From Terriglobia bacterium (GTDB taxonomy: Bacteria > Acidobacteriota > Terriglobia > Terriglobales > Acidobacteriaceae), in contig CAWCQR010000009.1 in NCBI GenBank assembly GCA_963797725.1, forward strand, positions 206,769 through 270,768: a stretch of 64,000 bases of DNA. Direction: 5' to 3'. The first letter of the stretch is position 1. Every line of letters starts with the position of its first letter. The notes beneath the pieces are model-generated. The model saw only the letters and a list, made by a program, of their open reading frames with translations. It was not told the DNA's origin and did not search any database. The position numbers were made by a program, and so were the translations under genes. Below, in pieces: positions 1 through 64,000 of this stretch.

Positions 1-247
1 CTCCTCGGGAGGCGTTGACCTCAATGACCAGGACTATGTCGCTCACGCCGTAGAGAACGTGTTTCAAGACGAATGTTGGCCCGTAGCCGATGAGGTCTTT
101 GCATGCAAGGGTCACTGCATTTACGCCCTTCGCCTGCCCGGACATCAGGTTGGAACCGGGGAAGGACCAGACGACTCCTGGAGACACGATATTTCTTAAG
201 AGTTCCCAATCCTGTTTTTGCAGGCTCGACAGGAACGACTCGCCCAA
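1..247 (-). CDS. NTF2/SnoaL-like domain protein, partial (C-terminal part runs off the window start)
   Basis: Not in the supplied track because there is no stop inside the window. Hand translation of the minus strand downward from 280 gives VTESTWQDKKELGESFLSSLQKQDWELLRNIVSPGVVWSFPGSNLMSGQAKGVNAVTLACKDLIGYGPTFVLKHVLYGVSDIVLVIEVNASRG with no stop. An N-terminal helix followed by VVWxFPG and a GxxKG segment resembles SnoaL/NTF2-like folds. There is an in-frame TAG at 281-283, and the only candidate start is TTG at 245-247. Confidence 0.4.
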   Translation of the reverse strand, partial: MGESFLSSLQKQDWELLRNIVSPGVVWSFPGSNLMSGQAKGVNAVTLACKDLIGYGPTFVLKHVLYGVSDIVLVIEVNASRG

Positions 248-323
248 CTCTTTCTTATCTTGCCAAGTGGATTCCGTGACCTAATCTCCCAATCACATTT
301 GTGCGGATAAAGCCCGGTTCGAT

Positions 324-1136
324 TCAGCGCTTCACCGCAAAGAGACCTTGAAGGTTATCGTGGGCCATATAGTCCTGCGCCATTGGCTCCGAGGCACCAG
401 TCTCCAGAAAGGCCTTTGCCAACCGCGCGACGTGGTTCCAGATGACCTGCGGGATTCCCGAGCCCGAACTGAGACGATGGACTCCAAGCTTCTTCAATTC
501 GGCGGCGTCCGGTAACCCTGGCCACGCCATCAGATTGAGCGGCATATTGACCGCCGGCACGATTTCGGCAATCGGTTTAGGGTCAGAGAGTGCGGGAACG
601 AAAATTCCGTCCGCGCCAGCGGAACGGTAGACCTGCGCTCGCGCGATTGTCTCTTTAATGCGCTGACCTTCAGGCGCCAGCGATTGGAGATATACATCTG
701 TACGAGCATTCACGAAGACATCCACTCCCAGGGAAGCGATCGTCTTTTTGACATTTTCGATCTTTGCTGCCAGGACGTCGGTCGGATCTGTGCCGTCTTC
801 GATGTTGATGCCGGCAATTCCGGATCCGAGAATGCCTTTCAACTTCTCACCGACTGCTTTCGGATCGTGGGTGTATCCGGCTTCCACATCGACAGACAGC
901 GGAATGCGTACGATCCTCAAGATGTTGGAGATCAGGTTTTCAAGTTGTTTAACGGGCAACGCATTGCCATCGGGGTATCCAAGCGCCCATCCAACACCTG
1001 CGCTTGTTGTGGCAACCGCTTTCGCGCCGAGGCTCTCAACCAACCGCGCGCTGCCCGCATCCCATACGTTTGGAAGCAGCAACGGCCCCGAGGGATCTGA
1101 ATGCAGTTTGCGAAATACGATGGTCGCGTCGTTCAT
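324..1136 (-). CDS. isocitrate lyase/PEP mutase family protein (2-methylisocitrate lyase or carboxyvinyl-carboxyphosphonate phosphorylmutase-like)
   Basis: 270 aa ORF. LLLPNVWDAGSARLVESLGAKAVATTSAG and GINIEDG are the characteristic ICL/PEPM TIM-barrel motifs. Confidence 0.85.
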   Translation of the reverse strand: MNDATIVFRKLHSDPSGPLLLPNVWDAGSARLVESLGAKAVATTSAGVGWALGYPDGNALPVKQLENLISNILRIVRIPLSVDVEAGYTHDPKAVGEKLKGILGSGIAGINIEDGTDPTDVLAAKIENVKKTIASLGVDVFVNARTDVYLQSLAPEGQRIKETIARAQVYRSAGADGIFVPALSDPKPIAEIVPAVNMPLNLMAWPGLPDAAELKKLGVHRLSSGSGIPQVIWNHVARLAKAFLETGASEPMAQDYMAHDNLQGLFAVKR

Positions 1137-1220
1137 GTCTGCTCCATTGTCGGATGTTTAATTGATCCATCTGATGGCCCATTTCCGTGCCAATGTCAGT
1201 CCGGGCACGAAATGCCATCC

Positions 1221-2783
1221 TTATAGTTTCAGCTTGTCTTGGGCTGGCACCGCGCCGCCGACCGCCCAAAGGTGCTGCGCCGCGTACGCCCGCCATGGAC
1301 GCCACAGTTCAGCGCGGCCAAGCAACTGCGTCGCACTCATGGTAGTCCCGTCGAGGCTCACAGCACCGCGAAGAATCCCGATGTCGGTTACTGGAAAGGC
1401 ATCGGTTTGATGGAAGGCCCGAAGCGCAATGTATTGCGCCGTCCAATCGCCAACGCCCGGGATCGCGCGGAGCCGGGCGATAACTTCTTCACAAGACCCG
1501 GGTGATTCAAAAAAGCGAGGGTTGGCCGCCACTGTTTTGGCCAGAAGCCGGATGGTTTCCTTGCGGGAACGCGGCATACCCAACGCGCTCAAGTCCGACG
1601 ACGCCACGCGCTCTGCAGAGGGAAAAACATAGCTGAGGCTTTCATCGGAAAGAGCCTTTGATGGCCGATTGCATATCCTCACGAGCTTGCCGGCAAGCTG
1701 TCGTGCAGCTTCGACCGTGATTTGTTGGCCTAATATCGCGCGCATTGCCAGTTCAAATCCGTCCCAACCGCCCGGTGCACGCAGCCCGGGACGCTGCGCG
1801 ACCAGCCGGGCCAGCGCCGGGTCTCCCGACAGATGCACTCCGATACTGTTCACGTCCGCATAGACGTCAAACATGCGCCGTACCCGCAAAGCGATCGCTG
1901 ACAACGCGCGCACGGAAGGGAGTTGGAGTTTTACCGCGAGGCCGTGATGACCAGGGTTGTCGGCAACCTCGACAATGCCATCCGTGCCTTCAAACGAAAC
2001 CGTCCTTCGGTAGCGACCGTCCCTCACTTCTTCCACACCGTCGATCGCACGCGTTCCGAGGAAAGTCAGGAATGAGTTCCAGTCGTAAGGAGGCTGGTAG
2101 GCGACGTGCAAAGTAACGGCTCCATCCAAAGAGAATGCCGATTTCTTGTTCCGGCGTCGAAGCTCGGATGGAGGTCTGCGGTAGAGCTTCTGAAATGTAT
2201 CGTTGAAGCGTCTTACGCTGCCGAAGCCGGAAGCCATCGCGACGTTGCTCATCGACAGTTCGGTCTCATGGAGCAGTTGTTTAGCGAACAGTATGCGACG
2301 GGTCTGCGCCACCGTGGTTGGAGAGGCGCCCACATGCTCCTCAAACAGTCGCCGAAGATGTCTTTCGCCGATACCCAACCGATCTGCCAGTTGCTCAACA
2401 CTTGCCTGATCTTTATCCAGAAAACCTTCGGCGATGAGTGCCAGTGCGCGCGAGACTGTGTTCGATGTTCCACGCCAGCCGGCTACCTCAGGCGAGATTT
2501 CCGGGCGGCAACGCAGGCAAGCTCTGAAACCTGCCTCTTGCGCGGCAGCTGCGGTCCGAAAGAATCGGCAGTTTTCAAATTTGGCGGTCTTGGCAGGGCA
2601 AATCGGACGGCAATAAATTCCAGTCGACGTCACGCCTACGAACAAATGTCCGTCGAACCGCCGGTCGCGGGTTTGAAGAGCGCGATAACAGTTCGTTGGT
2701 TCCAGTAATTCCATACCATTTACTATGCCCGATTCGGTGCCCCGGGTCTGGCCAGTTTCGGACATGGTCATTTTCGAGGACAT
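1221..2783 (-). CDS. Ada-type Zn methylphosphotriester sensor / AraC HTH / AlkA DNA-3-methyladenine glycosylase II fusion
   Basis: 520 aa. N-terminal Cys cluster CYRALQTRDRRFDGHLFVGVTSTGIYCRPICPAK (Ada Zn-binding). AraC HTH region (GFGSVRRFNDTFQKLYRRPPSELRR). C-terminal HhH-GPD region (LRAIPGVGDWTAQYIALRAF, followed by an Asp in FPVTDIGI). Confidence 0.9.
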   Translation of the reverse strand: MSSKMTMSETGQTRGTESGIVNGMELLEPTNCYRALQTRDRRFDGHLFVGVTSTGIYCRPICPAKTAKFENCRFFRTAAAAQEAGFRACLRCRPEISPEVAGWRGTSNTVSRALALIAEGFLDKDQASVEQLADRLGIGERHLRRLFEEHVGASPTTVAQTRRILFAKQLLHETELSMSNVAMASGFGSVRRFNDTFQKLYRRPPSELRRRNKKSAFSLDGAVTLHVAYQPPYDWNSFLTFLGTRAIDGVEEVRDGRYRRTVSFEGTDGIVEVADNPGHHGLAVKLQLPSVRALSAIALRVRRMFDVYADVNSIGVHLSGDPALARLVAQRPGLRAPGGWDGFELAMRAILGQQITVEAARQLAGKLVRICNRPSKALSDESLSYVFPSAERVASSDLSALGMPRSRKETIRLLAKTVAANPRFFESPGSCEEVIARLRAIPGVGDWTAQYIALRAFHQTDAFPVTDIGILRGAVSLDGTTMSATQLLGRAELWRPWRAYAAQHLWAVGGAVPAQDKLKL

Positions 2784-2925
2784 CTCACGTATTAGACCCT
2801 AAAAAGGTCTTTGGGATTCGCGCAATCGTCATCTCTACCTCTGCTCTGCCAATCACGGTGCAGAGGCACTCCGCGGCCGGAAAAATCGCTGCGACGCTAG
2901 GGATACCCTATAATGACGCGCACGC

Positions 2926-5610
2926 ATGACCCTCACTTCTGGCGCAAAACTTGGGCCGTATGAAATCCAATCCGCCCTCGGAGCCGGCGGAATGGGCGAG
3001 GTTTATCGCGCCCGCGACACTCGCCTCGGCCGGGATGTTGCGATCAAAGTCCTGCCCCAGCACCTTTCCTCCAATCCCGAACTGAAAGAACGTTTCGAGC
3101 GCGAAGCCCGGGCCATTTCGTCACTGAATCATCCACGGATCTGCACGCTGTACGATGTCGGTCACCAGGACGGGGTTGATTTTCTGGTGATGGAATACCT
3201 GGAAGGAGAGTCGCTCGCGGAGCGGTTAAAAAAGGGTGCGCTGCCGCTGAAAGACTCGATGAAAATTGCACGGGATGTCTGTGAGGCGCTGGAGACAGCC
3301 CACAGAGCGGGAATTATCCACCGTGATCTGAAGCCGGCGAACATCATGATGACCAAAGCCGGTGCCAAGTTGATGGATTTTGGATTGGCGAAAGCAATGG
3401 TCGCGGGTGCCGGGACGGGTGCCTCGCAGGCACCGCTTCTCTCAGCGGCAAGGACCATGACCGAAGTCAGTCCTTTATCGCCGCTGACAACCGCGGGCGC
3501 AATCATTGGCACCATCCAGTACATGTCTCCGGAGCAGATTGAAGGCAAGGAAGCGGACGCGCGATCCGATCTGTTTGCATTGGGAGCGGTACTGTACGAA
3601 ATGGCGACCGGAACTCGTCCCTTCGAGGGCAAGAGCCAGATCAGCGTGGCCAGCGCGATTCTGGATAAAAATCCTGAACCCATCTCCGCAATCCAGCCGC
3701 TTACGCCGTTGCCGTTTGAGCGCGTCGTTAATGCCTGCCTGGCCAAGAATCCCGACGAACGCATTCAGACAGCCCACGACGTGAAGCTGCAGTTGGACTG
3801 GATCGCCGAAGCTGGGACGCAAGTTTCGAGCCTGCCCGAAACAAAAAGAAAAAGCCGGTCGCTCCTGGGCTCGCTCGTCGCCGCCGGACTCGCTGTTTTG
3901 CTGATCGCGGTTGCGATATGGTGGCGCAGTTCCAGAGCTCCCGATCAGACGACATATTTCTCCGCCCCGCTTCCGTTCGCTGCGCGAGATGTGACGGTAT
4001 CACCAAACGGCCACACAGTCGCACTGGTTGGATACCGGGAATCGGAACGAAAAAACATTCTCTGGATCTACGAACCGGGGTCACAGGAAGCAACCAGCCT
4101 TCCCAATACCGAGGGCGCCAACTACCCATTCTGGTCGCCAGATGGACGATCCGTCGGTTTTTTTGCGGACGGGAAACTCAAGAAATTGGACATCTCGGGG
4201 GGCCCGGTACAGACACTTTGCGACGCGCCGACTGGACGCGGCGGCGCCTGGAACAAAGATGGCGTAATCCTCTTCACCCCAAGTGGAATGCTGGGAACGG
4301 GACTGTATCGAATTCCGGCGACGGGCGGAACTCCTACACAAGTCACTACTCCGGATCGAGGCCAAGGAGAAGATAGCCACCGCTGGCCCGTATTCCTACC
4401 GGATGGAATCCATTATCTTTTCTTGGCAGTGAATCTCTCAGGGCAGAAGCAGCTCTACACAATTTTTGTGGGTTCGCTGAATTCAAACGAAAAGAAGTTC
4501 GTTACCAGGGCGAGAGCGAACGCGGCCTACGCCGCGCCCGGATACCTGCTTTTTTACCGGGACCAAACGCTCTTTGCGCAACATTTCGATTCCAAAAAGT
4601 TTGAGCTGACGGGAGAACCCACACCACTCCTAAATGACGTCCAATACTTGCCTCGAATTGCGAAGGCGGTGTTCGCGGCTACCGAAGCGGGTTTGCTGGT
4701 AGCCCAGAAGAGCGGAGAGACAGGCGTTTCCCAGCTGTTCTGGTTTGACAGAAAAGGACAACAGATCGGAACGGCTACAAAGCAGGGTACGTCCGCTCTG
4801 TACGGCAATATATTCCTGGCTCCAAATGGAAAGTCGATCGCCGCAGACACCACGGACCCCACAAGCCAGAACACGGATATTTGGACCTACGACCTCGAGA
4901 ACGGCAGCGCCAAGCGCCTCACATTCGATCCATCGATAGATACCATGTCGATCTGGAATCCGGAGTCCACCCAGTTAGTCTTCGCCTCAAACCGGAACCT
5001 TAAATTCGACTTGTACCTCAAGGATGCCAACGGAGGCCAGGATGAAAAACCTATGGCACCGGGCGGGGCGGACAGGTTTCCGACGGACTGGTCGCATGAC
5101 GGCAAATACATTCTCTTTGAGCAAGGGGCTGACTTATGGTTTTTGACTATGCCCGAGCAAAAGAGCAGCCTGTTTTTGAAGGCGCCTTCCTCGTTGAAGA
5201 TTGGCCGCTTCTCGCCCGATGGAAGATGGGTAGCGTATGCCTCGAATGAAAGCGGACGATGGGAAATTTACGTGACGTCCTTCCCGCAGGCACACGGAAA
5301 GTGGCAAATTTCCAACGGAGGAGGAGATCAGCCGAAATGGCGGGGTGACGGTAAAGAACTCTTCTACTTATCGCCGGAAGGCAGGATCATGGCGGCATCT
5401 GTGACTACTGGAGCAAATTTCGATGTGGGAGCGCCAACAACTCTTTTTCAGGCAAACGCCCGCGAAGGCGTCGCTACCTCGGAGCAGGTCAGCTATGACA
5501 TCGATAAAGACGGACAAAAATTTCTGATCAACACGCAGCTGAAGCAGGGAGAGACAATGCCGATGTCCGTCGTTTTAAATTGGCCTGCGAAGCTGAACGG
5601 GTCACGTTGA
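2926..5610 (+). CDS. Ser/Thr protein kinase with one TM segment and a C-terminal TolB/WD40-like beta-propeller
   Basis: 894 aa. GxGxxG (GAGGMGEVY), VAIK, HRDLKPANIM, DFG (MDFGLAK) and SPEQ motifs. TM segment LLGSLVAAGLAVLLIAVAIWW. Repeated WSPDGRSVGFF, WSHDGKYILF and FSPDGRWVAYAS propeller motifs. Confidence 0.9.
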   Translation: MTLTSGAKLGPYEIQSALGAGGMGEVYRARDTRLGRDVAIKVLPQHLSSNPELKERFEREARAISSLNHPRICTLYDVGHQDGVDFLVMEYLEGESLAERLKKGALPLKDSMKIARDVCEALETAHRAGIIHRDLKPANIMMTKAGAKLMDFGLAKAMVAGAGTGASQAPLLSAARTMTEVSPLSPLTTAGAIIGTIQYMSPEQIEGKEADARSDLFALGAVLYEMATGTRPFEGKSQISVASAILDKNPEPISAIQPLTPLPFERVVNACLAKNPDERIQTAHDVKLQLDWIAEAGTQVSSLPETKRKSRSLLGSLVAAGLAVLLIAVAIWWRSSRAPDQTTYFSAPLPFAARDVTVSPNGHTVALVGYRESERKNILWIYEPGSQEATSLPNTEGANYPFWSPDGRSVGFFADGKLKKLDISGGPVQTLCDAPTGRGGAWNKDGVILFTPSGMLGTGLYRIPATGGTPTQVTTPDRGQGEDSHRWPVFLPDGIHYLFLAVNLSGQKQLYTIFVGSLNSNEKKFVTRARANAAYAAPGYLLFYRDQTLFAQHFDSKKFELTGEPTPLLNDVQYLPRIAKAVFAATEAGLLVAQKSGETGVSQLFWFDRKGQQIGTATKQGTSALYGNIFLAPNGKSIAADTTDPTSQNTDIWTYDLENGSAKRLTFDPSIDTMSIWNPESTQLVFASNRNLKFDLYLKDANGGQDEKPMAPGGADRFPTDWSHDGKYILFEQGADLWFLTMPEQKSSLFLKAPSSLKIGRFSPDGRWVAYASNESGRWEIYVTSFPQAHGKWQISNGGGDQPKWRGDGKELFYLSPEGRIMAASVTTGANFDVGAPTTLFQANAREGVATSEQVSYDIDKDGQKFLINTQLKQGETMPMSVVLNWPAKLNGSR

Positions 5611-5630
5611 CTTAGACCTAAATCTGCAGC

Positions 5631-6044
5631 CTAACGTCCAGTTCCGCTTTTTATTTCGATCTCCGCTACCCGTGCCTTCACCAGTTTCTTAATCAGTGCC
5701 GCCGGCAATGGCTTGTCAACAGGGAAGTGGATGGTTCCTTTGGATGTGGAGAAGCCCTTGAGTTCCTTCTTGAACGACTCGATCACAGAGGCAGTAGGAA
5801 ACAAACTGCAATGGTTGGAAAACGCGGCGAACCACACCAAATACCGTTTGTACTTGAATGTGGGCATCCCATAGCTGATGGCTTCGGTAGCCTCGCGCGG
5901 CGCGGCATCTCGAACTGCCGCACGGATTTTAGTGAGGGTAGAGCGGGCGGGTTCCGGGACACCGGCCAAATATTCGTCGACGGTTTGTGGAGAGGCCTTG
6001 CTCTTTGCGGAGGAACTGCGATTTCCAGATTTTACTTTCTTCAT
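5631..6044 (-). CDS. DUF1801 (YdhG-like) domain protein
   Basis: 137 aa. VDEYLAGVPEPARSTLTKIRAAVRDAAPREATEAISYGMPTF is the typical DUF1801 pattern. Confidence 0.8.
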   Translation of the reverse strand: MKKVKSGNRSSSAKSKASPQTVDEYLAGVPEPARSTLTKIRAAVRDAAPREATEAISYGMPTFKYKRYLVWFAAFSNHCSLFPTASVIESFKKELKGFSTSKGTIHFPVDKPLPAALIKKLVKARVAEIEIKSGTGR

Positions 6045-6135
6045 GCAGCGCCCCTGGTACAGAAGATTTCAACACCAAGTCTATCGTTTCTTACAGCGCA
6101 GCGCGGACTCTGGGTGTCATCCCACGCGTGCGAGC

Positions 6136-7470
6136 CTATCGCGAAGTACCCAGAATTTCGGCGGCAGCGCGGAGGCCGCTCGCGATCGCTGCATGTACGG
6201 TCCCATTGTTTCCCGTAACGTCGGTGGCTTCGCCGGCAAAATAAAGCGTGTTCTCCACCTGACTCCCCAGCGCCTTTTGAAGGCCGTCTGAGCCGACCGT
6301 GCCATAGCTGTAGGCGCCTCGTGAATAAGGATCGTTCTGCCAATCGTGGAAATAGGCTGCTTCCAGCTGGTCCTCGAGCTCGGATGTGCTCGTGCTCAGG
6401 GCACGGCTGAGTGCTTTCAGTGCCTGGCCGATCACAAACTCAGAGTTCTTTCCGGACAGTTTCTCGGCGCAACGAAAGGGCGCCCAGCCCGTGATGACAG
6501 GCGAGCGATCAGGCATGGACGTCCACCATGTCGGAAACCAATCATCTTGTGTGAACAGGAAACCCAGGTTCGAGAGCGTCTTCGAGTTTCCGTCGGGCGC
6601 AATGTTTTCCCAGAAGCGGTTTCGAAACCGCAGGGTAATTCTTATCACTTCGCCCATGGCCAGCTTTTTAATTGCGTCGATCTTGTGCGTTGGCAATGAG
6701 GGGATAAACTGCACGGCTCCTGCCGTGCCGGGCGCCGTTCGCAGCACACCAAGCGGTAATGTAACGAGTGCGCGTTGAGCTGCGAGCTTGAACGACCCGA
6801 TAGCGTTCGTGCCAGTTATCTCGACGTTCCTCTTCGTCCAGCGTATGGTATCGACGACCGCGCCCGTCCGCACCGACACGCCTGCATCTGAAATCTGCCG
6901 TCGAAAGATGTTGATCAAATCTTCGTAACCATTTCTCGACCGGAAGGCTCGATCCCCGTCGATCTGCTCTTCAGCGTGCATGCTTTTGACCAGCCAGTGA
7001 ACGCTTACCAGATCGGGGTCAGCGGCGTTGAAGCCAGTCACGTAATCCAGGGCTCGCTGTTTCGCCTCCGCAGTGACCTTTGGGTCCGCGCAGCATCTGT
7101 TCAAGAAACTTAAAAAAGATTCGTCGGGCCTTTGATCATCCATTTTCTGCAGGATGTCCTCGACTTCAGAGAAGAAGTCGCATGGCAAAAGCGAGCCATC
7201 GCGGTTACACCAGCTATCGCCCTCAACCTCGGAAATTTCGGCATGGTTGTTCTCAAGAACTTCCCAGATCTCAGGCGGGCGCCCGTGGATAAATTCCGCT
7301 CCAAGTTCGACCGGAATCTGAGAGGCGGAATCCCTTTGGGTGAACATTCTCCCACCAATTCGTTCTCGCGCTTCAACGACCAGAGTGGAAACGCCGGCAG
7401 CGCCGAGGCGAATCGCGGCTGTTAAACCTGCAGCGCCGGCGCCGATTACGATCATGTCAAAGGTTTCCAT
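6136..7470 (-). CDS. FAD-dependent amine oxidase family oxidoreductase
   Basis: 444 aa. N-terminal dinucleotide fold MIVIGAGAAGLTAAIRL...VVEARERIGGR and C-terminal LYFAGEAT, typical of flavin amine oxidases. Confidence 0.85.
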   Translation of the reverse strand: METFDMIVIGAGAAGLTAAIRLGAAGVSTLVVEARERIGGRMFTQRDSASQIPVELGAEFIHGRPPEIWEVLENNHAEISEVEGDSWCNRDGSLLPCDFFSEVEDILQKMDDQRPDESFLSFLNRCCADPKVTAEAKQRALDYVTGFNAADPDLVSVHWLVKSMHAEEQIDGDRAFRSRNGYEDLINIFRRQISDAGVSVRTGAVVDTIRWTKRNVEITGTNAIGSFKLAAQRALVTLPLGVLRTAPGTAGAVQFIPSLPTHKIDAIKKLAMGEVIRITLRFRNRFWENIAPDGNSKTLSNLGFLFTQDDWFPTWWTSMPDRSPVITGWAPFRCAEKLSGKNSEFVIGQALKALSRALSTSTSELEDQLEAAYFHDWQNDPYSRGAYSYGTVGSDGLQKALGSQVENTLYFAGEATDVTGNNGTVHAAIASGLRAAAEILGTSR

Positions 7471-7511
7471 GGCGAAGTCGTCTTGTGTGGTTTTTGTGAG
7501 AGCCCCGAAGT

Positions 7512-8198
7512 CTATTCTTCCGAAATCCCCAAGTCTTCAATATGCAACAGCATGTCGGCAGGATCAGCATACACACGGAAAGCACCGCTGCCCTCCAGTT
7601 CTTCCCGGCTGTAACCGCCAGAAAGAAGTCCCACACCAAGAGCGCGTCTTCGCCCTGCCGCGAGGATGTCCCACACACTGTCTCCGACCACGATGCAGTC
7701 TTCAATCGGCACATTCACGCGAGCGGCGGCCAAGACGAAGATGTCCGGAGATGGTTTTGCCTTGGCAACATCGTCACCGGTAACGACCGGGACGCCCGGT
7801 GGAATTTCGAGGCGCTTCAGAAAACGATTCGTCTGTTTGCGGCTTCCCGTCGTAGCGATCGCCCATCGAATACCGCGCCGACTGAGAAATGCCAACAGGT
7901 CATTCGTTCCGGGTAGCAATGCGATTTGCGGACTTAGTTTTACAAATTCAGAGTCGTGCTTCTCTTCAAGACGGGCATGGTCGATTTGTCGACCAGGGGA
8001 TTTCACCTCGCGCAAAAGTTGCCGCACGAGAGATTTTCCGCTCATGCCGATGCGCCGGTGAATCTTCCAGGTCGGCAGAATAATGCGTTGGTTCCGTAAA
8101 GACGCAGACCATGCGGCCACGTGCTCGTAGACGGTATCGACGAGCGTGCCGTCCAGATCGAACAGAATTGCCGGATCGCTCTTGGAGCGTCGCTTCAT
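7512..8198 (-). CDS. HAD-superfamily hydrolase (phosphatase / beta-phosphoglucomutase-like)
   Basis: 228 aa. HAD motif I ILFDLDGTLVDT and motif IV VVGDSVWD. Confidence 0.85.
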   Translation of the reverse strand: MKRRSKSDPAILFDLDGTLVDTVYEHVAAWSASLRNQRIILPTWKIHRRIGMSGKSLVRQLLREVKSPGRQIDHARLEEKHDSEFVKLSPQIALLPGTNDLLAFLSRRGIRWAIATTGSRKQTNRFLKRLEIPPGVPVVTGDDVAKAKPSPDIFVLAAARVNVPIEDCIVVGDSVWDILAAGRRRALGVGLLSGGYSREELEGSGAFRVYADPADMLLHIEDLGISEE

Positions 8199-8274
8199 AG
8201 AAGGTGAAGATGCCGATTCTGAGAGTGGGGCTGCACGGTGCTAATGCGCTTCCGCCCTGCGTCCGGAGAAGCAT

Positions 8275-9153
8275 TTACAAAGCTGACAGGCGTTTCCGCA
8301 GCGTTGTGGCATCAAAGGGCGCTCGAACCTTCTGATCGTTGTCAAAATATACGTAGATGTCGCGACTACTTCGCCTCGGCGCGTCCCGCGGGCTGGCTCT
8401 GCGTCCGTCTCTTACTTCACAGCCTTTGGCCCATGTTGCTATCCGTTGGGCCCAAACGTCCAGCGCCTTATTGCCGTAACCACTGGCATACAACTCCTTG
8501 TCACCGTGCAGCCGGCAGTAGACAAAATCAGCGGTTACGTCCATTAGGAGAGGCCACTCAACCGTGTCAGCCACTACGAGGGCGATTCGATGGCGGCGCA
8601 GTAAATCGACGAATGTCTCCGAAACAAAGCTCTCGTGCCTTATTTCGACGGCATATCGCATACGCGCATCTCGCCCGGATGGCAGCCAAGTCCGGTCTTG
8701 AAGACGTTCGTCGTGCCGTCGAGCTAGCTTGGCGGCCGCATGCCGGGTCTTGGGCAGCAGCGAAAAAAACTGTTCCAACCGATCAGCATCGAACTTAAAC
8801 GTTGGCGGGAATTGCCACAGGATCGGTCCCAACTTGTTTTCCAACCCAAGCAAACCTTGCGCGAAGAAATTCGCCAGGGGGGTTTCAACGTTTTGCAGGC
8901 GAAGCATGTGGGTGATATACCGGGAGCCCTTTACTGCGAACTCAAAATTCTTTGGGGTATCAGCCGCCCACTGAGCGAAGTTTTGCGGACGTTGGAGGGA
9001 GTAGAAAGACCCGTTCAATTCGATCGAATTAAACTGCCGTGACGCGTATTCCAGTTCACGGCGATGCGCCAGCTTCTTGGGATAAAAGACGCCGCGCCAT
9101 CCTTTATATCTCCATCCCGAGATTCCAATTCGCACGTCACCGAGCGATTTCAT
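8275..9153 (-). CDS. DUF72 family protein
   Basis: 292 aa. N-terminal IGISGWRYKGWRGVFYP and overall length typical of DUF72. Confidence 0.85.
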   Translation of the reverse strand: MKSLGDVRIGISGWRYKGWRGVFYPKKLAHRRELEYASRQFNSIELNGSFYSLQRPQNFAQWAADTPKNFEFAVKGSRYITHMLRLQNVETPLANFFAQGLLGLENKLGPILWQFPPTFKFDADRLEQFFSLLPKTRHAAAKLARRHDERLQDRTWLPSGRDARMRYAVEIRHESFVSETFVDLLRRHRIALVVADTVEWPLLMDVTADFVYCRLHGDKELYASGYGNKALDVWAQRIATWAKGCEVRDGRRASPRDAPRRSSRDIYVYFDNDQKVRAPFDATTLRKRLSAL

Positions 9154-9288
9154 GCGGGGACTTCAAGCTAACGGGACAATAGGTGATTCTTGCGGAAGCC
9201 AGTGCGGGCAGGTATCCGGTTTTGGGTAGTCTGAGATCAGTGACAGGCCTGTGCGTTATGCGGAGAATCGAGGGAGCGTTTCGGTCCT

Positions 9289-9564
9289 TCAGGCAGCCTT
9301 GTCGTCCGAATGGCCGGTTGGCTCTTCCCCAACACACGCCCACAATAACTTCTGCCAGCCCAGGCTCCGCTCCAACCAGCGAGCGACCTCGGTATTGCGC
9401 TTTACGTGGCTGCTTAGCTGCGCGGGCGAGAGCTGCCACCAGGTATGTTCCGGTTCAAACCCGTCGCTCAAGACCCGGGCTTCAACCCGTCCATCGTTAA
9501 TCCGATATTCCTGTGCCAAAGAGCGGCTAGTGGATTCAAGAAGACGCGTGTCTGCCGACACCAT
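9289..9564 (-). CDS. small hypothetical protein (91 aa)
   Basis: ATG preceded by a perfect AGGAGG 6 nt upstream (minus strand, plus-strand cctcct at 9571-9576). Balanced amino-acid composition. No family recognised. Confidence 0.45.
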   Translation of the reverse strand: MVSADTRLLESTSRSLAQEYRINDGRVEARVLSDGFEPEHTWWQLSPAQLSSHVKRNTEVARWLERSLGWQKLLWACVGEEPTGHSDDKAA

Positions 9565-9767
9565 AAAACACCTCCTAAGCCATCCTTAGGATTGCGCAAA
9601 GGCGGGCGTCCTGGCCATACCGCTAAATCCGGAGAGCACTTACGAAAATCGTGTATTCAGGGACAGGAAACCATCAAACAGGGCAGAATTCCAAGCGGGA
9701 ACGGACGGTGGATGGGCGAATCAGGCATAATTTGGACGCCGTTCGTTTCTGAACGGCGTCTCCTCAA

Positions 9768-10307
9768 ATGGCAATCGACCGATTTCGAGAACTGATCGTT
9801 GCGAGGGAGAATCCCTCAACGCTTAAGCATTCAGCACGGACCGCAGTGGCCGCCGCGATTTCGCTGTTGGTAGCGCGTTTATTTCGCCTTCCGGAAGCCT
9901 ACTGGTCTGCCATTACCACTCTGATTGTCATGCAATCGAGTTTAGGAGCGGCGCTGCCGATTTCAGCACAACGACTCGCTGGAACAGCACTGGGTGCGGC
10001 GGTTGCGGCATTGGTGGGCGCTTATTTCCCGGGGAATGTTCTGGCTTTCGGGGTATCTGTTTTCGTGATTGGAATTATTTGTGCTGCATTGCGAGTGGAA
10101 CGCAATGCTTACCGGTATGCTAGCATTACTCTTGCGATTGTGATGCTCGTACCCCGCACGACGAGCGAATGGATAATCGCGGTGCACCGTTTCCTTGAGG
10201 TGTCGATAGGGATTGCCGTCGGTTTGGCTCTTACGGCGGTTTGGCCCGAGAATCTGAACAACACGATCGTCATTAATCAAGCGTCGCAAACTAAAACGGA
10301 AGAGTAA
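9768..10307 (+). CDS. FUSC / aromatic acid exporter-like membrane protein (short form)
   Basis: 179 aa. LKHSARTAVAAAISLLVARLFRLPEAYWSAITTLIVMQSSLGA followed by several hydrophobic helices, the pattern of FUSC/ArAE N-terminal domains. Confidence 0.7.
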   Translation: MAIDRFRELIVARENPSTLKHSARTAVAAAISLLVARLFRLPEAYWSAITTLIVMQSSLGAALPISAQRLAGTALGAAVAALVGAYFPGNVLAFGVSVFVIGIICAALRVERNAYRYASITLAIVMLVPRTTSEWIIAVHRFLEVSIGIAVGLALTAVWPENLNNTIVINQASQTKTEE

Positions 10308-10537
10308 AGAAGGAATGCTGACCTCGATCCATCAGGGCATCACATCGTTTCGTTAAACCACCACTTTCAGTCTGGACTCAACTTCCTTTCGACGATCAAC
10401 CGTACCCAGATTTCCACACCCGCGCAATCTATTCAACAAACATTCATAAACATTTCACGCCGGTGTAACGGAGCGGCCTCAAGCTCAAAGGTAATCGGAG
10501 CCTCCAGTTTCAATTCCGTCACATTGGAGAACGCCGC

Positions 10538-12505
10538 ATGACGTTTGTAGATTTCACTCGCTCGTCCTTCCGCAATTTCGGCCTGGGGGTCTCGTTATTT
10601 TCCACCGTGTTGAACCTGGTGGGACCGCCTAGCCTCGCTGCCCAAACCGCGCCCGCGGCTGCGACACCAATTCAGCACGTAATCATCATCATTGGTGAAA
10701 ATCGCAGCTTCGACCACGTCTACGCCACCTACAAGCCCAAGCACGGAGAGAAAGTGTCCAATCTGCTCTCCCGACACATCATCAATGCCGACGGTACGCC
10801 CGGCGTCAATTATCTGGAGTCAGCGCAATACAGTGCGGTTGACACATCCGAGTTTGATCTCGCCGCTCAGGGCAAAGCTATTTACGGAGATATTCCGGCG
10901 CCACTGGCTGGCGGCGCAACAACGGCAAGCGATACGGCTCCAGCACCCTTCGCTACTCTGAGGGTTGCGAAAATCGCGGAACCCGATTTGTTTCACACCT
11001 ACAACAAGTTCCTGACCACCGGTGCGACCGGTTTGGCCTTTGGTGTGGTCGACACGCGGATCAACAATGTAAACAACCTTGGGCAGGGAGCTTTCCAGCT
11101 TACTCCTGGGGTCAAATACGACGATTATGCGAACAGCCCGGTCCACCGCTTTTATCAGATGTGGCAGCAAATAGATTGCCACGTGGACTATGCCACCCCA
11201 AACAATCCCAGTGGGTGCTTGAGCGACCTTTTTCCGTGGGTCGAAACCACGATCGGGGCAGGCAGCAATGGCAAGCCTCAGCCGTCGCCCTTTACTAACC
11301 TGACCACCGGTGAGGGTTCGACCGCGATGGCGTTCTATAACGTTCAGCAGGGCGATGCTCCTTACATGAAGGAGCTTGCTGACCAGTTCACGCTTAGCGA
11401 CAACTTCCATCAATCATTTCAGGGTGGCACCGGTGCGAACCACATCATGTTCGGATACGGCGATGCGATGTGGTACAGCGACGGGAAGGGAAACGCCCTG
11501 ACCCCAGCCACTAACCAGGTCGAAGATCCGAATCCACAGGCTGGAACCAACAACTACTACGCTGAAGATGGATACGGCGATGCGGATGGAACCGGCGGCG
11601 GAAGCTACAGCGCTTGCGCCGACATCAGTCAACCCGGCGTAGCGCCGGTAGTGAATTACCTTCAATCGCTGGCGACACCTGTCGATCCCCGCTGCGAAAC
11701 CGGAAAATACTACCTGCTGAACAACTACAATCCCGGTTTCAACGGCGACGGAACCCTGACCAGCCAGTTCTCGCCATTCACTATTCCACCTACGTCACAA
11801 AAACACATTGGTGATTCGTTGTCCGCCGCTGGCCTTTCCTACACATACTTCGGCGAAGGCTGGGACCTCTACCAAACAGACCCAACCGGAGCGAACCCCT
11901 ACAACGCGTATTGCAACATTTGCAATCCGTTCCAGTACGCGACTGACGTCATGACCGATCCGACCCAGCGCGAAGCCCACATCCAAGACACAAACACCTT
12001 GTATGAGGACATCGATCTGGGAAGTTTGCCGGCGGTTTCAATCGTTAAGCCGAGCGGATTCGTGGATGGCCATCCGGCATCCTCGAAACTTGACTTGTTC
12101 GAAGGGTTCGTTAAGAAAATCGTGAAGAGCGTTCAGGCCAACCAGAAATTGTGGCAGAGCACTGCGATCTTCGTCACGTTTGACGAAGGTGGCGGCTACT
12201 ACGATTCCGGTTACATCCAGCCAGTGGACTTTTTTGGCGACGGCACCCGCATTCCGCTGCTCGTCATCTCTCCTTATTCCACGGGCGGCCACATGAATCA
12301 CGGCTATGCCGATCACGTTTCTCTGATCAAGTTCATTAACAGGAACTGGAACCTGAAACCGATCACCAGCCGGACGCGTGATAATTTCCCCAACCCGATC
12401 ACAACCAAGAAAAATCCCTACGTGCCTACGAATAGTCCAGCACTGGACGATTTGTTTGACGCGTTCACCTTTCCACAAGCCACCGCAGCAGTAACGAAGC
12501 CGTAA
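10538..12505 (+). CDS. secreted phosphoesterase family protein (phospholipase C / AcpA acid phosphatase family)
   Basis: 655 aa. Signal peptide, then HVIIIIGENRSFDHVY, the hallmark of the phosphoesterase family. GGAGA lies 8 nt upstream of the ATG. Confidence 0.85.
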   Translation: MTFVDFTRSSFRNFGLGVSLFSTVLNLVGPPSLAAQTAPAAATPIQHVIIIIGENRSFDHVYATYKPKHGEKVSNLLSRHIINADGTPGVNYLESAQYSAVDTSEFDLAAQGKAIYGDIPAPLAGGATTASDTAPAPFATLRVAKIAEPDLFHTYNKFLTTGATGLAFGVVDTRINNVNNLGQGAFQLTPGVKYDDYANSPVHRFYQMWQQIDCHVDYATPNNPSGCLSDLFPWVETTIGAGSNGKPQPSPFTNLTTGEGSTAMAFYNVQQGDAPYMKELADQFTLSDNFHQSFQGGTGANHIMFGYGDAMWYSDGKGNALTPATNQVEDPNPQAGTNNYYAEDGYGDADGTGGGSYSACADISQPGVAPVVNYLQSLATPVDPRCETGKYYLLNNYNPGFNGDGTLTSQFSPFTIPPTSQKHIGDSLSAAGLSYTYFGEGWDLYQTDPTGANPYNAYCNICNPFQYATDVMTDPTQREAHIQDTNTLYEDIDLGSLPAVSIVKPSGFVDGHPASSKLDLFEGFVKKIVKSVQANQKLWQSTAIFVTFDEGGGYYDSGYIQPVDFFGDGTRIPLLVISPYSTGGHMNHGYADHVSLIKFINRNWNLKPITSRTRDNFPNPITTKKNPYVPTNSPALDDLFDAFTFPQATAAVTKP

Positions 12506-12542
12506 CGAGGTAACTGCCGTTTCAATCGCGAGCAGTGACTCT

Positions 12543-12578
12543 GCCGGCCGGGGTAATCCACCCTGGCCGGCGAGTTTT
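12543..12578 (+). terminator. rho-independent terminator after the phosphoesterase gene
   Basis: gccggccgggg (12543-12553), loop taatcca, ccctggccggc (12561-12571). This is an 11-bp stem with one G-U pair, followed by gagTTTTg. Confidence 0.6.
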
Positions 12579-12618
12579 GAATAGTGATTTTTATCATCTT
12601 TAAGTTTGGGAGTTATCT

Positions 12619-13113
12619 GTGATCAAACGCTTTTTATCTCTCGCTCTTCTCTTAACTGTTTCAGTAGCGACCCTATCGGCGAGTGGCGCGCATTCTTCTG
12701 CCGATGACCATGTTTCGAGCGTAGCCGGAAAATGGACGTTATCGTGGCAGGCTCGTTTGGGGACCGAAGATGCAATCGTGGAGTTAGAACAGGACGGCTC
12801 CAAATTGCGCGGAAGGTTCCACGATCTGCATCACTCCTGCCCGGTGTCTGGCACAATCGAGGGCATTAACATTTCATTCGACGTGTTGTTTGAAGAAGCT
12901 CGGCCATTCACGATCGCCTTCAAAGGCACCGTAAATGGCGATAGCATTAGCGGCACATCGCAGGCGCAAAATATCGGTGGCACCAAAGCGTACCTCGGGC
13001 ATGGAGGAGAAATCGTCCAACCAGAACACCCTTGGACCGCGACGCGCCCCGGAGATCCACCAAGCCTAAGAACTCAAGAGACAAAAGCAGGCACCCCCGG
13101 AGCTTCGAACTGA
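12619..13113 (+). CDS. small secreted hypothetical protein (beta-rich, His/Cys patch HDLHHSCP)
   Basis: 164 aa. GTG start with GGGAG upstream and a signal peptide (LLLTVSVATLSASGA). Lies directly upstream of the multicopper oxidase on the same strand. Confidence 0.6.
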   Translation: MIKRFLSLALLLTVSVATLSASGAHSSADDHVSSVAGKWTLSWQARLGTEDAIVELEQDGSKLRGRFHDLHHSCPVSGTIEGINISFDVLFEEARPFTIAFKGTVNGDSISGTSQAQNIGGTKAYLGHGGEIVQPEHPWTATRPGDPPSLRTQETKAGTPGASN

Positions 13114-13207
13114 CCCCGGCGACAAGGTTCGCTGTAACGGGCAGCCTGCGCGCAAATCTTTGGGCAAACTTTCCCGAAATGTTTCCCAATATCGGCCAAT
13201 CAGAAGC

Positions 13208-14908
13208 ATGACAGTGAACAGGCGCGACTTGTTGCGAATGGGTCTGTGCGCAGGCACAGGTCTTCTCCTACCTAAGCCGAAGGCTTTTCAAGCTTTTGCG
13301 AGAGCAGTTGATCAACCGCAAGGAGCAGCGAAGCTCGCGAGTTACGTCGATCCGCTGCCGGTCCCGCCGATTATCCGGCCATCCTCTGCCCCAGGACAAG
13401 TGGTCCAGGTGCGCATGGGCGAATTCCGCCACAAAGTGCACCGTGATCTACCTCCGACCAGCCTTTGGGGTTACAACGGAATGTGGCCTGGACCCACCTT
13501 CGAAGTCCGTCGAGGCCAAGGCTTGTCCGTCAAGTGGACGAACCAATTGCCCACGAAACACTTCCTCCCGATCGACACCACAATTCACGGATCTGAGGAG
13601 ACGGTTCCACAAGTGCGTACTGTCGTCCACGTGCACGGAGCGAGGGTATTGCCTGAGAGTGACGGCTACCCCGACGCCTGGGTCACTTCCGATGGCAAAA
13701 GCGGACCCGTAAGCGGCGCTAGTCCTGCTCACTATCCCAACGATCAACGAGCCGCCACGCTCTGGTATCACGACCATGCGTTGGGAATTACGCGATTGAA
13801 TGTCTATGCAGGTTTGGCGGGCATGTACCTGATCCGCGATGAAGAAGAAGACGCATTAAACTTGCCCAGCGGCGCGTACGAAATTCCCTTGCTTCTGCAG
13901 GACCGCAAATTTAACCCCGACGGATCACTGCTTTATCCTGCGGCGCAAAATGGCACTCATCCTATCTGGATCCAGGAATTCTTCGGGGACACGATCTGTA
14001 TCAATGGCAAGGCCACGCCATTTCTTGAAGTCGAGCCGAGGAAGTATCGATTTCGCCTAGTTAACGGTTCCAACTCCCGGTTTTATCATTTGACACTGGT
14101 CCCTGCCGACAGCAACGGTAAACCCACCGGGAAACCAGCCGAGGCGCCGCCATTTCATCAGATCGGAACCGATGGTGGCCTGCTACCAGCTCCCGTGAGC
14201 CTGCACTATCTGATTGCCTCCCCTGGCGAGCGTTTCGACCTGATCTTGGATTTTACGGACCATAAGGGCGCTCACTTTGCTCTGATTAACGATGCTCCAG
14301 CTCCATATCCGCGCGGCGGAGAAATTGTTCCATCTGACTGCATGTTGTTCAAAGTGACGAAACCACTCTCGGGAACAGATACAAGTTTGCTTCCAGACAC
14401 ACTCACACCGGTATCGCCGCTGAGTCCGTCTCTTGCGGCTAAAGAAAGAACACTGGCGCTGACTGAAATGGATCGCCCGTCCGACGGCTACACCATGATC
14501 GGTTTGCTCGGTCAGAAACACTGGGATGATCCGATTACAGAAGACCCAAGAGCAGGCTCAATTGAGGTTTGGTCTTTTGTGAATGCTACAGGCGATGTTC
14601 ACCCCATTCATCTTCACCTCGTTCAATTTCAGGTGCTGAATCGCCAGCCGTTTGATGTGAAGACCTATGTGCAAACGGGGAAGCTGGTTTTCACTGGCAT
14701 TCCGATGCCCCCGGAATCCAACGAGCGTCCGGGTTGGAAAGATACGGTCAAAACTTACGCGGGATACGTGACCCGTATCATTCAGAAATTCGACCTGCCA
14801 GAGGGAACGCCGACAACACCAGGCCAGGAATTCCGTTACGTCTGGCATTGCCACATTCTGGAGCATGAAGACAATGAAATGATGAGGCCTTACAAGATCG
14901 TGTCCTAA
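13208..14908 (+). CDS. Tat-exported three-domain multicopper oxidase (CotA / bilirubin oxidase-like)
   Basis: Copper ligand motifs VHVHGA, LWYHDHA, HPIHLHLVQF and WHCHILEHEDNEMM. Twin-arginine signal MTVNRRDLLRMG. The track ORF begins at TTG 13160; ATG 13208 is preferred because it begins the Tat signal. Confidence 0.9.
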   Translation: MTVNRRDLLRMGLCAGTGLLLPKPKAFQAFARAVDQPQGAAKLASYVDPLPVPPIIRPSSAPGQVVQVRMGEFRHKVHRDLPPTSLWGYNGMWPGPTFEVRRGQGLSVKWTNQLPTKHFLPIDTTIHGSEETVPQVRTVVHVHGARVLPESDGYPDAWVTSDGKSGPVSGASPAHYPNDQRAATLWYHDHALGITRLNVYAGLAGMYLIRDEEEDALNLPSGAYEIPLLLQDRKFNPDGSLLYPAAQNGTHPIWIQEFFGDTICINGKATPFLEVEPRKYRFRLVNGSNSRFYHLTLVPADSNGKPTGKPAEAPPFHQIGTDGGLLPAPVSLHYLIASPGERFDLILDFTDHKGAHFALINDAPAPYPRGGEIVPSDCMLFKVTKPLSGTDTSLLPDTLTPVSPLSPSLAAKERTLALTEMDRPSDGYTMIGLLGQKHWDDPITEDPRAGSIEVWSFVNATGDVHPIHLHLVQFQVLNRQPFDVKTYVQTGKLVFTGIPMPPESNERPGWKDTVKTYAGYVTRIIQKFDLPEGTPTTPGQEFRYVWHCHILEHEDNEMMRPYKIVS

Positions 14909-14948
14909 TGACTGACTGTGGTGATATGTCGTTGCGGGTGATGAAGAC

Positions 14949-15818
14949 CTAGGTTGATTTGCCAGTCTCAGTTTCGACTTCTGACTTTTCCGGGGGATTG
15001 GCGGAGTCAACGAAGAGCGGTTTTTCGGTGTGGAAATATTTTTTGTACGCGGAAATCCAATTTCCAGCCATTTCGCGTTGCGCCGTGGTCAGGTCGATCT
15101 GTCCTCCACAGACCATCTGGTGAAGGCGGTCCTCGAGAGTGTCTTTCACGTGAGCTCCCCAGTCAGTGGACGAATAAGGTTCGGGCCACAAGTTGCGAAT
15201 GTCGTCTGTTCCACCCAGCTCGGGAGTGATTAGATAGTCGACCTCGTAATCTTTCGCGCGCACTTCAGATATGCCGTACTCCTCGAACACTTTGTGCCGT
15301 ACCGCGGGTGAGACAGCGCGGTTCATATCCCGGCGGCCAGCTGTGCAGATTTCGCTCTGAGTGACAGGTCGTGTCGCTCCCGGTGTGAGCTCGACGTTGG
15401 GAACCGGGTTACCTTTAAGCAATGCAAATTGGGATGCGGAGGATGTTTCTTCGCGATGCACAATTAATATGCCCGCCAGCATCACGAGCACCAAAAAAGC
15501 GTAAATCCAAACTGGTTTTGATGCTGCAAAGCGAAACCATCGAATTCCGGTCGCCTGTGGCGAAGCGTAAACCGCCTCGGCGATCCGCGCTTTTAGCAAT
15601 GCAAGAGGCCCGGCAACAGGGGGTATCTGAGGATCAAGATCGGCGTGATGAAGGTGAACGAAATCGGCGATCGTTCCCTCAATTTCTTTGACGCGCGTCC
15701 GGCAACTCCAGCAAGCCGCCAGATGCCTCATTACCTCCGCGGAACGGCTGGATTCCAGTTCGCCATCACCGAGAAGAAGCAGCTCCTGATCGGATATGTG
15801 AAGTTCCTGGTTTCGCAT
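14949..15818 (-). CDS. zinc-binding (ZAS-type) anti-sigma factor, one TM, with an extracytoplasmic HNH-like domain
   Basis: 289 aa. HxxxCxxC motif (RHLAACWSC). TM segment PVWIYAFLVLVMLAGILIV. C-terminal YEVDYLITPELGGTDDIRNLWPEP...HVKDTLEDRLHQMVCGG. The start lies 4 nt after the stop of the ECF sigma gene. Confidence 0.8.
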   Translation of the reverse strand: MRNQELHISDQELLLLGDGELESSRSAEVMRHLAACWSCRTRVKEIEGTIADFVHLHHADLDPQIPPVAGPLALLKARIAEAVYASPQATGIRWFRFAASKPVWIYAFLVLVMLAGILIVHREETSSASQFALLKGNPVPNVELTPGATRPVTQSEICTAGRRDMNRAVSPAVRHKVFEEYGISEVRAKDYEVDYLITPELGGTDDIRNLWPEPYSSTDWGAHVKDTLEDRLHQMVCGGQIDLTTAQREMAGNWISAYKKYFHTEKPLFVDSANPPEKSEVETETGKST

Positions 15819-15822
15819 TTGG

Positions 15823-16401
15823 TCACCTTCGCTCCGCCCGTTCCAGGCGGGCCAATGATCGGGTCAGTGAAATGGATACGGCGCCAAGCGACATGTTCAG
15901 CACTTCGGCGATCTCGCGGTATCTGAGGCCTTCCGCCCGCAATCGGAGGCAATGCTGGTCCTGTTCTGGAAGCGCGCGCAGAACCGCGCAGAGGCGCGCT
16001 CTCTTCTCGTTCTCTACCAGTTGTTCTTCTACGCTTGGGCCTGGATCCAGCGCTGCATCTGCAACCACAGAGCAGGTGTTTTCCGTCTGTTGAAGTCTCT
16101 GGTTGGCAAACCGTCGTTTCAATGAGAGATTGTGCGCAACGCGAAATACCCAGCCCCGCAGGTTGGTCCGTGACCGTCCCAGCTGCAAATGTTTGAACAG
16201 TGAAAGGAAAACGTCTTGAATAATGTCCTCTCCATCGTGCGTGGACAAACCGAAGGAAAGAACATATCGGAACAATGGGTCATGAAGCTGATCGAACAGA
16301 CTGATGACTTCTCGCTCGGCACCGGAGACATGAGAAGGCCTGACCCTCGTCGCCGCGGGAAGATGTAAAGCGATAGTGGAATCTGTAGGGAGATGAGCCA
16401 T
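15823..16401 (-). CDS. ECF-type RNA polymerase sigma-70 factor
   Basis: 192 aa. Region 2 (DIIQDVFLSLF) and region 4 HTH (LRYREIAEVLNMSLGAVSISLTRSL). Confidence 0.9.
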   Translation of the reverse strand: MAHLPTDSTIALHLPAATRVRPSHVSGAEREVISLFDQLHDPLFRYVLSFGLSTHDGEDIIQDVFLSLFKHLQLGRSRTNLRGWVFRVAHNLSLKRRFANQRLQQTENTCSVVADAALDPGPSVEEQLVENEKRARLCAVLRALPEQDQHCLRLRAEGLRYREIAEVLNMSLGAVSISLTRSLARLERAERR

Positions 16402-16463
16402 GGGCCGGAAGACTTGCCAACTACATACTACATTCCATTTCGATCACCCTTGTTCATGGTTTT

Positions 16464-18305
16464 TCAGAATCGTTTTAGCCATCCCGGTTCACGCAGGTGC
16501 TCATCATCCAGGCCGCGAAGGCGTGCGGCCATGATTCCGGGGCGTCCGATATACCCCACGACCCGTTGCTGATCCTGCCGGTCAACGACGGGCAAACGTC
16601 CAATGCCATTGCGAAGCATTTTAGCGGATGCCTCATGCAATACTTCGTCGGGATAGGTGACGACAACTTTGCGGGATCCAGCGTCGAGCACAGTCATCGA
16701 ACCAGACGGGTCGTTGTCCAAAGCGCGCATCACATCGCCGCGTGTAATGACTCCCTGCAACCTGCCATCGCGATCCAAAACAAGCATGCCCTGGTGCTGG
16801 CTAACCTCCGGATCGCGGCGCGCAATTCGATCCGCCAATTCCGCGACTTTTACATCGGCCTGTACTTTGGGTATGTTACCGTCCCGATCCATCGTTTCAG
16901 AAACCATGACCTGATGCATTGCATCCGCTTCGTACTCCTGGTGAATGTGCAAGCCGCGCCGTCTCAACTTCTCGGTCATGATGGAAGCCTTCGGCATCAG
17001 TAGCATGGCCAAGCCGTCCGCAATCACACTGACCAGCATCAACGGCAAGACCGAGTTGTAATCGCGGGTAATCTCGAACGCGAAAATAATGAACGTGAAA
17101 GTAGCGCGGGACGCCGCCCCAAACACTGCCCCCATTGCCACTAGCGCAAACGCTCCCGCTGACAGATTCGCCGCCGGGAAAACGCGGTCGATCCCAAGAG
17201 CGAAGGCTCCGCCCAATGCTGCGCTTGACATGAACATGGGTGCGAGCAATCCTCCGGATGTACCCGATCCCAATGACACAACCAGAGCGATGGCTTTGGC
17301 CACCATGACTATCAACAACAGTCTCCACGCCAGGTTCGCATTTAGAATGTCGCTGATCGTGTCATATCCCACACCCAGCACTCGCGGAACAAAATATCCG
17401 ATGATGCCAAGGCCGAGGGCTCCGATCGCCGGCCACCACAATTCATCAATCGGGAGCTTTTCGAACTGGTCCTCTGTCCAGTAAAGCAGCTTGCTGAAGC
17501 CGACTGCGGCGAGTCCGCAAACCAGCCCCAATAGAATGTAGAACGGCAAGGCGTGTGGAACGCCAAAGTCCATCGGGGCAACGTTAAACATTGGACCCGC
17601 ACCCAGAAGTTGCATGTGAACCGCAGTAGCGAGAGTACTGGCAATGACTAAAGGAATAAACGATCGTGCTTTGAATTCGAACAAGAGCAGTTCGATAGCA
17701 AGAATCACGCCGGCAATCGGAGTGTTGAAAGTGGCTGACATGCCCGCTGCAGCGCCGCAGGCTAGTAAGACCTTGCGTTCCGATGCCGTGGTATGCAGAA
17801 CTTGTCCAACCAGCGAGCCGACTGCGCCTCCAGTTTGAATGATTGGACCTTCCGCCCCGAATGGACCGCCAGTTCCAATCGCAATCGCCGCCGACAACGG
17901 CTTCAGAATCGCGACTCTCGGCTGGATGCGGCTTCGGTTCATCAGCACGGCTTCCATGGCTTCCGGTATTCCGTGTCCTTTGATTTTCGGGGTCCCGTAC
18001 TTCGCCATGAAGCCAACAATTATTCCTCCAATCACCGGCATCAAAATGACCCAGGGACCGAGCTGATTGTGCCGTGCACTGGTGAAGTCCGCCACGAAGC
18101 GGTGATAGAAAACAATATTGGTAACCAGGCCAATAAGTTTGTACAACACAAACGCAATCAGTCCCGCAATCAGGCCGATGCCCCCGGCCAGGAATGAAAT
18201 CAGAACCATGCGGAAGTGTGCTGGCTCTCCAAGCCTCACATCTGATGACTGTGCGCCCGTTACCGCGATCGTGGCGGGAGCCGAATTGTCGCCGTCGTTG
18301 TTCAT
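16464..18305 (-). CDS. ClC-family voltage-gated chloride channel / H+-Cl- antiporter with two C-terminal CBS domains
   Basis: 613 aa. ClC selectivity motifs GHGIPE, GPFGAEGP and GLLAPMF. C-terminal CBS pair (VITRGDVMRAL, GRLPVVDR). Confidence 0.9.
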   Translation of the reverse strand: MNNDGDNSAPATIAVTGAQSSDVRLGEPAHFRMVLISFLAGGIGLIAGLIAFVLYKLIGLVTNIVFYHRFVADFTSARHNQLGPWVILMPVIGGIIVGFMAKYGTPKIKGHGIPEAMEAVLMNRSRIQPRVAILKPLSAAIAIGTGGPFGAEGPIIQTGGAVGSLVGQVLHTTASERKVLLACGAAAGMSATFNTPIAGVILAIELLLFEFKARSFIPLVIASTLATAVHMQLLGAGPMFNVAPMDFGVPHALPFYILLGLVCGLAAVGFSKLLYWTEDQFEKLPIDELWWPAIGALGLGIIGYFVPRVLGVGYDTISDILNANLAWRLLLIVMVAKAIALVVSLGSGTSGGLLAPMFMSSAALGGAFALGIDRVFPAANLSAGAFALVAMGAVFGAASRATFTFIIFAFEITRDYNSVLPLMLVSVIADGLAMLLMPKASIMTEKLRRRGLHIHQEYEADAMHQVMVSETMDRDGNIPKVQADVKVAELADRIARRDPEVSQHQGMLVLDRDGRLQGVITRGDVMRALDNDPSGSMTVLDAGSRKVVVTYPDEVLHEASAKMLRNGIGRLPVVDRQDQQRVVGYIGRPGIMAARLRGLDDEHLREPGWLKRF

Positions 18306-18784
18306 TTGTGGGATGACTTGCTTATTTTTTTCGTTCTCGATACCGTCTTGCCCGTACTTCCAACATTCTTATTGGTTCGAATTGCTCGTCTTAAGGCAGC
18401 GATAAGCGCGGGACCCTGAATCCGAAGCTCGTCGCGATGATGAATCGAGAGCTTCTCCAGCACTTTCTCCCCGCTTGGTGTCAGCGACAGAAGGACCTCC
18501 CGGCGGTCCTCGTGCCTCTGGTGCCGGCGCACAAATCCCAAAGCCGACAACCGGTTTACGAGTTCGACAGCGCTGTGATGTCGAATCAGGAGCCGTTCCG
18601 CCAATTCGCCGATTCGTGGGCGAATGTTTTTGGGGAGCCCCTTCAGAGCCAGCATCAATTGGTGTTGCCGCGGTTCCAGTCCCACGCTTTGGGCCGCTTG
18701 TTCGCTGAAGTATAGAAATCGGCGGATTTGATAGCGCAACTGCGCTAGCGCTTCGAAATCGGTCGACGTGATCGAGTGTTCCAT
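18302..18784 (-). CDS. MarR family transcriptional regulator
   Basis: 160 aa winged-helix pattern (RIGELAERLLIRHHSAVELVNRLSALGFVRR). Its stop overlaps the ClC start in an ATGA arrangement. Confidence 0.9.
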   Translation of the reverse strand: MEHSITSTDFEALAQLRYQIRRFLYFSEQAAQSVGLEPRQHQLMLALKGLPKNIRPRIGELAERLLIRHHSAVELVNRLSALGFVRRHQRHEDRREVLLSLTPSGEKVLEKLSIHHRDELRIQGPALIAALRRAIRTNKNVGSTGKTVSRTKKISKSSHK

Positions 18785-18792
18785 AAAATATT

Positions 18793-18809
18793 ATATCGTT
18801 GGACGATAT
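18793..18809. promoter_or_regulatory. perfect inverted repeat ATATCGT-TGG-ACGATAT, candidate MarR operator, overlapping a TATAAT box
   Basis: Read directly: atatcgt (18793-18799), tgg, acgatat (18803-18809). A third half-site tATCGTaat follows at 18815-18819. On the minus strand, TATAAT (18795-18790) lies 5 nt before the MarR ATG. Confidence 0.45.
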
Positions 18810-18909
18810 GATTCTATCGTAATATTGGGTTTTTGATCCAGAGCAGGAGCGCTGACCGAGGAAATGCGTAGTTCCTCAAGTTCGCTGTGTTACCTTAACA
18901 ACCGACCAT

Positions 18910-19899
18910 ATGCGAACCCTATTGCTCGTCTGTTGGATTGCGTGTTTTTCGGCACTTCCATTATTTGCCCAGGATTATCCGAAGGCCGACATCACGAATG
19001 GGCTCATTCACGCCGAGTTGATGCTTCCTGACGCCCAGAATGGCTCCTATCGCGGCACACGGTTCGACTGGTCCGGGATCATTTCCAGCCTGCAATTCGA
19101 TGGGCATGAATATTTTGGACGCTGGTATGAACATCACGATCCCAAGATTCATGATGCAATCACCGGGCCGGTCGAGGAGTTTCGCACCAACGATAAAGGT
19201 CTCGGCTACGACGAGGCCAAGACCGGTGGGACTTTCGTTCGCATTGGCATCGGTACCGTTCGCAAACCGGACGAGACGGAATATCATCCGTTCCAGACTT
19301 ACGAGATTGTCGATCCCGGGAAATGGACAGTCCACAAACACAAGGACAGGATTGAGTTCACGCAGCGGCTGACATCAGAACTGGGGTACGCCTATAGCTA
19401 TCGCAAGACGGTGAGGCTGGCTAAAGGCAAACCCGAACTGCTGGTGGAACATTCGCTGAAAAACACGGGCCGCAAGGTGATTGAGTCCACGCAGTACAAC
19501 CATAATTTCTTCGTAATCGATCACGAGGTTGTGGGTCCAGACATCGTGGTCAAATTTGCGTTCGCTCCGGTAGCGGAGCGCGGATTTAAGGATCGGGCCG
19601 AGATCCACGGACAGCAAATTATTTTCCCGCGTGAACTGGAAGGCAAGAACGGAGTTTTCTCGGAACTGACAGGCTCAACAAAGGATGTCAAAGACTACGA
19701 TTTCCGCGTCGAGAACGTGAAAAGTGGCGCTGGCGTTCATTTCACCAGTGATCAGCCATTGGACAAAGTCAATTTCTGGGCGATTAACACTGTTGCAGCA
19801 GCAGAGCCCTATATTCAGTTGCGGGTCGAACCAGGTAAAGAGATGCACTGGACCATTCGTTACGAGTTTTACTCATTGCCGAAAGCGGCGAAGAACTAG
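18910..19899 (+). CDS. secreted hypothetical protein
   Basis: 329 aa. Signal peptide MRTLLLVCWIACFSALPLFAQ. Protein-like composition. No family recognised by eye. Confidence 0.7.
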   Translation: MRTLLLVCWIACFSALPLFAQDYPKADITNGLIHAELMLPDAQNGSYRGTRFDWSGIISSLQFDGHEYFGRWYEHHDPKIHDAITGPVEEFRTNDKGLGYDEAKTGGTFVRIGIGTVRKPDETEYHPFQTYEIVDPGKWTVHKHKDRIEFTQRLTSELGYAYSYRKTVRLAKGKPELLVEHSLKNTGRKVIESTQYNHNFFVIDHEVVGPDIVVKFAFAPVAERGFKDRAEIHGQQIIFPRELEGKNGVFSELTGSTKDVKDYDFRVENVKSGAGVHFTSDQPLDKVNFWAINTVAAAEPYIQLRVEPGKEMHWTIRYEFYSLPKAAKN

Positions 19900-19911
19900 A
19901 TCACCGCGAGC

Positions 19912-21222
19912 CTACTGTTGCTTGCCAGGCGCGCGAACTCCCTCAATCCAGACTGAGTCGATCGCGCGAGTGTTCTTGATGTCGTCGAGGGGATTCGCAG
20001 ACAGCACAAGAAAGTCAGCGGCCTTGCCTTTTTCCAGTGTGCCCACCTGCTCACTTATGTTTAGCGCTTGGGCTGCGCCGCTGGTTGCTGACATCAATGC
20101 CTGCATTGGAGTGAGGCCCGCCTTGGTCTCGTATTCCAGTTCAAGGTGCTCGAAGTAACCCTGAAACCGGCCCGGTCCACCTCCGCTGTCGGTGCCCATG
20201 GCGATCACGATGCCCGCGTCGGAAAGCTTCTTGAGATTGCGCATAGCGACCGGAAGATGATCCTTGTACCAGAGCGCCCCGGAATCCTGGCGAATGGTGT
20301 CCTGACGCTTAGGATCTTTCATCTTCGCGATTTCGGCGGGATCGGCCTCTTTCAGGAAGAAAGGGTCGCTGAAGAAACCCGGCGTTTCTGAATAGGTGAA
20401 GACCGCCAACTCCCGAGTGAGAGTTGGCGAGTAAAACGCGTGCCGATTCTTCATGAGGCCGATAAATTCTTCATCTACTTCCCGGTCACGGACGCTGTGG
20501 GCAATATAATCCACGCCGGCGCGAAGCAGACCTTTTGCGTCGTCGAGAAGAACCACGTGTGCCGCGGTCCGATAACCATTCTTGTTCGCTTCCTTTATGA
20601 CCGCCCGGTAAACCTCGGGACTCATCTTCAGGCGCGCGCCAAGAAAATCATCAACACGAACTTTGACGATGTCAGGCTTGTTGAGAATTAATTCATCAAC
20701 GCTCTTTCGCGCTTCCTCCGGAGTCTTGACGGCGACTGCTCCAGGAATCACGGTCGAGTCTTGTATCAGTCCCGCGACATACAAGCGTGGCGCCGTTCCC
20801 GGAGGAGCATTTCGGCTCTGTTCCCGCAACGCAAATTCCTTGTCGCCTCCCAAGCTGAGGATGGTAGTGATGCCGTCGCGCAGATAAACTCCGAACTGCG
20901 CCGCATCGCTGACATGGCAGTGCGCACAGATCAAACCAGGAATGATGGTCTTTCCCGTCGCGTCGATCCGTTCCGCACCGGACGGTATCTTTACCCGTTT
21001 GCCGGCAGCGACGATCCGCCCATTGCGAACTACCAGCGTCGCATTTTCCAATGGAGGCTTGCCTGTGCCGTCGATGATGCGTGCACCAATCCACGCCTGG
21101 ACGGTGTGATTAGCGGGAGTTTCACTCTGTTTCGCATCGGTTGCTGAAGCTTGCAATGTAATAAGAAGGAGAGCAACTGCAACCACGAGCTCGCGGACTG
21201 GTCTGTTCTTAGCAGGAGTCAT
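19912..21222 (-). CDS. secreted metal-dependent amidohydrolase family protein
   Basis: 436 aa. Signal peptide, HxH motif in GLICAHCHVSD, and a C-terminal ADFLVLSANPLDDI pattern typical of amidohydrolase_1/3 proteins. Confidence 0.85.
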   Translation of the reverse strand: MTPAKNRPVRELVVAVALLLITLQASATDAKQSETPANHTVQAWIGARIIDGTGKPPLENATLVVRNGRIVAAGKRVKIPSGAERIDATGKTIIPGLICAHCHVSDAAQFGVYLRDGITTILSLGGDKEFALREQSRNAPPGTAPRLYVAGLIQDSTVIPGAVAVKTPEEARKSVDELILNKPDIVKVRVDDFLGARLKMSPEVYRAVIKEANKNGYRTAAHVVLLDDAKGLLRAGVDYIAHSVRDREVDEEFIGLMKNRHAFYSPTLTRELAVFTYSETPGFFSDPFFLKEADPAEIAKMKDPKRQDTIRQDSGALWYKDHLPVAMRNLKKLSDAGIVIAMGTDSGGGPGRFQGYFEHLELEYETKAGLTPMQALMSATSGAAQALNISEQVGTLEKGKAADFLVLSANPLDDIKNTRAIDSVWIEGVRAPGKQQ

Positions 21223-21286
21223 GTTCCCTCGGCGATAGTATTATAAGATGATTCGCGCGTCGAACCCTACTCCCGGAGATGATCTG

Positions 21287-21757
21287 ATGAAAATAGTTCC
21301 CGTGGTTGTTTTACTGCTCGCATCCGCGATGTGGCTGCACGCGGCCGACCCCGATGGTTTCGGTCTCTGGAAGGGGGAAACCATCCAAAATTCCGGAAAA
21401 CAGTTGGCCAGCAAGATTGACGATCAGAAGTTCGCGTTTCTGTCGCTTGGCACCTATCAAAACCACTTGATGGGAGTTGCTCATCGTGAAGGCGACGGTA
21501 GCGCTGAACTTCACGAGACTCAAGCGGATGTCATGGTCGTAGAAACAGGCGAAGCGACGCTGGTCGTCGGAGGGACGATAGTCGATCCCAAGACAGTGAA
21601 ACCTCACGAGGTGAGAGGTTCGTCAATTCAGGGTGGAGAGATCAAACAGCTTGCGGTCGGTGACGTCGTGCACATACCCGCCAAAGTACCCCATCAGTTG
21701 AAAATTGAAAGCGGCAAGACGTTCACCTATCTTGTCATTAAGGTAGATACGAACTAG
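21287..21757 (+). CDS. secreted single-domain cupin protein
   Basis: GDVVHIPAKVPHQL is cupin motif 2-like. Signal peptide MKIVPVVVLLLASAMWLHA. ATG 21287 with GGAG 8 nt upstream is preferred over the track start 21248. Confidence 0.65.
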   Translation: MKIVPVVVLLLASAMWLHAADPDGFGLWKGETIQNSGKQLASKIDDQKFAFLSLGTYQNHLMGVAHREGDGSAELHETQADVMVVETGEATLVVGGTIVDPKTVKPHEVRGSSIQGGEIKQLAVGDVVHIPAKVPHQLKIESGKTFTYLVIKVDTN

Positions 21758-21809
21758 ATGTCGCGCGGAGCGTAAGGTTTATGCCTCAGGAGCCTGACAC
21801 AGGAAAAGC

Positions 21810-22595
21810 TCAGGCCGTCTCTTCGCTTTTTTCAGGAGCGGTCGCTGCAGTTGCGGGTAGCGTTGCGGCGGCTTCTCCCGCGGTCTGGAGGATGTGAGCA
21901 TTGCGCTCCGCAGCTTGCAAGTGCCCCCGCATCGCGTGGCGCGCTTTTTCCGGATTGTTTTCGCGGATGGCCCGGTAAATTGCCCAATGCTGGCGGAGTC
22001 CGGCTTCTGGCACTCCTGGCATTTCGTTCGTGCGCCGGCTGACTTCAATCAGGGGCTCGGAGATCGCCTGCAGAACCATAATCGCGAGAGGATTTCTCGT
22101 GGCCTCCGCCACCGCTTTGTGAAATCGGATGTTCGCCTTCCCGATGGCCTCGTGGAAAAGCAAGTCAGCATGCGGAGTGCTGCGGTCCATTCGAAGCGCG
22201 GCTTCTTGTTCTGCCAGAACTTCCCGCATCGCCGCCCAATCGGCTTCCGTTGATTTTTCTGCGGCCAGGGCTACCAGACCCAGCTCCAGAACTTTACGAA
22301 ACTCAATCAAAGAGTCCGCCTGTTGCATGAAGGCAGAAGTGGATAGATATTCAGCATTGATCAAAGCAACAGGCGAAGGCTCGAGGACGACAGCGCCAAT
22401 CTTTGGCCGGACACTGATCAGTTGAAGAGATTCAAGAGACTTGATTGCTTCGCGAACGCATGTCCTGCTAACGGAGAGTTCTTCGGTAAGCTGTTTCTCT
22501 GTCGGCAACCGCTCGCCCGGCTTGACTTGCCCTTTTCTTATCAAATCAAGAATGTAGGTGATTACCTGGGCAGTAATCGTCTGTCTGCGGATCAG
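21810..22595 (-). CDS. GntR family (FadR-subfamily, FCD domain) transcriptional regulator
   Basis: wHTH LPTEKQLTEELSVSRTCVREAIKSLESLQLI and a helical C-terminal FCD-like domain. The track start (TTG 22544) would remove the first wHTH helix. The frame is open up to CTG 22595-22593, which has GGAGG 6 nt upstream. Confidence 0.8.
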   Translation of the reverse strand: MIRRQTITAQVITYILDLIRKGQVKPGERLPTEKQLTEELSVSRTCVREAIKSLESLQLISVRPKIGAVVLEPSPVALINAEYLSTSAFMQQADSLIEFRKVLELGLVALAAEKSTEADWAAMREVLAEQEAALRMDRSTPHADLLFHEAIGKANIRFHKAVAEATRNPLAIMVLQAISEPLIEVSRRTNEMPGVPEAGLRQHWAIYRAIRENNPEKARHAMRGHLQAAERNAHILQTAGEAAATLPATAATAPEKSEETA

Positions 22596-22747
22596 GCTGT
22601 ACCTCCAGCACTACTTACAACGCAAGGAATAGGCGACTTGCTCATACTATAGCACTATTGGATTGGAGCAGTTTTGACTGGAGAAGCGACCTTAGAGACC
22701 GGCTGGAAGCGTGATCCGCGAGAACTAAAACTGTCCCCTTCATGGAG

Positions 22748-23803
22748 TTACGGCTTGAATGCAAGAACGGCGTCGAGTGGCGCTCCGGTTATGCGACCTT
22801 GTATGTTTCGAAAGCCGGCATCTTCAAGGAGTCGGCGATATTCGCCGAGTGTGTGTTCCTTACCCTCAGTGCACACGAGCATATTCAAGGACTGAAGTTG
22901 GGCCGAGATCGGGCCCGTTCTATCCTCCAGGAGCAGTTTTTCGGCGATCAAAATGCCGCCGCCAGAAGGTAAATGTTTAAAAATATTAATGAGGAGTTTC
23001 ACGATCTTGTGCTCGGCCCAATCGTGGAGAATACGCGATATAACGAATAGATCTGCCTCGGGAAGTTCGTCACGGAAGAAATCGCCCGCCATTACTTCGA
23101 TGCGATTCGAGGCTGTCGATTGTCGTGCCTCCTTGAGCGCGCTCTCAATCACCTGCGGCAAATCGAACACTACCGCCTTAAGTTCGAGATAGTGTTCGCA
23201 GGCTGCAATTGCCAGATGACCGGTGGCGCCGCCAAGGTCAACCAGTCGCCTGAATCGCGAGAGGTCGAACGCTCCTACCACTTTCGGTGAACTCAGCAAT
23301 CCCAACCCGTGCATGCCCTGGATGAATGTTTGCTTGGCCTCTTCGGTGCGAAAGAAATGATCGAAAATTCCACCCTCAATGCCGAAAGATTGTTGCCAGC
23401 GGGGAGTTCCTTCGCGAACTGCGTCGTCGAGGTGGCTCCAAAGGGGAAACAGGACATCGTTGGAATAGAGAATATATCCCGTCAGCGCGTGCTTGCTGTT
23501 CCGGCACAGATAAGTACTTGCTACTTGTTCATTTTCGTACGCAGCCGCGTGTCGCCGTAAGAGCTTGAGACCTACGCAGGCGTCCAGCAACCTTTCAACC
23601 GCATCGGTTTCGGTGTGCAATTCCGCGGCGATCGCCTTGAGGTCGCGCGGCTTGTCTTCCAACAAGTCGAACACGCCAAGCGACACCGCCGTGAACATTG
23701 TCTTCGAACGGCGAAAAGCTTCAATCAGATTAATGATCGGTGAAGGATCGGCGGGCAGGGAGGAATCGGAAAAGTCCATGTGTGCTTTGCACCGCGCACG
23801 CAA
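22748..23803 (-). CDS. class I SAM-dependent O-methyltransferase (COMT/ASMT-like, with N-terminal dimerisation domain)
   Basis: 351 aa. SAM motif LVDLGGATGHLAIA. An N-terminal winged-helix-like dimerisation region. ATG at 23779 is an alternative start. Confidence 0.85.
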   Translation of the reverse strand: MRARCKAHMDFSDSSLPADPSPIINLIEAFRRSKTMFTAVSLGVFDLLEDKPRDLKAIAAELHTETDAVERLLDACVGLKLLRRHAAAYENEQVASTYLCRNSKHALTGYILYSNDVLFPLWSHLDDAVREGTPRWQQSFGIEGGIFDHFFRTEEAKQTFIQGMHGLGLLSSPKVVGAFDLSRFRRLVDLGGATGHLAIAACEHYLELKAVVFDLPQVIESALKEARQSTASNRIEVMAGDFFRDELPEADLFVISRILHDWAEHKIVKLLINIFKHLPSGGGILIAEKLLLEDRTGPISAQLQSLNMLVCTEGKEHTLGEYRRLLEDAGFRNIQGRITGAPLDAVLAFKP

Positions 23804-23815
23804 CGCGTGCTTTAG

Positions 23816-24493
23816 CTACTCCATTTTATTGCGGGCAGCTTCAAGGATACGTTTGGCACGAGATGGATTGAAAACTCCGCAGGAACAGAATCGCGCCATG
23901 TAGGTGACCGCCTGCTCAGGTGTGCGGCGCCCTTCTTTCACCCAGTCAATCATCTTTTTACCCATGCTGCTCGAAATCATGCCATGGCCGCACATGGTCG
24001 TCAGTTCCAGTATTTGGGTATTTGGCAGCTTTTCAAGCTTGCCTTCAAATCCGAGTGAGTAGCCGATGCTGTGAGGAGCGATACCTGCAAACTTGCAGCA
24101 CTTTTGAGCGCCTTCGATGGACGCTGAAATATTTACCGAGAGACCGAGGTCGGCTTCCTTCACGACCTTCAAAAAGTTCTCCGCCGCTGCCAGGTTGTCA
24201 AACACCGCGGCGACCGACGCGGGTTCGTCGATCCCGTCGATGACCGCTCGAAGGTGAGGTTCGACGTCGCGATGCCAATGCGACGCGATAGTCTCCTTTC
24301 GCGAGGGTCTGAGCGCGCCGCCATGTGGAGGATCCCCGATGTTTACGGGTTTGAAGGGCAAAGCCATCTCCAGAAATTTCTTCAGCTTGGGAATGCTGCC
24401 CTGGTCGTTCTTGCCCTTGCTGGGGCTCGCGAAGACGATGTAATCATCCTCAAAGCTTTGCGCATTCCCATAACGATGGAGAGTGTTGGTCAT
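23816..24493 (-). CDS. Cys-rich hypothetical protein (225 aa), family not recognised
   Basis: Protein-like composition. Cys motifs KCCKF, TMCGHGM and FCSCGVF. Its start overlaps the stop of the upstream 4Fe-4S gene by 4 nt. Confidence 0.7.
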   Translation of the reverse strand: MTNTLHRYGNAQSFEDDYIVFASPSKGKNDQGSIPKLKKFLEMALPFKPVNIGDPPHGGALRPSRKETIASHWHRDVEPHLRAVIDGIDEPASVAAVFDNLAAAENFLKVVKEADLGLSVNISASIEGAQKCCKFAGIAPHSIGYSLGFEGKLEKLPNTQILELTTMCGHGMISSSMGKKMIDWVKEGRRTPEQAVTYMARFCSCGVFNPSRAKRILEAARNKME

Positions 24494-25332
24494 AGGACCG
24501 CCACGCCAACTTTCGAAAGCTCTTCCACCTCGTTGGTCACCCTGCCCATGCCAGTATTTGTTTTGGCCCTTTCGAGCCGGTATCCCAGACCTCGCAGAAT
24601 TGGTGCCACAACGTGTTCCTCGCCGTTTTCGTCGCAGCGTGTGCCGACGCCGAGAGAGACGACACTATCAATGTCCTTCTCGAGCTCATGGACAAGCTGA
24701 ACGATTTCCTCGGTGCGATGGACCGGAACTTTGATTTCTACGATCGCAGAAAGGATTTTCTCGTCGAGTATGTCCTCTCGCAAATCGCCCGTGACGACAT
24801 CACTCATCAGCAGAGTCAGGGGATTATTTTTTTCGAAAGGGACATGCGCCATCGCCAACGCTCGAGTCATTTTCTGAATGTCGCGAAAGCGTACGCCGAC
24901 CCCGGGCCTCCCGAATTCGATGGTAAAGCCAACTTCTCCTTGCTTTACTCGCTGGGTCACGTCGTTGGTCTTGACCTCCTCCGTCCCGCGGCCTTGCACT
25001 CCGGTAGATTCGTGGGTCGCGCGTGGATCGGAAAATGCGCGCCGGACCACGCGCGGCCACTGCAATTCTTCTGGCTCAAAGGCAGCCGTTGGGCAGATGT
25101 CCGGCTCCGGGTCGAATCGCAGGCGTACCAACTGAAATAGCTTGCGAACGGTACGTACGAGGACAGGGTTCAGGCGCTCTGAGCTCAACCCGTAATAGCA
25201 GGCGTAACACTCGACACACTCGTTCCGGTCCACCGTGGCGCGGTTGATGCCGGGGTCAACATAAATGGCGCCCACTGGACATACATAGACGCAGTTTCCG
25301 CATGCCACACACTTATCGGGGTTGATCTTCAT
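24490..25332 (-). CDS. 4Fe-4S dicluster domain protein with an uncharacterised C-terminal region of about 200 aa
   Basis: 280 aa. CVACGNCVYVCP and CVECYAC ... ICP cluster motifs at the N-terminus. The rest looks like two beta-alpha-beta (ACT/NIL-like) units, judged by eye only. Confidence 0.8.
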   Translation of the reverse strand: MKINPDKCVACGNCVYVCPVGAIYVDPGINRATVDRNECVECYACYYGLSSERLNPVLVRTVRKLFQLVRLRFDPEPDICPTAAFEPEELQWPRVVRRAFSDPRATHESTGVQGRGTEEVKTNDVTQRVKQGEVGFTIEFGRPGVGVRFRDIQKMTRALAMAHVPFEKNNPLTLLMSDVVTGDLREDILDEKILSAIVEIKVPVHRTEEIVQLVHELEKDIDSVVSLGVGTRCDENGEEHVVAPILRGLGYRLERAKTNTGMGRVTNEVEELSKVGVAVL

Positions 25333-25420
25333 GACTTAGGCTTTGGCAGACAAACCCGGCGGGAGGGCTGGTCTAGCTATAGTCATATAATAGCATAACA
25401 GTTAAGTATGCTTGCTTGGC

Positions 25421-26707
25421 TCATGAGACGGCCGGGTCCCAGGCAATCTTTCTATCCGCGTTGATTCCCAGGCTCAATGCTGCGCCGCCCAGACAAAGAA
25501 ACGAGCACACCAGAAAAGGCACGTTCCAGCCGTACAGTCCGACCAAATACGCCAATAGGACGGGAGACACGGCACTTCCCAGATTGCCGAACGTGTTCAT
25601 GACCGAGGCGACTGAACCGGCATAGTCTCCTCCGATATCAAGCGGGATTGCCCATGACACTCCGACCGTCACCTCCAGACCAAAAACAGCCACGCAGGAA
25701 TATAAAACCGAAGCCGTGGAGTGCTGCGTGAACGTGGCCGGGAGGATGAAGACCGCAGCCAGAAGAAAGCCCGCCAGCGCGACCGCGCGGCGCGCGAGCT
25801 TCAGATTTCCGAAACGCTTCGCGCAACGATCCGACACGGTACCGCCCAATAAATCTCCGGCGGCGCCCGCCAGCAAAGGCAGGCTGGCATAAATGCCCAT
25901 CTGCGTCAGGTTGAAACCACGGTGTTCGTTCAGATATTTCGGGAACCAGTCCAGATAAATATCGATGCTATAGCCGTAGCAAAAATACATCAGTGAAAGC
26001 GTCCACAGCGAGGGGCTTCGAAGAATGCGACGCCACGGCACTGCTCGCACGCTTGTATCGCGGATGCCGATCGAATCTTCAATCAGCTGGCGTTCGGTTG
26101 GGTTGATATGGGAGTGTTCTGAGGGCGTATCGCGGTAGTACCAGTACCATGCCGCCGACCAGCCCAGCCCAATGAGTCCGAATACGAAAAATGGGGTGCG
26201 CCATCCAAACCTGATCATCATCATGACGACGAGCGCCGGGGTTAGTGCCGCACCCAAACGTGAAGCTGCGTGGGTGATCCCTTGGGCGAAGCCGCGCTCG
26301 GTCGGCAGCATCCATCGTGAAAGTGATCGGGTCGCAATGGGAAATGCTCCAGCCTCGCCCACTCCGAAAAAAAATCGGAACACTCCCATCGATGTTGCGT
26401 TCCAAGAAAATGCGGTCAGAGAGGTAAACACCGACCACCAAACGACGACCAGGGCGAGTGCGCGCCGTCCGCCGATTCGGTCTCCCAGCCAGCCGCCAGG
26501 AATCTGAAAAAAAGCATAGCCCCAACGGAAGGACGCGAAAATCCAACCAATTGTGATCATCGAAAACCCCATGTCTTTTTGGATCACAGGCACCGCGGAC
26601 GCAATATTCACGCGGTCCATATACGTGATCATGTAGGCGGCGACGATCAGGGCAAGTACGATGTGGCGAGTATGCGACGGGCGGGCAGTAGTCGCGGGTT
26701 CAGTCAT
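25421..26707 (-). CDS. MFS transporter, anion:cation symporter (ACS) type
   Basis: 428 aa with 12 predicted hydrophobic segments. GWLGDRIGGRRAL loop motif. Confidence 0.9.
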   Translation of the reverse strand: MTEPATTARPSHTRHIVLALIVAAYMITYMDRVNIASAVPVIQKDMGFSMITIGWIFASFRWGYAFFQIPGGWLGDRIGGRRALALVVVWWSVFTSLTAFSWNATSMGVFRFFFGVGEAGAFPIATRSLSRWMLPTERGFAQGITHAASRLGAALTPALVVMMMIRFGWRTPFFVFGLIGLGWSAAWYWYYRDTPSEHSHINPTERQLIEDSIGIRDTSVRAVPWRRILRSPSLWTLSLMYFCYGYSIDIYLDWFPKYLNEHRGFNLTQMGIYASLPLLAGAAGDLLGGTVSDRCAKRFGNLKLARRAVALAGFLLAAVFILPATFTQHSTASVLYSCVAVFGLEVTVGVSWAIPLDIGGDYAGSVASVMNTFGNLGSAVSPVLLAYLVGLYGWNVPFLVCSFLCLGGAALSLGINADRKIAWDPAVS

Positions 26708-26745
26708 TTAAGATGGCGATCTTTTCAGGTCAACTGATTGGCGAT

Positions 26746-27225
26746 CTAGAAAACTATCCGATTTTTTTGACGCTCGATCTTTTCCATTTCGAGGCCTGGG
26801 ACTTTGGTTAAGTCCTGCCATTCCTTAAAAGCCCCATTTTGTTCGCGGTAGGAAACGATCGCGGCAGACTCTTTTGAAGACAGGCCAAGGGCATCAGCCA
26901 ATTGGACAGCGGTTGCCTTGTTCACATTGACGGATTGGCTGCGGTGCTGACTCTCACTGTGCGCTGCCAGAACCTTGTCGGTGCCGAAATTTTTTGCCAG
27001 GTAGTCCACGACGGTTTCGATGTCCTCGTCGGGCACGTCGGCCCCTCGCGAGACCATCTGGTCGACCAGTGCGGCCCATTGTTCCTTGGTCGCCCTCTTT
27101 GACGTGACTACCTTCAGCTCGTGACATCCCGCACACTCGCGCTGGACGATATCGCTGCCTTTGCCGGGAGGAAGGCTTGGAGCGTTAGCGGCAAGCGCGA
27201 GATAAACCAGAGTCGTCCATACCAT
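26746..27225 (-). CDS. secreted haem-c (CxxCH) domain fused to a ComEA/PsbU-like helix-hairpin-helix domain
   Basis: 159 aa. Signal-like N-terminus. RECAGCHELKVVTSKRATKEQWAALVDQMVSRGA resembles the QH-AmDH-type haem-binding domain. VNVNKATAVQLADALGLSSKESAAIVSYREQNGAFKEWQDLTKVPGL is a ComEA-type HhH. Confidence 0.7.
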   Translation of the reverse strand: MVWTTLVYLALAANAPSLPPGKGSDIVQRECAGCHELKVVTSKRATKEQWAALVDQMVSRGADVPDEDIETVVDYLAKNFGTDKVLAAHSESQHRSQSVNVNKATAVQLADALGLSSKESAAIVSYREQNGAFKEWQDLTKVPGLEMEKIERQKNRIVF

Positions 27226-27280
27226 GTCAGTCTGCCTGTCCTAGCTGCAGAGAATATTTCAAGTGCCCGTCATTCTGCCG

Positions 27281-27314
27281 CGAGAAAATTCATTCTACGA
27301 GAAAATTCATTCTA
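27281..27314. repeat. perfect tandem duplication of a 17-bp unit (cgagaaaattcattcta x2) in the intergenic region
   Basis: Read directly: 27281-27297 equals 27298-27314. A further cattct lies at 27271-27276. Located between the BKACE stop (27353) and the haem-c/HhH start (27225). Confidence 0.9.
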
Positions 27315-27352
27315 GATGATGCGCACGAGATTCGTTGATTCCGAACTCATAT

Positions 27353-28342
27353 TTAGTACTGACTTGGTTGGCTGCGAAGCCCAAGAATGGCGCGAGCTTG
27401 AGCTGGAGTCGCGACTGGCCGGTTCAGTTCTTGCGCGATACGAACGGATCGCTGCACGAGTTCGGCATTGCTTTTCGCTTTTCGGCCGCGCGAATAGTAG
27501 ACGTTGTCCTCGAGTCCGACTCGGACGTGCCCACCCATCAAAGTCGCGAGAGTTGTCAGTGGAAGTTGAAACGGGCCAATCGCTGAGCACAACCACAATG
27601 CTCCCTCGGGGAACTCCTTGAGAAGCTGCAGAATATTTTCAACCGTCGGGAAACTGCCGGTTTGATAACCCATCACGGTCTGCATCCAATAGGGCTTTTC
27701 GATCAGATTATTTTCGACCAGATAATTTACAACCCACGCGCAGCCGGGATGATAGAGCTCCAATTCTGGTTTGATTTCGCGTTGTTTCATCTCGGCGGCG
27801 AATTGATGAATCTGTCCGTAGGTAAATGGAATGCATTCGTCGATTTCCACGGCAGGATGGGGAAAAGGCAAGGGCGGGCGCCGTTCCTTGAGCTTGAACT
27901 TACTCATATCCGGTGCCAGATTGAGCGAAGCAACTTCCGGCCCCGCTGCAAGACAAGCAGCGCGTTCTTCCATACTCATCCCCGGACCCGCGCCGGTGGT
28001 CGCATTGATGATAATTTCAGGGCATCGCAAGCGAACCTTCCGCAGCACCTCGCGCCACGTTTCAGTTTCGCGCGCGCCCTGGGTGAGTTGTTGCGGGTCG
28101 CGAGCGTGAATGTGGACCATCGCAGCTCCCGCGTCGTAGGCGCCCTGCACGGAGACCGCAATCTCTTCTGCTGTTTCCGGGATGGCTTCGTTCGCTTCCT
28201 TGCCCTGGATCCCGCCATTACAGGCGACACAAATGATCAGCGGAGGCATTCCCCCGCGAACTCTTTCCATGAATTCATGGCTGTCGGTGTAGTGAAAGCC
28301 GGCCGGCTGCTGGGGCGGATCTGGGCGCTCTTTTTCGGACAC
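27353..28342 (-). CDS. 3-keto-5-aminohexanoate cleavage enzyme family (BKACE, DUF849) protein
   Basis: 329 aa. PLIICVACNGGIQGKEANEAIPETAEEIAVSVQGAYDAGAAMVHIHARD is the typical BKACE N-terminal TIM-barrel signature. Confidence 0.85.
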   Translation of the reverse strand: MSEKERPDPPQQPAGFHYTDSHEFMERVRGGMPPLIICVACNGGIQGKEANEAIPETAEEIAVSVQGAYDAGAAMVHIHARDPQQLTQGARETETWREVLRKVRLRCPEIIINATTGAGPGMSMEERAACLAAGPEVASLNLAPDMSKFKLKERRPPLPFPHPAVEIDECIPFTYGQIHQFAAEMKQREIKPELELYHPGCAWVVNYLVENNLIEKPYWMQTVMGYQTGSFPTVENILQLLKEFPEGALWLCSAIGPFQLPLTTLATLMGGHVRVGLEDNVYYSRGRKAKSNAELVQRSVRIAQELNRPVATPAQARAILGLRSQPSQY

Positions 28343-28756
28343 AGGACTCCTTTTTTCAGGTCACACTCTTTTAATCGATTGTTTTCGCTCTTGCATCAGC
28401 GATGGTGTTGAGTCCAAGTCCAGCAGATGATGCTCCAGAACGATGGATACTCATCGCGCCAAGCCTCTATGAATAAACGAGACTGTCTCAAGCCAACAAG
28501 CGAAATAGTACGAAACAGTTATTCGAACGGGATAGTTATTCGCGCCGAATGATCAGCGGCTCGTAGTTCAGGTTCGCACATTCTGCCAACCCACGGCATG
28601 GTGCGGTTCGCTTGAAAGAACCATGACAGTCATTAGAAAACACGCGAATTGATCGATCGCCGCTAAATGTGAAGCTTGCGCGATAGTTGTAAGGCGGTGT
28701 AGTCTCCCCGGAAGAGAGCAAGTACTCGCCGGCCAGTTGAGCTTCTGCCAACGACC

Positions 28757-30469
28757 ATGATCAAAAATTTTGTGTCCGCAACCGCGAACCCTCCCCAATC
28801 CCTAGCATTGGGAGCGGCCACGGACCGTTTGGATTCCTGGAAGGAAATTGCATGCTATCTGCGGCGAGAGGTTCGCACGGTCCAGCTTTGGGAGAAGAGG
28901 GAAGGGCTGCCGGTTCATCGTCATTTTCACAAAAGCCTGGGCAGCGTCTTTGCTCTGCGTTCCGAAATCGATCGGTGGAAGCGAAAGGTTTCACGGGAAA
29001 TTTCCGACCCTGACGCCGACTTAGCGGCGCTCGCCAGGTCCTCGAAGGGTGTGGGAGACCGTGTAACGATTTACGTGCTGCCATTGAAAAATGTAACTGT
29101 CAGCAGTGAGCGCCGGCATCTTTGCGACAGCATCGTTGCGAAGACGGTTGCTGCCCTGGAGGAGGTCAACCCCGGGAAACTTGGAATTGTGAGTCCGAAG
29201 TTTCCTGTACAGCCAGAATCTGGGGAAGTCCCTCCCGCGATTTCGAATGACGCCAAGGTTGATTACTTATTGCGATGGAGCATTCAGGATGATGGAGCCG
29301 GCCTGCGGGTGAATGTCGCGCTCTTGTTTGCCGGGACGGATGCGGTTGCCTGGTCTCACACATACAGTTGCCGCCCCAGCGATTTTGGCGATCTGCCCGG
29401 TTATATAGCTGACCAGATTGTTCAGTGCCTTTGGCTGAAAGTATTTTCGTCTTTGGCGTCCGCTCCCGGCGCGGCTTGCCGTGAAAAGCCCGGTTCGCGT
29501 GAGGCGTATTTAAAGGGCCGCTACTTCTGGAACCAGCGCAACGAGGGAGGGCTGCGGAAAGCCATTCATTGTTTCGAGTCAGCGATCCGCGAAGATCCAG
29601 AGTTCGCACTGCCTTATTCGGGTCTCGCAGATTCCCTGACGCTGCTCTCATTTTATGAGATCGTCTCGCCTTCAGAAGCGATGCCATCAGCGCGGCGCGC
29701 CGCGCTGAAAGCGATCGAACTGGATCCGAATCTGGCCGAAGCACACGCCTCCCTGGCGGATGTTCTTCTGCACTTCGATCGGGATTGGCCGGCAGCCGAT
29801 CATGAATACCGCCGCTCCATTCAATGCAATCCAGACTACGCGCTTGGCTACCACTGGTATGCGAACCTGCTTGCAGCAAGAGGACAGCATGAGGCTGCGC
29901 ACATCGCGATCATGCACGCTCTCGAGATCGATCCGGTTTCAATCATCACACTGGTCTGGGCCGGCGTGACATCTCACCTGGCACACCAGTTCGATGAAGC
30001 GATCAAGCACTATCAAAGTGCTCTGGAACTCGATCCTCAATTTATCTGGGCGCACATGTACATGGCCCAGGCACTTGAGCAGAAGGGCAACTTCAAAGAA
30101 GCGCTCAGAGAATTCGAAACGACGACCCGCCTGGCCGGCGGCAATAATTGCGTGAAGGCCATGACCGCTCACGCGCATGCGGTAGCGGGCGACAAATCTT
30201 GTGCGCGGGAAATTTTAGACGAACTGCAGGGAGTGCCTTCCCAGTGCATGCCGTCGTATGACATTGCTGCGACCTATGCCGCACTTGGCGATTCGAATCA
30301 AACTGTCGCGTGGCTTAACCGGGCTTGTGATGAGCGGAACATGAAATTGTTCACACTGACACAAGATCCGCGCTTTGATGCCCTCCGCCACCGTTCCGAG
30401 TTCAAGGAAGTTATCGAACAGATGGGACTCAAGCAATATAGCCCGTCGCGCGGACGCAGGCGCCAATAA
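28757..30469 (+). CDS. regulatory-type protein: N-terminal HTH-like segment, TolB-N-like domain and C-terminal TPR repeats
   Basis: 570 aa. SWKEIACYLRREVRTVQLWEKREGLPVHR. Several TPR units (AIELDPNLAEAHASLADVL, ALELDPQFIWAHMYMAQAL). Confidence 0.8.
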   Translation: MIKNFVSATANPPQSLALGAATDRLDSWKEIACYLRREVRTVQLWEKREGLPVHRHFHKSLGSVFALRSEIDRWKRKVSREISDPDADLAALARSSKGVGDRVTIYVLPLKNVTVSSERRHLCDSIVAKTVAALEEVNPGKLGIVSPKFPVQPESGEVPPAISNDAKVDYLLRWSIQDDGAGLRVNVALLFAGTDAVAWSHTYSCRPSDFGDLPGYIADQIVQCLWLKVFSSLASAPGAACREKPGSREAYLKGRYFWNQRNEGGLRKAIHCFESAIREDPEFALPYSGLADSLTLLSFYEIVSPSEAMPSARRAALKAIELDPNLAEAHASLADVLLHFDRDWPAADHEYRRSIQCNPDYALGYHWYANLLAARGQHEAAHIAIMHALEIDPVSIITLVWAGVTSHLAHQFDEAIKHYQSALELDPQFIWAHMYMAQALEQKGNFKEALREFETTTRLAGGNNCVKAMTAHAHAVAGDKSCAREILDELQGVPSQCMPSYDIAATYAALGDSNQTVAWLNRACDERNMKLFTLTQDPRFDALRHRSEFKEVIEQMGLKQYSPSRGRRRQ

Positions 30470-30645
30470 CCCCGCAGGGTGAGACTCGTGCGGAACAATT
30501 GCTTCACATTTTTCTGCCGCAATTAACTTCCCGCCACACCGCGCAACAACCACTCGAGTGATGAGCTGAAATTTGAATTCGCATAATCCCGGCAGAACTT
30601 TCATCAAGGTTGTGGTATCTCTTTAGCTCCAATGAGGGAAATATT

Positions 30646-32139
30646 GTGACGCAAACAGTGGATGCCTCTCCGGTTATTGTGCCGCACCGTGAGCTGAATC
30701 GCAGTCTTGGTCTATTCGACTCGACCATGATTGTCGCTGGATCGATGATCGGATCGGGAATATTCATCGTCGCCGGTGAAATGGCGCGCGAAGTTGGGAG
30801 TACTGGCTGGCTGTTGCTGGCTTGGGTTATCGCGGGTGTGCTGACATTGGCGGCTGCACTGTCTTATGGGGAGCTGGCGGCAATGATGCCGCGTGCCGGG
30901 GGGCAGTATGTTTACCTTCGCGAAGCGTACTCGCCGCTCTGGGGATTTTTATACGGCTGGACGTTGTTTCTTGTAATTCAAACCGGGACGATCGCTGCTT
31001 CGTCGGTTGGATTCTCCCGTTATCTCGGAGTGTTGTGGCCTCAGATCTCGGAGACAAACTACATCATTCGCCCCATTCTTATTTTGCCAACTTACGCGCT
31101 CTCGCTTTCCACCGCTCAACTGGTAGCGATCATGGTCATAAGTTTCCTTACCTGGGCCAACATGAAAGGCCTCAAGTATGGAAAGGGAGTTCAGAACATA
31201 TTCACAACGATGAAAATTGGCTCGTTGTTGGGAGTGATTGTGATCGGCGTATTCATCGGTTGGAGGGCGTCCGTAGTCAAGGCGAACTTCGCTCAGGCTT
31301 GGACGCCGCAAGGATTCACGCTCGCGGGTCATGGGCTCTCTCCAGCTACGTGGTTCGGAATGCTGGTCGCGCTTTGCACAGCGCAAATTGGAGCCCTCTA
31401 TGCCGCGGACGCCTGGAACAACATTACGTTCACCGCCGGCGAGGTAAGGAATCCGACTCGCAATGTTCCGCTCTCTCTGGCCTTCGGAACGATTATTGTG
31501 ATCGGCCTGTATTGTTTTGCGAATTTCGCGTACGTCGTTGTCCTGCCGTTTAGCGAAATCCAGCACGCACCCTCGGATCGGGTCGCGGCCACGATGTTAC
31601 AAGCGATCTTTCCCTCTATCGGTCCCACGCTGGTCGCGGTCGCAATCATGATTGCTGCATTCGGATGCATGAACGCGTTGATCTTGTCGGGGGCGCGCGC
31701 GTACTACGCGATGTCGCTGGATGGTCTTTTTTTCAAGCGTGCCTCGGTTCTGAACCGTGCGAACGTTCCCGGTGCGGCCTTGATCATGCAAGGACTGTGG
31801 TCGGTATTTCTGCTCATGATCCGGACCTACCAGCCTGCGACCGGAACCTACGGGAATCTTTACAGCAATCTGCTCGATTACATCATCTCTGCGGCACTGA
31901 TCTTTTACATCCTCACCATCGCAGGAGTTTTTCGGCTGCGAAAGCTCAGACCAGAAGCTGACCGCCCTTATCGTGCCTTCGGCTACCCTCTGATTCCCGC
32001 GCTCTATCTGGTTTGTGCGGGAATTATCCTGGCAGTCTTGTTCGTCTTTCGTACTGCCACGACGATCCCGGGAGTTGTGATCGTCCTGATCGGCGTGCCG
32101 GTGTACTTCCTTTTCAAGCGTCGGATGGTTCGGGAATAG
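30646..32139 (+). CDS. APC-superfamily amino acid permease
   Basis: MIVAGSMIGSGIFIV motif and 12 hydrophobic segments. GTG 30646 (GAGGGA upstream) is preferred over the track TTG 30610. The start is uncertain. Confidence 0.85.
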   Translation: MTQTVDASPVIVPHRELNRSLGLFDSTMIVAGSMIGSGIFIVAGEMAREVGSTGWLLLAWVIAGVLTLAAALSYGELAAMMPRAGGQYVYLREAYSPLWGFLYGWTLFLVIQTGTIAASSVGFSRYLGVLWPQISETNYIIRPILILPTYALSLSTAQLVAIMVISFLTWANMKGLKYGKGVQNIFTTMKIGSLLGVIVIGVFIGWRASVVKANFAQAWTPQGFTLAGHGLSPATWFGMLVALCTAQIGALYAADAWNNITFTAGEVRNPTRNVPLSLAFGTIIVIGLYCFANFAYVVVLPFSEIQHAPSDRVAATMLQAIFPSIGPTLVAVAIMIAAFGCMNALILSGARAYYAMSLDGLFFKRASVLNRANVPGAALIMQGLWSVFLLMIRTYQPATGTYGNLYSNLLDYIISAALIFYILTIAGVFRLRKLRPEADRPYRAFGYPLIPALYLVCAGIILAVLFVFRTATTIPGVVIVLIGVPVYFLFKRRMVRE

Positions 32140-32237
32140 AGAAGGCAGGAAGGGAAGTCGTCCCTCGCAGCTATTGATCACCATCGCCCTGCTCTGCGGC
32201 GACGCGGCGTTATCGATTAAGTCGAAGAATTCTTATC

Positions 32238-32271
32238 TTGACAACCAGCATAAGGTTCTATTATATGACAA
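32238..32271 (+). promoter_or_regulatory. candidate promoter/operator upstream of the TonB-dependent receptor (TTGACA plus an AT-rich box GGTTCTATTATATGACAA)
   Basis: TTGACA at 32238-32243. The AT-rich box at 32254-32271 contains TATTAT and TTATAT 15-17 nt downstream. About 225 nt upstream of the ATG. Confidence 0.3.
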
Positions 32272-32496
32272 ATGCTCGCGATCTCGCGCTGGGGGCGAAT
32301 AGCAAAATGAGCTCGCCGCTGCCTGAGTTTCAGATTCCCGGAATGGCCTTAAATCATGCAAACCGCCGAAATCCGACCGATTTCGGCACTATGCCTCACT
32401 TAGTGCACAAAGCTCGTTTCGCACTATTTCGCTTGTTGGCCAGATAAAAAATGATATTGTCGCACAAATCTCGCGGTTCTTTGGGGGGTAGTACAT

Positions 32497-35400
32497 ATGC
32501 AACATCGTGTCGGCCGTTGCCTTTGCTTGTGTTTGTTGGTTCTGCTAGGTAGCGCCCAACTCTGGGCCGATGTCACCGGGTCGATTCAGGGATATGTTCG
32601 CGACAGCTCGGGCGCTGTGATTTCCGGGGCCCACCTGGTGGTGACCCAAATTGCCACGAATGTCAGCCGCGAAACCAACACGGATTCTCAAGGTGCATAT
32701 ACATTCCTGGCGTTGCCTCCGGGCAGGTACAGAATTATTTGCACTATGACCGGATTCCAGCAGTCAACGGTCAACGACATCGACCTGAATGTGAATGACA
32801 AGCTGGCGTTTGATTTGACCCTGCCCGTGGGTAGTGTGCAGCAAAACGTTTCTGTCGAGGCGAACGCGCTGCAGGTGCAAACTTCGGTCACGTCGACGGG
32901 CACCACAATCGAATCTCCCCAGATTCTCGCCATGCCGCTCAACGGCCGGTCTTACATCGATCTCCTTACGCTTCAGGCTGGCGTTTCGCCTGTAAACTCG
33001 AACGGCAACTACAACGATCGTGGTCCCGCTTCAGGCCTATACAGTTCGTCAGGGAATGTGTCGACGGACGGCCAACCCGAGTATGCCAACGCTTTCCTGG
33101 TAAACGGTGCCGAGGTGAACGAGACCAGAAACATGGGCGCCGGTCTTATTCCCAATGCCGACTCTGTCGCCGAGTTTCGCCTGCTCACCAACAGTTTCAG
33201 CGCTGAATATGGGAAGTTTACCGGCTCAGTGATGAATACGGTTACGAAGTCCGGAACCAACCGCTTCCATGGAACTCTCTTCGAGTTCTACCGGAACCAG
33301 GGGCTGGACGCGACCAGCTATTTCGACAGTACCAAAGCTGAACTCAAGCAACATCAGTTTGGCGGCGTTTTTGGCGGTCCAATCGTGAAGGACAAACTAT
33401 TTTTCTTCACCGACATTCAACAAACCCGACGCGTTGCCGGAGTCAGCACCGGGGTTTTGGACGTTCTGAGCGCCGATGAGCGGAACGGTATTTTCCCGGA
33501 TAGCCTGCTCGCGAATGCCGTCCAGGGTGACGCATGGGCTTCCACCCTTTCAGCGCGCGGCGGCGTACCGGTTACGGCGGGGGTCACTACCTACAACCAA
33601 CTGGGCACCGCCGTGACGACTACCGATAGTACGGGCGCCAGCGTGCCAGGCCATGACCTCTCCGCTTTCATCGACCCTGTCGCGGCCAAGACGCTTTCGC
33701 AAATTCCAGCCGCGAATCTGGGCGTAAACCAATATTCCGACTCAAGCCACGGCGGATCCCTCATCGATACCAACATGGCCCAGCGCGTAGACTTCGTTAA
33801 TCACATGACGGGCGACTGGTCGTTTTACTATCACTACGACGATGCGACCGCGGTCCAACCTGTCTACCAGCAGGCCTACCAAGGCGTCACCAACGTTCCC
33901 GGCTATCCGGCGACCGTGCCGTCGCGCAATCAGCTGTTCACGATGAGCAATACAAAAACCTTCGGTTCCTCCGCGGTCAATGTGGTGCGTCTGCAATTTT
34001 TCCGCACCGCAGTGCGAACAGCCCAACCAGCAGCCAGTTCGACAATTTCAGGCTACGATACATACGGCTTCAATACGGATCCGACGACTGGTGGTCTAAT
34101 CAACACCGGAACGCCCGGATACGCATCTTCGCTGCCGATGTTGTTGTTCAACAGCTTTGCGGTCGGAAACAACTGGTTGAACCTCTACCAGCCCAACAGC
34201 ACCTACGGTATTGGCGACACGTTCAGCAAGATCATCGGCAGCCACTCGCTGAGCTTTGGCGCTGATTACCGTTACTACCAGTTGAATGCTCGAAACGAAT
34301 GCGGACCCAACGGATATTTCCAATTCACCGGGAATGAGACGGGTTCAGATGTCGCCGACTACTTTGTAGGCGCTCCAACGGCCTTCGTTCAATGCTCCGT
34401 CCAGTTGCTCGATAACCGCACCCGCTATGGCGCGCTGTTCGTTGCAGACACCTGGAAGGTCCGCCAAAACCTGACATTGAACCTCGGCCTACGCTGGGAT
34501 GTGGCCCGGCCATGGAGCGACAACTTCGGGCGGCTCACCACGCCGGTTCCGGGAGTGCAATCCACCAAATTCCCCGACTCTCCAATGGGTAACCTGGTTC
34601 CGGGCGATCCGGGAGTTCCCAGCACGATCTCTCCCACTCAGTACAACAATTTCGGACCGCGCATTGGTATCGCCTATGCGCCTTCCGGCGGAATTTGGGG
34701 TGAGAACAAGACCAGCATTCGCGCGGCGTACGGTGTCTATTACCTGGGAGCTGCGGACAGAGGGAACTTCGGAATTATCGGCGACGCTCCCTGGGGCTTG
34801 TATTGGGCATCGCCACAACCGACTGAGTTTGCCAGCCCCTACATCACTCGCGCCACCGGAGTGGCGCAGGGACAGCACTTCCCCTTCACCTTCCCCTCGG
34901 GGCCCGGACCGTTTCCAGACTTCAAGTTCGGGTCACTCATGCCTCTCTACGTGCCCGGTTACTACAACAAGAACAAGACGCAGATGGCCGAGCACTACAA
35001 CCTCTCGATCCAGCGGCAACTCGACAAGTCGACTGTACTGACTGTGTCGTACGTTGGAACGCAGGGCCACCACATTGAACGCGGCGTAGACATTCTCTAC
35101 GGCAACGCGGCTCTGTGCCAGTCGCTTGCCGGCTGCGGCCCAGGCGGCGAAGGCGGAGTCTATACGCAGGGTGGACAGAATTTCTACGGTACCTTTGCCG
35201 GTCTGATCAATAACCAGGCCATCAGCCAGGGCTACACCAACTCCGCGGGTGGTCCGGTTGTGGCCTTCGCTCAAGCGACGTGGCTGCAGAACTCAGGTAA
35301 CTCGAACTACAACTCGTTACAGGTTTCCGCGGAACGCCGCGCTCGCGACCTGACCTTCCTGGCCAGCTATACTTACTCCCATTCCCTTGACGATGTGTCC

Positions 35401-35994
35401 GCCAAGTTTGATCCACGTGATCCGAGGCGTGCCTACGGACCTTCAAGCTTCGATCTGCGGCATAACCTTGCATTGAGCTACAACTGGGATCTTCCGTTTG
35501 CGCACTACTTTGGTGCGCGCCGGATAACCACGGGATGGCACATCACCGGCATCAGTCGCTTCTACACCGGCCTACCGGTTAGCGTGAAGAGCAATGGCGA
35601 CTACGCCCTCACCAACATCGGCCTCGACTATCCCACTCAAATCGGTTCCATCCAGAAACTGGATCCACGCAATCCGGAACATACCTTCTTTAATGCGTCA
35701 GCCTTTGCCGGCGGCCTTAGCTGCGTCTACGAAGTCTGCGGCGTAACTGGCAGCGCCAAACAGTTTCTATTCGCTGGACCGGGATGGGTTAGCACGGATT
35801 TAGGCGTGGAAAAAGATACGAAAATCACGGAGAGCATGGCCTTGAATTTCCGCTTCGAGATGTTCAACATCTTCAATCACACCAACTTCCTGACGAGCGG
35901 TGTAATCGGCAATGCCAACAGCAGCCAATTCGGTCAGGCAACCACGGCTGCACCAGGCCGCATTGGCCAGGTAAGCGCCAAGTTCATCTTCTAA
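32497..35994 (+). CDS. TonB-dependent outer-membrane receptor with N-terminal carboxypeptidase-regulatory-like domain
   Basis: 1165 aa. Signal peptide. GSIQGYVRDSSGAVISGAHLVV...DSQGAYTFLALPPGRYRI (CarboxypepD_reg). Plug-like region. Long beta-barrel ending in a C-terminal Phe (SAKFIF). Confidence 0.9.
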   Translation: MQHRVGRCLCLCLLVLLGSAQLWADVTGSIQGYVRDSSGAVISGAHLVVTQIATNVSRETNTDSQGAYTFLALPPGRYRIICTMTGFQQSTVNDIDLNVNDKLAFDLTLPVGSVQQNVSVEANALQVQTSVTSTGTTIESPQILAMPLNGRSYIDLLTLQAGVSPVNSNGNYNDRGPASGLYSSSGNVSTDGQPEYANAFLVNGAEVNETRNMGAGLIPNADSVAEFRLLTNSFSAEYGKFTGSVMNTVTKSGTNRFHGTLFEFYRNQGLDATSYFDSTKAELKQHQFGGVFGGPIVKDKLFFFTDIQQTRRVAGVSTGVLDVLSADERNGIFPDSLLANAVQGDAWASTLSARGGVPVTAGVTTYNQLGTAVTTTDSTGASVPGHDLSAFIDPVAAKTLSQIPAANLGVNQYSDSSHGGSLIDTNMAQRVDFVNHMTGDWSFYYHYDDATAVQPVYQQAYQGVTNVPGYPATVPSRNQLFTMSNTKTFGSSAVNVVRLQFFRTAVRTAQPAASSTISGYDTYGFNTDPTTGGLINTGTPGYASSLPMLLFNSFAVGNNWLNLYQPNSTYGIGDTFSKIIGSHSLSFGADYRYYQLNARNECGPNGYFQFTGNETGSDVADYFVGAPTAFVQCSVQLLDNRTRYGALFVADTWKVRQNLTLNLGLRWDVARPWSDNFGRLTTPVPGVQSTKFPDSPMGNLVPGDPGVPSTISPTQYNNFGPRIGIAYAPSGGIWGENKTSIRAAYGVYYLGAADRGNFGIIGDAPWGLYWASPQPTEFASPYITRATGVAQGQHFPFTFPSGPGPFPDFKFGSLMPLYVPGYYNKNKTQMAEHYNLSIQRQLDKSTVLTVSYVGTQGHHIERGVDILYGNAALCQSLAGCGPGGEGGVYTQGGQNFYGTFAGLINNQAISQGYTNSAGGPVVAFAQATWLQNSGNSNYNSLQVSAERRARDLTFLASYTYSHSLDDVSAKFDPRDPRRAYGPSSFDLRHNLALSYNWDLPFAHYFGARRITTGWHITGISRFYTGLPVSVKSNGDYALTNIGLDYPTQIGSIQKLDPRNPEHTFFNASAFAGGLSCVYEVCGVTGSAKQFLFAGPGWVSTDLGVEKDTKITESMALNFRFEMFNIFNHTNFLTSGVIGNANSSQFGQATTAAPGRIGQVSAKFIF

Positions 35995-36035
35995 TTAACC
36001 CCGTGGTGCGTCATGCCATGGTTAACCTTTAAGGG

Positions 36036-36063
36036 GAGGGGATGCGAGTGATCGCATCCCCTC
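36036..36063 (+). terminator. strong hairpin (12-bp perfect stem, GTGA tetraloop) after the receptor gene; terminator or attenuator
   Basis: gaggggatgcga (36036-36047), gtga, tcgcatcccctc (36052-36063), then tctgctgtt (a weak U-tract). Confidence 0.65.
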
Positions 36064-36105
36064 TCTGCTGTTAAGCTCTCTGAGGAGTTGAAGTGAAACA
36101 ACGAC

Positions 36106-37611
36106 ATGGCCATTCTCGTAAGCCGCGGTGACGTGCGTTTCAACAACCTGAAGAGAGCCAGAAATGCCCGCTGGCCTGCAGACCCGGCGGATGGAATCAG
36201 CAGCGTTGCACTGTGTCAGACTTCTGAAGACGCGGCAGAGATACTGCAGCGCGTGGTCAGCGCGGGACAGCGGCCAACGATTCGTTCTGGCGGACATTGC
36301 TACGAAGATTTCTTCGCGAACAATCCCAATGGCACGCTGATCGATATGTCGATGATGAATCACGTAGGCACCGCGCTGCGCGATAACGCGAGTTATCGGG
36401 TGGGAGTCGGCGCGACGCTGGGTAAGGCGTATCAAGATCTCTACAAGCTTTACAACGTGACCCTGCCGGGTGGTACGTGCGATTCCGTTGGTGCGGGCGG
36501 GCACATCACGGGCGGCGGCTATGGTTTTCTTTCACGGCTGTACGGGACAACAGCCGATTGGGTGACTGGGATCGATATCCTCACGGTTGACTCGAAGGGG
36601 AAGGTTGATCTTCGTACCTGTAGAGAGAAGCAGGATGTCGATCTTCAGCGCGCCTGCCGAGGCGCCGGTGGAGGAAACTTCGGCGTTATCGTCGACTATG
36701 TTTTCGACAAGTTGCCACCGGCGCCGCAAGAGGTGATGGTGTCGACCCTGATCTTTCCCTGGGCTGAGATGACCGAGGACAGGTTTACGAAGATCCTCGA
36801 CACCTTCGGCAACTACTTCGCCGGGCGCGGGCAGGACCCTGAGACATGGGGCCTGTTTGCCATCATCGATGGAAGCCACCAGTCCAGCGGGTTTATGACA
36901 GTGTCGGTGCAGTTTTGCAATCCGGACGGCACCTGCAAGGACACGAAAGTGCTCGATGAGTTCCTCGCGCTGTTCGATGCCTATAAGCCTTCGGCGATAT
37001 TCCCGACGCCGCCGGTCAGCAACCGCCCGCCTGAAGGTTTCGGGCCGCATTCCATGACACGTGTCTTATGGGCCGATACCGAAGCCGCGGGAGGAGTGCG
37101 CCACGGTTTCTCGCGATCCAAGTACAAGTCCGCATACATGAAGAAAAATTTCACGGCGTATGAGGCCAAGATGTTTTACAAGCACCTGACGCGCATGATA
37201 CCGGGCGTCGACCTTTCGCGTTCGGTGGTGGAGATTGACTCCTACGGTGGCGCGATCAACCGCAAAGAGATGCTCAAGAAGACTGTGGCCTTCCAGCGCT
37301 CCAGCATCATCAAGCTGCAATTCATGAGCTTCTGGACGAATCCCGGGGAAGACGAAGGGCATAACACCTGGATACGCGACTTTTATAAAGATCTCTACTC
37401 CAGCCCTGAGGTCGATGCCGCACATCAGGGCACGCCTTTTCCAAACGAAAATTATGAGGGATGCTACATCAACTATCCCGACAAGGACATGCTCGACTAC
37501 GCGTACTGGCCCGAGCTCTACTACGGACCAAATTACGAATTCCTGCAACAGATAAAGAGGAAATACGACCCCAACAACGTCTTCCACCATGCGATGTCGA
37601 TTCGGGGTTAA
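36106..37611 (+). CDS. FAD-linked oxidase with BBE (berberine bridge enzyme-like) C-terminal domain
   Basis: 501 aa. IRSGGHCYEDF and GTCDSVGAGGHITGGGYGF (His and Cys positions used for bicovalent FAD attachment in BBE-like oxidases). C-terminal YDPNNVFHHAMSI. No signal peptide seen. Confidence 0.9.
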   Translation: MAILVSRGDVRFNNLKRARNARWPADPADGISSVALCQTSEDAAEILQRVVSAGQRPTIRSGGHCYEDFFANNPNGTLIDMSMMNHVGTALRDNASYRVGVGATLGKAYQDLYKLYNVTLPGGTCDSVGAGGHITGGGYGFLSRLYGTTADWVTGIDILTVDSKGKVDLRTCREKQDVDLQRACRGAGGGNFGVIVDYVFDKLPPAPQEVMVSTLIFPWAEMTEDRFTKILDTFGNYFAGRGQDPETWGLFAIIDGSHQSSGFMTVSVQFCNPDGTCKDTKVLDEFLALFDAYKPSAIFPTPPVSNRPPEGFGPHSMTRVLWADTEAAGGVRHGFSRSKYKSAYMKKNFTAYEAKMFYKHLTRMIPGVDLSRSVVEIDSYGGAINRKEMLKKTVAFQRSSIIKLQFMSFWTNPGEDEGHNTWIRDFYKDLYSSPEVDAAHQGTPFPNENYEGCYINYPDKDMLDYAYWPELYYGPNYEFLQQIKRKYDPNNVFHHAMSIRG

Positions 37612-37637
37612 TTTGTTTTAGTTAAAGAGAGACGCGG

Positions 37638-38750
37638 ATGAAGAAGCCAATCCGATTGGATCGCAGGCGTTTTGTGCAGATGGTGGGCGGCACATTGCTG
37701 CCTGGGGCTATCGGCAGCCGGTTCGGCTGGGCGTCTGTGGGCGCTCCAACGCGCCGGGCGAAATTTGCCTACATCGGCGCGGAGCACGCGATCCATGTCT
37801 ATTCGATCGCGGCAGATGGAATATTCACGAAGCGGCAGACTATTGCGAGCGCGCACCCGGTGGCAATGGCAATCCGCAACGGGAATTTATATGTAACTAA
37901 CAGATTGTTTGAGTACGGCAATTTGCCACGCGGGAGTGCGGAGGCATTCGCCATTGACCGGAGTGCTGGTTTGCTCGAATTTAAGAACCGCGTTCCGTTA
38001 TCGCTTTCAGGTATCTTGCCGCAAGACCTGGCACTCGCGCCTGATGGTCGGACTCTCGTGGTGGCGGTGCACGGCGGTGGCGCCTTCAACGTTCTGTCCG
38101 TCGGTGAGGATGGATTGCTTGGCCGCGTGTCGGGAATTCTGAAAGAGACTGGTTCGGGACCCCATGCACAGCAGACGCGGGCGCATCCTTCGGCGCTGGT
38201 ATTCGACCGAATGGGCCGCGTATTGACGGCGGACCAGGGCAGCGATCGGCTCAGTGTACTTTCCATCCACGAGGGCAGGCTTGCGGTAGTTCGCCGGAAC
38301 GAAGTCACGGCCGGCAGCGGGCCGAGTAGCCTGGTGTTGGCTCCAAATGGCAAACGTCTGTTTGTGGCCCACTCACTGAACGGGTCGGTGTCGAGCTTTG
38401 GCTATGACTCGATCTTGGGCAAGATTCTGAAGTGTGAGCAGACCGTTTGGACCGTTCGCGCGCGCGGGACGGCTGCGCTGGCGATGCATCCTTCGGGCGA
38501 GAGTCTGTACAGTTCGCACGGAAATGAGCTTCAAAGCTGGAAGATTGCGGAGAACGGCTCTCTCACATCGTTGCCCGGACCGGATAACGTTCAAGCGACG
38601 AAGCTGCACGTAACGGCGGACGGCGAGAGTTTACTGGCGTTGACCAGCGATGCGGTGTTGAGGATGAAGATTGATTTAAGCACGCGCGTGCTCTCCACAC
38701 CCGTCAGGGTAGCCTCTGTTTCTCAGCCGACGAGCATCGCGATCTTGTAA
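37638..38750 (+). CDS. Tat-exported 7-bladed beta-propeller lactonase family protein
   Basis: 370 aa. Twin-arginine signal LDRRRFVQMVGG. Repeated propeller blades (LAPDGRTLVVA, LAPNGKRLFVAH, MHPSGESLYSSH). Confidence 0.8.
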   Translation: MKKPIRLDRRRFVQMVGGTLLPGAIGSRFGWASVGAPTRRAKFAYIGAEHAIHVYSIAADGIFTKRQTIASAHPVAMAIRNGNLYVTNRLFEYGNLPRGSAEAFAIDRSAGLLEFKNRVPLSLSGILPQDLALAPDGRTLVVAVHGGGAFNVLSVGEDGLLGRVSGILKETGSGPHAQQTRAHPSALVFDRMGRVLTADQGSDRLSVLSIHEGRLAVVRRNEVTAGSGPSSLVLAPNGKRLFVAHSLNGSVSSFGYDSILGKILKCEQTVWTVRARGTAALAMHPSGESLYSSHGNELQSWKIAENGSLTSLPGPDNVQATKLHVTADGESLLALTSDAVLRMKIDLSTRVLSTPVRVASVSQPTSIAIL

Positions 38751-38801
38751 CGCTCGGAGCAGTTGATCGCCAGGATTAAGTAAGAAGGAAGTGGGCCGAC
38801 G

Positions 38802-40187
38802 ATGAAGCTGATAGGTTTGATCCTCGTTGTGCAATTGTGTGTGGCGACGTTTGTATTCGGTCAGATGCCGGGTATGACAAATCATCCAAGCCAGCCACCA
38901 GACGATTCGAATCCGCCGATCGGGGCAACCAGCACCTCCGGCATTACGTTTACGAAAGATGTTGCGCCCATCGTGCAAGAGCATTGCCAGAGCTGCCACC
39001 GTCCCGGTGAAGGGACGCCGTTCTCGTTGACGACCTACGAAGACGCAAGGCCATGGGCAAAGGCCATGAAGCAGATGGTGACGCAGCGTCAGATGCCGCC
39101 CTGGTTCGAGGATGGACATACCGAAAAGTTTGAAAATAACCGGTCACTGACCCAGGCGCAGATTGATACGATTGTTGCCTGGGTGAACGCCGGTGCGCCG
39201 AAGGGCGATGCAAAAGATCTTCCTCCTGAGCGGCAATTCGTTCAAGGATGGTCGATTCCAAAACCGGACGTCATATTCCAACTGCCCAAGCCGTTTTCTA
39301 TCCCCGACAGCGGCGTTCTCGAATATCAATACGTCATTCTGCCCACTGGTTTCACGAAAGACAGGTGGGTTCAGTTTGTAGAAGCGGCGCCGTCGGATCG
39401 CTCCGTGGTGCATCATATTGTCGCGTATGTCCGCCGGCCCGGGTCGAATTATTTCAAGGACCAACCCAAGAATGTGTTCTTCGAAGCGCCACCCTCCAAG
39501 ACGAACGCAAGTGCCGATCCGGATGACGTGCCAAGTGACTGGTTAGTCGGATACGCGCCGGGTCAACCTCCCGACATTTTCAAAGAGGGACAGGCAAAAC
39601 TCGTCCCGGCTGGATCAGATATTGTTCTGGAAGTGCACTACATGCCGGAAGGAAAAGCGACGACGGACCAGGCGAGCGTTGGACTGGTTTTCGCCAAAGA
39701 GCCTCCAAAAGAGCGGGTCATGACTTTGTCGGCGGTGAATGAAAGCTTCAAGATTCCTCCGGGCGATCCAGACTACCGGGTGGATTCCTCTTTCATCGTG
39801 CGCCACGAAGTGACATTGCTGGGCTTACATCCGCACATGCACACGCGGGGCAAAGATATGGCATACCGACTCGTGTTTCCTGACGGAGAAACACGAACCA
39901 TCCTGAATGTGCCGCATTACAACTGGCACTGGCAGCTTTGGTACAACCTGGAAAAACCGATTACGCTGCCGAAGGGAACCAGGATTGAATGCACGGCGCA
40001 TTTCGACAATTCAGCGAACAACCCTGAAAATCCCGACCCGACGAAAACGGTGATTTGGGGGCAACAGAGTTTCGACGAAATGATGGTTTGCTTTTTCAAC
40101 CTGGCATTCCCAGCAGAGTTGTCGGCCAGCGAAATTCTCCCGCTTCCGAAAAAGGACGCACCGCTTGCTCAAAAGGGACAGAAATGA
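38802..40187 (+). CDS. secreted PHM/DBH-like copper type II monooxygenase domain protein with an N-terminal CxxCH module
   Basis: 461 aa. Signal peptide. CQSCHRPGEGTPFSL (planctomycete-type cytochrome-like motif). SVVHHIVAYV (CuH-like HH). HPHMHTRGKDM (CuM-like HxH). Confidence 0.75.
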   Translation: MKLIGLILVVQLCVATFVFGQMPGMTNHPSQPPDDSNPPIGATSTSGITFTKDVAPIVQEHCQSCHRPGEGTPFSLTTYEDARPWAKAMKQMVTQRQMPPWFEDGHTEKFENNRSLTQAQIDTIVAWVNAGAPKGDAKDLPPERQFVQGWSIPKPDVIFQLPKPFSIPDSGVLEYQYVILPTGFTKDRWVQFVEAAPSDRSVVHHIVAYVRRPGSNYFKDQPKNVFFEAPPSKTNASADPDDVPSDWLVGYAPGQPPDIFKEGQAKLVPAGSDIVLEVHYMPEGKATTDQASVGLVFAKEPPKERVMTLSAVNESFKIPPGDPDYRVDSSFIVRHEVTLLGLHPHMHTRGKDMAYRLVFPDGETRTILNVPHYNWHWQLWYNLEKPITLPKGTRIECTAHFDNSANNPENPDPTKTVIWGQQSFDEMMVCFFNLAFPAELSASEILPLPKKDAPLAQKGQK

Positions 40188-40227
40188 ATAGTCTGCCGCC
40201 TGGCCCGGCATCCATCACGCTTGAATT

Positions 40228-41587
40228 TTATTGGTTCACTCTGACCTGGTAGCGAAGTCGCGTCTTGTAGCCGAGAATGCGTTGAATGTCGAGAGCGAGA
40301 CTGTCGAGTCCTGCTTTCGGTGAGGTCTTGCCGCGAACAATTTCAGAGAGATGAACCTCCATCGCTTCGGTCATCAAGGCAGCTTCCGGTATTGTCGGCT
40401 TCAGCTTCGCTACGGGGATGGCGGATAAAAAAGTTGAAGTGTATGGGATGTCTTTTACTTTGGGGTCGTCGTACGTCGATTTCTTTAGCGACCCGCTTCC
40501 TTGCAATGTTTGTTGGACCTGTACCTGGTTGGACATTGCCCACTCGATGAATCGATAGGCTTCGCGAGGATGTTTCGATTCCGCAGGGATGAGATAGGTT
40601 AGACCTTCCATTTGGCTGAAAGATTCAAAGGAATCCGAAGGCACCAGACCGTAACCAATTTTCCCTGCAACCTTGGAGATCTTGGGATCTTCCAGGAATG
40701 CGGCCTGATCGTTCCACAGCAAACCCATGAATACCTGTCCCTGCTGCATTGCGGTTTGCGCTTCATTCCAGCCATAGTTCAGCGTTTCGGGAGGGCTGAA
40801 GGGGATCAGCTTGACGTACTGCTCAGTGGCCGTAACGTTTTGGGGAGAGTTCACCACGACATCGCCATATTTCCAACCGTGCCGAATATCGAGGATGTTC
40901 CCGCCAAACGAATAGGCGAAGTTCAGCCACTCGTACCAAAGCGCGAGTCCTTGCTTTCCCTGAATGTAAGTGCCGTAGAAATGCTCGTCGGGTCGCGTGA
41001 AGAACTCTGCTACCTGCATATACTCCGCCCAAGTGGCAGGCGGTTTCAGTTCGCGACGATAGCGAGCTTTGAAACTTGGTTTGGTTTAACGGGTCATCCA
41101 GAAGATCCTTGCGATAGCACAGGAACGTCGTCAGCCCGGTGAACGGATAACCATAAGTGGCGGTCCCGTAAGAACTGAGTTCGCGCCACCAGTCGGGAAA
41201 TAATTGTTGATCGGGCACGAAGGTGGCGTCATGCAGAGTGGTGTCGGCGAGAAAGGCATCAATCGGTAAGAGCTGATTTTTCTGAACCATAGCGCCAAGC
41301 CACCGGTGCCGCATCACAACTACGTCCAACGCGCCCTCGCGGAAGGTTGGCCCTCGATCGAGATCGCTCATGATCGTTTGATCGTTTTTGTGCAGCACTT
41401 CCACGTGCATGCCGGTCTGCTTTTCGAAGTTGCCGATCATTCCTGTTTTCGTCAGGGAATTGAGAAACCATTCGTCTCCCGCCAAACGGATGGTAAGTGG
41501 TTTTCGCAGGCAACTGAGATGTAAGAAGAGGACAACGAGCAGCGGAATCAGGACGAACAGTTTCTTCCTGGCGAACGACTGTTGCAT
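40228..41587 (-). pseudogene. frameshifted extracellular solute-binding protein (ABC sugar-binding, family 1)
   Basis: Two overlapping ORFs (40823-41587 and 40228-41019) are the N- and C-terminal parts of one SBP. The reading ...CYRKDLLDDPLNQTKF continues as KARYRRELKPPATWAEYMQVAEFF in the other frame if one nucleotide near 41071 is removed. No permease or ATPase genes are nearby. Confidence 0.75.
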
Positions 41588-41715
41588 GGCTGGAATCCTA
41601 AATCATCGACCACGATGGAAATGAAGTATTCACGCGGAAGGATTTCCCCAGTCCCGTTTGAGTAACTTCTTGGCCTTTGGTGATAACCAAGGCTGGGGCC
41701 GCAGGTCAGTCGGTT

Positions 41716-42702
41716 CTACCTCTTGAGAGAATTGCCCGAGAACCACAGGAATTTGACCGGAGCGTCGCTGGAATTAATGTTCGAATGAGTCATGGATTGG
41801 TCCGGACGAATCATATAGGCCATTCCCGGACGCTGAACGCGCAACTCGGTGCCGATGAATGCCAGGCTGTTGCCATCAATCGCTGCCCAGATTTCTTCCT
41901 GGCCTGGATTGTGCGGATGCGGTTCACCCATGGTCATCGGATCGATCGTGACTGTAATCAGATCGCCGATGGTGGCCAAGCCGTCTGTTTTGGAGAAGAG
42001 ATCTCTTACTACGTGGGCCCAATGTCCGGAGGCGCCAGGAAGCGTGTACGGCGATGCAGCCATCGGGGTCCTGACCGGAACTTGGCGCTCGTTCGTAACC
42101 AGCATTTGTTTGGCGGGAACAAAGTTCGGGGGAGTCGGTTCGCTGACCACATATGTTGTTAGCTCTCCGTCACCTGTGTTCTTCATGACGAATTCCATGT
42201 CCGCCGGAACGAACACCGCAATGTCTTTGTGGAGCGTCGCGGTTTTCCCGCCAGCAGTAATTTCTCCAGTTCCACTCGCCACGTAAAAGACAATTTGCTC
42301 ATGGTCCAGACGTGAGGGTGTTGTGGAATTACCCGGGGCAAGACGTCCGAGCGCAAGGAAATTGGCGGCTTGCAATACCGCTCCGGGCTGTGGTGGATTG
42401 AAGTTGTCGCCGCGAGTGAGAATATCGCGCAGGACCAAAGAGCCAAAGGCGTGACGTGGCATCGAATCGTGCCAGTCACCGATGAACATATCAATTCTTC
42501 GGTCCAGCGAATCCCTGGATGGCTGATACCGCACCGCTCCCGGTCCGTCGAAACTATTGCCTCCAGCGGAGGGCGTCGTTACGGGCGGCTTGGCGACGAC
42601 TTGCGCCGCTACAGGCGCCAATGAGATGACAAGCAACGACAATGCCATGCCAACAAAATTTCTGCCGGACAACCAGCTTCTGCTTCTCTGGATTTCGTTC
42701 AT
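41716..42702 (-). CDS. secreted bicupin protein, paralog 1 (function unknown)
   Basis: 328 aa. Signal peptide. Second barrel has cupin motifs GEPHPHNPGQEEIW and HSNIN. Aligns end to end with 52010-53005 and 53036-53887. Confidence 0.75.
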   Translation of the reverse strand: MNEIQRSRSWLSGRNFVGMALSLLVISLAPVAAQVVAKPPVTTPSAGGNSFDGPGAVRYQPSRDSLDRRIDMFIGDWHDSMPRHAFGSLVLRDILTRGDNFNPPQPGAVLQAANFLALGRLAPGNSTTPSRLDHEQIVFYVASGTGEITAGGKTATLHKDIAVFVPADMEFVMKNTGDGELTTYVVSEPTPPNFVPAKQMLVTNERQVPVRTPMAASPYTLPGASGHWAHVVRDLFSKTDGLATIGDLITVTIDPMTMGEPHPHNPGQEEIWAAIDGNSLAFIGTELRVQRPGMAYMIRPDQSMTHSNINSSDAPVKFLWFSGNSLKR

Positions 42703-42763
42703 TGGTCTCCCCCCGACTCCTCGATGTCAGTTGTCTGTCACGTGTTCGTTGAGATTGATCTGG

Positions 42764-43783
42764 TTAGCGTGCCATCGCGTAAGCGAGACCGTCGGCACCT
42801 GCGCCTGCGTCAATGATGTGCTGAACCTTCCAATCCGAAAGACTAATGACAGCTACCTTTCCACTCTGGTCGCACGAGACGTACGCGAACTTGCCATCGG
42901 GAGAAATGATCACCTCCTGAGGTCTGGCAGGAAGATCAATCGTATGGGCTACCTTCATGGTGTTGAGATCCACCACACCCACCTGATGCACCAGTGGCAG
43001 CGCGATGACGAGCCAGTGTCCGTCAGCGGTCGGCGCGCTTCCGTAGCCGAGACCGGGTAACTGTACCCAGGTCTTAATTTTATTGGTGGCGGTATCGATG
43101 ACGGCAAGTTGAGGCTTGGTTACATCGGAAGTGAAAACCAGCTTGTCGTCAACCGAAAGCGAGATGCGTTGAATCTGAGGAGAAACCGGAATGATGGCGA
43201 GAGTTCGTCGCGCGTCAAGATCGAGAACGGAGACGGTTCCCGGCCCCACGTTTGCGGTGTAACCGCGGTGACCGTCGCGGGTGATCGCCAGCATGTGCGA
43301 CTGCTCCTGCCCGGTTGGAACGGAGCCGATGATTTTCAGCGTGGCCGGATCAATGATGCTGACTGATTTTTCCAGTTCGGTTGTAACGTACAACAGGCCG
43401 TCCTTCGGATTGAACACCGGACAGTGCGGCCGCACACCTTTGCCAAAATCAACATTGCCAGTAACTTTTCGGGTGGCCAGATCGACGACCACCATGTTGG
43501 TGCCGTCAGTGCCGGGTTGGCCCACGCCCGAGTTCCCGTAGATCGGGACGTAGACAAGTTTGCCGTCCGGGGATGTCGTGATCTCGTGTCCAGTCACTCC
43601 GCCTTCCGGAACCTCGGCCACCTGCCGTCCGGCGGCGGGATCGATGATGCCTACACTATTGGTTCCTTTATTCGCCACGAGAAGCGTTCCGCTTTGTGAA
43701 GACTTCGGAGAAGTTTGGGCAGACATAAGAAAGGAGAGTAATGGTACGACCGCCAGCATGAATATCGGTTGCAATCGTCGCAT
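42764..43783 (-). CDS. secreted YVTN-type beta-propeller repeat protein
   Basis: 339 aa. Signal peptide. Repeated units of about 40 residues (SPDGKLVYVP, TRDGHRGYTANVGPGTVSVLD, SPDGKFAYVSCDQSGKVAVI). Confidence 0.8.
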   Translation of the reverse strand: MRRLQPIFMLAVVPLLSFLMSAQTSPKSSQSGTLLVANKGTNSVGIIDPAAGRQVAEVPEGGVTGHEITTSPDGKLVYVPIYGNSGVGQPGTDGTNMVVVDLATRKVTGNVDFGKGVRPHCPVFNPKDGLLYVTTELEKSVSIIDPATLKIIGSVPTGQEQSHMLAITRDGHRGYTANVGPGTVSVLDLDARRTLAIIPVSPQIQRISLSVDDKLVFTSDVTKPQLAVIDTATNKIKTWVQLPGLGYGSAPTADGHWLVIALPLVHQVGVVDLNTMKVAHTIDLPARPQEVIISPDGKFAYVSCDQSGKVAVISLSDWKVQHIIDAGAGADGLAYAMAR

Positions 43784-43994
43784 TTAAAACCTCGTTCGTG
43801 ACAAGCTAACTGAACGCGCGCAATCCGGGAGGGAAAATTTCAGCTAATCATAATATCATAATGCTTGAAATTCCGAGTCTTTCAACGTCTGCGCAGCACT
43901 TCACTTGCGCAGATCCGAATCTCCTACTTCCCGCGCAATGAAATCGATGGCGGATGACAAAAAAGATGACTACGCCATATTTGTCAGCGCTTCG

Positions 43995-44957
43995 TTAGTA
44001 TTCCCCGGTTACCACATTCACCAAGGGCTCACCCTTTGCAAAACGCTCCACCTGAGCGCTGGCCAAGACAAAAAGCCGCTTCATGAACTTTGCGCTGTCC
44101 CCAGCAACGTGCGGAGTGATGAGGAGATTGGGAGCGTTCCATAAGGGATGTCCCGGCGGGAGCGGCTCCGGGTCGGTCACATCGATGGCGGCGCGAAGTC
44201 TTTTTTCATTGAGCGCTTGCAGCAACGCGTCACTGTCGACGATCCCGCCGCGTGCGGCATTCACCAGCAGAGCCCCGGACCTCATCATCGCGAGACGTTT
44301 GGCATCCATCAAGTGCCGCGTTTCGGAAGTTAACGGCACGATCAAAATCACGATGTCAGACTGGCCCAGAAACTCGTCCAGCTTGCTCTCTGGTTCAACC
44401 CCCACTCGCGGGGTTCGCGCGATACGCAAAAACTTTGGACCGAACGGCGCGAGCCGCGTTTCTATGGCCTTTCCGATGGATCCATACCCGACGATCAGAA
44501 TTGTGGAGTCCGCCACTTCGTCCAGCAGCGCGGGGGGATTTGTGTCTGCACCATGCGATAGACGGTAGATCTCCCGTGCTTCCAGGCGCCGGCTCCAGTC
44601 ACCCTGCTTCTGGAGATCAACATAGAACGGAAGGTATTTCTGCATCGCCAGGACTGCAGTCACTGCCCATTCGGCGGTCGGAATGTCATGAACTCCGCGG
44701 GCATCGCAAAAGATGATCTCGGGAGGAAAGATTCGCCGGACCAAATCCACCCCCGCCCAGGGAGCCTGAACCACGCGTACACCTTTTAAGTGCGACCACT
44801 GACTCTGCACTACTTTTGGAGACGGCGACAATGGGATCCAGAACTCTATTTCAGTTGCGGTCTGCGCATCTCTGGCGATTCTGACTACCTGGGCCTGCTT
44901 TGTGAAGTCTTTCAACAGCGCGTCGTCCACGGCCGCATCCACTCCGACTCGAACCAT
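43995..44957 (-). CDS. D-isomer-specific 2-hydroxyacid dehydrogenase family protein
   Basis: NAD fold ILIVGYGSIGKAIE, RLRAAIDVTDPEPLP and ITPHVAG. ATG 44957 with GGAGG 5 nt upstream is preferred over the track start 44996. Confidence 0.85.
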   Translation of the reverse strand: MVRVGVDAAVDDALLKDFTKQAQVVRIARDAQTATEIEFWIPLSPSPKVVQSQWSHLKGVRVVQAPWAGVDLVRRIFPPEIIFCDARGVHDIPTAEWAVTAVLAMQKYLPFYVDLQKQGDWSRRLEAREIYRLSHGADTNPPALLDEVADSTILIVGYGSIGKAIETRLAPFGPKFLRIARTPRVGVEPESKLDEFLGQSDIVILIVPLTSETRHLMDAKRLAMMRSGALLVNAARGGIVDSDALLQALNEKRLRAAIDVTDPEPLPPGHPLWNAPNLLITPHVAGDSAKFMKRLFVLASAQVERFAKGEPLVNVVTGEY

Positions 44958-45072
44958 TATTTCCTCCACTTCCACAATATAAGCGGGAAGAGTCAAAGGC
45001 CAAATGCGAAGGACGAGCTTCCGTGGGCAGCAAATTGATTGACGCCCAAGCTAATGGTGGTATCATATCACC

Positions 45073-45528
45073 ATGAAAATGCGCTTGGTGGTTTTAGCTC
45101 TCTCCCTGGTCGTTATCTCGCTGACCGTCAAAGCTGCAGACATGCCTGCAGGCGGCTTTGCCGGCACATGGAAAGCAAATTTCGCGAAGTCCAAATTTCC
45201 CGGGCCGCCTCCACAGGTGGACATGGCGACCGTCGATCCTGATGGCACGGTCACCATCAACGAAACTACTTCCGAGGGCAAGAGTATTTCCTGGCACTAC
45301 AAGCCGATTGAAGGGCAAGCCGTACCCATTATTGGCCGGGACAATACGACCGTACTGGTAAAAAAAGTGAACGATCACACCAACGAGCAGATCTGGAATT
45401 CCAACGGTAAGACGAATAAGAGCAAAGCGGTCCTGTCGAAAGACGGCAAGACGACGACTTTCACAATGGATGGGACTGACAAAGACGGCAAGCCCTTCCA
45501 CGAACTGGTTGTGTACGACAAACAGTGA
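45073..45528 (+). CDS. small secreted lipocalin-like hypothetical protein
   Basis: 151 aa. Signal peptide. AGTWKANFAKSKF start and a beta-rich repeat pattern. Confidence 0.65.
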   Translation: MKMRLVVLALSLVVISLTVKAADMPAGGFAGTWKANFAKSKFPGPPPQVDMATVDPDGTVTINETTSEGKSISWHYKPIEGQAVPIIGRDNTTVLVKKVNDHTNEQIWNSNGKTNKSKAVLSKDGKTTTFTMDGTDKDGKPFHELVVYDKQ

Positions 45529-45550
45529 AGATTAACCTCACAAGTTTTGC

Positions 45551-45576
45551 CTGCGGCCGGGATCTACCGGCCGCAG
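45551..45576. terminator. bidirectional hairpin between convergent genes
   Basis: ctgcggccgg (45551-45560), loop gatcta, ccggccgcag (45567-45576). Perfect 10-bp GC-rich stem. No clear U-tract on either side. Confidence 0.55.
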
Positions 45577-45722
45577 TCTCAACCCTTCCCGCGGAAGAAT
45601 ACTCTTAACGCTTCTCCCCGTTACGTTGTGAGCAAATTGTTGTTTTGCGGATAATCATAGGCGTCTGACGCACAGTGGCGAAGATGCCAGCGGTGGCGAC
45701 AGAAAGCTCTGCCCAACAAAAC

Positions 45723-47669
45723 TTACGGTAAGGCGAATGCGATTACAGAATCGCCCGCCGTCGTGTCGTAGAAACTGCCGCCGCTCGCGATGGTGACTAC
45801 ATATTGCTTGCCGCCTTTACCCTGATAGGTCATGGGAGTGACGTAAGATCCCGTGTCGAGCTTGGTCTCCCACAACACTTTCCCTGTCGCAGCCTCGAAC
45901 GCGCGGAATCGCTGATCGTTCGTTGCCCCGATGAACAAGAGTCCTCCTGCTGTACTAATCGAACCTCCAAAGTTCAACGTCCCCGTTCCGTGAACGCCTT
46001 TGGCTTCCAGTTCCTCGATGATCCCGAACGGCACCTTCCATGCGACTTCGCCCGTATTCACGTTGATGGCCCAAAGCTGTCCCCAGGGTGGTTGCTGGCA
46101 CGGCCAGAATTTGTCGTTGTTCCAGAATCGTGCATAGAAACCCCAGGGGCTGGTTCGCTCATAGAAGGGATCTGAACCGTCTGCGGTTTTAGTGACCTTG
46201 CCAACGTCGGCAATATCCACGGTATTTATGAAGAGATATCCCAAGGTCGGGTTGAACGACATGCCGGGCCAGTTCGTCGTCCCAAGCGTGCCCGGAAAAA
46301 CTACAGTCAGCTTGGGGCCATAGTGGGTATAGGGACCGCCGCTTTGCATGCCGCCTTCGGTGGCGAAAAGATCGGTGCAGAATTTCTTTTGTTCGGGGGT
46401 CACCGAAGCGATTTCGTCAGGGCCGAAAGTGTTGCGCCCCAATGGTGGCGGCTTCAGAGGAAACGGTTGTGTGGGCCAGCTGGCTTCGCCAGGTATTTCG
46501 CTCGCGGGTACTGGGCGTTCCTCCACTCCGTAGATCGACTTACCATCGCGCCGATCGAGGATAAACATCAGGCCGTTCTTCCCAATGATCGCTACCGCAG
46601 GAATCTTTGTTCCGCCTTGAACTACATCCATGAGCACGGGAGAAGATTCGAGGTCGTAGTCCCAGGTGTCATGATGAACGACCTGGAAATACCACGCGAG
46701 TTTCCCGGTGTCGGCATGGAGCGCGACTAACGAGTTGCCAAAGAGATTCTTGCCCTTTCGATCGGAGCCATAAAAGTCGTACGCGGGCGATCCGAAGGGA
46801 AGAAATATCAAACCTCTCTCGAGGTCGAGACTCATAAAGCCCCAGACGTTGGTACCGGAGCGGTTCTTCCAGCTATTACCCTCCCAGGTGTCATTGCCGG
46901 TTTCACCGGGGTGAGGCACAGAATGAAAACGCCACACCAACTTCCCGGTGTGTACGTCCCACGCTCGCGGATCGCCCGCAGCGCCCGTGCCCGGCGACTC
47001 TTGAATCTGGCCGCCGACGATAGCGAGATCCTTATAGATAGTGACTGGCGAGGTGACGTCAAATTGGGCGTTCGGGAAACCATTCAAAATGTCCGTCTTT
47101 ATGTCTACGGCGCCGTTCTCTCCGAAGCCTGCGGTGGGCTTTCCGGTTTCTGCATTCAGGGAGATCAAGCGCCCGTCGCTCGTTCCGAAAAGAATCGATG
47201 CAGGCGTTCTGGAATCTCCATGCCAGAAAGCCACGCCACGGCCTGCTGGCCGGCCATGATCCAGTTTGTAAGACCATAATTCCTGACCTGTCTCTGGGTC
47301 GAGGGCGATGACAGTTCCGTACGGCGTCGGCATGTACAGCTTGCCATTTACGACGATAGGAGTGGCCTGGGAGGAACGTCTCCCGCCGCCTCTGCCAGCC
47401 GCTCCTGCTGCCAAAGGCCGAGGCCCATCCTTCTTCATGTGATAGGTCCACGCTCGCGTGAGGTTCTGAACATTCTGAGTATTGATCTGGTTGAGAGGAG
47501 AGAATCTGGTGCTTGATTCATCATGACCGTACATCGGCCAATCGGATTGGCACCACGCGAGTGAGCCCGGCAATGCGATCAAGCAGAAAGCGGCAAAAAT
47601 CCCGAGCTTCGCGTTTGACTGGCTGATCATTTGTCCAAATTTTGACGTGCAATATTTTTTCAAGGTCAT
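45723..47669 (-). CDS. secreted PQQ-dependent dehydrogenase (glucose/quinate-type 8-bladed propeller)
   Basis: ALHADTGKLAWYFQVVHHDTWDYD, AINVNTGEVAWKVPFG and repeated W-motif blades. No vicinal Cys pair. The start is set to ATG 47669 (MTLKK...), which forms an ATGA overlap with the upstream stop. The track start is 47693. Confidence 0.9.
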   Translation of the reverse strand: MTLKKYCTSKFGQMISQSNAKLGIFAAFCLIALPGSLAWCQSDWPMYGHDESSTRFSPLNQINTQNVQNLTRAWTYHMKKDGPRPLAAGAAGRGGGRRSSQATPIVVNGKLYMPTPYGTVIALDPETGQELWSYKLDHGRPAGRGVAFWHGDSRTPASILFGTSDGRLISLNAETGKPTAGFGENGAVDIKTDILNGFPNAQFDVTSPVTIYKDLAIVGGQIQESPGTGAAGDPRAWDVHTGKLVWRFHSVPHPGETGNDTWEGNSWKNRSGTNVWGFMSLDLERGLIFLPFGSPAYDFYGSDRKGKNLFGNSLVALHADTGKLAWYFQVVHHDTWDYDLESSPVLMDVVQGGTKIPAVAIIGKNGLMFILDRRDGKSIYGVEERPVPASEIPGEASWPTQPFPLKPPPLGRNTFGPDEIASVTPEQKKFCTDLFATEGGMQSGGPYTHYGPKLTVVFPGTLGTTNWPGMSFNPTLGYLFINTVDIADVGKVTKTADGSDPFYERTSPWGFYARFWNNDKFWPCQQPPWGQLWAINVNTGEVAWKVPFGIIEELEAKGVHGTGTLNFGGSISTAGGLLFIGATNDQRFRAFEAATGKVLWETKLDTGSYVTPMTYQGKGGKQYVVTIASGGSFYDTTAGDSVIAFALP

Positions 47670-49348
47670 TTTCCCGTGTACACAACGCGCCAAATCGAAC
47701 CTGAGCCATCATCGCTTACCAGCAGGGAGCCATCCGGTGCTACCGCAACTCCAACTGGCCGGCCCCAGACACTGTCGTCATCCACAACGAAGCCGCTGAG
47801 AAAATCCTCATATTCCCCGGTCGCAAGCCCGGTCTGATGAAGAGGCACGCGGATGACTTCGTATCCAGCACGGGGCAGCCGGTTCCACGAGCCATGCTCG
47901 GCGGCAAAAATATCTCCCTGATATTCCGCGGGAAATTGTTTGCCATCGTAGAACGTCATCTGCAATGACGCATTATGCGGCTGCAATATCACGTCGGGCG
48001 TGATGACTTTGTCCTTCAGTTCGGGGTGTTTCCCCGCGAGACGCGGTTCCTCGTGGCCTCCCACGTACCACCATGGCCAGCCATAGAAGCCGCCCTCCTT
48101 GACATGAGTGATGTAGTCGGGCACGAGATTATTTCCCAGCCCGTCGCGTTCATTCACGGAACACCACAACTCGCCGGTCTTCGGATTGATCGCCAGCCCG
48201 ACAGCATTGCGAATCCCCGAGGCGTATACGCGTAAACCTGACCCGTCGGGGTTGTATTCGAGAATCGCAGCCCGATTCTTTTCTTCGGGTGCGTCGTCAA
48301 CATTTTCGTGCGACCCGACCGAGACAAACATTTTCTTGTCGTCCGGAGAAAACTGGACGTCCCTCGAACGGTGATGCCCGCCGCTGGGAAGATCGGCCAG
48401 ATGTTGCGGTGGCCCAGCGCTGGTCAGATCGCCGCTGTGATAGGGGAAGCGAACGACCGAGTCCATGTTGGCGATATACACCCACTGCGGATCGGGTCCG
48501 GAAGGATAGAAGGCAATGCCAAAAGGCGTGTTCAACCCCGTTGCGAAAATCTGTACCTGCTCAGGCTTGCCATCCGCGGCGATTCCGCGGAATACCTTGA
48601 TGTCGCCGGCACTGGTTTCAGCCAGGAAAATGTCGCCGTTGGGGGCTCTGCGCATCAGGCGGGGATTGTTGAGACCCGAAGCATAAAGTTCAACTTTGAA
48701 ACCTTTGGGGGCCTTCGGCCAGGCATTTTCAGGACGCGCAACAATCTTCGGGCCCGCCGCCGCCGACGAAGTCGCAAATGGCGCAGGAAGGTCCTGCACC
48801 CTGATGTGTCGAATCGTGCCGGGTTCTTCGAACCTGTAATCGGTGAACGGCGGAGCTGGTGGCGGCGCGTTTGATTTTGCAGATGGAACCGGCGCCGCAG
48901 AATGATTGGCTGGCGCGAGCTCCAATTGTGCTCCGGTCAGCGATTTTAGAAACGTGACCACTTGCCAGCGTTGTTCTTTCGACAACGCTGCCCAGGAAGG
49001 CATTCCACTACTGGCGTCGCCGCGAGTGATGTACCAGAAGATTGCTCCGTCAGAAGCTTTTTGAACATTTCCCCCGGCTAACGGAGGGACATTGCCCGAA
49101 CCTTCACCCGATGTTCCATGGCAACCGGCGCAATTGATGGTGTAGACGCCTCGGCCGCCCAATATCGCTTCCGATTTTCCCCCGTACGGATTCTTTGTCT
49201 GCTGAGCGGATGCAGGCGCACCGTGGAACGAAGTGGTTTGATCCTGGGAAGTCGCCAGCCTGGAAAGCTCCAACGAAACTAGTACGAGAAGGGAAGGCAC
49301 CAAAGCCCTGTCGAGGAAGCAGCTGAGGGATTTATGGCGTCGTCTCAT
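47666..49348 (-). CDS. cytochrome c domain fused to a PQQ-dependent sugar dehydrogenase (sorbosone dehydrogenase / sGDH family)
   Basis: 560 aa. Signal peptide. CAGCHGTSGEG haem-c motif. 6-bladed propeller part with GLNTPFGIAFYP and HGSWNR. Confidence 0.85.
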   Translation of the reverse strand: MRRRHKSLSCFLDRALVPSLLVLVSLELSRLATSQDQTTSFHGAPASAQQTKNPYGGKSEAILGGRGVYTINCAGCHGTSGEGSGNVPPLAGGNVQKASDGAIFWYITRGDASSGMPSWAALSKEQRWQVVTFLKSLTGAQLELAPANHSAAPVPSAKSNAPPPAPPFTDYRFEEPGTIRHIRVQDLPAPFATSSAAAGPKIVARPENAWPKAPKGFKVELYASGLNNPRLMRRAPNGDIFLAETSAGDIKVFRGIAADGKPEQVQIFATGLNTPFGIAFYPSGPDPQWVYIANMDSVVRFPYHSGDLTSAGPPQHLADLPSGGHHRSRDVQFSPDDKKMFVSVGSHENVDDAPEEKNRAAILEYNPDGSGLRVYASGIRNAVGLAINPKTGELWCSVNERDGLGNNLVPDYITHVKEGGFYGWPWWYVGGHEEPRLAGKHPELKDKVITPDVILQPHNASLQMTFYDGKQFPAEYQGDIFAAEHGSWNRLPRAGYEVIRVPLHQTGLATGEYEDFLSGFVVDDDSVWGRPVGVAVAPDGSLLVSDDGSGSIWRVVYTGK

Positions 49349-49417
49349 GTTTTCTCGACTACGGTTATATTATATGACAATTATCTGTGCAGCCTCGTAA
49401 ACGAGTCCAGAGTCTGA

Positions 49418-50656
49418 TCACGGGCGAACGGGAACGAACTGTATACATACCGGCGTGTCCACCTTCACCTCCGTGCCGGTTTTCAAGAGTTTGCCGGAAG
49501 CGCCATCAATTTTGAAGAGCACTACGTTATTGGACAGTTCGTTGGCGGCCAGCAAGTAGGCACCCGTCGGATCGATCTTGAAACTGCGCGGCATGACGCC
49601 CCCTGTAAGCGACTGTTCAACCGCGGTTAGCATTCCGTTCTGCGGATCAATGGAGAACACGCCAATGGTGTCCGGCGCCCTCTCCGTTTCGCTCTTCGTC
49701 CGCCGGTTGGACTCGTAAAGGAACTTTCCGCTGGGGTGAACCTCAATCTCAGCGCTGTGATTACCGCCGAAAAAATCGTGGGGCACGGTGTGGGCGCGTT
49801 GTACCCCAGTCAGAGTGCCTTTCGAAGGATCCCAGGCGTATACGTCCACAATCCCACTCATTTCGCTCAACTGGTACCCGAACTTTCCGGCGGGATCAAA
49901 GGCAAAGTGGCGCGGACCGCCGCCAGGATAAACGGTGGCGAATGGAGGATCGGGCGGCGAAAGTTTTCCGGTCTCCGCGTCGAAACGAAAGATGAGTACC
50001 TTGTCCAGCCCGAGGTCAGAGACAATGGCGTAACGGTTATCGGGAGAAACCAGGATCGAATGGGTGTGCGGCTCGTTTTGAATCGAGCGATCCACGCTAT
50101 GCCCGACATCCTGAATGAAGGCGGTAAGCTCTCCAAGCGAGCCGTCATCCTTTACGCGGACAACCGAGACGCTCCCGCTGCCGAAGTTGGCCATCATCAC
50201 GAATTTTCCGGTTTTGTCGATGGAGATGTAGCAGGTACTGGTACCACTGGCCGGAACGGTGTTCAGGAGACGCAACTTTCCCGTCGCATGATCAATTGCA
50301 AACGCGCTCACGTAAGACGAGTGATCGAGCGGCGGCCCGACGGAAAGTGGATCTTCGCTGACCGCATAAAGGAATCGATGATCGGGAGAGATCGTCAGGA
50401 ATGAAGGATTGATTATCTCGGCGGCCAGCTCGGGCTCGCTGATTTCGCCCGTCGCTGGGTGAAAGAGGCTGACGTAAATTCCCTTGCTCTTGCTCTCGCC
50501 AAGTCCATACGGCTTGCTGTGATGCACGTACTTGAACCCGGTATAGGTGCCGACATACATGAAGTAGTCGCTGTCCTGGGACGGCGTGGTCTGGCCCGCC
50601 AGAACGGCAAGTCCGAATGTGACAACGAAAAAGAACACGTATTGAATACGTCTCAT
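49418..50656 (-). CDS. secreted 7-bladed beta-propeller lactonase family protein (tandem copy 2)
   Basis: 412 aa. Signal peptide. Lactonase-type blades (SPDHRFLYAV, SPDNRYAIVSDLGLDKV, HPSGKFLYESNR). Close paralog of 50713-51939. Confidence 0.85.
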   Translation of the reverse strand: MRRIQYVFFFVVTFGLAVLAGQTTPSQDSDYFMYVGTYTGFKYVHHSKPYGLGESKSKGIYVSLFHPATGEISEPELAAEIINPSFLTISPDHRFLYAVSEDPLSVGPPLDHSSYVSAFAIDHATGKLRLLNTVPASGTSTCYISIDKTGKFVMMANFGSGSVSVVRVKDDGSLGELTAFIQDVGHSVDRSIQNEPHTHSILVSPDNRYAIVSDLGLDKVLIFRFDAETGKLSPPDPPFATVYPGGGPRHFAFDPAGKFGYQLSEMSGIVDVYAWDPSKGTLTGVQRAHTVPHDFFGGNHSAEIEVHPSGKFLYESNRRTKSETERAPDTIGVFSIDPQNGMLTAVEQSLTGGVMPRSFKIDPTGAYLLAANELSNNVVLFKIDGASGKLLKTGTEVKVDTPVCIQFVPVRP

Positions 50657-50712
50657 GAAGGTTCCTGATCTCCCTGCCGCGAGTCCGAAGTCGTGGAAAA
50701 CGGTCGCCGCCC

Positions 50713-51939
50713 CTACTTTCCCGAGGGAACAAATACGATCGATACTGGCACATCAATTTTCAAATTGGTATTCGTCGGAGTGAGTCGACCGGTCTGACTG
50801 TCTATTCGAAAAAGCCGGACGTTCCCGGTCAGTTCATTAGCAGAAAACAAGTACGATCCGCTGGGATCGATCGCAAAATTGCGTGGCATGGTGCCTCCCG
50901 GCGGCACCTGCTCAATCTCTGTCAAGGTGCCTTTCAACGGGTCGATCGCGAATACACCGATCGTGTCCGGTCCCCACAAGTTGGGTCCGCGGAAGCGGCG
51001 ATTGGACTCGTAAAGGAATTTCCCGTTTGGATGAATGGCGATTTCAGCGCTGTCGCTTGATCCAATGAAATCGGGGGGAAGCGTCCTCGCGTCCTGCACA
51101 CTGGTGAAAGTACCTTGCCTAGGATCCCAAGCCAGGACAGTGACAAAGCCGCTCATTTCTTTAAGCGAATATCCAAATTTGCCGGCGGCATCGAAAACAA
51201 AATGACGCGGACCTCCGCCGGGTTCCATGGCAACGAACGGCGCCTCGTCTGGCGAAAGCGCGCCGGTGGCGGCGTCGAAGCGATAGATGAACAGCTTGTC
51301 CACGCCAAGATCGGAAACGATGGCATAGCGATTGTCCGGTGAAACGTCGATGGAGTGGGGGTGAGCCTGCGACTGGAAGGAAGGGTCCTTGCCTCTCCCG
51401 ATGTGCTTCATGAAGGCAGTTTGTTCACCGAGCGACCCGTCGTCCTTGATTCTCAAAACCGTGACGCTGCTGCTGCCAAAGTTTGCCATCAGTACGTAGT
51501 GGCCGGTCTTATCGATGGAGAGGTAGCACGTGCTTGTTCCTCCAGTAGGCAGCGTGTTCAGCAAGTGCAGCTTGCCGGTTTTGGAATCGATTGCGAAGGC
51601 GCTCACGTACGATGCGTGATCGAAATCCGGTCCCAGCGATAAGGGGTCCTCGGTCGCGACATAGAGGAACCGTTGATTGGGATGAACCGCAAGAAACGCG
51701 GGATTAACAATCTCGGCGGCAAGTTCAGGCTTGCTCACAGCACCCGTCGCAGGTTGGAAGCGGCTTACGTAGATCCCCTTGCTATTGCTTCCGCCGTCCG
51801 GAAGCCCTTCCTTCATGTAAGTGAAGCCGGTATACGTGCCGAAATAAACAAAGTACTCGGCCGCGGGCGCGCTCCAGGCACGAGGGACGGAAAGGACGAT
51901 TAAAAAAGCGAGTAAGGCAAGACGCAGGGTCGGCTTCAT
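50713..51939 (-). CDS. secreted 7-bladed beta-propeller lactonase family protein (tandem copy 1)
   Basis: The start is set to ATG 51939 (MKPTLRLALLAFLIVLSVPRAWSA, a signal peptide). The track start 52050 would overlap the upstream gene. Same blade motifs as copy 2. Confidence 0.85.
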   Translation of the reverse strand: MKPTLRLALLAFLIVLSVPRAWSAPAAEYFVYFGTYTGFTYMKEGLPDGGSNSKGIYVSRFQPATGAVSKPELAAEIVNPAFLAVHPNQRFLYVATEDPLSLGPDFDHASYVSAFAIDSKTGKLHLLNTLPTGGTSTCYLSIDKTGHYVLMANFGSSSVTVLRIKDDGSLGEQTAFMKHIGRGKDPSFQSQAHPHSIDVSPDNRYAIVSDLGVDKLFIYRFDAATGALSPDEAPFVAMEPGGGPRHFVFDAAGKFGYSLKEMSGFVTVLAWDPRQGTFTSVQDARTLPPDFIGSSDSAEIAIHPNGKFLYESNRRFRGPNLWGPDTIGVFAIDPLKGTLTEIEQVPPGGTMPRNFAIDPSGSYLFSANELTGNVRLFRIDSQTGRLTPTNTNLKIDVPVSIVFVPSGK

Positions 51940-52009
51940 GGATTGTTCTTCTGCATGTAACTGTTCGTGGTCGCGGGAGCGCGGATCACTCGCGCGAAAT
52001 ATCGAAACT

Positions 52010-53005
52010 TTACTGATGCGCGGGAACAACAGCATGGGTGTAGTTGTCACCTTCAGGGAATTTTGCGAAATATAAAAACTTCACCGGCTTGTCGCTGATG
52101 TTGATGTTGGAGTGTATGGTTGCCGAATCGGGCGGCAACATGTAGGCCATCCCCGGTTTTTGTATCCGCAATTCGGTTCCCATCATGATCAGACTCGTCC
52201 CATCGATTGCGGCCCAGACTTCTTCCTGACCCGGACGATGCGGGTGCGGTTCCCCCAGTGTCAGCGGATTGACGGTGACGGTGATCACGCTCTGTTCCGT
52301 AGCCAGCCCATCAGCCGGCGAAAACAGTTCTCTGACAATGTGCGCCCAATGACCGGACGCTCCGCCAACAATGTAAGGATCGCCGCCCGCGGGCGTCCTC
52401 TGACGCGCCAGTCCCTCATCTTTGACCAACATCTTTTCCTTCGGATGAAACCCGCCTGGCGTGGGCTCGTTGATGACATACATGGTGAGTGGTTCGTCGC
52501 CGATGGACTTCATCACGAATTCAATCCCAGCAGGCATCAGAACAGCGACGTCTTTATGTAGTTTTGCAGTGTCGCTACCCGCTGTGATTTCACCCTCACC
52601 GCCGAGAACATAATAGACTTCCTGCTGGCCGTCGAGCCGCGAGGGAGTTGTCCATGCGCCAGGAGCGAGCCGTCCGTAGGCGAGAAAGTTGGCGGCGCGC
52701 AGCACAGCGCTTTTCTGCGGTGGCGCGAAGTTATCTCCGCGTACGAGAATGTCGCGCAGAACCAGTGAGCCATGCTCCGATCGCGGCATCGATCCCTGCC
52801 AGTCGCTGATAAACAGGTCGATTCGGCGGTCGTTCGGTTCCCGCTCCTTTGCATATTTCACGAACTCCGGGCCCGGATACGAATTGATTCCGTTGATAGC
52901 GTTTTTCGTTCCACTCGATGGCGGTGCTGCTTGCGCCAATACCAGCGCGGGCAGTATCAGGGCCAGTGCGGATGCGGTCAAAAACGCAAGCGTTGCGCGG
53001 GGCAT
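52010..53005 (-). CDS. secreted bicupin protein, paralog 2 (function unknown)
   Basis: 331 aa. Signal peptide. GEPHPHRPGQEEVW and HSNIN. Long identical runs with paralog 1. Confidence 0.75.
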   Translation of the reverse strand: MPRATLAFLTASALALILPALVLAQAAPPSSGTKNAINGINSYPGPEFVKYAKEREPNDRRIDLFISDWQGSMPRSEHGSLVLRDILVRGDNFAPPQKSAVLRAANFLAYGRLAPGAWTTPSRLDGQQEVYYVLGGEGEITAGSDTAKLHKDVAVLMPAGIEFVMKSIGDEPLTMYVINEPTPGGFHPKEKMLVKDEGLARQRTPAGGDPYIVGGASGHWAHIVRELFSPADGLATEQSVITVTVNPLTLGEPHPHRPGQEEVWAAIDGTSLIMMGTELRIQKPGMAYMLPPDSATIHSNINISDKPVKFLYFAKFPEGDNYTHAVVPAHQ

Positions 53006-53035
53006 AGCGCCTCCTCGGATGTTAGGCCTTCTGGT

Positions 53036-53887
53036 CTACGGTCTGGGTTCGTGCGGATGGTATCGGCCAAAATAGAGAAACTTAACCTGCGAATCTTCAT
53101 TCTGGTTGATGTTGGTGTGCGGTGTCTTGTTATCAGGAATGTGGTAAAACGCCATCCCCGGAGTTTGGCGCCGCAACTGGTTGCTCACGAATGCGAGGCT
53201 TGTGCCATCCAGAGCGGTCCAGACTTCTTCAATGTCATCGTGATCTACGATGTGAGGCTGACCCATGGTTAGCGGGTCAATGGTCACAGTCAATACGCTC
53301 TGCAATGTGCCCAGGCCGTCTGCAGTTACGAAAATAGTCTTCACGATGTGAGCCCAGTGCCCGTCGCTGGAACTGATAGGAAGCTTGTTCTCATCCTTGA
53401 CGAGAATGATTGCGTTCGGCCGGAAACCTGGAGGCGTAGGTTCGTTGATCACGTACATTGCGAGGGGTTCATCTCCTGTGTTCTTCAGGGTGAACTCCAG
53501 ATTTGCCGGCACTAGGATCGCGATATTGCGATAGAGATCTGCGGTCTGTCCCGCTGCCGTTGCGGTACCGTGACCAGATTGGATGAAGTAGATCTCTTGT
53601 TGTCCGTCAAGGCGGGTTGCCTTTGTCGAGGCGTGGGGCGCCAATGTTGCGTAGGTGTGGGAGTTGACGAAGCGAAGGACGGCGCCTTTTTGAGTGGGAT
53701 TATGCGGGTCACCGCGTGTAAAAATATCTCTTTCAGCGAGAGATCCGTGTGTCATCCGCTCGGTAGAGTTATGCCAGTCGCCAAAATAAAAATCGATGCG
53801 ATCGCCGGTGGTTTGGCCCAGTGCCAGGGACGGCACGACAACGCATGAAGCCAGGATCAGTGATGCAAGAATTCTCCTCATCATCAA
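53036..53887 (-). CDS. secreted bicupin protein, paralog 3 (divergent metal motif)
   Basis: 283 aa. Signal peptide. Same architecture, but the metal motif reads GQPHIVDHDDIEEVW and HTNIN. The first codon in the track is TTG 53887; ATG 53884 is an alternative. Confidence 0.7.
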   Translation of the reverse strand: MMMRRILASLILASCVVVPSLALGQTTGDRIDFYFGDWHNSTERMTHGSLAERDIFTRGDPHNPTQKGAVLRFVNSHTYATLAPHASTKATRLDGQQEIYFIQSGHGTATAAGQTADLYRNIAILVPANLEFTLKNTGDEPLAMYVINEPTPPGFRPNAIILVKDENKLPISSSDGHWAHIVKTIFVTADGLGTLQSVLTVTIDPLTMGQPHIVDHDDIEEVWTALDGTSLAFVSNQLRRQTPGMAFYHIPDNKTPHTNINQNEDSQVKFLYFGRYHPHEPRP

Positions 53888-54146
53888 ACCGGTCTCCTTT
53901 GTAACAGGAACTTTGGCTGCGACGGACTGATCATGCGATCAAGAAATTGTCACTATATATGATAATTGGAAAGAGCGATAGAAATTTATAGTATCATAAT
54001 GCAATCATGACGATCTGCCCAGGTGGGATCAGCGTCAACGCCCTGTTAACATCGACGTCCTGTCTGCCATTCACATTGCTGCGGTAAGGGAAGCTGGGTC
54101 GCTTCAGTGTTTTGCTGCATCGCAACTTTTAAGGAGAATCCATAAG

Positions 54147-55001
54147 ATGAAATTGATTCGATTTGGCGAGCGTGGTCAGGAAAAGCCAGGCGTCCTTTTG
54201 AAAGATGGGAGCCGCATTGATGCTTCCGGGTTCGGTTCCGACTATGACGAAGCTTTCCTGGGCACCGGCGGATTGGGGAAGCTCGAGTCCTGGCTTGGCA
54301 AAAATTCCGCTTCCGCCCCTCGTGTTTCGCCATCGACGCGCCTGGGCTCGCCGGTTTGCCGGCCCAGCAAAATCGTGTGCATCGGACTCAACTACCGCGA
54401 TCATGCGGCGGAAACCAAAGCCGAAGCACCGAAGGAGCCAGTTCTCTTCTTTAAGGCGACTACTTCGCTGGTAGGCCCGAACGATGACCTGGTAAGGCCG
54501 AGGAACTCGACCAAGGTGGACTGGGAGGTTGAGTTGGCGCTCGTTATCGGGAAGAAGGCCTCGTACATTTCGCAGGAGCAGGCCCTCGATCATGTCGCCG
54601 GATACGCGCTGCACAACGACTACTCCGAGCGAAACTTCCAGTTGGAACGGGGAGGCCAGTGGGTAAAGGGAAAGAGCGCGGACACTTTTGCCCCGCTGGG
54701 GCCATTCCTCGCGACTCGCGACGAGATTCCTGACGCCGGCAATCTTCCGATGTGGCTGAAGGTAAATGGGCAGTTTCGCCAAAAAAGCTCAACCGCAAAC
54801 ATGATCTTTGATGTCGCCACGCTGGTTTCATACGTCAGCCAGTTCATGACGCTTCTTCCCGGGGACATGATCAGCACTGGAACTCCGGCGGGAGTTGGCA
54901 TGGGCATGAATCCGCCTGTGTTTCTGAAGGCGGGGGACGTGGTTGAACTCGGCATTGACAGTCTGGGAGAATCGCGGCAGCTGGTTACGGACTACAAATA
55001 G
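54147..55001 (+). CDS. fumarylacetoacetate hydrolase (FAH) family protein
   Basis: 284 aa. KIVCIGLNYRDHA, WEVELALVIGK and GTPAGVG are FAH-fold signatures. AAGGAG upstream of the ATG. Confidence 0.9.
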   Translation: MKLIRFGERGQEKPGVLLKDGSRIDASGFGSDYDEAFLGTGGLGKLESWLGKNSASAPRVSPSTRLGSPVCRPSKIVCIGLNYRDHAAETKAEAPKEPVLFFKATTSLVGPNDDLVRPRNSTKVDWEVELALVIGKKASYISQEQALDHVAGYALHNDYSERNFQLERGGQWVKGKSADTFAPLGPFLATRDEIPDAGNLPMWLKVNGQFRQKSSTANMIFDVATLVSYVSQFMTLLPGDMISTGTPAGVGMGMNPPVFLKAGDVVELGIDSLGESRQLVTDYK

Positions 55002-55002
55002 C

Positions 55003-56397
55003 ATGCACACGGATGGTTCAGGAGCGCCCGGACGCGCGATAACCGGTTTCGGCGGCAGCAATGTTCGCTGGTACCTTATCTCCTGGCTCTTCGTTTTGAG
55101 TGCTGTCGCTTTCCTGGACCGGGTGAACATTTCAATTGCCGGAAGTTCTCTCGCCGCCGCCTACCATCTGAGTAATGTTCAACTAGGTTGGGTTTTCAGC
55201 GCCTTCCTGGCCGGCTACGCTCTTTTCCAGACGCCAGGCGGAAGGCTGGCCGACCGTCTCGGTCCGCGCCGAGTCCTGGCGGGCGGAGTGATTTGGTGGG
55301 GTGTCTTCACCGCGCTGACGGCCGTGGTTCCCTCCGGCATACGAGGCGCCTTGTTTCTTTTTGTTGCCATCCGATTCTTATTGGGCGCCGGCGAAGCGGT
55401 TATTTATCCAGCATCGAACCAATTCGTAGCGCGCTGGATTCCTAGCCAGGAACGAGGAATTGCAAATGGCTGGATTTTCGCCGGCGTGGGAGCGGGCGCC
55501 GGGCTCTCGCCGCCGCTGATCACATTCGTGATGCTGCACTACGGATGGAGATCGTCGTTCTGGGTTTGTGCGGTGATAGGACTGTTTGCCGGATTGGTAT
55601 GGTTCATCGCGGCACGGGACACTCCAGCTGAGCACTCCCGCGTTTCGGCTTCGGAGTTGGCATACATCCGTTCTGGTCTCTCGTCCGACACCACGCAAGG
55701 ACGAGAGCGAAAGTTAATTCCGTGGGGAACGGTTTTTAAAAGCAGGGAAGTACTGGCAATCACCATTAGTTATTTTTCTTTTGGTTACGTGGCCTGGATA
55801 TTTTTTAGCTGGTTTTATATCTATCTTGCAAATGTTCGCGGTTTGAATCTGAAAGCCAGCGCGTTTTACGCGATGCTGCCATTTCTTGCCATGGCGGCGT
55901 GCTGTCCGCTGGGTGGAACGATCAGCGACCGGCTTACCCGCTCGCACGGTCCCCGGATCGGGCGTTGCTACCTGGCCGCCGTAGTCATCGCACTCGCGGC
56001 TGTGTTCCTGGTGCTCGGCGCCGAAGTTCAAAGTGCGCGCCTCGCCAGCGTGGTTTTGGCGGGAGGAGCCGGGGCTTTGTACCTGGCGCAGAGCTCATTC
56101 TGGTCAGTGACGGCCGACATCGCCGGCTCGTCTTCGGGATCCGTGTCAGGCTTTATGAATATGGGCGCCCAAATCGGGGGCGCAGTCACCGCTTCACTCA
56201 CTCCCGCGATTGCGAGCCGCTTCGGTTGGACAGCCTCATTTCTGGTAGCGGCGGCCTTGTGTCTGACGGGTGCGGCCGCATGGCTGTTCGTTGATCCCAG
56301 TCGAACTCTCGAGACGGCGCAAGGTCTTGCCACGGCGGATGCTCAAATAACGAGGGGCGATCTGAATCCACCGATTCCGGTTTCTAAGACGCTTTAA
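55003..56397 (+). CDS. MFS transporter, ACS type (aldonate/hexuronate-transporter-like)
   Basis: The start is set to ATG 55003, 1 nt after the FAH stop; the track start is 54943. FQTPGGRLADRLGPRRVL loop motif. 12 hydrophobic segments. Confidence 0.9.
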   Translation: MHTDGSGAPGRAITGFGGSNVRWYLISWLFVLSAVAFLDRVNISIAGSSLAAAYHLSNVQLGWVFSAFLAGYALFQTPGGRLADRLGPRRVLAGGVIWWGVFTALTAVVPSGIRGALFLFVAIRFLLGAGEAVIYPASNQFVARWIPSQERGIANGWIFAGVGAGAGLSPPLITFVMLHYGWRSSFWVCAVIGLFAGLVWFIAARDTPAEHSRVSASELAYIRSGLSSDTTQGRERKLIPWGTVFKSREVLAITISYFSFGYVAWIFFSWFYIYLANVRGLNLKASAFYAMLPFLAMAACCPLGGTISDRLTRSHGPRIGRCYLAAVVIALAAVFLVLGAEVQSARLASVVLAGGAGALYLAQSSFWSVTADIAGSSSGSVSGFMNMGAQIGGAVTASLTPAIASRFGWTASFLVAAALCLTGAAAWLFVDPSRTLETAQGLATADAQITRGDLNPPIPVSKTL

Positions 56398-56509
56398 GTC
56401 GGCGACTTTCTCTTACCTTCCGAGCAGCGCAGACTGATCTGGTTGCAACCAGTTCTGACACCGCTTACATTTGATTGCCCTGAAAACCCTTTAGTGGAGG
56501 ATTTGCCTC

Positions 56510-58291
56510 ATGGCTTGTCTGAAGTCTGCGTTGTGGACGGTTGCCGTGGCTTTGGTTTTGACTGCCGGGCTGGCTCAGGGTGCGGAAATCCAGGAGGCCA
56601 CCCTCGAGCGTAGCGTTGCCGTGAAGATGCGAGACGGAGTCATTCTTCATGCGGACATCTACCGGCCAAAAGCCGACGGCAAGTTTCCGGTGCTACTGCA
56701 GCGCACGCCGTATGACAAACGCAGCAGCGCGGAGTTCGCCTTCAGGGCGGCCGCGCATGGATTCGTCGCCATCGTTCAAGATGTGCGGGGACGATACACC
56801 TCCGAGGGAGAGTGGTACACATTCATACACGAATCCAATGATGGATACGACACGATTGAATGGGCCGCGGCTCTTCCATACTCGAACGGCAAGGTGGGCA
56901 TGTGGGGTGGTTCTTATGTTGGAGCGACTCAAATGCTCGCGGCGATCGCGCACCCACCGCATCTTGCAGGGATTTGCCCGGTAGTGACCGCGAGCAATTA
57001 TCACGACGGATGGACGTACCAGGGAGGAGCATTCGAGCAATGGTTCAACCAGTCGTGGACTTCAGGTTTGGCGGAGGACACTTTCAACCGAACGGTGATG
57101 AATAATACCAACGCGGTGCTGGGTGCATGGAAGCTTCCACTTGCCAGCTATCCACTATTCAATTTTCCTGACCCATCAGCGGCGCCTATCTCCACAGCAG
57201 CACTGGCTCCGTACTTCCTTGACTGGCTGGCTCACCCCAGTTACGACGATTATTGGAAGCCCTTAGCTATCGAAGAACATTACGCCGAAATCACGGTTCC
57301 TATCCTGCACATCGCCGCCTGGTATGACATTTTCCAGGGTGGCTCGCTGCGAAACTACATCGGGATCAAGGCACGCGGCGGAAGTGAAGCCGCCCGTCGT
57401 GGCCAGCACCTGCTGGTGACGATTGGAGGCCATGCCGGAAGCGGGCGCAAAATTGGCGATGTCGACTTCGGTCCTGCCGCCGCTGAAAACGATGAAAATG
57501 ACATCACCCTGAAGTGGTACCAGTATCTTTTTCAGGGCGCGCAAAATGAGTTTGCGGGCAAACCGGTGAAGATTTTTGTAATGGGCGCCAATCAGTGGCG
57601 GGAAGAGGATGACTGGCCACTGGCTCGCGCGCAGGGTACCAAGTATTTCCTGCATGCTGCCAAGAGTGCGAACTCGCTTCGAGGGGACGGTAGTCTTTCC
57701 ACGGTTATGCCGCGATCGGAGCCTTTGGATCACTTTGTTTATGATCCTGCAAATCCCACACCGACGATTGGCGGCCCTCTATGCTGCGACATTCAACATC
57801 TGGCGCCGGGCCCCCGCGATCAACGTCCGGTTGAGGCTCGCGACGATGTCCTCATCTACACCGCGCCAGCTTTCGCACAGGACACCGAAATCACCGGACC
57901 GGTCAGTCTTGAACTCTTTGCCCAGTCTTCGGCGGTGGACACTGACTTCGAAGCCAAGCTGGTGGACGTCGCTCCGGACGGCTTTGCCCAGAATCTGACA
58001 GAAGGGATCATCCGCGCCCGGTATCGCAATTCGCAAGAAAAACCTGAGCTGATGAATCCCGGACAAATCTACAAGTTCGTCATCGATTTGTGGGCGACCA
58101 GCAACGTTTTCCTGAAAGGACATTCGTTGCGACTGGAAGTTTCCAGCAGCAACTTCCCACGCTTCGACCGGAATATGAATACTGGCGAAACGCAGGCCTC
58201 AGCGCAGAAGTACGTCTCAGCAACGAATGCTGTGTATCACGATGCCGAGCATCCGTCGGCGCTAATCTTGCCTGTTGTTAAGACGCGCTGA
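56510..58291 (+). CDS. secreted CocE/NonD family hydrolase (X-Pro dipeptidyl-peptidase S15-like)
   Basis: 593 aa. Signal peptide. RDGVILHADIYRP. Nucleophile elbow GGSYVG. C-terminal jelly-roll region. Confidence 0.9.
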   Translation: MACLKSALWTVAVALVLTAGLAQGAEIQEATLERSVAVKMRDGVILHADIYRPKADGKFPVLLQRTPYDKRSSAEFAFRAAAHGFVAIVQDVRGRYTSEGEWYTFIHESNDGYDTIEWAAALPYSNGKVGMWGGSYVGATQMLAAIAHPPHLAGICPVVTASNYHDGWTYQGGAFEQWFNQSWTSGLAEDTFNRTVMNNTNAVLGAWKLPLASYPLFNFPDPSAAPISTAALAPYFLDWLAHPSYDDYWKPLAIEEHYAEITVPILHIAAWYDIFQGGSLRNYIGIKARGGSEAARRGQHLLVTIGGHAGSGRKIGDVDFGPAAAENDENDITLKWYQYLFQGAQNEFAGKPVKIFVMGANQWREEDDWPLARAQGTKYFLHAAKSANSLRGDGSLSTVMPRSEPLDHFVYDPANPTPTIGGPLCCDIQHLAPGPRDQRPVEARDDVLIYTAPAFAQDTEITGPVSLELFAQSSAVDTDFEAKLVDVAPDGFAQNLTEGIIRARYRNSQEKPELMNPGQIYKFVIDLWATSNVFLKGHSLRLEVSSSNFPRFDRNMNTGETQASAQKYVSATNAVYHDAEHPSALILPVVKTR

Positions 58292-58369
58292 GACTCCAAG
58301 ACCGGCGATGACCTGTCTGTGAGATTCCAAGTCCGAAAATTCTCACACGCGGGTTCGACACGGTTCGAA

Positions 58370-59542
58370 CTATTCGATCACTTCGAAGTTCTCCAGTGCC
58401 GATTCGTTGATAGTCAGACCCAGGCCTGGAGTTTTTTCGTCGAGATCGATGAAGCCATCTTTTGCCTTGGGCTCGCCGTCGAAAATGTACCAGAACAACT
58501 CATTGCCAACTTCTACGTCAACCACCGGAAAATACTCGGCCATAGGTGAATTCAGACTGGCCATGACGATGTGATAGTTGTGCATCTGTCCGGCGTGAGG
58601 AATCACCGGGACGGAATGTGCTTCAGCCATCGCAGCAATCTTGTGGGCCTGAGTAATGCCGCCGACACGATTCGTATCAAACTGGATGTAGTCGAGCGCA
58701 CGGGCTTCCAACAGATCGCGAAACCCATACGCCGTAAACTCGTGTTCGCCACCGGCTATCGGAATGCGTCCATAGGACTTCAGTTCAGCGTAACCGCACA
58801 CGTCGTCAGGGATGACGGGCTCTTCCAGCCATCTGAGATTAAATTGCTCGAGTAATGGCAGCATTCGCTTTGCATAGTCGAGAGTCCAGCCCATGTAAGC
58901 ATCGGCCATCACATCGACGCCATCACCAACGGCTTCGCGCACAGTGCGGACCAGCGCGAGATTGCGTTGCATACCCGCGGCTCCGTCTGCTGGCCCCCAG
59001 CCAAAACGCAGCTTCATCGCCTTATAGCCTTCCTTCTTGTAACGTTTGGCTTCGGCTTCCAGTTCTCTGAGTTCGACGCTATAAAGCCGGCTGGCATAAA
59101 CGGGAATGCGTTGTTTCGTCCTGCCTCCGAGCAACCGGTAAACCGGTTGCTTGGCCGACTTTCCCAAAATATCCCACAACGCGATATCGATGGCGCTGAT
59201 GGCGACCATCCCGATTCCCTTACGGCCAAACGCCATGGTTTTTCGGTACATGTTTTGCCACAAGAATTCTGTGTCCCAAGGGTCGCGGCCGATTAGCAGA
59301 GGTTTCAGATAAAGATCAATCATCTGTTTCGTAACCTGGGGGGCAAGCGCGGCATTGCCGATCCCGACCAGGCCATCGTCAGTGAAGATTTCGACAACCA
59401 GCCACCCATGGAAAGTAAAGGTCTGCATCGACCCCTCAGGCAGTTCGAGCAAGTCCATGGGATTGGTGCAAAAGTGAGGCGGCAACGGAACGGTTTTTCC
59501 TCGCCAGCGGACCAGCCGGGTACGAATCTCTTTAATTTTCAT
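58370..59542 (-). CDS. enolase-superfamily (mandelate racemase subgroup) acid-sugar dehydratase, rhamnonate/fuconate dehydratase-like
   Basis: 390 aa. Metal-ligand contexts DAYMGW, WLEEPV and AGGEHE. Capping domain with ISAIDIALWDILGK. Confidence 0.9.
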   Translation of the reverse strand: MKIKEIRTRLVRWRGKTVPLPPHFCTNPMDLLELPEGSMQTFTFHGWLVVEIFTDDGLVGIGNAALAPQVTKQMIDLYLKPLLIGRDPWDTEFLWQNMYRKTMAFGRKGIGMVAISAIDIALWDILGKSAKQPVYRLLGGRTKQRIPVYASRLYSVELRELEAEAKRYKKEGYKAMKLRFGWGPADGAAGMQRNLALVRTVREAVGDGVDVMADAYMGWTLDYAKRMLPLLEQFNLRWLEEPVIPDDVCGYAELKSYGRIPIAGGEHEFTAYGFRDLLEARALDYIQFDTNRVGGITQAHKIAAMAEAHSVPVIPHAGQMHNYHIVMASLNSPMAEYFPVVDVEVGNELFWYIFDGEPKAKDGFIDLDEKTPGLGLTINESALENFEVIE

Positions 59543-59596
59543 CGCGAATGATCACCGTGCTCCGAGATAGCTGAACTTTCGTGATTTTCAGAGTCC

Positions 59597-60343
<747 letters not shown>

Positions 60344-60589
60344 TCACCCTTAAGAATCAGCTTTCATCAAAAACGATTATCCTCGCACCGATGCCAGCGT
60401 TGCCGAGTTGTCTAATTTAGCCCACGCAGAGCCCGGGCTGGATGAATTCTACAATTGATCAGGAAGGAAAGAATCCAGGGAGGTTGCGGAATGGCTCCGA
60501 ATATTCGGAGCCACTCCAGTTCACTTGTATTGGAACCCGGCAGAATCACTCAAGTGATGGTAAATTCTTTTCCTGGCGCGATCGCCGAG

Positions 60590-61045
60590 CTATTTTCGGG
60601 TTGCAGATTTGGCGCGTCCGAGCAAGATGGTCAGCATTGCCTGCTGGGTTTCTTTCTTGACTTCAGGTTCTCTGGGGGACAGATCTACGCCCCAGAAGCT
60701 GTTTTGCGGCTGCACCGATTCAATGCCTGCCTGGAGTTCATTGGGGGCCAGTTGACGGACCCATGCGATCTGAAACTTCGCTCGCTGCGATCCACGCTGC
60801 AGGCTGACAATCATTCCGGGCTTCAACTCTGTGCGTAAAGCGCCAAGTCGAGCACCGCTATCGGTGATGTCCATCGTATGTGCGAGGTGAGTGGCCTGAT
60901 CGATAAAGACCTTGACCGGGAGTACCATTTTCCTGCGTTGCGATTTTCTCTTATCCAACATGGCAAGACCATTATGATGCGCCCGTGGTGAAGCGGTGAA
61001 GTTACGTGAGTAATCGCGCGCCAGTTTTTTTATGAAGCGGGACAA
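60590..61045 (-). CDS. PilZ domain protein (candidate c-di-GMP receptor)
   Basis: 151 aa. RKSQR (RxxxR) followed about 25 residues later by DITDSGARLG (D-x-S/T-x-x-G-like). Confidence 0.55.
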   Translation of the reverse strand: MSRFIKKLARDYSRNFTASPRAHHNGLAMLDKRKSQRRKMVLPVKVFIDQATHLAHTMDITDSGARLGALRTELKPGMIVSLQRGSQRAKFQIAWVRQLAPNELQAGIESVQPQNSFWGVDLSPREPEVKKETQQAMLTILLGRAKSATRK

Positions 61046-61075
61046 CGGGCTTGGAAAAAACCGAACGGCGTCTGA

Positions 61076-61270
61076 TTAGAGCGTTCTGCGAGAGTTATGG
61101 TGAAGATGTTCCTCGAAAGCGCGTTCCAGCGTTCCACTCCGTTGATCGGTTGCCTGCGCGACCGGCTCCTGAACGACGATCACCTCATGACAGAGAGAAC
61201 ACTCGCCGGAAACGGTTGCGCCCACCCGAAGTTTTGCGATCAGCTCCGCTTTATCGGACACCAAGGCCAT
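61076..61270 (-). CDS. possible small protein (64 aa) upstream of the PilZ gene
   Basis: The ORF ends 30 nt before the PilZ start on the same strand. Composition is protein-like, but no Shine-Dalgarno sequence sits next to the ATG. Confidence 0.25.
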   Translation of the reverse strand: MALVSDKAELIAKLRVGATVSGECSLCHEVIVVQEPVAQATDQRSGTLERAFEEHLHHNSRRTL

Positions 61271-61425
61271 GGTGCCACAGCTCGCTGTGCTGAATGTTGC
61301 ACGGTGCGGTACTCCTTCTCTTGAGGTCCAAAGCCTCTGTGTTCCTTGGATTGGTCTTTTAATCTTCGATGGTCGATGTCGTGGTACAACCGCCTATAGG
61401 TTATTTGAACCGGGAGAGATGCAAG

Positions 61426-62211
61426 ATGCCTTCATTGTTAAGAAAACACGCAACGGGTGCCAGTGATCAGCCCAAGGTTCCGGAGCCGTCATACGCGGAG
61501 CGAGCTCGTACCTTGTCATACCTCGGCCGGATCGGAAGTCTCTCTACGCTTTCCCGCAAACAGTCGGGCTTTCCATTCGGATCGGTCATGCCCTACGGGT
61601 TGGATGATCGCGGACGCCCCGTTCTATTGATCAGCACCATGGCTATGCACACGCAAAACCTGCAAGCTGATCCGCGCGCCAGTCTCCTGGTTACGCAGCC
61701 GGACGCGAGCGGCGATCCGCTCGGTGCTTCCCGAGTGACACTGGTGGGCAATGTCTTACCCATTGCGAAACCCGAAGTAGCCGGCGCGCGCGAGCTTTAT
61801 CTGGCCCGATATGAAAACAGCAAATACTGGGTCGACTTCGAAGACTTTTCCTTCTATCGCATGGATGTGGTGGATGTTTACTACGTGGGAGGCTTTGGAG
61901 TGATGGGCTGGGTCTCGATGGAAGAATACGCCACCGCCCAAGCTGATCCGCTAGCTGATCTCGCAGCCGGGATACTGCAGCATATGAATGCCGATCATAA
62001 AGATGCGCTCATCCTGTTGGCACGCGTATTCGCCGGCATCGAGGCTGAGGAAGCTTCTATGACCGCGGTCGACCGCCTGGGATTTCATGTGCGCCTGAAA
62101 ACTCCAGAGGGGATGAAGGGAGTGCGCATAGCGTTTTTGCGCGAAGTGAACGATTCTTCACAAGCTCGAAAGATTTTGGTCGAAATGGTGCAGCAGGCAC
62201 GTCAAGCTTAA
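61426..62211 (+). CDS. HugZ-like pyridoxamine-5-phosphate-oxidase-fold protein with a DUF2470 domain
   Basis: FPFGSVMPY and LVTQPD split-barrel motifs. C-terminal HMNADHKDAL (DUF2470). ATG 61426 with GGGAGAG upstream is preferred over the track start 61369. Confidence 0.8.
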   Translation: MPSLLRKHATGASDQPKVPEPSYAERARTLSYLGRIGSLSTLSRKQSGFPFGSVMPYGLDDRGRPVLLISTMAMHTQNLQADPRASLLVTQPDASGDPLGASRVTLVGNVLPIAKPEVAGARELYLARYENSKYWVDFEDFSFYRMDVVDVYYVGGFGVMGWVSMEEYATAQADPLADLAAGILQHMNADHKDALILLARVFAGIEAEEASMTAVDRLGFHVRLKTPEGMKGVRIAFLREVNDSSQARKILVEMVQQARQA

Positions 62212-62239
62212 TGGCGAATCGCGGCGGCAAGAATTCGTC

Positions 62240-63625
62240 TCAAGCTATTACGGGGACGTTGCTGACTCCGGCGGTGCCAAACACACGCCGGTAGCGTTCG
62301 ATTTCCGAAGCTGGTCCCAGCGCCTTCGCGTAGTTGTCGGAAAGCTTCACCGCCGCCCGGCCGTCAACATCGGAAACTTTGCAAATCAGACTGACCGGGT
62401 CGAACCCGCGACCCCCGGTGGGATCGCAACCGCGAAAATCGTTAGTCAGCAATGTACCCCAACCGGCGCTGAATCGAATTCGCCTGCCTGGAATCCATTT
62501 CCGCCGATCCTGGAAATCGGCAGGGCCGCGGAAATCACTTGCCGTTGCGCCACCGGCAATCGTCCCTCCAAAGTGGGCATGGAGACCAAGTATCTGATCG
62601 ACGTCCAACGCGTCCGATGCGATCATCAGCTTATTACGCGGCTCGCGACCACGAGCTTTCAGCCATTCGATGTATTCATCACCCGCAACATACGGATTCT
62701 TGCTGTCAATGCGCTGGCCGGTCCAGTCTGCCGCCCACTCGGGCGCGTCCTGCAAGAACTGGGTAGTGCCAAAAGTGTCCGGCAGCATGATCAGTAGCGC
62801 GCCTTCGTAGGTGTTCTGCCAAAGCTCGAGCACCCGGTACTGAGAAGCTTTCAAGGCTTGATCGTCCGGCGCGAGCGCAGCCAGCACCATGGGAATCTCG
62901 TGTGCGTTGGTTCCGATGGCTTCAAGATCGTGTTTGTGGGCGAGGAACGCATTCGACGTTCCGGTGAAGCTGTTGCCCAGGTTTCCCGCCATCGCCTCGA
63001 CGACATATTCCTGCCACAGAAAACTATGACGCCGCCGGGTGCCAAAGTCTGCCACCTTAAGTTCCGGAACACCACGCAGTTGTTCGATCTTTCCCCACAG
63101 CTTTGTTTTTGCCCTGGCGTACAAGACGTCCAGTCCGAATTCGCCGAGCCGTTTCAGATTGGCGCGGGTCTTCAGTTCATCCAGAATCGAGAGGGCATAG
63201 AGTTCCCACATCGTGGTATCGGTCCATAGGCCGTCAAAAGAAAGATGGAACTGTCCCTCTTTCACCGACAACTCATAATCCGACAATCGGAAGTCTCGTT
63301 CCAACCATGCCAGGAACGCGGGTTCAAAGATTCCGCGCTGACCGTAGAAAGTATTACCGGCCAGCCAAACCAGTTCAGACCTTCGAAACCGAAGCCCGCG
63401 CACGTGCTCCATTTGTGCGGCCAGTTCCTCCACCGCGAACATGTCCGCAAGCCGGACCGATGAGGTCCGATTGAACAATGAGAATGACACGTGGGTCTTG
63501 GGATAATGCTTCCAGATAAATTGCAGCATCAGAAGCTTGTAGAAATCGGTATCGAGCAGGGACCTCGTAACCGGGTCCAATTCCCAGTTGTGGTTATGCG
63601 CCCGCTCGGCGAAGTTCACGATCAT
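62240..63625 (-). CDS. pncB: nicotinate phosphoribosyltransferase
   Basis: 461 aa. N-terminal SLLDTDFYKLLMLQFIW, and FGTRRRHS in the catalytic domain, as in PncB. Confidence 0.9.
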   Translation of the reverse strand: MIVNFAERAHNHNWELDPVTRSLLDTDFYKLLMLQFIWKHYPKTHVSFSLFNRTSSVRLADMFAVEELAAQMEHVRGLRFRRSELVWLAGNTFYGQRGIFEPAFLAWLERDFRLSDYELSVKEGQFHLSFDGLWTDTTMWELYALSILDELKTRANLKRLGEFGLDVLYARAKTKLWGKIEQLRGVPELKVADFGTRRRHSFLWQEYVVEAMAGNLGNSFTGTSNAFLAHKHDLEAIGTNAHEIPMVLAALAPDDQALKASQYRVLELWQNTYEGALLIMLPDTFGTTQFLQDAPEWAADWTGQRIDSKNPYVAGDEYIEWLKARGREPRNKLMIASDALDVDQILGLHAHFGGTIAGGATASDFRGPADFQDRRKWIPGRRIRFSAGWGTLLTNDFRGCDPTGGRGFDPVSLICKVSDVDGRAAVKLSDNYAKALGPASEIERYRRVFGTAGVSNVPVIA

Positions 63626-63726
63626 TGGATACGATCCTCTAGCTCGATCCTCACAAATCCACTCTAACAGGCTGAGGAATAACTCAGAATAGCCACTGGT
63701 AACAAGGCCGGAAAAAGAAGGATCAC

Positions 63727-64000
63727 CTATGTCGTGCTGTCAAAAGAAGAAGGATGCCGGGAGCCAGTGGCAACCAATTTTTCCACACTCGCAATTGGCT
63801 GAATTCCGCCGCGCGCTCCAAGTGCTGTACAGTTTAGGGCGGCTGCGGCGCACGCGAAATCAAGCTGCCTCGGCAACTCCCAGCCTTGCAGCAGTCCGAA
63901 GATAAATCCGGCGTGAAAAATATCGCCGGCTCCGGTAGTGTCCACAGGCTTTACTTGAAATGCGGCCGCAAAATGGAACTGCAATCCGTCCCAGGCGAGT
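63727..64000 (-). CDS. PfkB/ribokinase-family carbohydrate kinase, partial (N-terminus beyond the window end)
   Basis: VDTTGAGDIFHAGF is the PfkB signature 2. The frame stays open to the window end (…LAWDGLQFHF…). Confidence 0.8.
   Translation of the reverse strand, partial: LAWDGLQFHFAAAFQVKPVDTTGAGDIFHAGFIFGLLQGWELPRQLDFACAAAALNCTALGARGGIQPIASVEKLVATGSRHPSSFDSTT

Follow-up and report, generated by a model that had tools for sequence, protein, structure and literature searches.

Overlapping genes for a widespread iron-sulfur protein pair without a described family in a soil acidobacterium

Two overlapping genes of a soil acidobacterium encode an Fe-S protein pair that is widespread and has neither a described family nor a solved structure. 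The genes, for a ferredoxin-domain protein (Fd280) and its partner (P225), lie in the 64,000-nucleotide stretch of DNA analysed here (the window), where an initial annotation had placed them with an O-methyltransferase gene in a run of three on the same strand. We find all three ORFs at the coordinates given there, on the minus strand, and the stop/start overlap between the first two is as described, reading ...GTC CTA TGA with the P225 ATG within it (Table 1). The flanks likewise agree, with an MFS transporter upstream and a GntR regulator with an FCD domain downstream. The reading that we favour, at an even chance of being right, is that Fd280 and P225 are the two subunits of a cytoplasmic, NAD-independent Fe-S oxidoreductase, from a family not yet described, whose substrate is a hydroxy or oxo acid taken up by the cell.

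Table 1. Features of the locus, with coordinates as positions in the window.
Feature	Coordinates	Strand	Remarks
Secreted amidohydrolase, prolidase / Arg-carboxypeptidase subgroup	19912..21222	-	PF01979 82.7 bits
GntR/FCD (FadR-subfamily) regulator	21810..22544	-	PF07729 89.7 bits, PF00392 57.4 bits
ASMT-like class I SAM-dependent O-methyltransferase	22748..23779	-	Probable start ATG 23779; longest ORF 22748-23803, TTG 23803
P225, beta subunit, 225 aa	23816..24493	-	ORF
ATGA stop/start overlap	24490..24493	-	Couples Fd280 and P225
Fd280, alpha subunit, 280 aa	24490..25332	-	ORF
Conserved box TGCTATTATATGAC	25382..25395	-	About 50 nt upstream of Fd280 start
MFS carboxylate transporter, nearest anion:cation symporter / D-galactonate type	25421..26707	-	PF07690
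BKACE (beta-keto acid cleavage enzyme)	27353..28342	-	PF05853 277.6 bits

The gene pair is strongly kept beyond the source genome. At 64 of 73 testable loci from diverse metagenomes the Fd280 partner is the gene immediately upstream. Of 104 pair junctions across the fetched loci, 71 have a gap of 5 nt or less, and 36 have the same -4 (ATGA) overlap as here. P225 and the Fd280 tail each occur in the identical two of 301 genomes of the phylum, adjacent in both, and in each of five Terriglobia genomes where P225 is an 'orphan', Fd280 stands on the same contig, 12–25 kb off. The pair is ancient and tightly coupled, and its family is large and very strongly conserved: clustered at 50% identity, the whole comprises 687 clusters, and at 90% identity the Terriglobia clade by itself exceeds 5,000. 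Its hosts are mostly anaerobes, and the Terriglobia copies are a young, rare subclade. The idea of a three-gene unit thus holds for two of its members only: the universal unit is the pair, and the O-methyltransferase is a Terriglobia-specific associate.

Residues 1–90 of Fd280 are a 2x[4Fe-4S] ferredoxin domain with eight cysteines (C8, C11, C14, C18, C39, C42, C45 and C80), all of which are invariant in an alignment (A2) of 58 diverse homologues at 34–89% identity. The first motif, C8-x2-C11-x2-C14-x3-C18-P, conforms to CxxCxxCxxxCP, and the second, C39, C42, C45 and C80-P, to CxxCxxC with a fourth Cys-Pro. PF00037 reaches 40.1 bits (cut-off 21.1) and Fer4_10 and Fer4_7 are also over their cut-offs; Fer4-type Pfam matches are limited to residues 1–46, and the PDB sequence matches are to the ferredoxin domain only. 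The domain had been called atypical, with its last cysteine displaced by about 45 residues. The dicluster motif itself is borne out, but C80 stands 35 residues past C45, a spacing due to a 29-residue clade-specific insert between the two, and the domain is a normal dicluster domain with an insert. Most of the family lacks the insert, and there the fourth Cys follows at x3–x5 in the usual motif CxxCxxCx(3-5)C. From the cysteine pattern we predict that the domain binds two [4Fe-4S] clusters. Both motifs are shared with the clostridial-type ferredoxins (Fer4, Fer4_7, Fer4_10), from which Fd280 differs by its insert (in the Terriglobia clade) and in that the domain makes up about a third of the protein, the rest being without relatives. 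The source databases label Fd280 homologues merely as ferredoxins. The remainder, residues 90–280, is a family-less domain of about 190 aa with some 25 invariant polar residues and the conserved motifs GRGTEExKT, ExGRP, FExxNP, LSAIxE and NGKxN.

P225 has no match in Pfam, NCBIfam or PDB sequences, and a profile search of the PDB was likewise empty. Across 85 sequences R7, C168, G169, C203 and C205 are invariant and H170 nearly so, and the N-terminus is conserved as MT(H/N)TLHRxG. Among the motifs picked out in the initial annotation, MCGHG (C168, H170) and CxCG (C203, C205) are thus invariant or nearly so, whereas the cysteines of KCCKF are not conserved. C168-G-H170 ... C203-x-C205 is a candidate metal site, although three Cys and a His could also be a structural zinc site. 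Two natural fusions (P0331 and P0366) join P225 to other 4Fe-4S dicluster domains. AF2 models are confident for both proteins (Fd280, pLDDT 85, pTM 0.81; P225, pLDDT 92.5, pTM 0.90), and Foldseek found no PDB match for either fold, the best hits being generic ACT/PII-like ones at E 0.023 for Fd280 and, for P225, E 0.06 with TM below 0.3. As had been claimed, neither protein can be placed in a characterised family by Pfam, NCBIfam, PDB sequence and profile, or Foldseek searches, and no flavin or nicotinamide site is recognisable in the pair.

The case for an Fe-S oxidoreductase is built on the pairing, the invariant ferredoxin cysteines, the dicluster fusions and the ferredoxin-linked operon partners. 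The latter include CooF-like, CooS-like Prismane and NADH-flavoprotein genes in Anaerosporomusa and Neomoorella, and elsewhere PFOR, AOR and a GlcD-like FAD oxidase. We infer that the two proteins form a physical complex, in which P225 would hold a third metal centre through Cys168, His170, Cys203 and Cys205, and the clusters of the Fd280 N-terminal domain would relay electrons between that centre and a redox protein, either soluble or a partner. The three invariant Cys and near-invariant His of P225, with the invariant polar residues of the Fd280 tail, make up a candidate catalytic centre, and the active site would comprise the invariant Arg, Lys, Glu and His of that tail and the invariant P225 N-terminus. 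The substrate would be a carboxylate imported by the adjacent transporter, and the most likely chemistry an NAD-independent interconversion of 2-hydroxy and 2-oxo acids, in either direction. Several points argue against an oxidoreductase: the possible zinc site, heterogeneous neighbourhoods, the lack of an encoded redox partner within the window and of a Prismane in the source genome, and the probably aerobic life of the window organism, which we assume from what is generally known of its class, in a family otherwise mainly of anaerobes. Hydride chemistry on a hydroxy acid is also hard to explain with Fe-S centres alone, the pair having no recognisable site for flavin or nicotinamide.

In function, though not by homology, the proposed enzyme would be the counterpart of LutABC or GlcDEF. 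LutABC / YkgEFG (LldEFG), like the proposed enzyme, is built of several subunits and handles a 2-hydroxy acid (lactate) with Fe-S centres and without NAD; LutB, like Fd280, has at its start a 2x[4Fe-4S] ferredoxin-like domain, to which a domain of otherwise obscure chemistry is fused; and in both systems a second subunit is small and Cys-rich, and a carboxylate permease and a GntR/FCD regulator are encoded alongside. However, LutABC has three subunits rather than two, its Cys pattern differs from CGH ... CxC, and Foldseek shows no shared fold; no LUD/DUF162 (LutB, LutC) or CCG (LutA) domain was found by Pfam (E up to 0.01) in Fd280, P225 or 85 members of the P225 family. In GlcDEF glycolate oxidase and the Fe-S-linked D-2-hydroxyacid dehydrogenases, Fe-S subunits take electrons from 2-hydroxy-acid oxidation, and at one locus (L160) a GlcD-like FAD oxidase lies directly upstream of the pair. 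The pair itself has no FAD_binding_4 or CCG domain, and most loci, the window included, are without a GlcD-like gene.

Genes for carboxylate transport and for the metabolism of hydroxy and oxo acids recur beside the pair. TctABC, TRAP or MFS transporters are present in about 24 of the 55 longer distant loci, a tally which, like the others given here, comes from crude ORF calling at loci that were pattern-selected and are partly related. The enzymes include PanB (a true one, over the NCBIfam cut-off), IlvD, LarA-type isomerases, HpcH/HpaI and RraA-like aldolases, OadA/PycB, D-2-hydroxyacid dehydrogenases and an L-threonate-dehydrogenase-like HIBADH. These transporters, and the 2-hydroxy/2-oxo acid theme among the enzymes, point to a carboxylate substrate. 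The neighbourhoods are heterogeneous nonetheless: amidases, sugar kinases and CooS-like enzymes also turn up, and no one pathway is shared by every locus.

In Terriglobia, the pair is part of an accessory module, rare and mobile, whose other members are a DgoT-like MFS transporter and an ASMT-like O-methyltransferase. Genes of periplasmic sugar oxidation lie beside the module; at 60 loci these include PQQ dehydrogenases (17), lactonases (15), secreted bicupins (15) and cytochrome c-GSDH (13). To this context belongs a promoter box that the pair shares with a TonB-receptor / oxidase / lactonase operon. Since the module adjoins periplasmic sugar-oxidising enzymes, it probably acts in this clade on a hydroxy acid that arises outside the cytoplasm, of the aldonate type or another, although a sugar acid fits poorly with an ASMT-like O-methyltransferase, which normally acts on phenolic hydroxyls. 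A bolder version of the oxidoreductase reading, about which we are doubtful, is that the pair represents an undescribed Fe-S family with two new folds for NAD-independent, ferredoxin- or carrier-linked oxidation of 2-hydroxy acids (aldonates, pantoate-type), and in soil Acidobacteria supplies a missing cytoplasmic step. If so, it would link their abundant periplasmic PQQ/lactonase/bicupin sugar oxidation to central metabolism, the methyltransferase would act on the same metabolite pool, and in anaerobes hydroxy acids would enter fermentation without electron-confurcating systems of the lactate-dehydrogenase type.

The same surroundings could suit an Fe-S-dependent dehydratase for sugar acids or other hydroxy acids, in which P225 would carry a three-Cys cluster with an open substrate-binding iron, as in IlvD/Edd and in serine or tartrate dehydratase, and the ferredoxin domain would just keep or restore the redox state of that cluster. 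We consider this unlikely. It would account for the exactly three invariant Cys of P225, the usual count for a substrate-binding cluster, and for a two-subunit organisation like that of TtdAB or SdaAA/AB. The Terriglobia loci, with sugar dehydrogenases, lactonases, an aldonate-type importer and FAA-hydrolase-family genes, have no recognisable aldonate dehydratase in the fetched flanks, and 2-keto-3-deoxy / 4-hydroxy-2-oxo acid aldolases neighbour the pair in distant loci. IlvD/Edd enzymes are themselves Fe-S enzymes on aldonates and dihydroxy acids in a similar catabolic context (sugar dehydrogenase, lactonase, aldonate permease), but they have no ferredoxin relay domain and no sequence similarity to the pair. 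The pair matches neither the Pfam and NCBIfam models nor, by Foldseek against the PDB, the folds of IlvD/Edd, UxaA/GarD, class I fumarase/tartrate or serine dehydratases, and a genuine IlvD is encoded beside it at one locus (L064). The strict 2x[4Fe-4S] domain, the dicluster fusions and the operons with NADH-flavoprotein, CooF, PFOR or AOR indicate a net flow of electrons, which a hydro-lyase could do without.

As a further alternative, the pair would be a ferredoxin-dependent reductase for amide-bearing or N-heterocyclic carboxylates, in which it would saturate a double bond; an amidohydrolase would next open or cleave the product and a HIBADH-type enzyme reduce the resulting aldehyde. The pair would then be a functional analogue of the Hnr–enamidase–Hgd steps of nicotinate fermentation. 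The 6-hydroxynicotinate reductase (Hnr) of Eubacterium barkeri (EC 1.3.7.1) is reportedly ferredoxin-dependent, with two [4Fe-4S] clusters and a further one, and to our knowledge its catalytic part has no Pfam family or solved structure. Homology to Hnr was tested and rejected: with a single Hnr-like sequence of the source genome (P0511), not a profile, as the query, hhalign gave probabilities of 0.8% against the Fd280 alignment (A2) and 0.4% against that of P225 (A1). P0511 adjoins a Mo-hydroxylase, UPF0280 and two DUF1185 genes in a separate Hnr-type cluster on another contig.

In the Hnr pathway an amidohydrolase and a HIBADH-type dehydrogenase follow Hnr, and a similar order recurs beside the pair. 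Amidases of the Amidohydro_1 (13 loci) or Cyclase/PF04199 (6 loci) type occupy equivalent positions, HIBADH-type genes follow the pair in 11 loci, often in the order pair–HIBADH–amidohydrolase, and a PFOR directly upstream at one locus (L104) is a source of reduced ferredoxin; amidohydrolases adjoin the pair in Bryobacterales and in the window too. The HIBADH neighbour matches 2-(hydroxymethyl)glutarate dehydrogenase of E. barkeri (3CKY) at E 2.7e-68, level with tartronate semialdehyde reductase. All the same, a reductase of this kind seems quite unlikely to us. With neither family profile does the Hnr-like protein reach 1%, the amidohydrolases next to the pair belong to the prolidase or carboxypeptidase type and their PDB matches do not include enamidase 2VUN, the Terriglobia ones have signal peptides and so cannot act after a cytoplasmic reductase, and two thirds of the loci are without an amidase. 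Hnr has one chain, of about 490 aa, and an ApbE-like partner, whereas the pair is two chains; neither an ApbE-like UPF0280 gene nor an adjacent Mo-hydroxylase is among the recurrent neighbours at about 140 loci, and there is no Mo-hydroxylase among the annotated loci.

It is also quite improbable, in our estimation, that the pair is no enzyme itself and serves as an electron-transfer or adaptor module, a specialised ferredoxin plus partner, wiring GlcD-like oxidases, CooS-like proteins, AOR and PFOR to the redox pool of the cell. Many different redox enzymes do stand beside it in different lineages, no cofactor- or substrate-binding motif is recognisable in it, and Fd280 homologues are annotated only as ferredoxins. 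Yet the non-ferredoxin parts are the most conserved, the many Arg, Lys and Glu among the invariant polar residues are typical of an active site for anions, numerous loci, the window included, have a transporter and no other redox enzyme near, and the tandem duplicated pairs and P225 paralogues seen among the loci suggest substrate diversification. Assigning a reaction to the oxidoreductase that we favour, or to any alternative, would annotate thousands of 'ferredoxin' / 'hypothetical protein' gene pairs together and could reveal the metabolism of a class of hydroxy, oxo or amide-bearing acids. Hundreds of anaerobes, and Acidobacteria abundant in peat and soil, carry the pair next to importers of organic acids; the family is without Pfam model, name or structure, and the co-operonic binding proteins and regulators bring the substrate of the pair within experimental reach.

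The third gene had been placed 12 nt past the P225 stop, which holds only for a TTG start at 23803. Orthologues begin MDSPDSSPVIELIE or MPDPSPVIELIE and point to ATG 23779 (MDFSDSSLPADPSPIINLIE), leaving a gap of 36 nt. The product matches PF00891 (Methyltransf_2; 195.2 bits, cut-off 22.3) and PF08100 (the N-terminal dimerisation domain; 79.3 bits, cut-off 25.6), and it keeps LVDLGGATG and RILHDW, presumably the SAM loop and the ILHDW region of the catalytic His as in the methyltransferase family at large. Its best PDB match, over the full length, is human hydroxyindole O-methyltransferase (ASMT, 4A6D; E 5.6e-70), with which it has in common both domains, the SAM loop and ILHDW; it differs in being bacterial and in adjoining an Fe-S pair and an acid transporter. 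We know of no other ASMT-type enzyme in such a context. Family members also carry out C-, N- and S-methylation, as in DsyB, to which (7WDW) the protein matches at E 2.4e-28.

A methyltransferase of this sort might suggest biosynthetic tailoring, in which an Fe-S enzyme modifies a small molecule, the methyltransferase O-methylates it and the MFS protein, which can be an exporter, carries it out. Just 3 of 301 genomes of the phylum have the orthologue, and yet it is present in nearly all tested Terriglobia genomes with the pair, often still linked to it despite gene reshuffling, and its nearest solved relatives include natural-product methyltransferases. We nevertheless judge tailoring highly improbable: there are no biosynthetic core genes in about 60 Terriglobia loci, the MFS protein comes closest to ACS/DgoT, an uptake-type family, the regulator belongs to the FadR/FCD type, which is catabolic, and outside Terriglobia the pair is found in plainly catabolic operons with binding-protein-dependent importers, the methyltransferase being absent from all distant loci. 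The redox-dependent modification or catabolic unit proposed at the outset is favoured, from the context of about 140 loci, in its catabolic form, on imported carboxylates, and less so as biosynthetic modification.

The MFS transporter (PF07690, 219.6 bits) is the commonest neighbour of the pair in Terriglobia, at 37 of 60 loci, and its best NCBIfam match, the D-galactonate transporter TIGR00893, scores 266.5 bits, under the cut-off of 395. The best NCBIfam matches of the GntR regulator, also under cut-off, are of the NanR, LldR and GlcC types, and the gene is syntenic with the module in the nearest relatives only; its PF00392 match starts at profile position 12 at residue 1, and the true start probably lies upstream of TTG 22544. 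The window amidohydrolase is a possible associate of the pair, albeit one of uncertain membership. In Bryobacterales loci, relatives with signal peptides, at about 40% identity, come immediately downstream of P225, and Amidohydro_1 is the commonest enzyme neighbour in distant loci, with copies that are only 28% identical. The membership of BKACE is likewise uncertain; it is syntenic in the nearest relatives (L003-L008, L058-L060) and also occurs near the pair at the unrelated L067.

The box TGCTATTATATGAC reads as an extended -10 promoter element (TGnTATTAT) and is possibly a shared regulatory site as well. It is kept at an equal position upstream of Fd280 in 8 other MAG loci. Three matches occur in the window, where 0.12 would be expected, and only 3 with at most one mismatch across the 6.4-Mb genome. 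Of the two besides the Fd280 box, one lies upstream of the TonB-receptor / oxidase / lactonase operon, at 32256.

ORF calling places three minus-strand genes where the initial annotation had them (see table): Fd280, a 280-aa protein with an N-terminal 2x[4Fe-4S] ferredoxin domain and a tail belonging to no family; P225, its 225-aa partner; and an ASMT-like class I SAM-dependent methyltransferase. The sequence confirms the ATGA overlap between the stop codon of Fd280 and the start codon of P225, and the latter is secure, as MT(H/N)TLHRxG is the conserved N-terminus throughout the P225 family. The 12-nt spacing reported between P225 and the methyltransferase is true only of the longest ORF with its TTG start; orthologues of the methyltransferase start MDSPDSSPVIELIE or MPDPSPVIELIE, and the most likely start is thus the ATG at 23779, 36 nt past the P225 stop. 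An MFS transporter gene lies 88 nt upstream of the set and a GntR/FCD regulator gene ∼150–200 nt downstream, and GC content is uniform over the region. Read from the TTG at 22544, the regulator ORF (in the region 21810–22600) enters the Pfam GntR model at position 12 with the first helix absent, and its true start is probably upstream of this codon. The genome encodes two ACS-type MFS transporters, with 28% identity to each other.

Positions of the genes, candidate promoter boxes and related gene sets (window coordinates, or locus coordinates where a locus is named)
Feature	Position	Strand	Remarks
Methyltransferase	22748-23803	minus	longest ORF, TTG start at 23803
P225	23816-24493	minus	ORF, 225 aa
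Fd280	24490-25332	minus	ORF, 280 aa
Box (T/G)(G/T)(C/A)TATTATATGAC	25382-25395		ahead of Fd280
Box, same consensus	32256-32269		ahead of TonB-receptor operon
Box, same consensus	49365-49378		ahead of third unit
Negativicutes/Neomoorella operon	L064 1997-6636		CooF-like, Prismane, PadH-like, Fd-type, P225
Same five-gene operon	L074 5560-10383		as L064
Same five-gene operon	L075 7011-11569		as L064
Hnr-type cluster, single ORF	L159 8320-10806		828 aa; Hnr-like Cys-rich part, in-frame fusion to UPF0280/ApbE-like domain
Hnr-type cluster, hydroxylase	L159 10700-13507		fused [2Fe-2S]/molybdopterin
Hnr-type cluster, FAD subunit	L159 13489-14430

Upstream of Fd280, at a distance of ∼50 nt, is TGCTATTATATGAC, which resembles an extended −10 element and occurs at the same position in eight other MAG loci. 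In the 6.4-Mb genome GCTATTATATGAC has only three matches at one mismatch or fewer, two of them inside the window: the Fd280 site, and a site ahead of a TonB-receptor/oxidase/lactonase operon, this one preceded by a TTGACA −35 hexamer. A conserved and rare box in this position suggests that Fd280, P225 and the methyltransferase have their own promoter. The box has the look of a −10 element and may mark a small regulon; co-regulation of the three genes with the sugar-oxidation genes is possible. No Rfam elements, including riboswitches, were found between 21500 and 29000, no operator-like palindromes were found in the intergenic regions, and a promoter and terminator scan gave results no higher than those from shuffled sequences.

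Both proteins lie outside characterized families, as had been proposed. Scans of Pfam and NCBIfam, extended to 85 family members, gave ferredoxin models only; those of Fd280 are confined to residues 1–46, and its PDB sequence matches to the ferredoxin domain. P225, searched singly and as an 85-member profile, matches nothing in Pfam, NCBIfam or the PDB sequences. Confident AlphaFold2 models were obtained for Fd280 (pLDDT 85, pTM 0.81) and P225 (pLDDT 92.5, pTM 0.90), and neither had a Foldseek match in the PDB at E ≤ 0.001. Their weak matches are to generic beta-alpha-beta sandwiches (ACT, PII, dimeric alpha/beta barrels) and, for Fd280, to its own ferredoxin domain. Comparison of the two family profiles revealed no homology between Fd280 and P225, and we found nothing in the literature on the pair.

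An alignment of 58 Fd280 homologues (34–89% identity) does not bear out the earlier description of the 4Fe-4S domain as atypical. All eight cluster cysteines (C8, C11, C14, C18, C39, C42, C45 and C80) are invariant, and the second cysteine motif, ordinary in most homologues, is interrupted ahead of its last cysteine by a 29-residue insert in the Terriglobia clade and a few others; the domain therefore reads as a normal one with an insert. The tail (residues 90–280) has ∼25 invariant residues, for the most part charged or polar, among them R94, R97, H107, G114-R-G-T-E-E119, K121, E139, G141-R-P143, E167, N170, P171, S195, E199 and K257. In P225, R7, C168, G169, C203 and C205 are invariant and M1, T2, H6, G9, D17, H141, H170, N209 and R212 nearly so; the cysteines of its KCCKF motif, singled out in the initial annotation, are not conserved in the family.

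Co-occurrence across genomes shows that the pair is conserved well beyond this one. Public data contain >5,000 clusters (90% identity) for each protein, and the best 120 clusters for each (74–100% identical) are labeled solely 'hypothetical protein' or 'ferredoxin'; clustering at 50% gives 687 P225-family clusters. Query-derived patterns, run against species-representative genomes, recovered 60 loci, every one from Terriglobia MAGs (Terriglobales, Bryobacterales, Sulfotelmatobacter, Korobacteraceae). More distant members occur in Negativicutes (Anaerosporomusa, Sporomusaceae), Neomoorella humiferrea, Desulfitobacterium, Thermodesulfobacteriota and Methylomirabilales, as well as in sediment and gut metagenomes, the metagenome scan being run with a 12-sequence alignment. 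Among 80 diverse metagenome loci and others, 64 of the 73 that have upstream DNA carry an Fd-type gene immediately before P225, and several of the exceptions are ORF-calling artefacts or tandem P225 paralogues. Of 104 Fd-P225 junctions in all fetched loci, 36 are −4 overlaps and 71 have a gap of ≤5 nt, and in some proteins P225 is naturally fused to other 4Fe-4S dicluster domains. Within a sample of 301 genomes of the phylum, where absence means not found in the genomes searched, P225 and the Fd280 tail turned up in just two genomes, the same two for both proteins, and adjoin in each. A tblastn search of a plasmid collection found no homologue.

The Terriglobia sequences group tightly in the P225 tree: their subclade has terminal branches of 0.04–0.16 (family median 0.68) and is placed, well supported, inside a set of non-Terriglobia sequences. 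These short branches and the nested position fit either a recent spread inside the class or unusually strong constraint. Four otherwise syntenic loci from long-read MAGs (L056, L057, L059, L060) give split or incomplete matches to P225 or Fd280, which may reflect assembly frameshifts or true gene decay.

The initial annotation had treated the three genes as a unit, and this is correct for the methyltransferase only in part: its linkage to the module is real but lineage-specific. It is present in 12/60 Terriglobia loci and in all eight tested genomes with an orphan P225 (a P225 gene without an adjoining Fd280 gene), on the P225 contig in at least seven. In 3–4 of five Bryobacterales-type genomes it is on contigs other than that of P225, and across the phylum the orthologue is rare, with three of the 301 sampled genomes having one (E ≤ 1e-50), two of them without the pair. 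In one of these two (L167 518–2505) a secreted 321-aa protein of unassigned family directly follows the methyltransferase; in the other it is isolated, next to a gene for a putative glycosidase-like protein that is likely secreted.

The Terriglobia module is reshuffled yet kept together. The MFS gene is with the pair in 37/60 loci and the adjoining Fd280 is missing beside P225 in 13/60, and all five orphan-P225 genomes tested have Fd280 on the same contig, 12–25 kb off, in three cases within an MFS-Fd280-methyltransferase block. One genome has an MFS-P225-methyltransferase block plus a separate Fd280-P225 pair. The association of the pair with the methyltransferase and MFS despite this reshuffling is statistically striking. 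In eight loci (L010–L012, L016, L017, L022, L031, L034) a lone P225 (8001–8678) has a cytochrome c-GSDH gene on one side and a PQQ dehydrogenase gene on the other. In the three genomes for which Fd280 was placed (L010, L012, L031), MFS-Fd280-methyltransferase is 12–15 kb from P225 on the same contig, and in most of the others the methyltransferase alone was located at that distance; the module in these genomes is split without loss.

The Terriglobia module is embedded in a periplasmic sugar-oxidation supercluster. Neighbors in the 60 loci, counted from our own ORF calls in pattern-selected loci, some related to each other, include PQQ dehydrogenases (17), 7-bladed lactonases (15), secreted bicupins (15 loci, 37 copies), secreted amidohydrolases (14), cytochrome c-GSDH proteins (13) and FAA-hydrolase-family proteins (8).

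Outside Terriglobia, neighbors in the diverse loci, again taken from our own ORF calls in pattern-selected and in part related loci, were clustered and representatives annotated. TctABC, TRAP DctPQM or MFS transporters are present in ∼24 of the 55 longer loci. The commonest enzymes are Amidohydro_1 proteins (13 loci), 3-hydroxyisobutyrate-dehydrogenase-type (HIBADH) or L-threonate-dehydrogenase-like proteins (11), PCC/DUF296 (7), PF04199 cyclase-type amidases (6, one duplicate removed) and PanB (6), followed by LarA-type nickel-pincer isomerases (5), OadA/PycB with IMPase (4) and FGGY kinases (4); the PanB and IlvD neighbors scanned are above NCBIfam cut-offs. HpcH/HpaI and RraA-like aldolases, CoA-transferase III, D-2-hydroxyacid dehydrogenases, AOR and PFOR are rarer. 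The genes are typically arranged as GntR-PanB-Fd-P225-HIBADH-amidohydrolase-PCC or as Fd-P225-DctPQM-amidohydrolase. The closest relative outside Terriglobia, L160, encodes a GlcD-like FAD oxidase immediately ahead of the pair.

The pair closes an operon in Anaerosporomusa, Neomoorella and a related metagenome, where it follows genes for a CooF-like protein, a short CooS-like Prismane protein and a PadH-like NADH flavoprotein. The Prismane protein (486–505 aa) resembles CO dehydrogenase only at the N-terminal cluster motifs (73 bits versus a cut-off of 478). The operon appears to be under a PrpR_N sigma-54 activator, whose gene is divergent upstream in L075 and, in L064/L065, lies a short way ahead of the operon in the same orientation; L074 showed no such gene.

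Some metagenome loci (L114, L141, L153) have tandem P225 paralogues, in the arrangement Fd-P225-P225, and then a LarA-type isomerase gene; L141 has two full pairs and an additional P225, and L121 and L101 have two pairs each with separate transporters. These tandem paralogues and duplicated pairs suggest substrate diversification.

We argue from sequence that the pair would be an electron-moving enzyme, since the dicluster relay domain is strictly conserved, P225-dicluster fusions occur, and the pair is found in redox-enzyme operons with NADH-flavoproteins, CooF, PFOR, AOR and GlcD-like enzymes. P225 could hold a third center, for which its three invariant cysteines and near-invariant histidine are obvious candidate ligands, and the cationic and acidic invariants of the Fd280 tail, with the invariant P225 N-terminus, may form an active site for an anionic substrate. 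A pure electron carrier is hard to square with the high conservation of the non-ferredoxin parts, or with loci that hold only a transporter. The main rival is a hydro-lyase, in keeping with the three cysteines, the two subunits and the sugar-acid context, although this leaves the conserved relay domain unexplained.

The transporter types beside the pair point to a carboxylate as the substrate of the putative electron-moving enzyme. Most enzyme neighbors fall into two groups, those that make, racemize or consume 2-hydroxy or 2-oxo acids (LarA, GlcD, D-2-hydroxyacid dehydrogenase, IlvD, PanB, pyruvate-type aldolases, OadA, PFOR) and those that release an acid from an amide. Taken with the signs of electron transfer and the carboxylate transporters, these groups lead us to favor an NAD-independent hydroxy-acid/oxo-acid oxidoreductase, whose chemistry we infer throughout. 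It would work much as LutABC or GlcDEF do, without relationship to either. At PanB loci, the amidase could act on a pantothenate-type amide to free pantoate, which the pair would oxidize to ketopantoate, and PanB would then act in reverse. In Terriglobia the periplasmic sugar oxidases may generate the acid substrate, which the DgoT-like MFS would import. The ASMT-like methyltransferase suits phenolic substrates better than sugar acids.

The recurrent pair-HIBADH-amidohydrolase order also makes attractive, by analogy, a reductive ring- or amide-opening module resembling Hnr-enamidase-Hgd, where Hnr is the 6-hydroxynicotinate reductase of Eubacterium barkeri; the neighboring amidohydrolases, however, are of the prolidase or carboxypeptidase type rather than enamidase-like, and those of Terriglobia are secreted. 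Hnr reportedly carries two [4Fe-4S] clusters and one further cluster, and this together with the same gene order raised the idea that the pair is a split Hnr. Homology was rejected, as the Hnr-like sequence encoded by this genome shows no relationship to either family profile by hhalign.

An Hnr-type nicotinate-degradation cluster, located through the DUF1185 family, is present in the same genome on another contig (C21, locus L159, 1–19001), outside the window. The UPF0280/ApbE-like part of its 828-aa fusion ORF matches NF003322 (394 bits, residues 529–810), and the cluster also has two tandem DUF1185/AA_synth genes, an ACS-type MFS gene and an amidohydrolase gene.

Follow-up and report, generated by a model that had tools for sequence, protein, structure and literature searches.

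The 64,000-nucleotide stretch of a Terriglobia bacterium analysed here (contig CAWCQR010000009.1; the window) encodes three paralogous bicupin metalloproteins of an uncharacterised family, B1, B2 and B3, which share a fold, a metal site conserved in the family and secretion signals, and which are linked to genes for PQQ dehydrogenases, lactonases and aldonate metabolism (Table 1). The bicupins are very probably accessory components of a periplasmic, PQQ-dependent route from aldoses to aldonates, and probably add an unrecognised helper step to extracytoplasmic sugar-to-sugar-acid oxidation. The best overall explanation, combining this accessory role with Lewis-acid chemistry of the metal on sugars, falls somewhat short of an even chance, while isomerase or ring-opening chemistry as such is a more tentative assignment.

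Table 1. Features of the bicupin cluster and its surroundings (positions in the window)
Feature	Positions	Strand	Evidence and remarks
Adjacent array	32497..40187	plus	TonB-dependent-type outer-membrane barrel, FAD/BBE oxidase, PF10282 propeller, haem c + Cu2_monoox_C protein
Orphan extracellular solute-binding protein (SBP_bac_1/8)	40228..41587	minus	Pfam
B1 bicupin paralog	41716..42702	minus	328 aa; predicted secreted; canonical metal site; Cupin_2, alignment
Secreted YVTN-type 7-bladed propeller	42764..43783	minus	TIGR02276 repeat
D-isomer-specific 2-hydroxyacid dehydrogenase, cytoplasmic	43995..44996	minus	PF02826
Soluble secreted PQQ dehydrogenase (PQQ-DH)	45723..47669	minus	PF01011, E 4e-192
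Secreted cytochrome c-glucose/sorbosone dehydrogenase fusion (cyt c-GSDH)	47666..49348	minus	PF13442 + PF07995
Lac1, secreted 7-bladed lactonase-family propeller	49418..50656	minus	PF10282, E 5e-104
Lac2, secreted 7-bladed lactonase-family propeller	50713..51939	minus	PF10282, E 1e-105
B2 bicupin paralog	52010..53005	minus	331 aa; predicted secreted; Cupin_2, alignment, AF2 model
B3 bicupin paralog	53036..53887	minus	283 aa; predicted secreted; Cupin_2, MAFFT alignment
FAH-family hydrolase	54147..55001	plus	NF053535, 354 bits (cut-off 500); divergent from B3
MFS transporter, D-galactonate (aldonate) transporter subfamily	54943..56397	plus	TIGR00893, 231 bits
Enolase-superfamily acid-sugar dehydratase + SDR	58370..60340	minus	Cytoplasmic aldonate branch

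Paralogy and fold of the bicupins

As the initial annotation had proposed, the three open reading frames, all on the minus strand at the positions of Table 1, align end to end (MAFFT), and the identical runs it had listed for B1 and B2 all occur in both at equivalent positions. B1 and B2 are 62% identical over 305 aa (E 3e-132), B2 and B3 51% (E 4e-90) and B1 and B3 48% (E 1e-84; BLASTP). A Pfam search gives two Cupin_2 matches each for B1 and B2 and one above threshold for B3. The AlphaFold2 model of B2 (pLDDT 86) is a two-barrel bicupin, for which Foldseek finds generic bicupins at 10-17% identity; no solved relative of the bicupins exceeds about 16%. That they lack an assignable role holds in HMM searches as well, which return only generic Cupin_2 matches and no characterised family. 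The family is small (499 representatives) and also contains fused double bicupins. Its nearest whole-protein structural relatives are (S)-ureidoglycine aminohydrolase-type bicupins (TM 0.73-0.75 to the target, Foldseek); identity with these enzymes was rejected, their models scoring 16-24 bits against cut-offs of 200-445.

Modelled alone, the C-barrel (pLDDT 90) has small metal cupins as its nearest Foldseek neighbours: archaeal phosphomannose isomerases, putative sugar-phosphate isomerases, KdgF and cupin phosphoglucose isomerase, and the top match of the C-barrel profile among PDB sequences is the isomerase BacB (E 9.5e-5). Oxalate oxidase/decarboxylase, quercetinase and MncA (entry title of 2VQA) are among the structural matches of the B2 model. 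Because the identities of all structural matches are low (10-26%) and their Foldseek E-values differ little, structure does not discriminate between the cupin chemistries.

Metal site and secretion signals

The alignment bears out a first barrel devoid of metal ligands and a second one with a classical cupin metal motif. In the N-barrel of B2, S122, L124 and F163 occupy the His-ligand positions and E129 alone is kept, while the C-barrel carries the canonical 3His-1Glu site (H254-x-H256-x4-E261/E262 ... H298-x3-N302). These ligands are kept in 42-43 of 43 members of the B2 clade, and their conservation across the B1 (n=57), B2 (n=43) and distant (n=61) clades reaches about 100%, with N302, W264 and E261/E262 invariant across clades at 27% identity, a near-invariance that makes the site active-site-like. 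The alteration noted earlier in the third copy is present at residue 211 of B3 (PHIVDHDDIEE) and extends to its whole clade, where the motif is remodelled to PH[VI]VDH[TD]DIEE or PHPAPNEDTSDIEE and H290 is gained; some members lack the second His of the motif.

Signal peptides had been assigned to all three proteins, in agreement with their hydrophobic N-termini with A-x-A/Q-type ends, and such putative signal sequences recur in their orthologues and in all clades. No Tat motif is conserved across the bicupin N-termini. Judging from these sequences, the bicupins appear to be Sec-exported, so that their metal would come from the periplasm.

A single conserved cluster

The initial annotation described a repeated two-gene module of bicupin and propeller; instead, the genes form a single conserved cluster, roughly 13 kb long, in which bicupins stand at either end. 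Its conserved order in 69 Terriglobia loci is B3-B2-lactonase-lactonase-cyt c/GSDH-PQQ dehydrogenase-(2-hydroxyacid DH)-YVTN-B1-binding protein. A PF10282/YVTN propeller gene is present in 65/69 of these loci and PQQ-DH or cyt c-GSDH in 61/69, and a propeller gene directly adjoins 85 of 160 bicupin genes; the proximity of bicupin and propeller is thus conserved in other genomes, and the cluster as such is conserved across soil Acidobacteria. The adjacency of YVTN and B1 is lineage-specific: only in the Sulfotelmatobacter-like group does the YVTN gene stand before B1, its place being taken by a lactonase gene in Acidobacteriaceae loci and, immediately before B1, by the PQQ dehydrogenase gene in Granulicella/Edaphobacter loci. 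No other bicupin ever follows B1 in the cluster, and the solute-binding protein gene comes next in most loci. Tandem bicupins and lactonases are amplified together, to up to 5 and 4 copies (L049, L031).

In the window, the spacing first described was confirmed, with 61 nt between YVTN and B1 and same-strand gaps of 30 (B3-B2), 56 (Lac2-Lac1) and 69 nt (Lac1-cyt c-GSDH). The B2-Lac2 gap is 70 nt given a Lac2 start at ATG 51939, which stands before the signal peptide (the reading frame extends to 52050), and the overlap of cyt c-GSDH with PQQ-DH is 4 nt given a PQQ-DH start at ATG 47669. Pfam and NCBIfam uphold the assignments of the neighbours, but not an all-periplasmic neighbourhood, since the 2-hydroxyacid dehydrogenase, encoded between PQQ-DH and YVTN, has no signal peptide; its gene is optional and missing from several syntenic loci. 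For Lac2, the 6-phosphogluconolactonase equivalogs of NCBIfam stay below cut-off, and the YVTN propeller reaches 100 bits with TIGR03866 (cut-off 287). The dehydrogenase part of cyt c-GSDH is an sGDH/AA12-like 6-bladed propeller, and PQQ-DH belongs to the glucose/quinate/shikimate (mGDH) family without the membrane domain, matching TIGR03074 from profile position 154 on. The solute-binding protein gene is broken by a frameshift near 41066-41073, with pieces in frames -1 and -2; its orthologue in L002 is intact (454 aa).

The FAH-family hydrolase gene, whose product is nearest to 2,4-didehydro-3-deoxy-L-rhamnonate hydrolase, lies on the plus strand and is transcribed away from B3, an arrangement conserved among Terriglobia loci; the adjoining MFS transporter gene is conserved too. 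The enolase-superfamily protein is nearest to L-rhamnonate dehydratase, L-rhamnonate, arabinonate or galactonate dehydratase matching best (235 bits vs 96 for muconate cycloisomerase). The adjacent plus-strand array holds the third PF10282 lactonase-like propeller of the region.

PQQ dehydrogenase as the most general partner

The family's most general partner is PQQ dehydrogenase, not the YVTN/lactonase propeller, and the pairing occurs in three independent settings. PQQ-DH lies directly upstream of B1 in L025, L034, L037, L038, L041 and L042. In L009 the gene of an additional B3-like bicupin precedes, by 22 nt, that of a 759-aa quinohemoprotein (PQQ + cytochrome c), and the pair is arranged in the same way in L021 and L051. 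The distant clade (27-30% identity) stands beside a PQQ-DH, orthologous to that of the window (53% identical), in at least 19 metagenome loci. These loci also hold an SMP-30 lactonase non-homologous to the PF10282 lactonases, an MFS transporter, GntR/FCD, an enolase-superfamily protein, a PfkB kinase and TonB-dependent receptors; the tie to the dehydrogenase gene is tighter than that to the lactonase gene. They often encode a 337-aa protein that matches Aldose_epim weakly, with a homologue in the window at 18910-19899, and a 106-aa ABM-like protein.

Proposed route and role of the bicupins

The soluble PQQ dehydrogenase and cyt c-GSDH would oxidise C1 of sugars that enter through the TonB-dependent-type barrel; the PF10282 lactonases would open the lactone, the galactonate-type MFS transporter would import the aldonate, and the enolase-superfamily dehydratase, SDR and FAH-family hydrolase would break it down in the cytoplasm. 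On general chemical grounds, the periplasm should be acidic in an acid soil and spontaneous mutarotation and lactone hydrolysis should both be slow there, so the steps on either side of the dehydrogenase would need enzymes. The single C-barrel metal (His254, His256, Glu261/262, His298) may act as a Lewis acid on the sugar, in a non-redox ring-opening/anomerisation or an aldose-ketose/epimer isomerisation that would hand the correct anomer or isomer to anomer-specific dehydrogenases. The isomerases among the nearest matches of the C-barrel model and profile count in favour of this chemistry. The paralogs would each serve different sugars, and the B3 clade, with its remodelled site, may be either a variant form or a partner without catalytic activity. 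We infer the substrate class (possibly 6-deoxyhexoses), the metal identity and the chemistry.

Several points count against such a role. No diagnostic residue links the family to any substrate, known mutarotases are mostly metal-independent, and the 337-aa Aldose_epim-like and 106-aa ABM-like proteins are other anomerase candidates. Five or six paralogs and fused double bicupins are many for a simple helper, and the metal site is partly lost in the B3 clade.

Alternative explanations

The germin-type 3His-1Glu site, as in oxalate oxidase/decarboxylase and quercetinase, and apparent Sec export, with metal taken up in the periplasm, would also suit redox metalloenzymes (Cu, Fe or Mn), be they oxidases, dioxygenases or decarboxylases of a sugar, sugar acid or keto-aldonate or CelOCE/LPMO-like glycan cleavers, a set that is unlikely even as a whole. 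Following MncA/CucA logic, copper may well be the metal of a Sec-exported 3His-1Glu cupin that folds in the periplasm, and it would indicate redox chemistry. Glycan cleavers would receive electrons from the quino(haemo)protein dehydrogenases, with the lactonases opening C1-oxidised lactone products; the constant pairing with PQQ dehydrogenases, cytochrome c-fused forms included, the co-amplified lactonases and the nearby FAD/BBE oxidase and TonB-type barrels count in favour of redox metalloenzymes. LPMOs are driven by a PQQ pyranose dehydrogenase with a cytochrome domain (PMC5960967), and bacterial LPMOs are reduced by c-type cytochromes (PMC8981238). CelOCE, a copper cupin-type enzyme with cellobionic acid as product, has BacB and KdgF as nearest characterised relatives (PMC11946906), neighbours that it has in common with the bicupin C-barrel. 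However, CelOCE is a monocupin homodimer with a His3-Gln site, unlike the two-barrel, 3His-1Glu bicupins, and its structure (9BWF) appears neither among the listed matches of the PDB sequence searches nor among the best 50 of Foldseek. Moreover, glycoside hydrolases and carbohydrate-binding modules are missing from the cluster, the transporter fits monomeric (deoxy)aldonates, as do the cytoplasmic enzymes, attack on insoluble polymers is ill-suited to the periplasm, and the N-barrel has no counterpart of the second metal site of oxalate decarboxylase, YxaG and MncA.

It seems quite unlikely that the bicupins work on the product side, aiding the propeller lactonases at low pH as metal-dependent lactone hydrolases or as delta/gamma-lactone or aldonate (C2) isomerases. 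Lactonase genes directly adjoin them in tandem arrays, and in the structurally nearest (S)-ureidoglycine aminohydrolases a single C-barrel metal binds a small alpha-substituted carboxylate; yet the models of those enzymes score far under cut-off, the distant clade is tied closer to the dehydrogenase than to the lactonase gene, and we know of no cupin-fold lactonase or lactone isomerase. Ring-closing dehydrations by cupins do have precedent in ectoine synthase and RemF (PMC4795551).

Pairing with three different PQQ-DH subfamilies, the orphan solute-binding protein gene beside B1 and the tolerated ligand loss in the B3 clade would fit non-catalytic quinoprotein partners: a sugar/aldonate binder acting with the solute-binding protein, a structural subunit of PQQ-DH or an MncA-type handler of metal or PQQ. 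Fused double bicupins suggest oligomeric assemblies, and the structural match MncA is a periplasmic bicupin without known catalytic function. Such a role is nevertheless rather improbable: the near-invariant site, together with the invariance of N302, W264 and E261/E262, resembles an active site, as many as five diverged paralogs in one cluster point to diversified substrates more than to a chaperone, and the bicupins have no conserved Tat motif, unlike the Tat-exported MncA.

A non-sugar cluster (quinate/shikimate, aromatics), with bicupins as ring-cleaving dioxygenases and PF10282 proteins as lactonising enzymes, is very improbable. In its favour, quinate dehydrogenase belongs to the mGDH family, fungal carboxymuconate lactonising enzyme to PF10282, FAH-family hydrolases occur in the gentisate pathway, and gentisate dioxygenase is a bicupin seen in the profile matches. 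Against it, this last match covers one barrel only (E 1e-6), the enolase-superfamily protein fits acid-sugar dehydratases over muconate cycloisomerase, the FAH protein scores highest with a deoxy-rhamnonate-pathway hydrolase, the transporter is of galactonate type, and distant loci hold SMP-30 gluconolactonase, PfkB kinase and LacI/GntR regulators.

Comparison with known systems

The preferred reading, a metal-dependent ring-opening or isomerisation step accessory to the PQQ dehydrogenases, has counterparts elsewhere. Mutarotase genes are common beside aldose 1-dehydrogenases in non-phosphorylative pathways. A precedent for a metalloprotein in such a role is YhcH, a Zn protein that solely speeds sugar ring opening for the next enzyme (PMC8141875).

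Three bicupin paralogs and the metal site of their C-barrel

The three open reading frames proposed by the initial annotation for the bicupins B1, B2 and B3 are present in the translation of the window, all on the minus strand, and their products align end to end as paralogs. B1 and B2 share 62% identity over 305 amino acids (E 3e-132), B2 and B3 share 51% (E 4e-90) and B1 and B3 48% (E 1e-84), and the identical runs listed earlier for B1 and B2 were all found in both proteins at equivalent positions. Pfam matches Cupin_2 twice in each of B1 and B2, and the AlphaFold2 model of B2 (38-sequence alignment, mean pLDDT 86) contains two barrels; the proteins have the bicupin architecture of the cupin superfamily, with two tandem cupin beta-barrels per chain. 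Putative signal peptides, with a hydrophobic N-terminus and an A-x-A/Q-type site, are recognizable in the sequences of B1, B2, B3 and their orthologues, in agreement with the earlier proposal of secretion. Tat export was rejected, as the twin-arginine is not conserved in orthologues, and so was a lipoprotein nature of B3 (LASC motif), since this cysteine is without a conserved lipobox context in orthologues.

A peptide of low pLDDT (residues ~30–60) that follows the signal peptide and precedes the first barrel is conserved in the B1 and B2 clades, for example as SGTKNAINGINSYPGPEFVKY in window B2 and GGNSFDGPGAVRY in B1, and is missing from B3 and from the distant clade (bicupins ~27–30% identical to the window copies). 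This peptide may be a docking or processing segment. The distant clade (e.g. the representatives P0221 and P0247) has a Gly/Pro/Arg-rich C-terminal tail with the conserved end '...ATV(A/K)G.PIK', which does not occur in the Terriglobia proteins.

A classical metal motif in the second barrel and a first barrel devoid of metal ligands had been proposed from the sequence, and both assignments hold. In B2 numbering, the C-barrel motif reads H254-x-H256-x4-E261/E262 and H298-x3-N302, so that cupin motif 1 (HxH...E) and motif 2 (H...N) are present in the C-barrel of B1 and B2. Neither motif is found in the N-barrel, where S122, L124 and F163 occupy the ligand positions and E129 alone is kept. In a survey of 223 non-redundant members from the loci (57 B1, 43 B2, 62 B3 and 61 distant), H254, H256, E261/E262, W264, H298 and N302 were essentially invariant in the B1, B2 and distant clades, while the polar residues of the N-barrel were conserved inside Terriglobia and not in the distant clade. 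Since the C-barrel ligands are kept in the B1, B2 and distant clades and the N-barrel polar residues only in Terriglobia, the C-barrel site is the defining functional feature of the family. The site is remodelled in B3. The altered motif PHIVDHDDIEE was located in B3, and the 62 members of its clade carry either PH[VI]VDH[TD]DIEE or PHPAPNEDTSDIEE, a form without the second histidine; the clade has also gained a histidine at position 290. B3-type proteins are probably variants or partners.

Gene neighbourhood in the window

The genes around the bicupins are listed in the table. Both secreted propellers beside B2 match the PF10282 7-bladed lactonase model (Lac1, E 5e-104; Lac2, E 1e-105; profile positions 2–344 of 344) and score below the cut-off of the 6-phosphogluconolactonase equivalogs. 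The YVTN neighbour is not a PQQ-catabolism-associated propeller (TIGR03866), as it reaches 100 bits against a cut-off of 287 and only the generic YVTN repeat model passes. Gene spacings reported initially are correct with the internal ATG starts of Lac2 and PQQ-DH, each of which precedes a signal peptide. Promoter and terminator scans of positions 40000–54300 gave 13 matches against 7.0±3.1 and 19 against 15.2±4.1 expected from shuffled sequence, respectively; as these are not clearly above expectation, they were not made the basis of operon calls.

Features of the window and of the related locus L009 (minus-strand genes from B3 to SBP are in gene order)
Feature	Position	Strand	Description
Enolase-superfamily dehydratase and SDR			Beyond the MFS gene; dehydratase closest to L-rhamnonate dehydratase
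MFS transporter			Divergent from B3; D-galactonate subfamily
FAH-family hydrolase			Divergent from B3; closest to 2,4-didehydro-3-deoxy-L-rhamnonate hydrolase
B3	53036-53887	minus	Bicupin
B2	52010-53005	minus	Bicupin
Lac2, Lac1	Lac2 start 51939	minus	PF10282 propellers
Cyt c-GSDH		minus	Cytochrome c fused to glucose/sorbosone dehydrogenase
PQQ-DH	start 47669	minus	Soluble PQQ dehydrogenase, glucose/quinate family, without membrane domain
Gap	44997-45722		726 nt, PQQ-DH to 2HADH; no ORFs other than overlapping ones of 135-151 aa, on both strands
Gap ORF	45073-45528	plus	
Gap ORF	45094-45501	minus	
Promoter-like match	45039-45066	plus	Best of the region; lies in the gap
2HADH		minus	2-Hydroxyacid dehydrogenase, cytoplasmic; between PQQ-DH and YVTN
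YVTN		minus	Propeller
B1	41716-42702	minus	Bicupin
SBP	40228-41587	minus	Orphan solute-binding protein gene; two overlapping ORFs in different frames, break near 41066-41073
Second array	32497-40187	plus	Convergent toward the bicupin cluster; CarboxypepD_reg with outer-membrane barrel (TonB-type), FAD/BBE oxidase, third PF10282 protein, 461-aa haem protein
Ferredoxin pair	23816-25332	minus	4Fe-4S ferredoxin-like gene and 225-aa gene beside an MFS gene, 20 kb from the cluster
329-aa protein	18910-19899	plus	Secreted; no family match
L009 ferredoxin pair	L009, 3340-4976		Between the cyt c-GSDH and PQQ-DH genes
L009 extra bicupin and quinohaemoprotein	L009, 12414-15653		B3-like bicupin downstream of the SBP gene

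The SBP gene is intact in orthologues such as that of locus L002 (455 codons), and its split in the window is either a pseudogene or an assembly or sequencing frameshift. Within the second array, the 461-aa protein combines a CxxCH haem motif with a Cu2_monoox_C domain, and the array may belong to the oxidative sugar system of the bicupin cluster. A 337-aa protein adjoins distant-clade bicupins in ~10 metagenome loci and shows a weak Aldose_epim match (E 0.008); the secreted 329-aa protein, which has 40% identity to it, may act as a mutarotase-like component. The ferredoxin-like gene and its 225-aa companion recur in L009 (80% and 69% identical), and in further related genomes the cyt c-GSDH and PQQ-DH genes are separated by a similarly sized gap, which suggests that the pair is a mobile sub-module of the same system.

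Conservation across Acidobacteriota and in distant relatives

When one genome was scanned for each GTDB species, 69 loci were returned, all from Acidobacteriota, and the window proteins were mapped onto them. Several of these loci overlap on the same contig, and the counts are therefore not fully independent. In a Sulfotelmatobacter-like group, the order B3-B2-Lac-Lac-cytc/GSDH-PQQDH-(2HADH)-YVTN-B1-SBP recurs, with FAH and MFS divergent from B3. Acidobacteriaceae have arrays such as B3-B3-B3-B2-Lac-Lac-Lac-Lac-B1-SBP (L049), and Granulicella/Edaphobacter-type loci place B1 directly after PQQ-DH, without a YVTN gene. A Lac or YVTN gene is present in 65 of the 69 loci and a PQQ-DH or cyt c-GSDH gene in 61. 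At the level of single genes, 85 of 160 bicupin genes are direct neighbours of a propeller gene, 55 have only another bicupin beside them and eight lie next to PQQ-DH or cyt c-GSDH. A strict 1:1 stoichiometry of bicupin and lactonase was rejected, the counts being 3:2, 4:2, 4:3, 5:3 and 5:4.

Loci L009, L021 and L051 have an extra B3-like bicupin downstream of the SBP gene, placed in all three directly ahead of a quinohaemoprotein PQQ dehydrogenase. The L009 copy is separated by 22 nt from this gene, which encodes a 759-aa PQQ and cytochrome c protein of unusual domain order, with the cytochrome c domain inside the propeller (residues 488–559 of 759).

In the distant clade, P0221 (27% identical to B2) is separated by 24 nt from a downstream PQQ-DH of 651 aa, itself 53% identical to the window PQQ-DH, and a GntR/FCD regulator follows. 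Divergent from P0221 are two unknown genes, an MFS transporter and an SMP-30/gluconolactonase, which belongs to a lactonase family other than PF10282. A metagenome scan seeded with the distant clade returned 77 loci, and PQQ-DH immediately precedes or follows the bicupin in at least 19, which is a high share, many contigs being under 3 kb. Genes for TonB-dependent receptors, an enolase-superfamily protein, a PfkB kinase, a PF04199 'cyclase', a metallo-beta-lactamase-fold protein, a Vgb/SGL-like propeller, the 337-aa protein and a 106-aa ABM-like protein also recur near the bicupin. Greedy ORF calls gave some antisense artefacts in these GC-rich loci, and neighbours were taken from tblastn maps and Pfam checks. 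Because the distant clade likewise lies beside PQQ-DH, the link to PQQ-dependent sugar oxidation holds family-wide. The initial annotation had treated the bicupin and the propeller as one repeated module; their adjacency is conserved, but the PQQ dehydrogenase, ahead of the YVTN/lactonase propeller, is the most general partner.

Family size and assignment

A word-indexed search found 663 relatives, the best ones all from Acidobacteria, whose names go no further than 'cupin domain-containing' or 'mannose-6-phosphate isomerase-like'. When 1.84 billion cluster representatives were searched exhaustively with a profile, 499 reached E<=1e-3 and, of these, 123 reached E<=1e-30; the family is small. 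Among the representatives listed, ~14 are fused double bicupins of 534–598 aa. P0121, P0122, P0125 and others are natural fusions of two complete bicupins, with four barrels, that mirror the tandem B3-B2 gene order, and these fusions hint that bicupins act in pairs.

The bicupins belong to no characterized family, in that NCBIfam, PDB and Foldseek searches gave generic or sub-threshold matches only. No family-specific Pfam or NCBIfam model was found. The B2 sequence and the family profiles, searched against all PDB chains, gave only single-barrel generic cupin matches and no family assignment, the best sequence match of the C-barrel profile being BacB (E 9.5e-5). Foldseek with the whole-chain B2 model returned 505 PDB matches at E<=1e-3, of which the top ones are all bicupins or cupins, the generic bicupins at 10–17% identity. 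The best TM scores belong to ureidoglycine aminohydrolase-type proteins (0.64–0.75 to the target), followed by oxalate decarboxylase, MncA, YxaG, BacB and AerE; as many bicupins have near-equal scores, this comparison does not separate cupin chemistries. For the isolated C-barrel (model pLDDT 90), the nearest structures are small metal cupins, with E values of ~1e-6 to 1e-5 throughout, prominent among them phosphomannose isomerases, putative sugar-phosphate isomerases, KdgF and cupin phosphoglucose isomerase. Literature searches on bicupins with lactonases or the periplasm, and on Acidobacteria with cupins and PQQ, returned nothing on the bicupin family.

Proposed function and alternatives

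Based on family assignments, the cluster is read as a periplasmic route from aldose via lactone to aldonate that is coupled to aldonate import, and its cytoplasmic branch as non-phosphorylative and of the 6-deoxyhexonate type. The bicupins very probably belong to this PQQ-dependent sugar-oxidation pathway. The most likely chemistry, proposed only tentatively, is either ring opening/anomerization or aldose-ketose/epimer isomerization. The C-barrel metal would act as a non-redox Lewis acid on the sugar itself, and the reaction would supply the dehydrogenases with sugar. This proposal draws on the frequency of isomerization and ring opening among the carbohydrate-related metal-cupin matches, and on the precedent of YhcH, a Zn protein that exists solely as a ring-opener. 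The same proposal is favoured by the mutarotase that typically accompanies aldose 1-dehydrogenases in their pathways and by the anomer specificity of PQQ glucose dehydrogenases. In an acid habitat, mutarotation and lactone hydrolysis would both be slow, which might explain both the presence of enzymes on either side of the dehydrogenase and their joint amplification. Against this proposal, the structural matches do not separate the chemistries, and the distant loci hold other candidate mutarotases. The proposal also leaves the many paralogs and the fusions unexplained.

It is unlikely that the bicupins are redox enzymes, including an oxidative type resembling CelOCE or the LPMOs and fed by quino(haemo)proteins. 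A Sec-exported cupin with 3His-1Glu ligands may well be copper-loaded, and a copper cupin-type producer of cellobionic acid is known in CelOCE, with BacB and KdgF as its nearest characterized relatives (PMC11946906). LPMOs are known to be reduced by PQQ pyranose dehydrogenase and by c-type cytochromes (PMC5960967, PMC8981238). However, CelOCE does not occur among the matches listed for any of the searches and differs in its site and its monocupin dimer, the cluster lacks glycoside hydrolases and binding modules, and the aldonates handled by its cytoplasmic part are monomeric. Decidedly unlikely are also a role on the product side, as lactone or aldonate enzymes, and, to the same degree, a role as non-catalytic partner, binding protein or metal/PQQ-handling protein. 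We regard as improbable the more specific proposal that the bicupins are new periplasmic copper (or iron) oxidative carbohydrate enzymes that resemble CelOCE or the LPMOs in function, each with a dedicated quinoprotein/quinohaemoprotein reductase, and whose C1-oxidized (lactone) products would be opened by the co-amplified lactonases. Finally, an aromatic or quinate pathway was disfavoured and rejected, as the specificity of the neighbouring genes points elsewhere.

Significance

Terriglobia are among the most abundant bacteria of acid soils and peat and, to our knowledge, their uptake and oxidation of plant and microbial sugars is poorly understood. Dozens of their genomes have kept the bicupin cluster. 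The family is amplified to five copies or more, and its tie to PQQ dehydrogenases persists even in very distant relatives. Assigning a function to the family would close a gap in the periplasmic (non-phosphorylative) oxidation of sugars. If the bicupins are anomerases or 'openases', they would illustrate how bacteria adapted to acid find a replacement for spontaneous steps that stall when the pH is low. If they are copper oxidative enzymes, they would join CelOCE as a second cupin-type carbohydrate oxidase system, one that comes with a natural redox partner and is of biotechnological interest; such a bacterial 'PQQ dehydrogenase - cupin oxidase - lactonase' system would serve glycan or oligosaccharide breakdown in acid soils. 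In either case, the database label 'mannose-6-phosphate isomerase-like' is misleading for this family and is corrected here.

Comparison with known systems

The best whole-chain structural matches are bicupins of the (S)-ureidoglycine aminohydrolase type (1SFN DR1152, 1SEF EF2996, 1RC6 YlbA and 4E2Q, Arabidopsis UGlyAH), with a metal-free N-barrel and a single metal in the C-barrel. The window bicupins share this arrangement, which is consistent with their weak NCBIfam matches, but are only 10–15% identical and, unlike these enzymes, are putatively secreted and have the classic His-x-His...Glu...His site. Membership in AllE/YlbA was rejected, with 16–24 bits against cut-offs of 200–445 (TIGR03214, NF008373/6); PQQ-DH, lactonases and aldonate genes are found nearby instead of purine or allantoin genes, and the putative signal peptides argue against a cytoplasmic location.

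The Synechocystis Mn bicupin MncA (2VQA), which is secreted/periplasmic and of unsettled function, and OxdC are among the top Foldseek matches. The window bicupins are 13–16% identical to them and have no conserved Tat motif, and the OxdC/MncA/YxaG type, with metal in both barrels, was rejected because the three histidine ligands are missing from the N-barrel of B1, B2 and B3. BacB and AerE, also among the Foldseek matches, are bicupin isomerases that act by proton-shift isomerization and have metal sites in both barrels. They differ from the window bicupins (~14% identity) as cytoplasmic antibiotic-biosynthesis enzymes in an unrelated gene context.

Nearest to the C-barrel (TM 0.7–0.8) are archaeal phosphomannose isomerase (7ZVM/7ZVY), cupin phosphoglucose isomerase (1J3P) and KdgF (5FQ0/5FPX), in which one Lewis-acid metal serves a non-redox sugar chemistry that feeds the next enzyme. 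These are 15–23% identical to the C-barrel and, unlike the window bicupins, single-barrel and cytoplasmic. The JGI name mannose-6-phosphate isomerase was rejected as a generic COG label, the window proteins matching neither PF01238 nor PF01050 and only Cupin_2, CENP-C_C, Cupin_1 and Auxin_BP. KdgF, a monocupin of ~110 aa from uronate, pectin or alginate loci, was rejected for the bicupins at E 0.035 and 15–17% identity in Foldseek, Pfam gave no match to a KdgF-specific model, and none of its context (lyases, KduI/KduD) occurs among the genes near the bicupins. The Zn anomerase YhcH (DUF386) solely opens the sugar ring for the next enzyme, and metals themselves catalyse sugar anomerization (PMC8141875). 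Without a PF04074 match, membership in DUF386 was rejected, and the likeness is functional only.

CelOCE (9BWF), the cellulose oxidative cleaving enzyme, is a back-to-back monocupin homodimer with His3-Gln copper ligands (PMC11946906). It resembles the window bicupins as a cupin-type metalloprotein of carbohydrate conversion with an aldonic acid product, and BacB and KdgF are neighbours of both; it acts on insoluble cellulose outside the cell. By its published description, CelOCE is set apart from the window bicupins, in which the ligand is Glu instead of Gln and each bicupin has one site, and 9BWF is not among the matches listed in the PDB sequence or Foldseek searches. An analogy for the cooperation of propeller and cupin is offered by aldos-2-ulose dehydratase/isomerase (AUDH) of Phanerochaete, in which Claesson et al. 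in 2012 reportedly described a 7-bladed propeller with cupin folds that processes an oxidized sugar. AUDH, which does not appear in the best 50 Foldseek matches listed, is a single fused fungal polypeptide, whereas the window encodes separate proteins, with propellers of other families. Taken together, the bicupin step is one that current schemes of an otherwise recognizable pathway do not cover and, since the tested features of ureidoglycine aminohydrolase, OxdC/MncA/YxaG, PMI, KdgF, CelOCE and DUF386 all fail, the bicupins represent a new family of a known bicupin kind.
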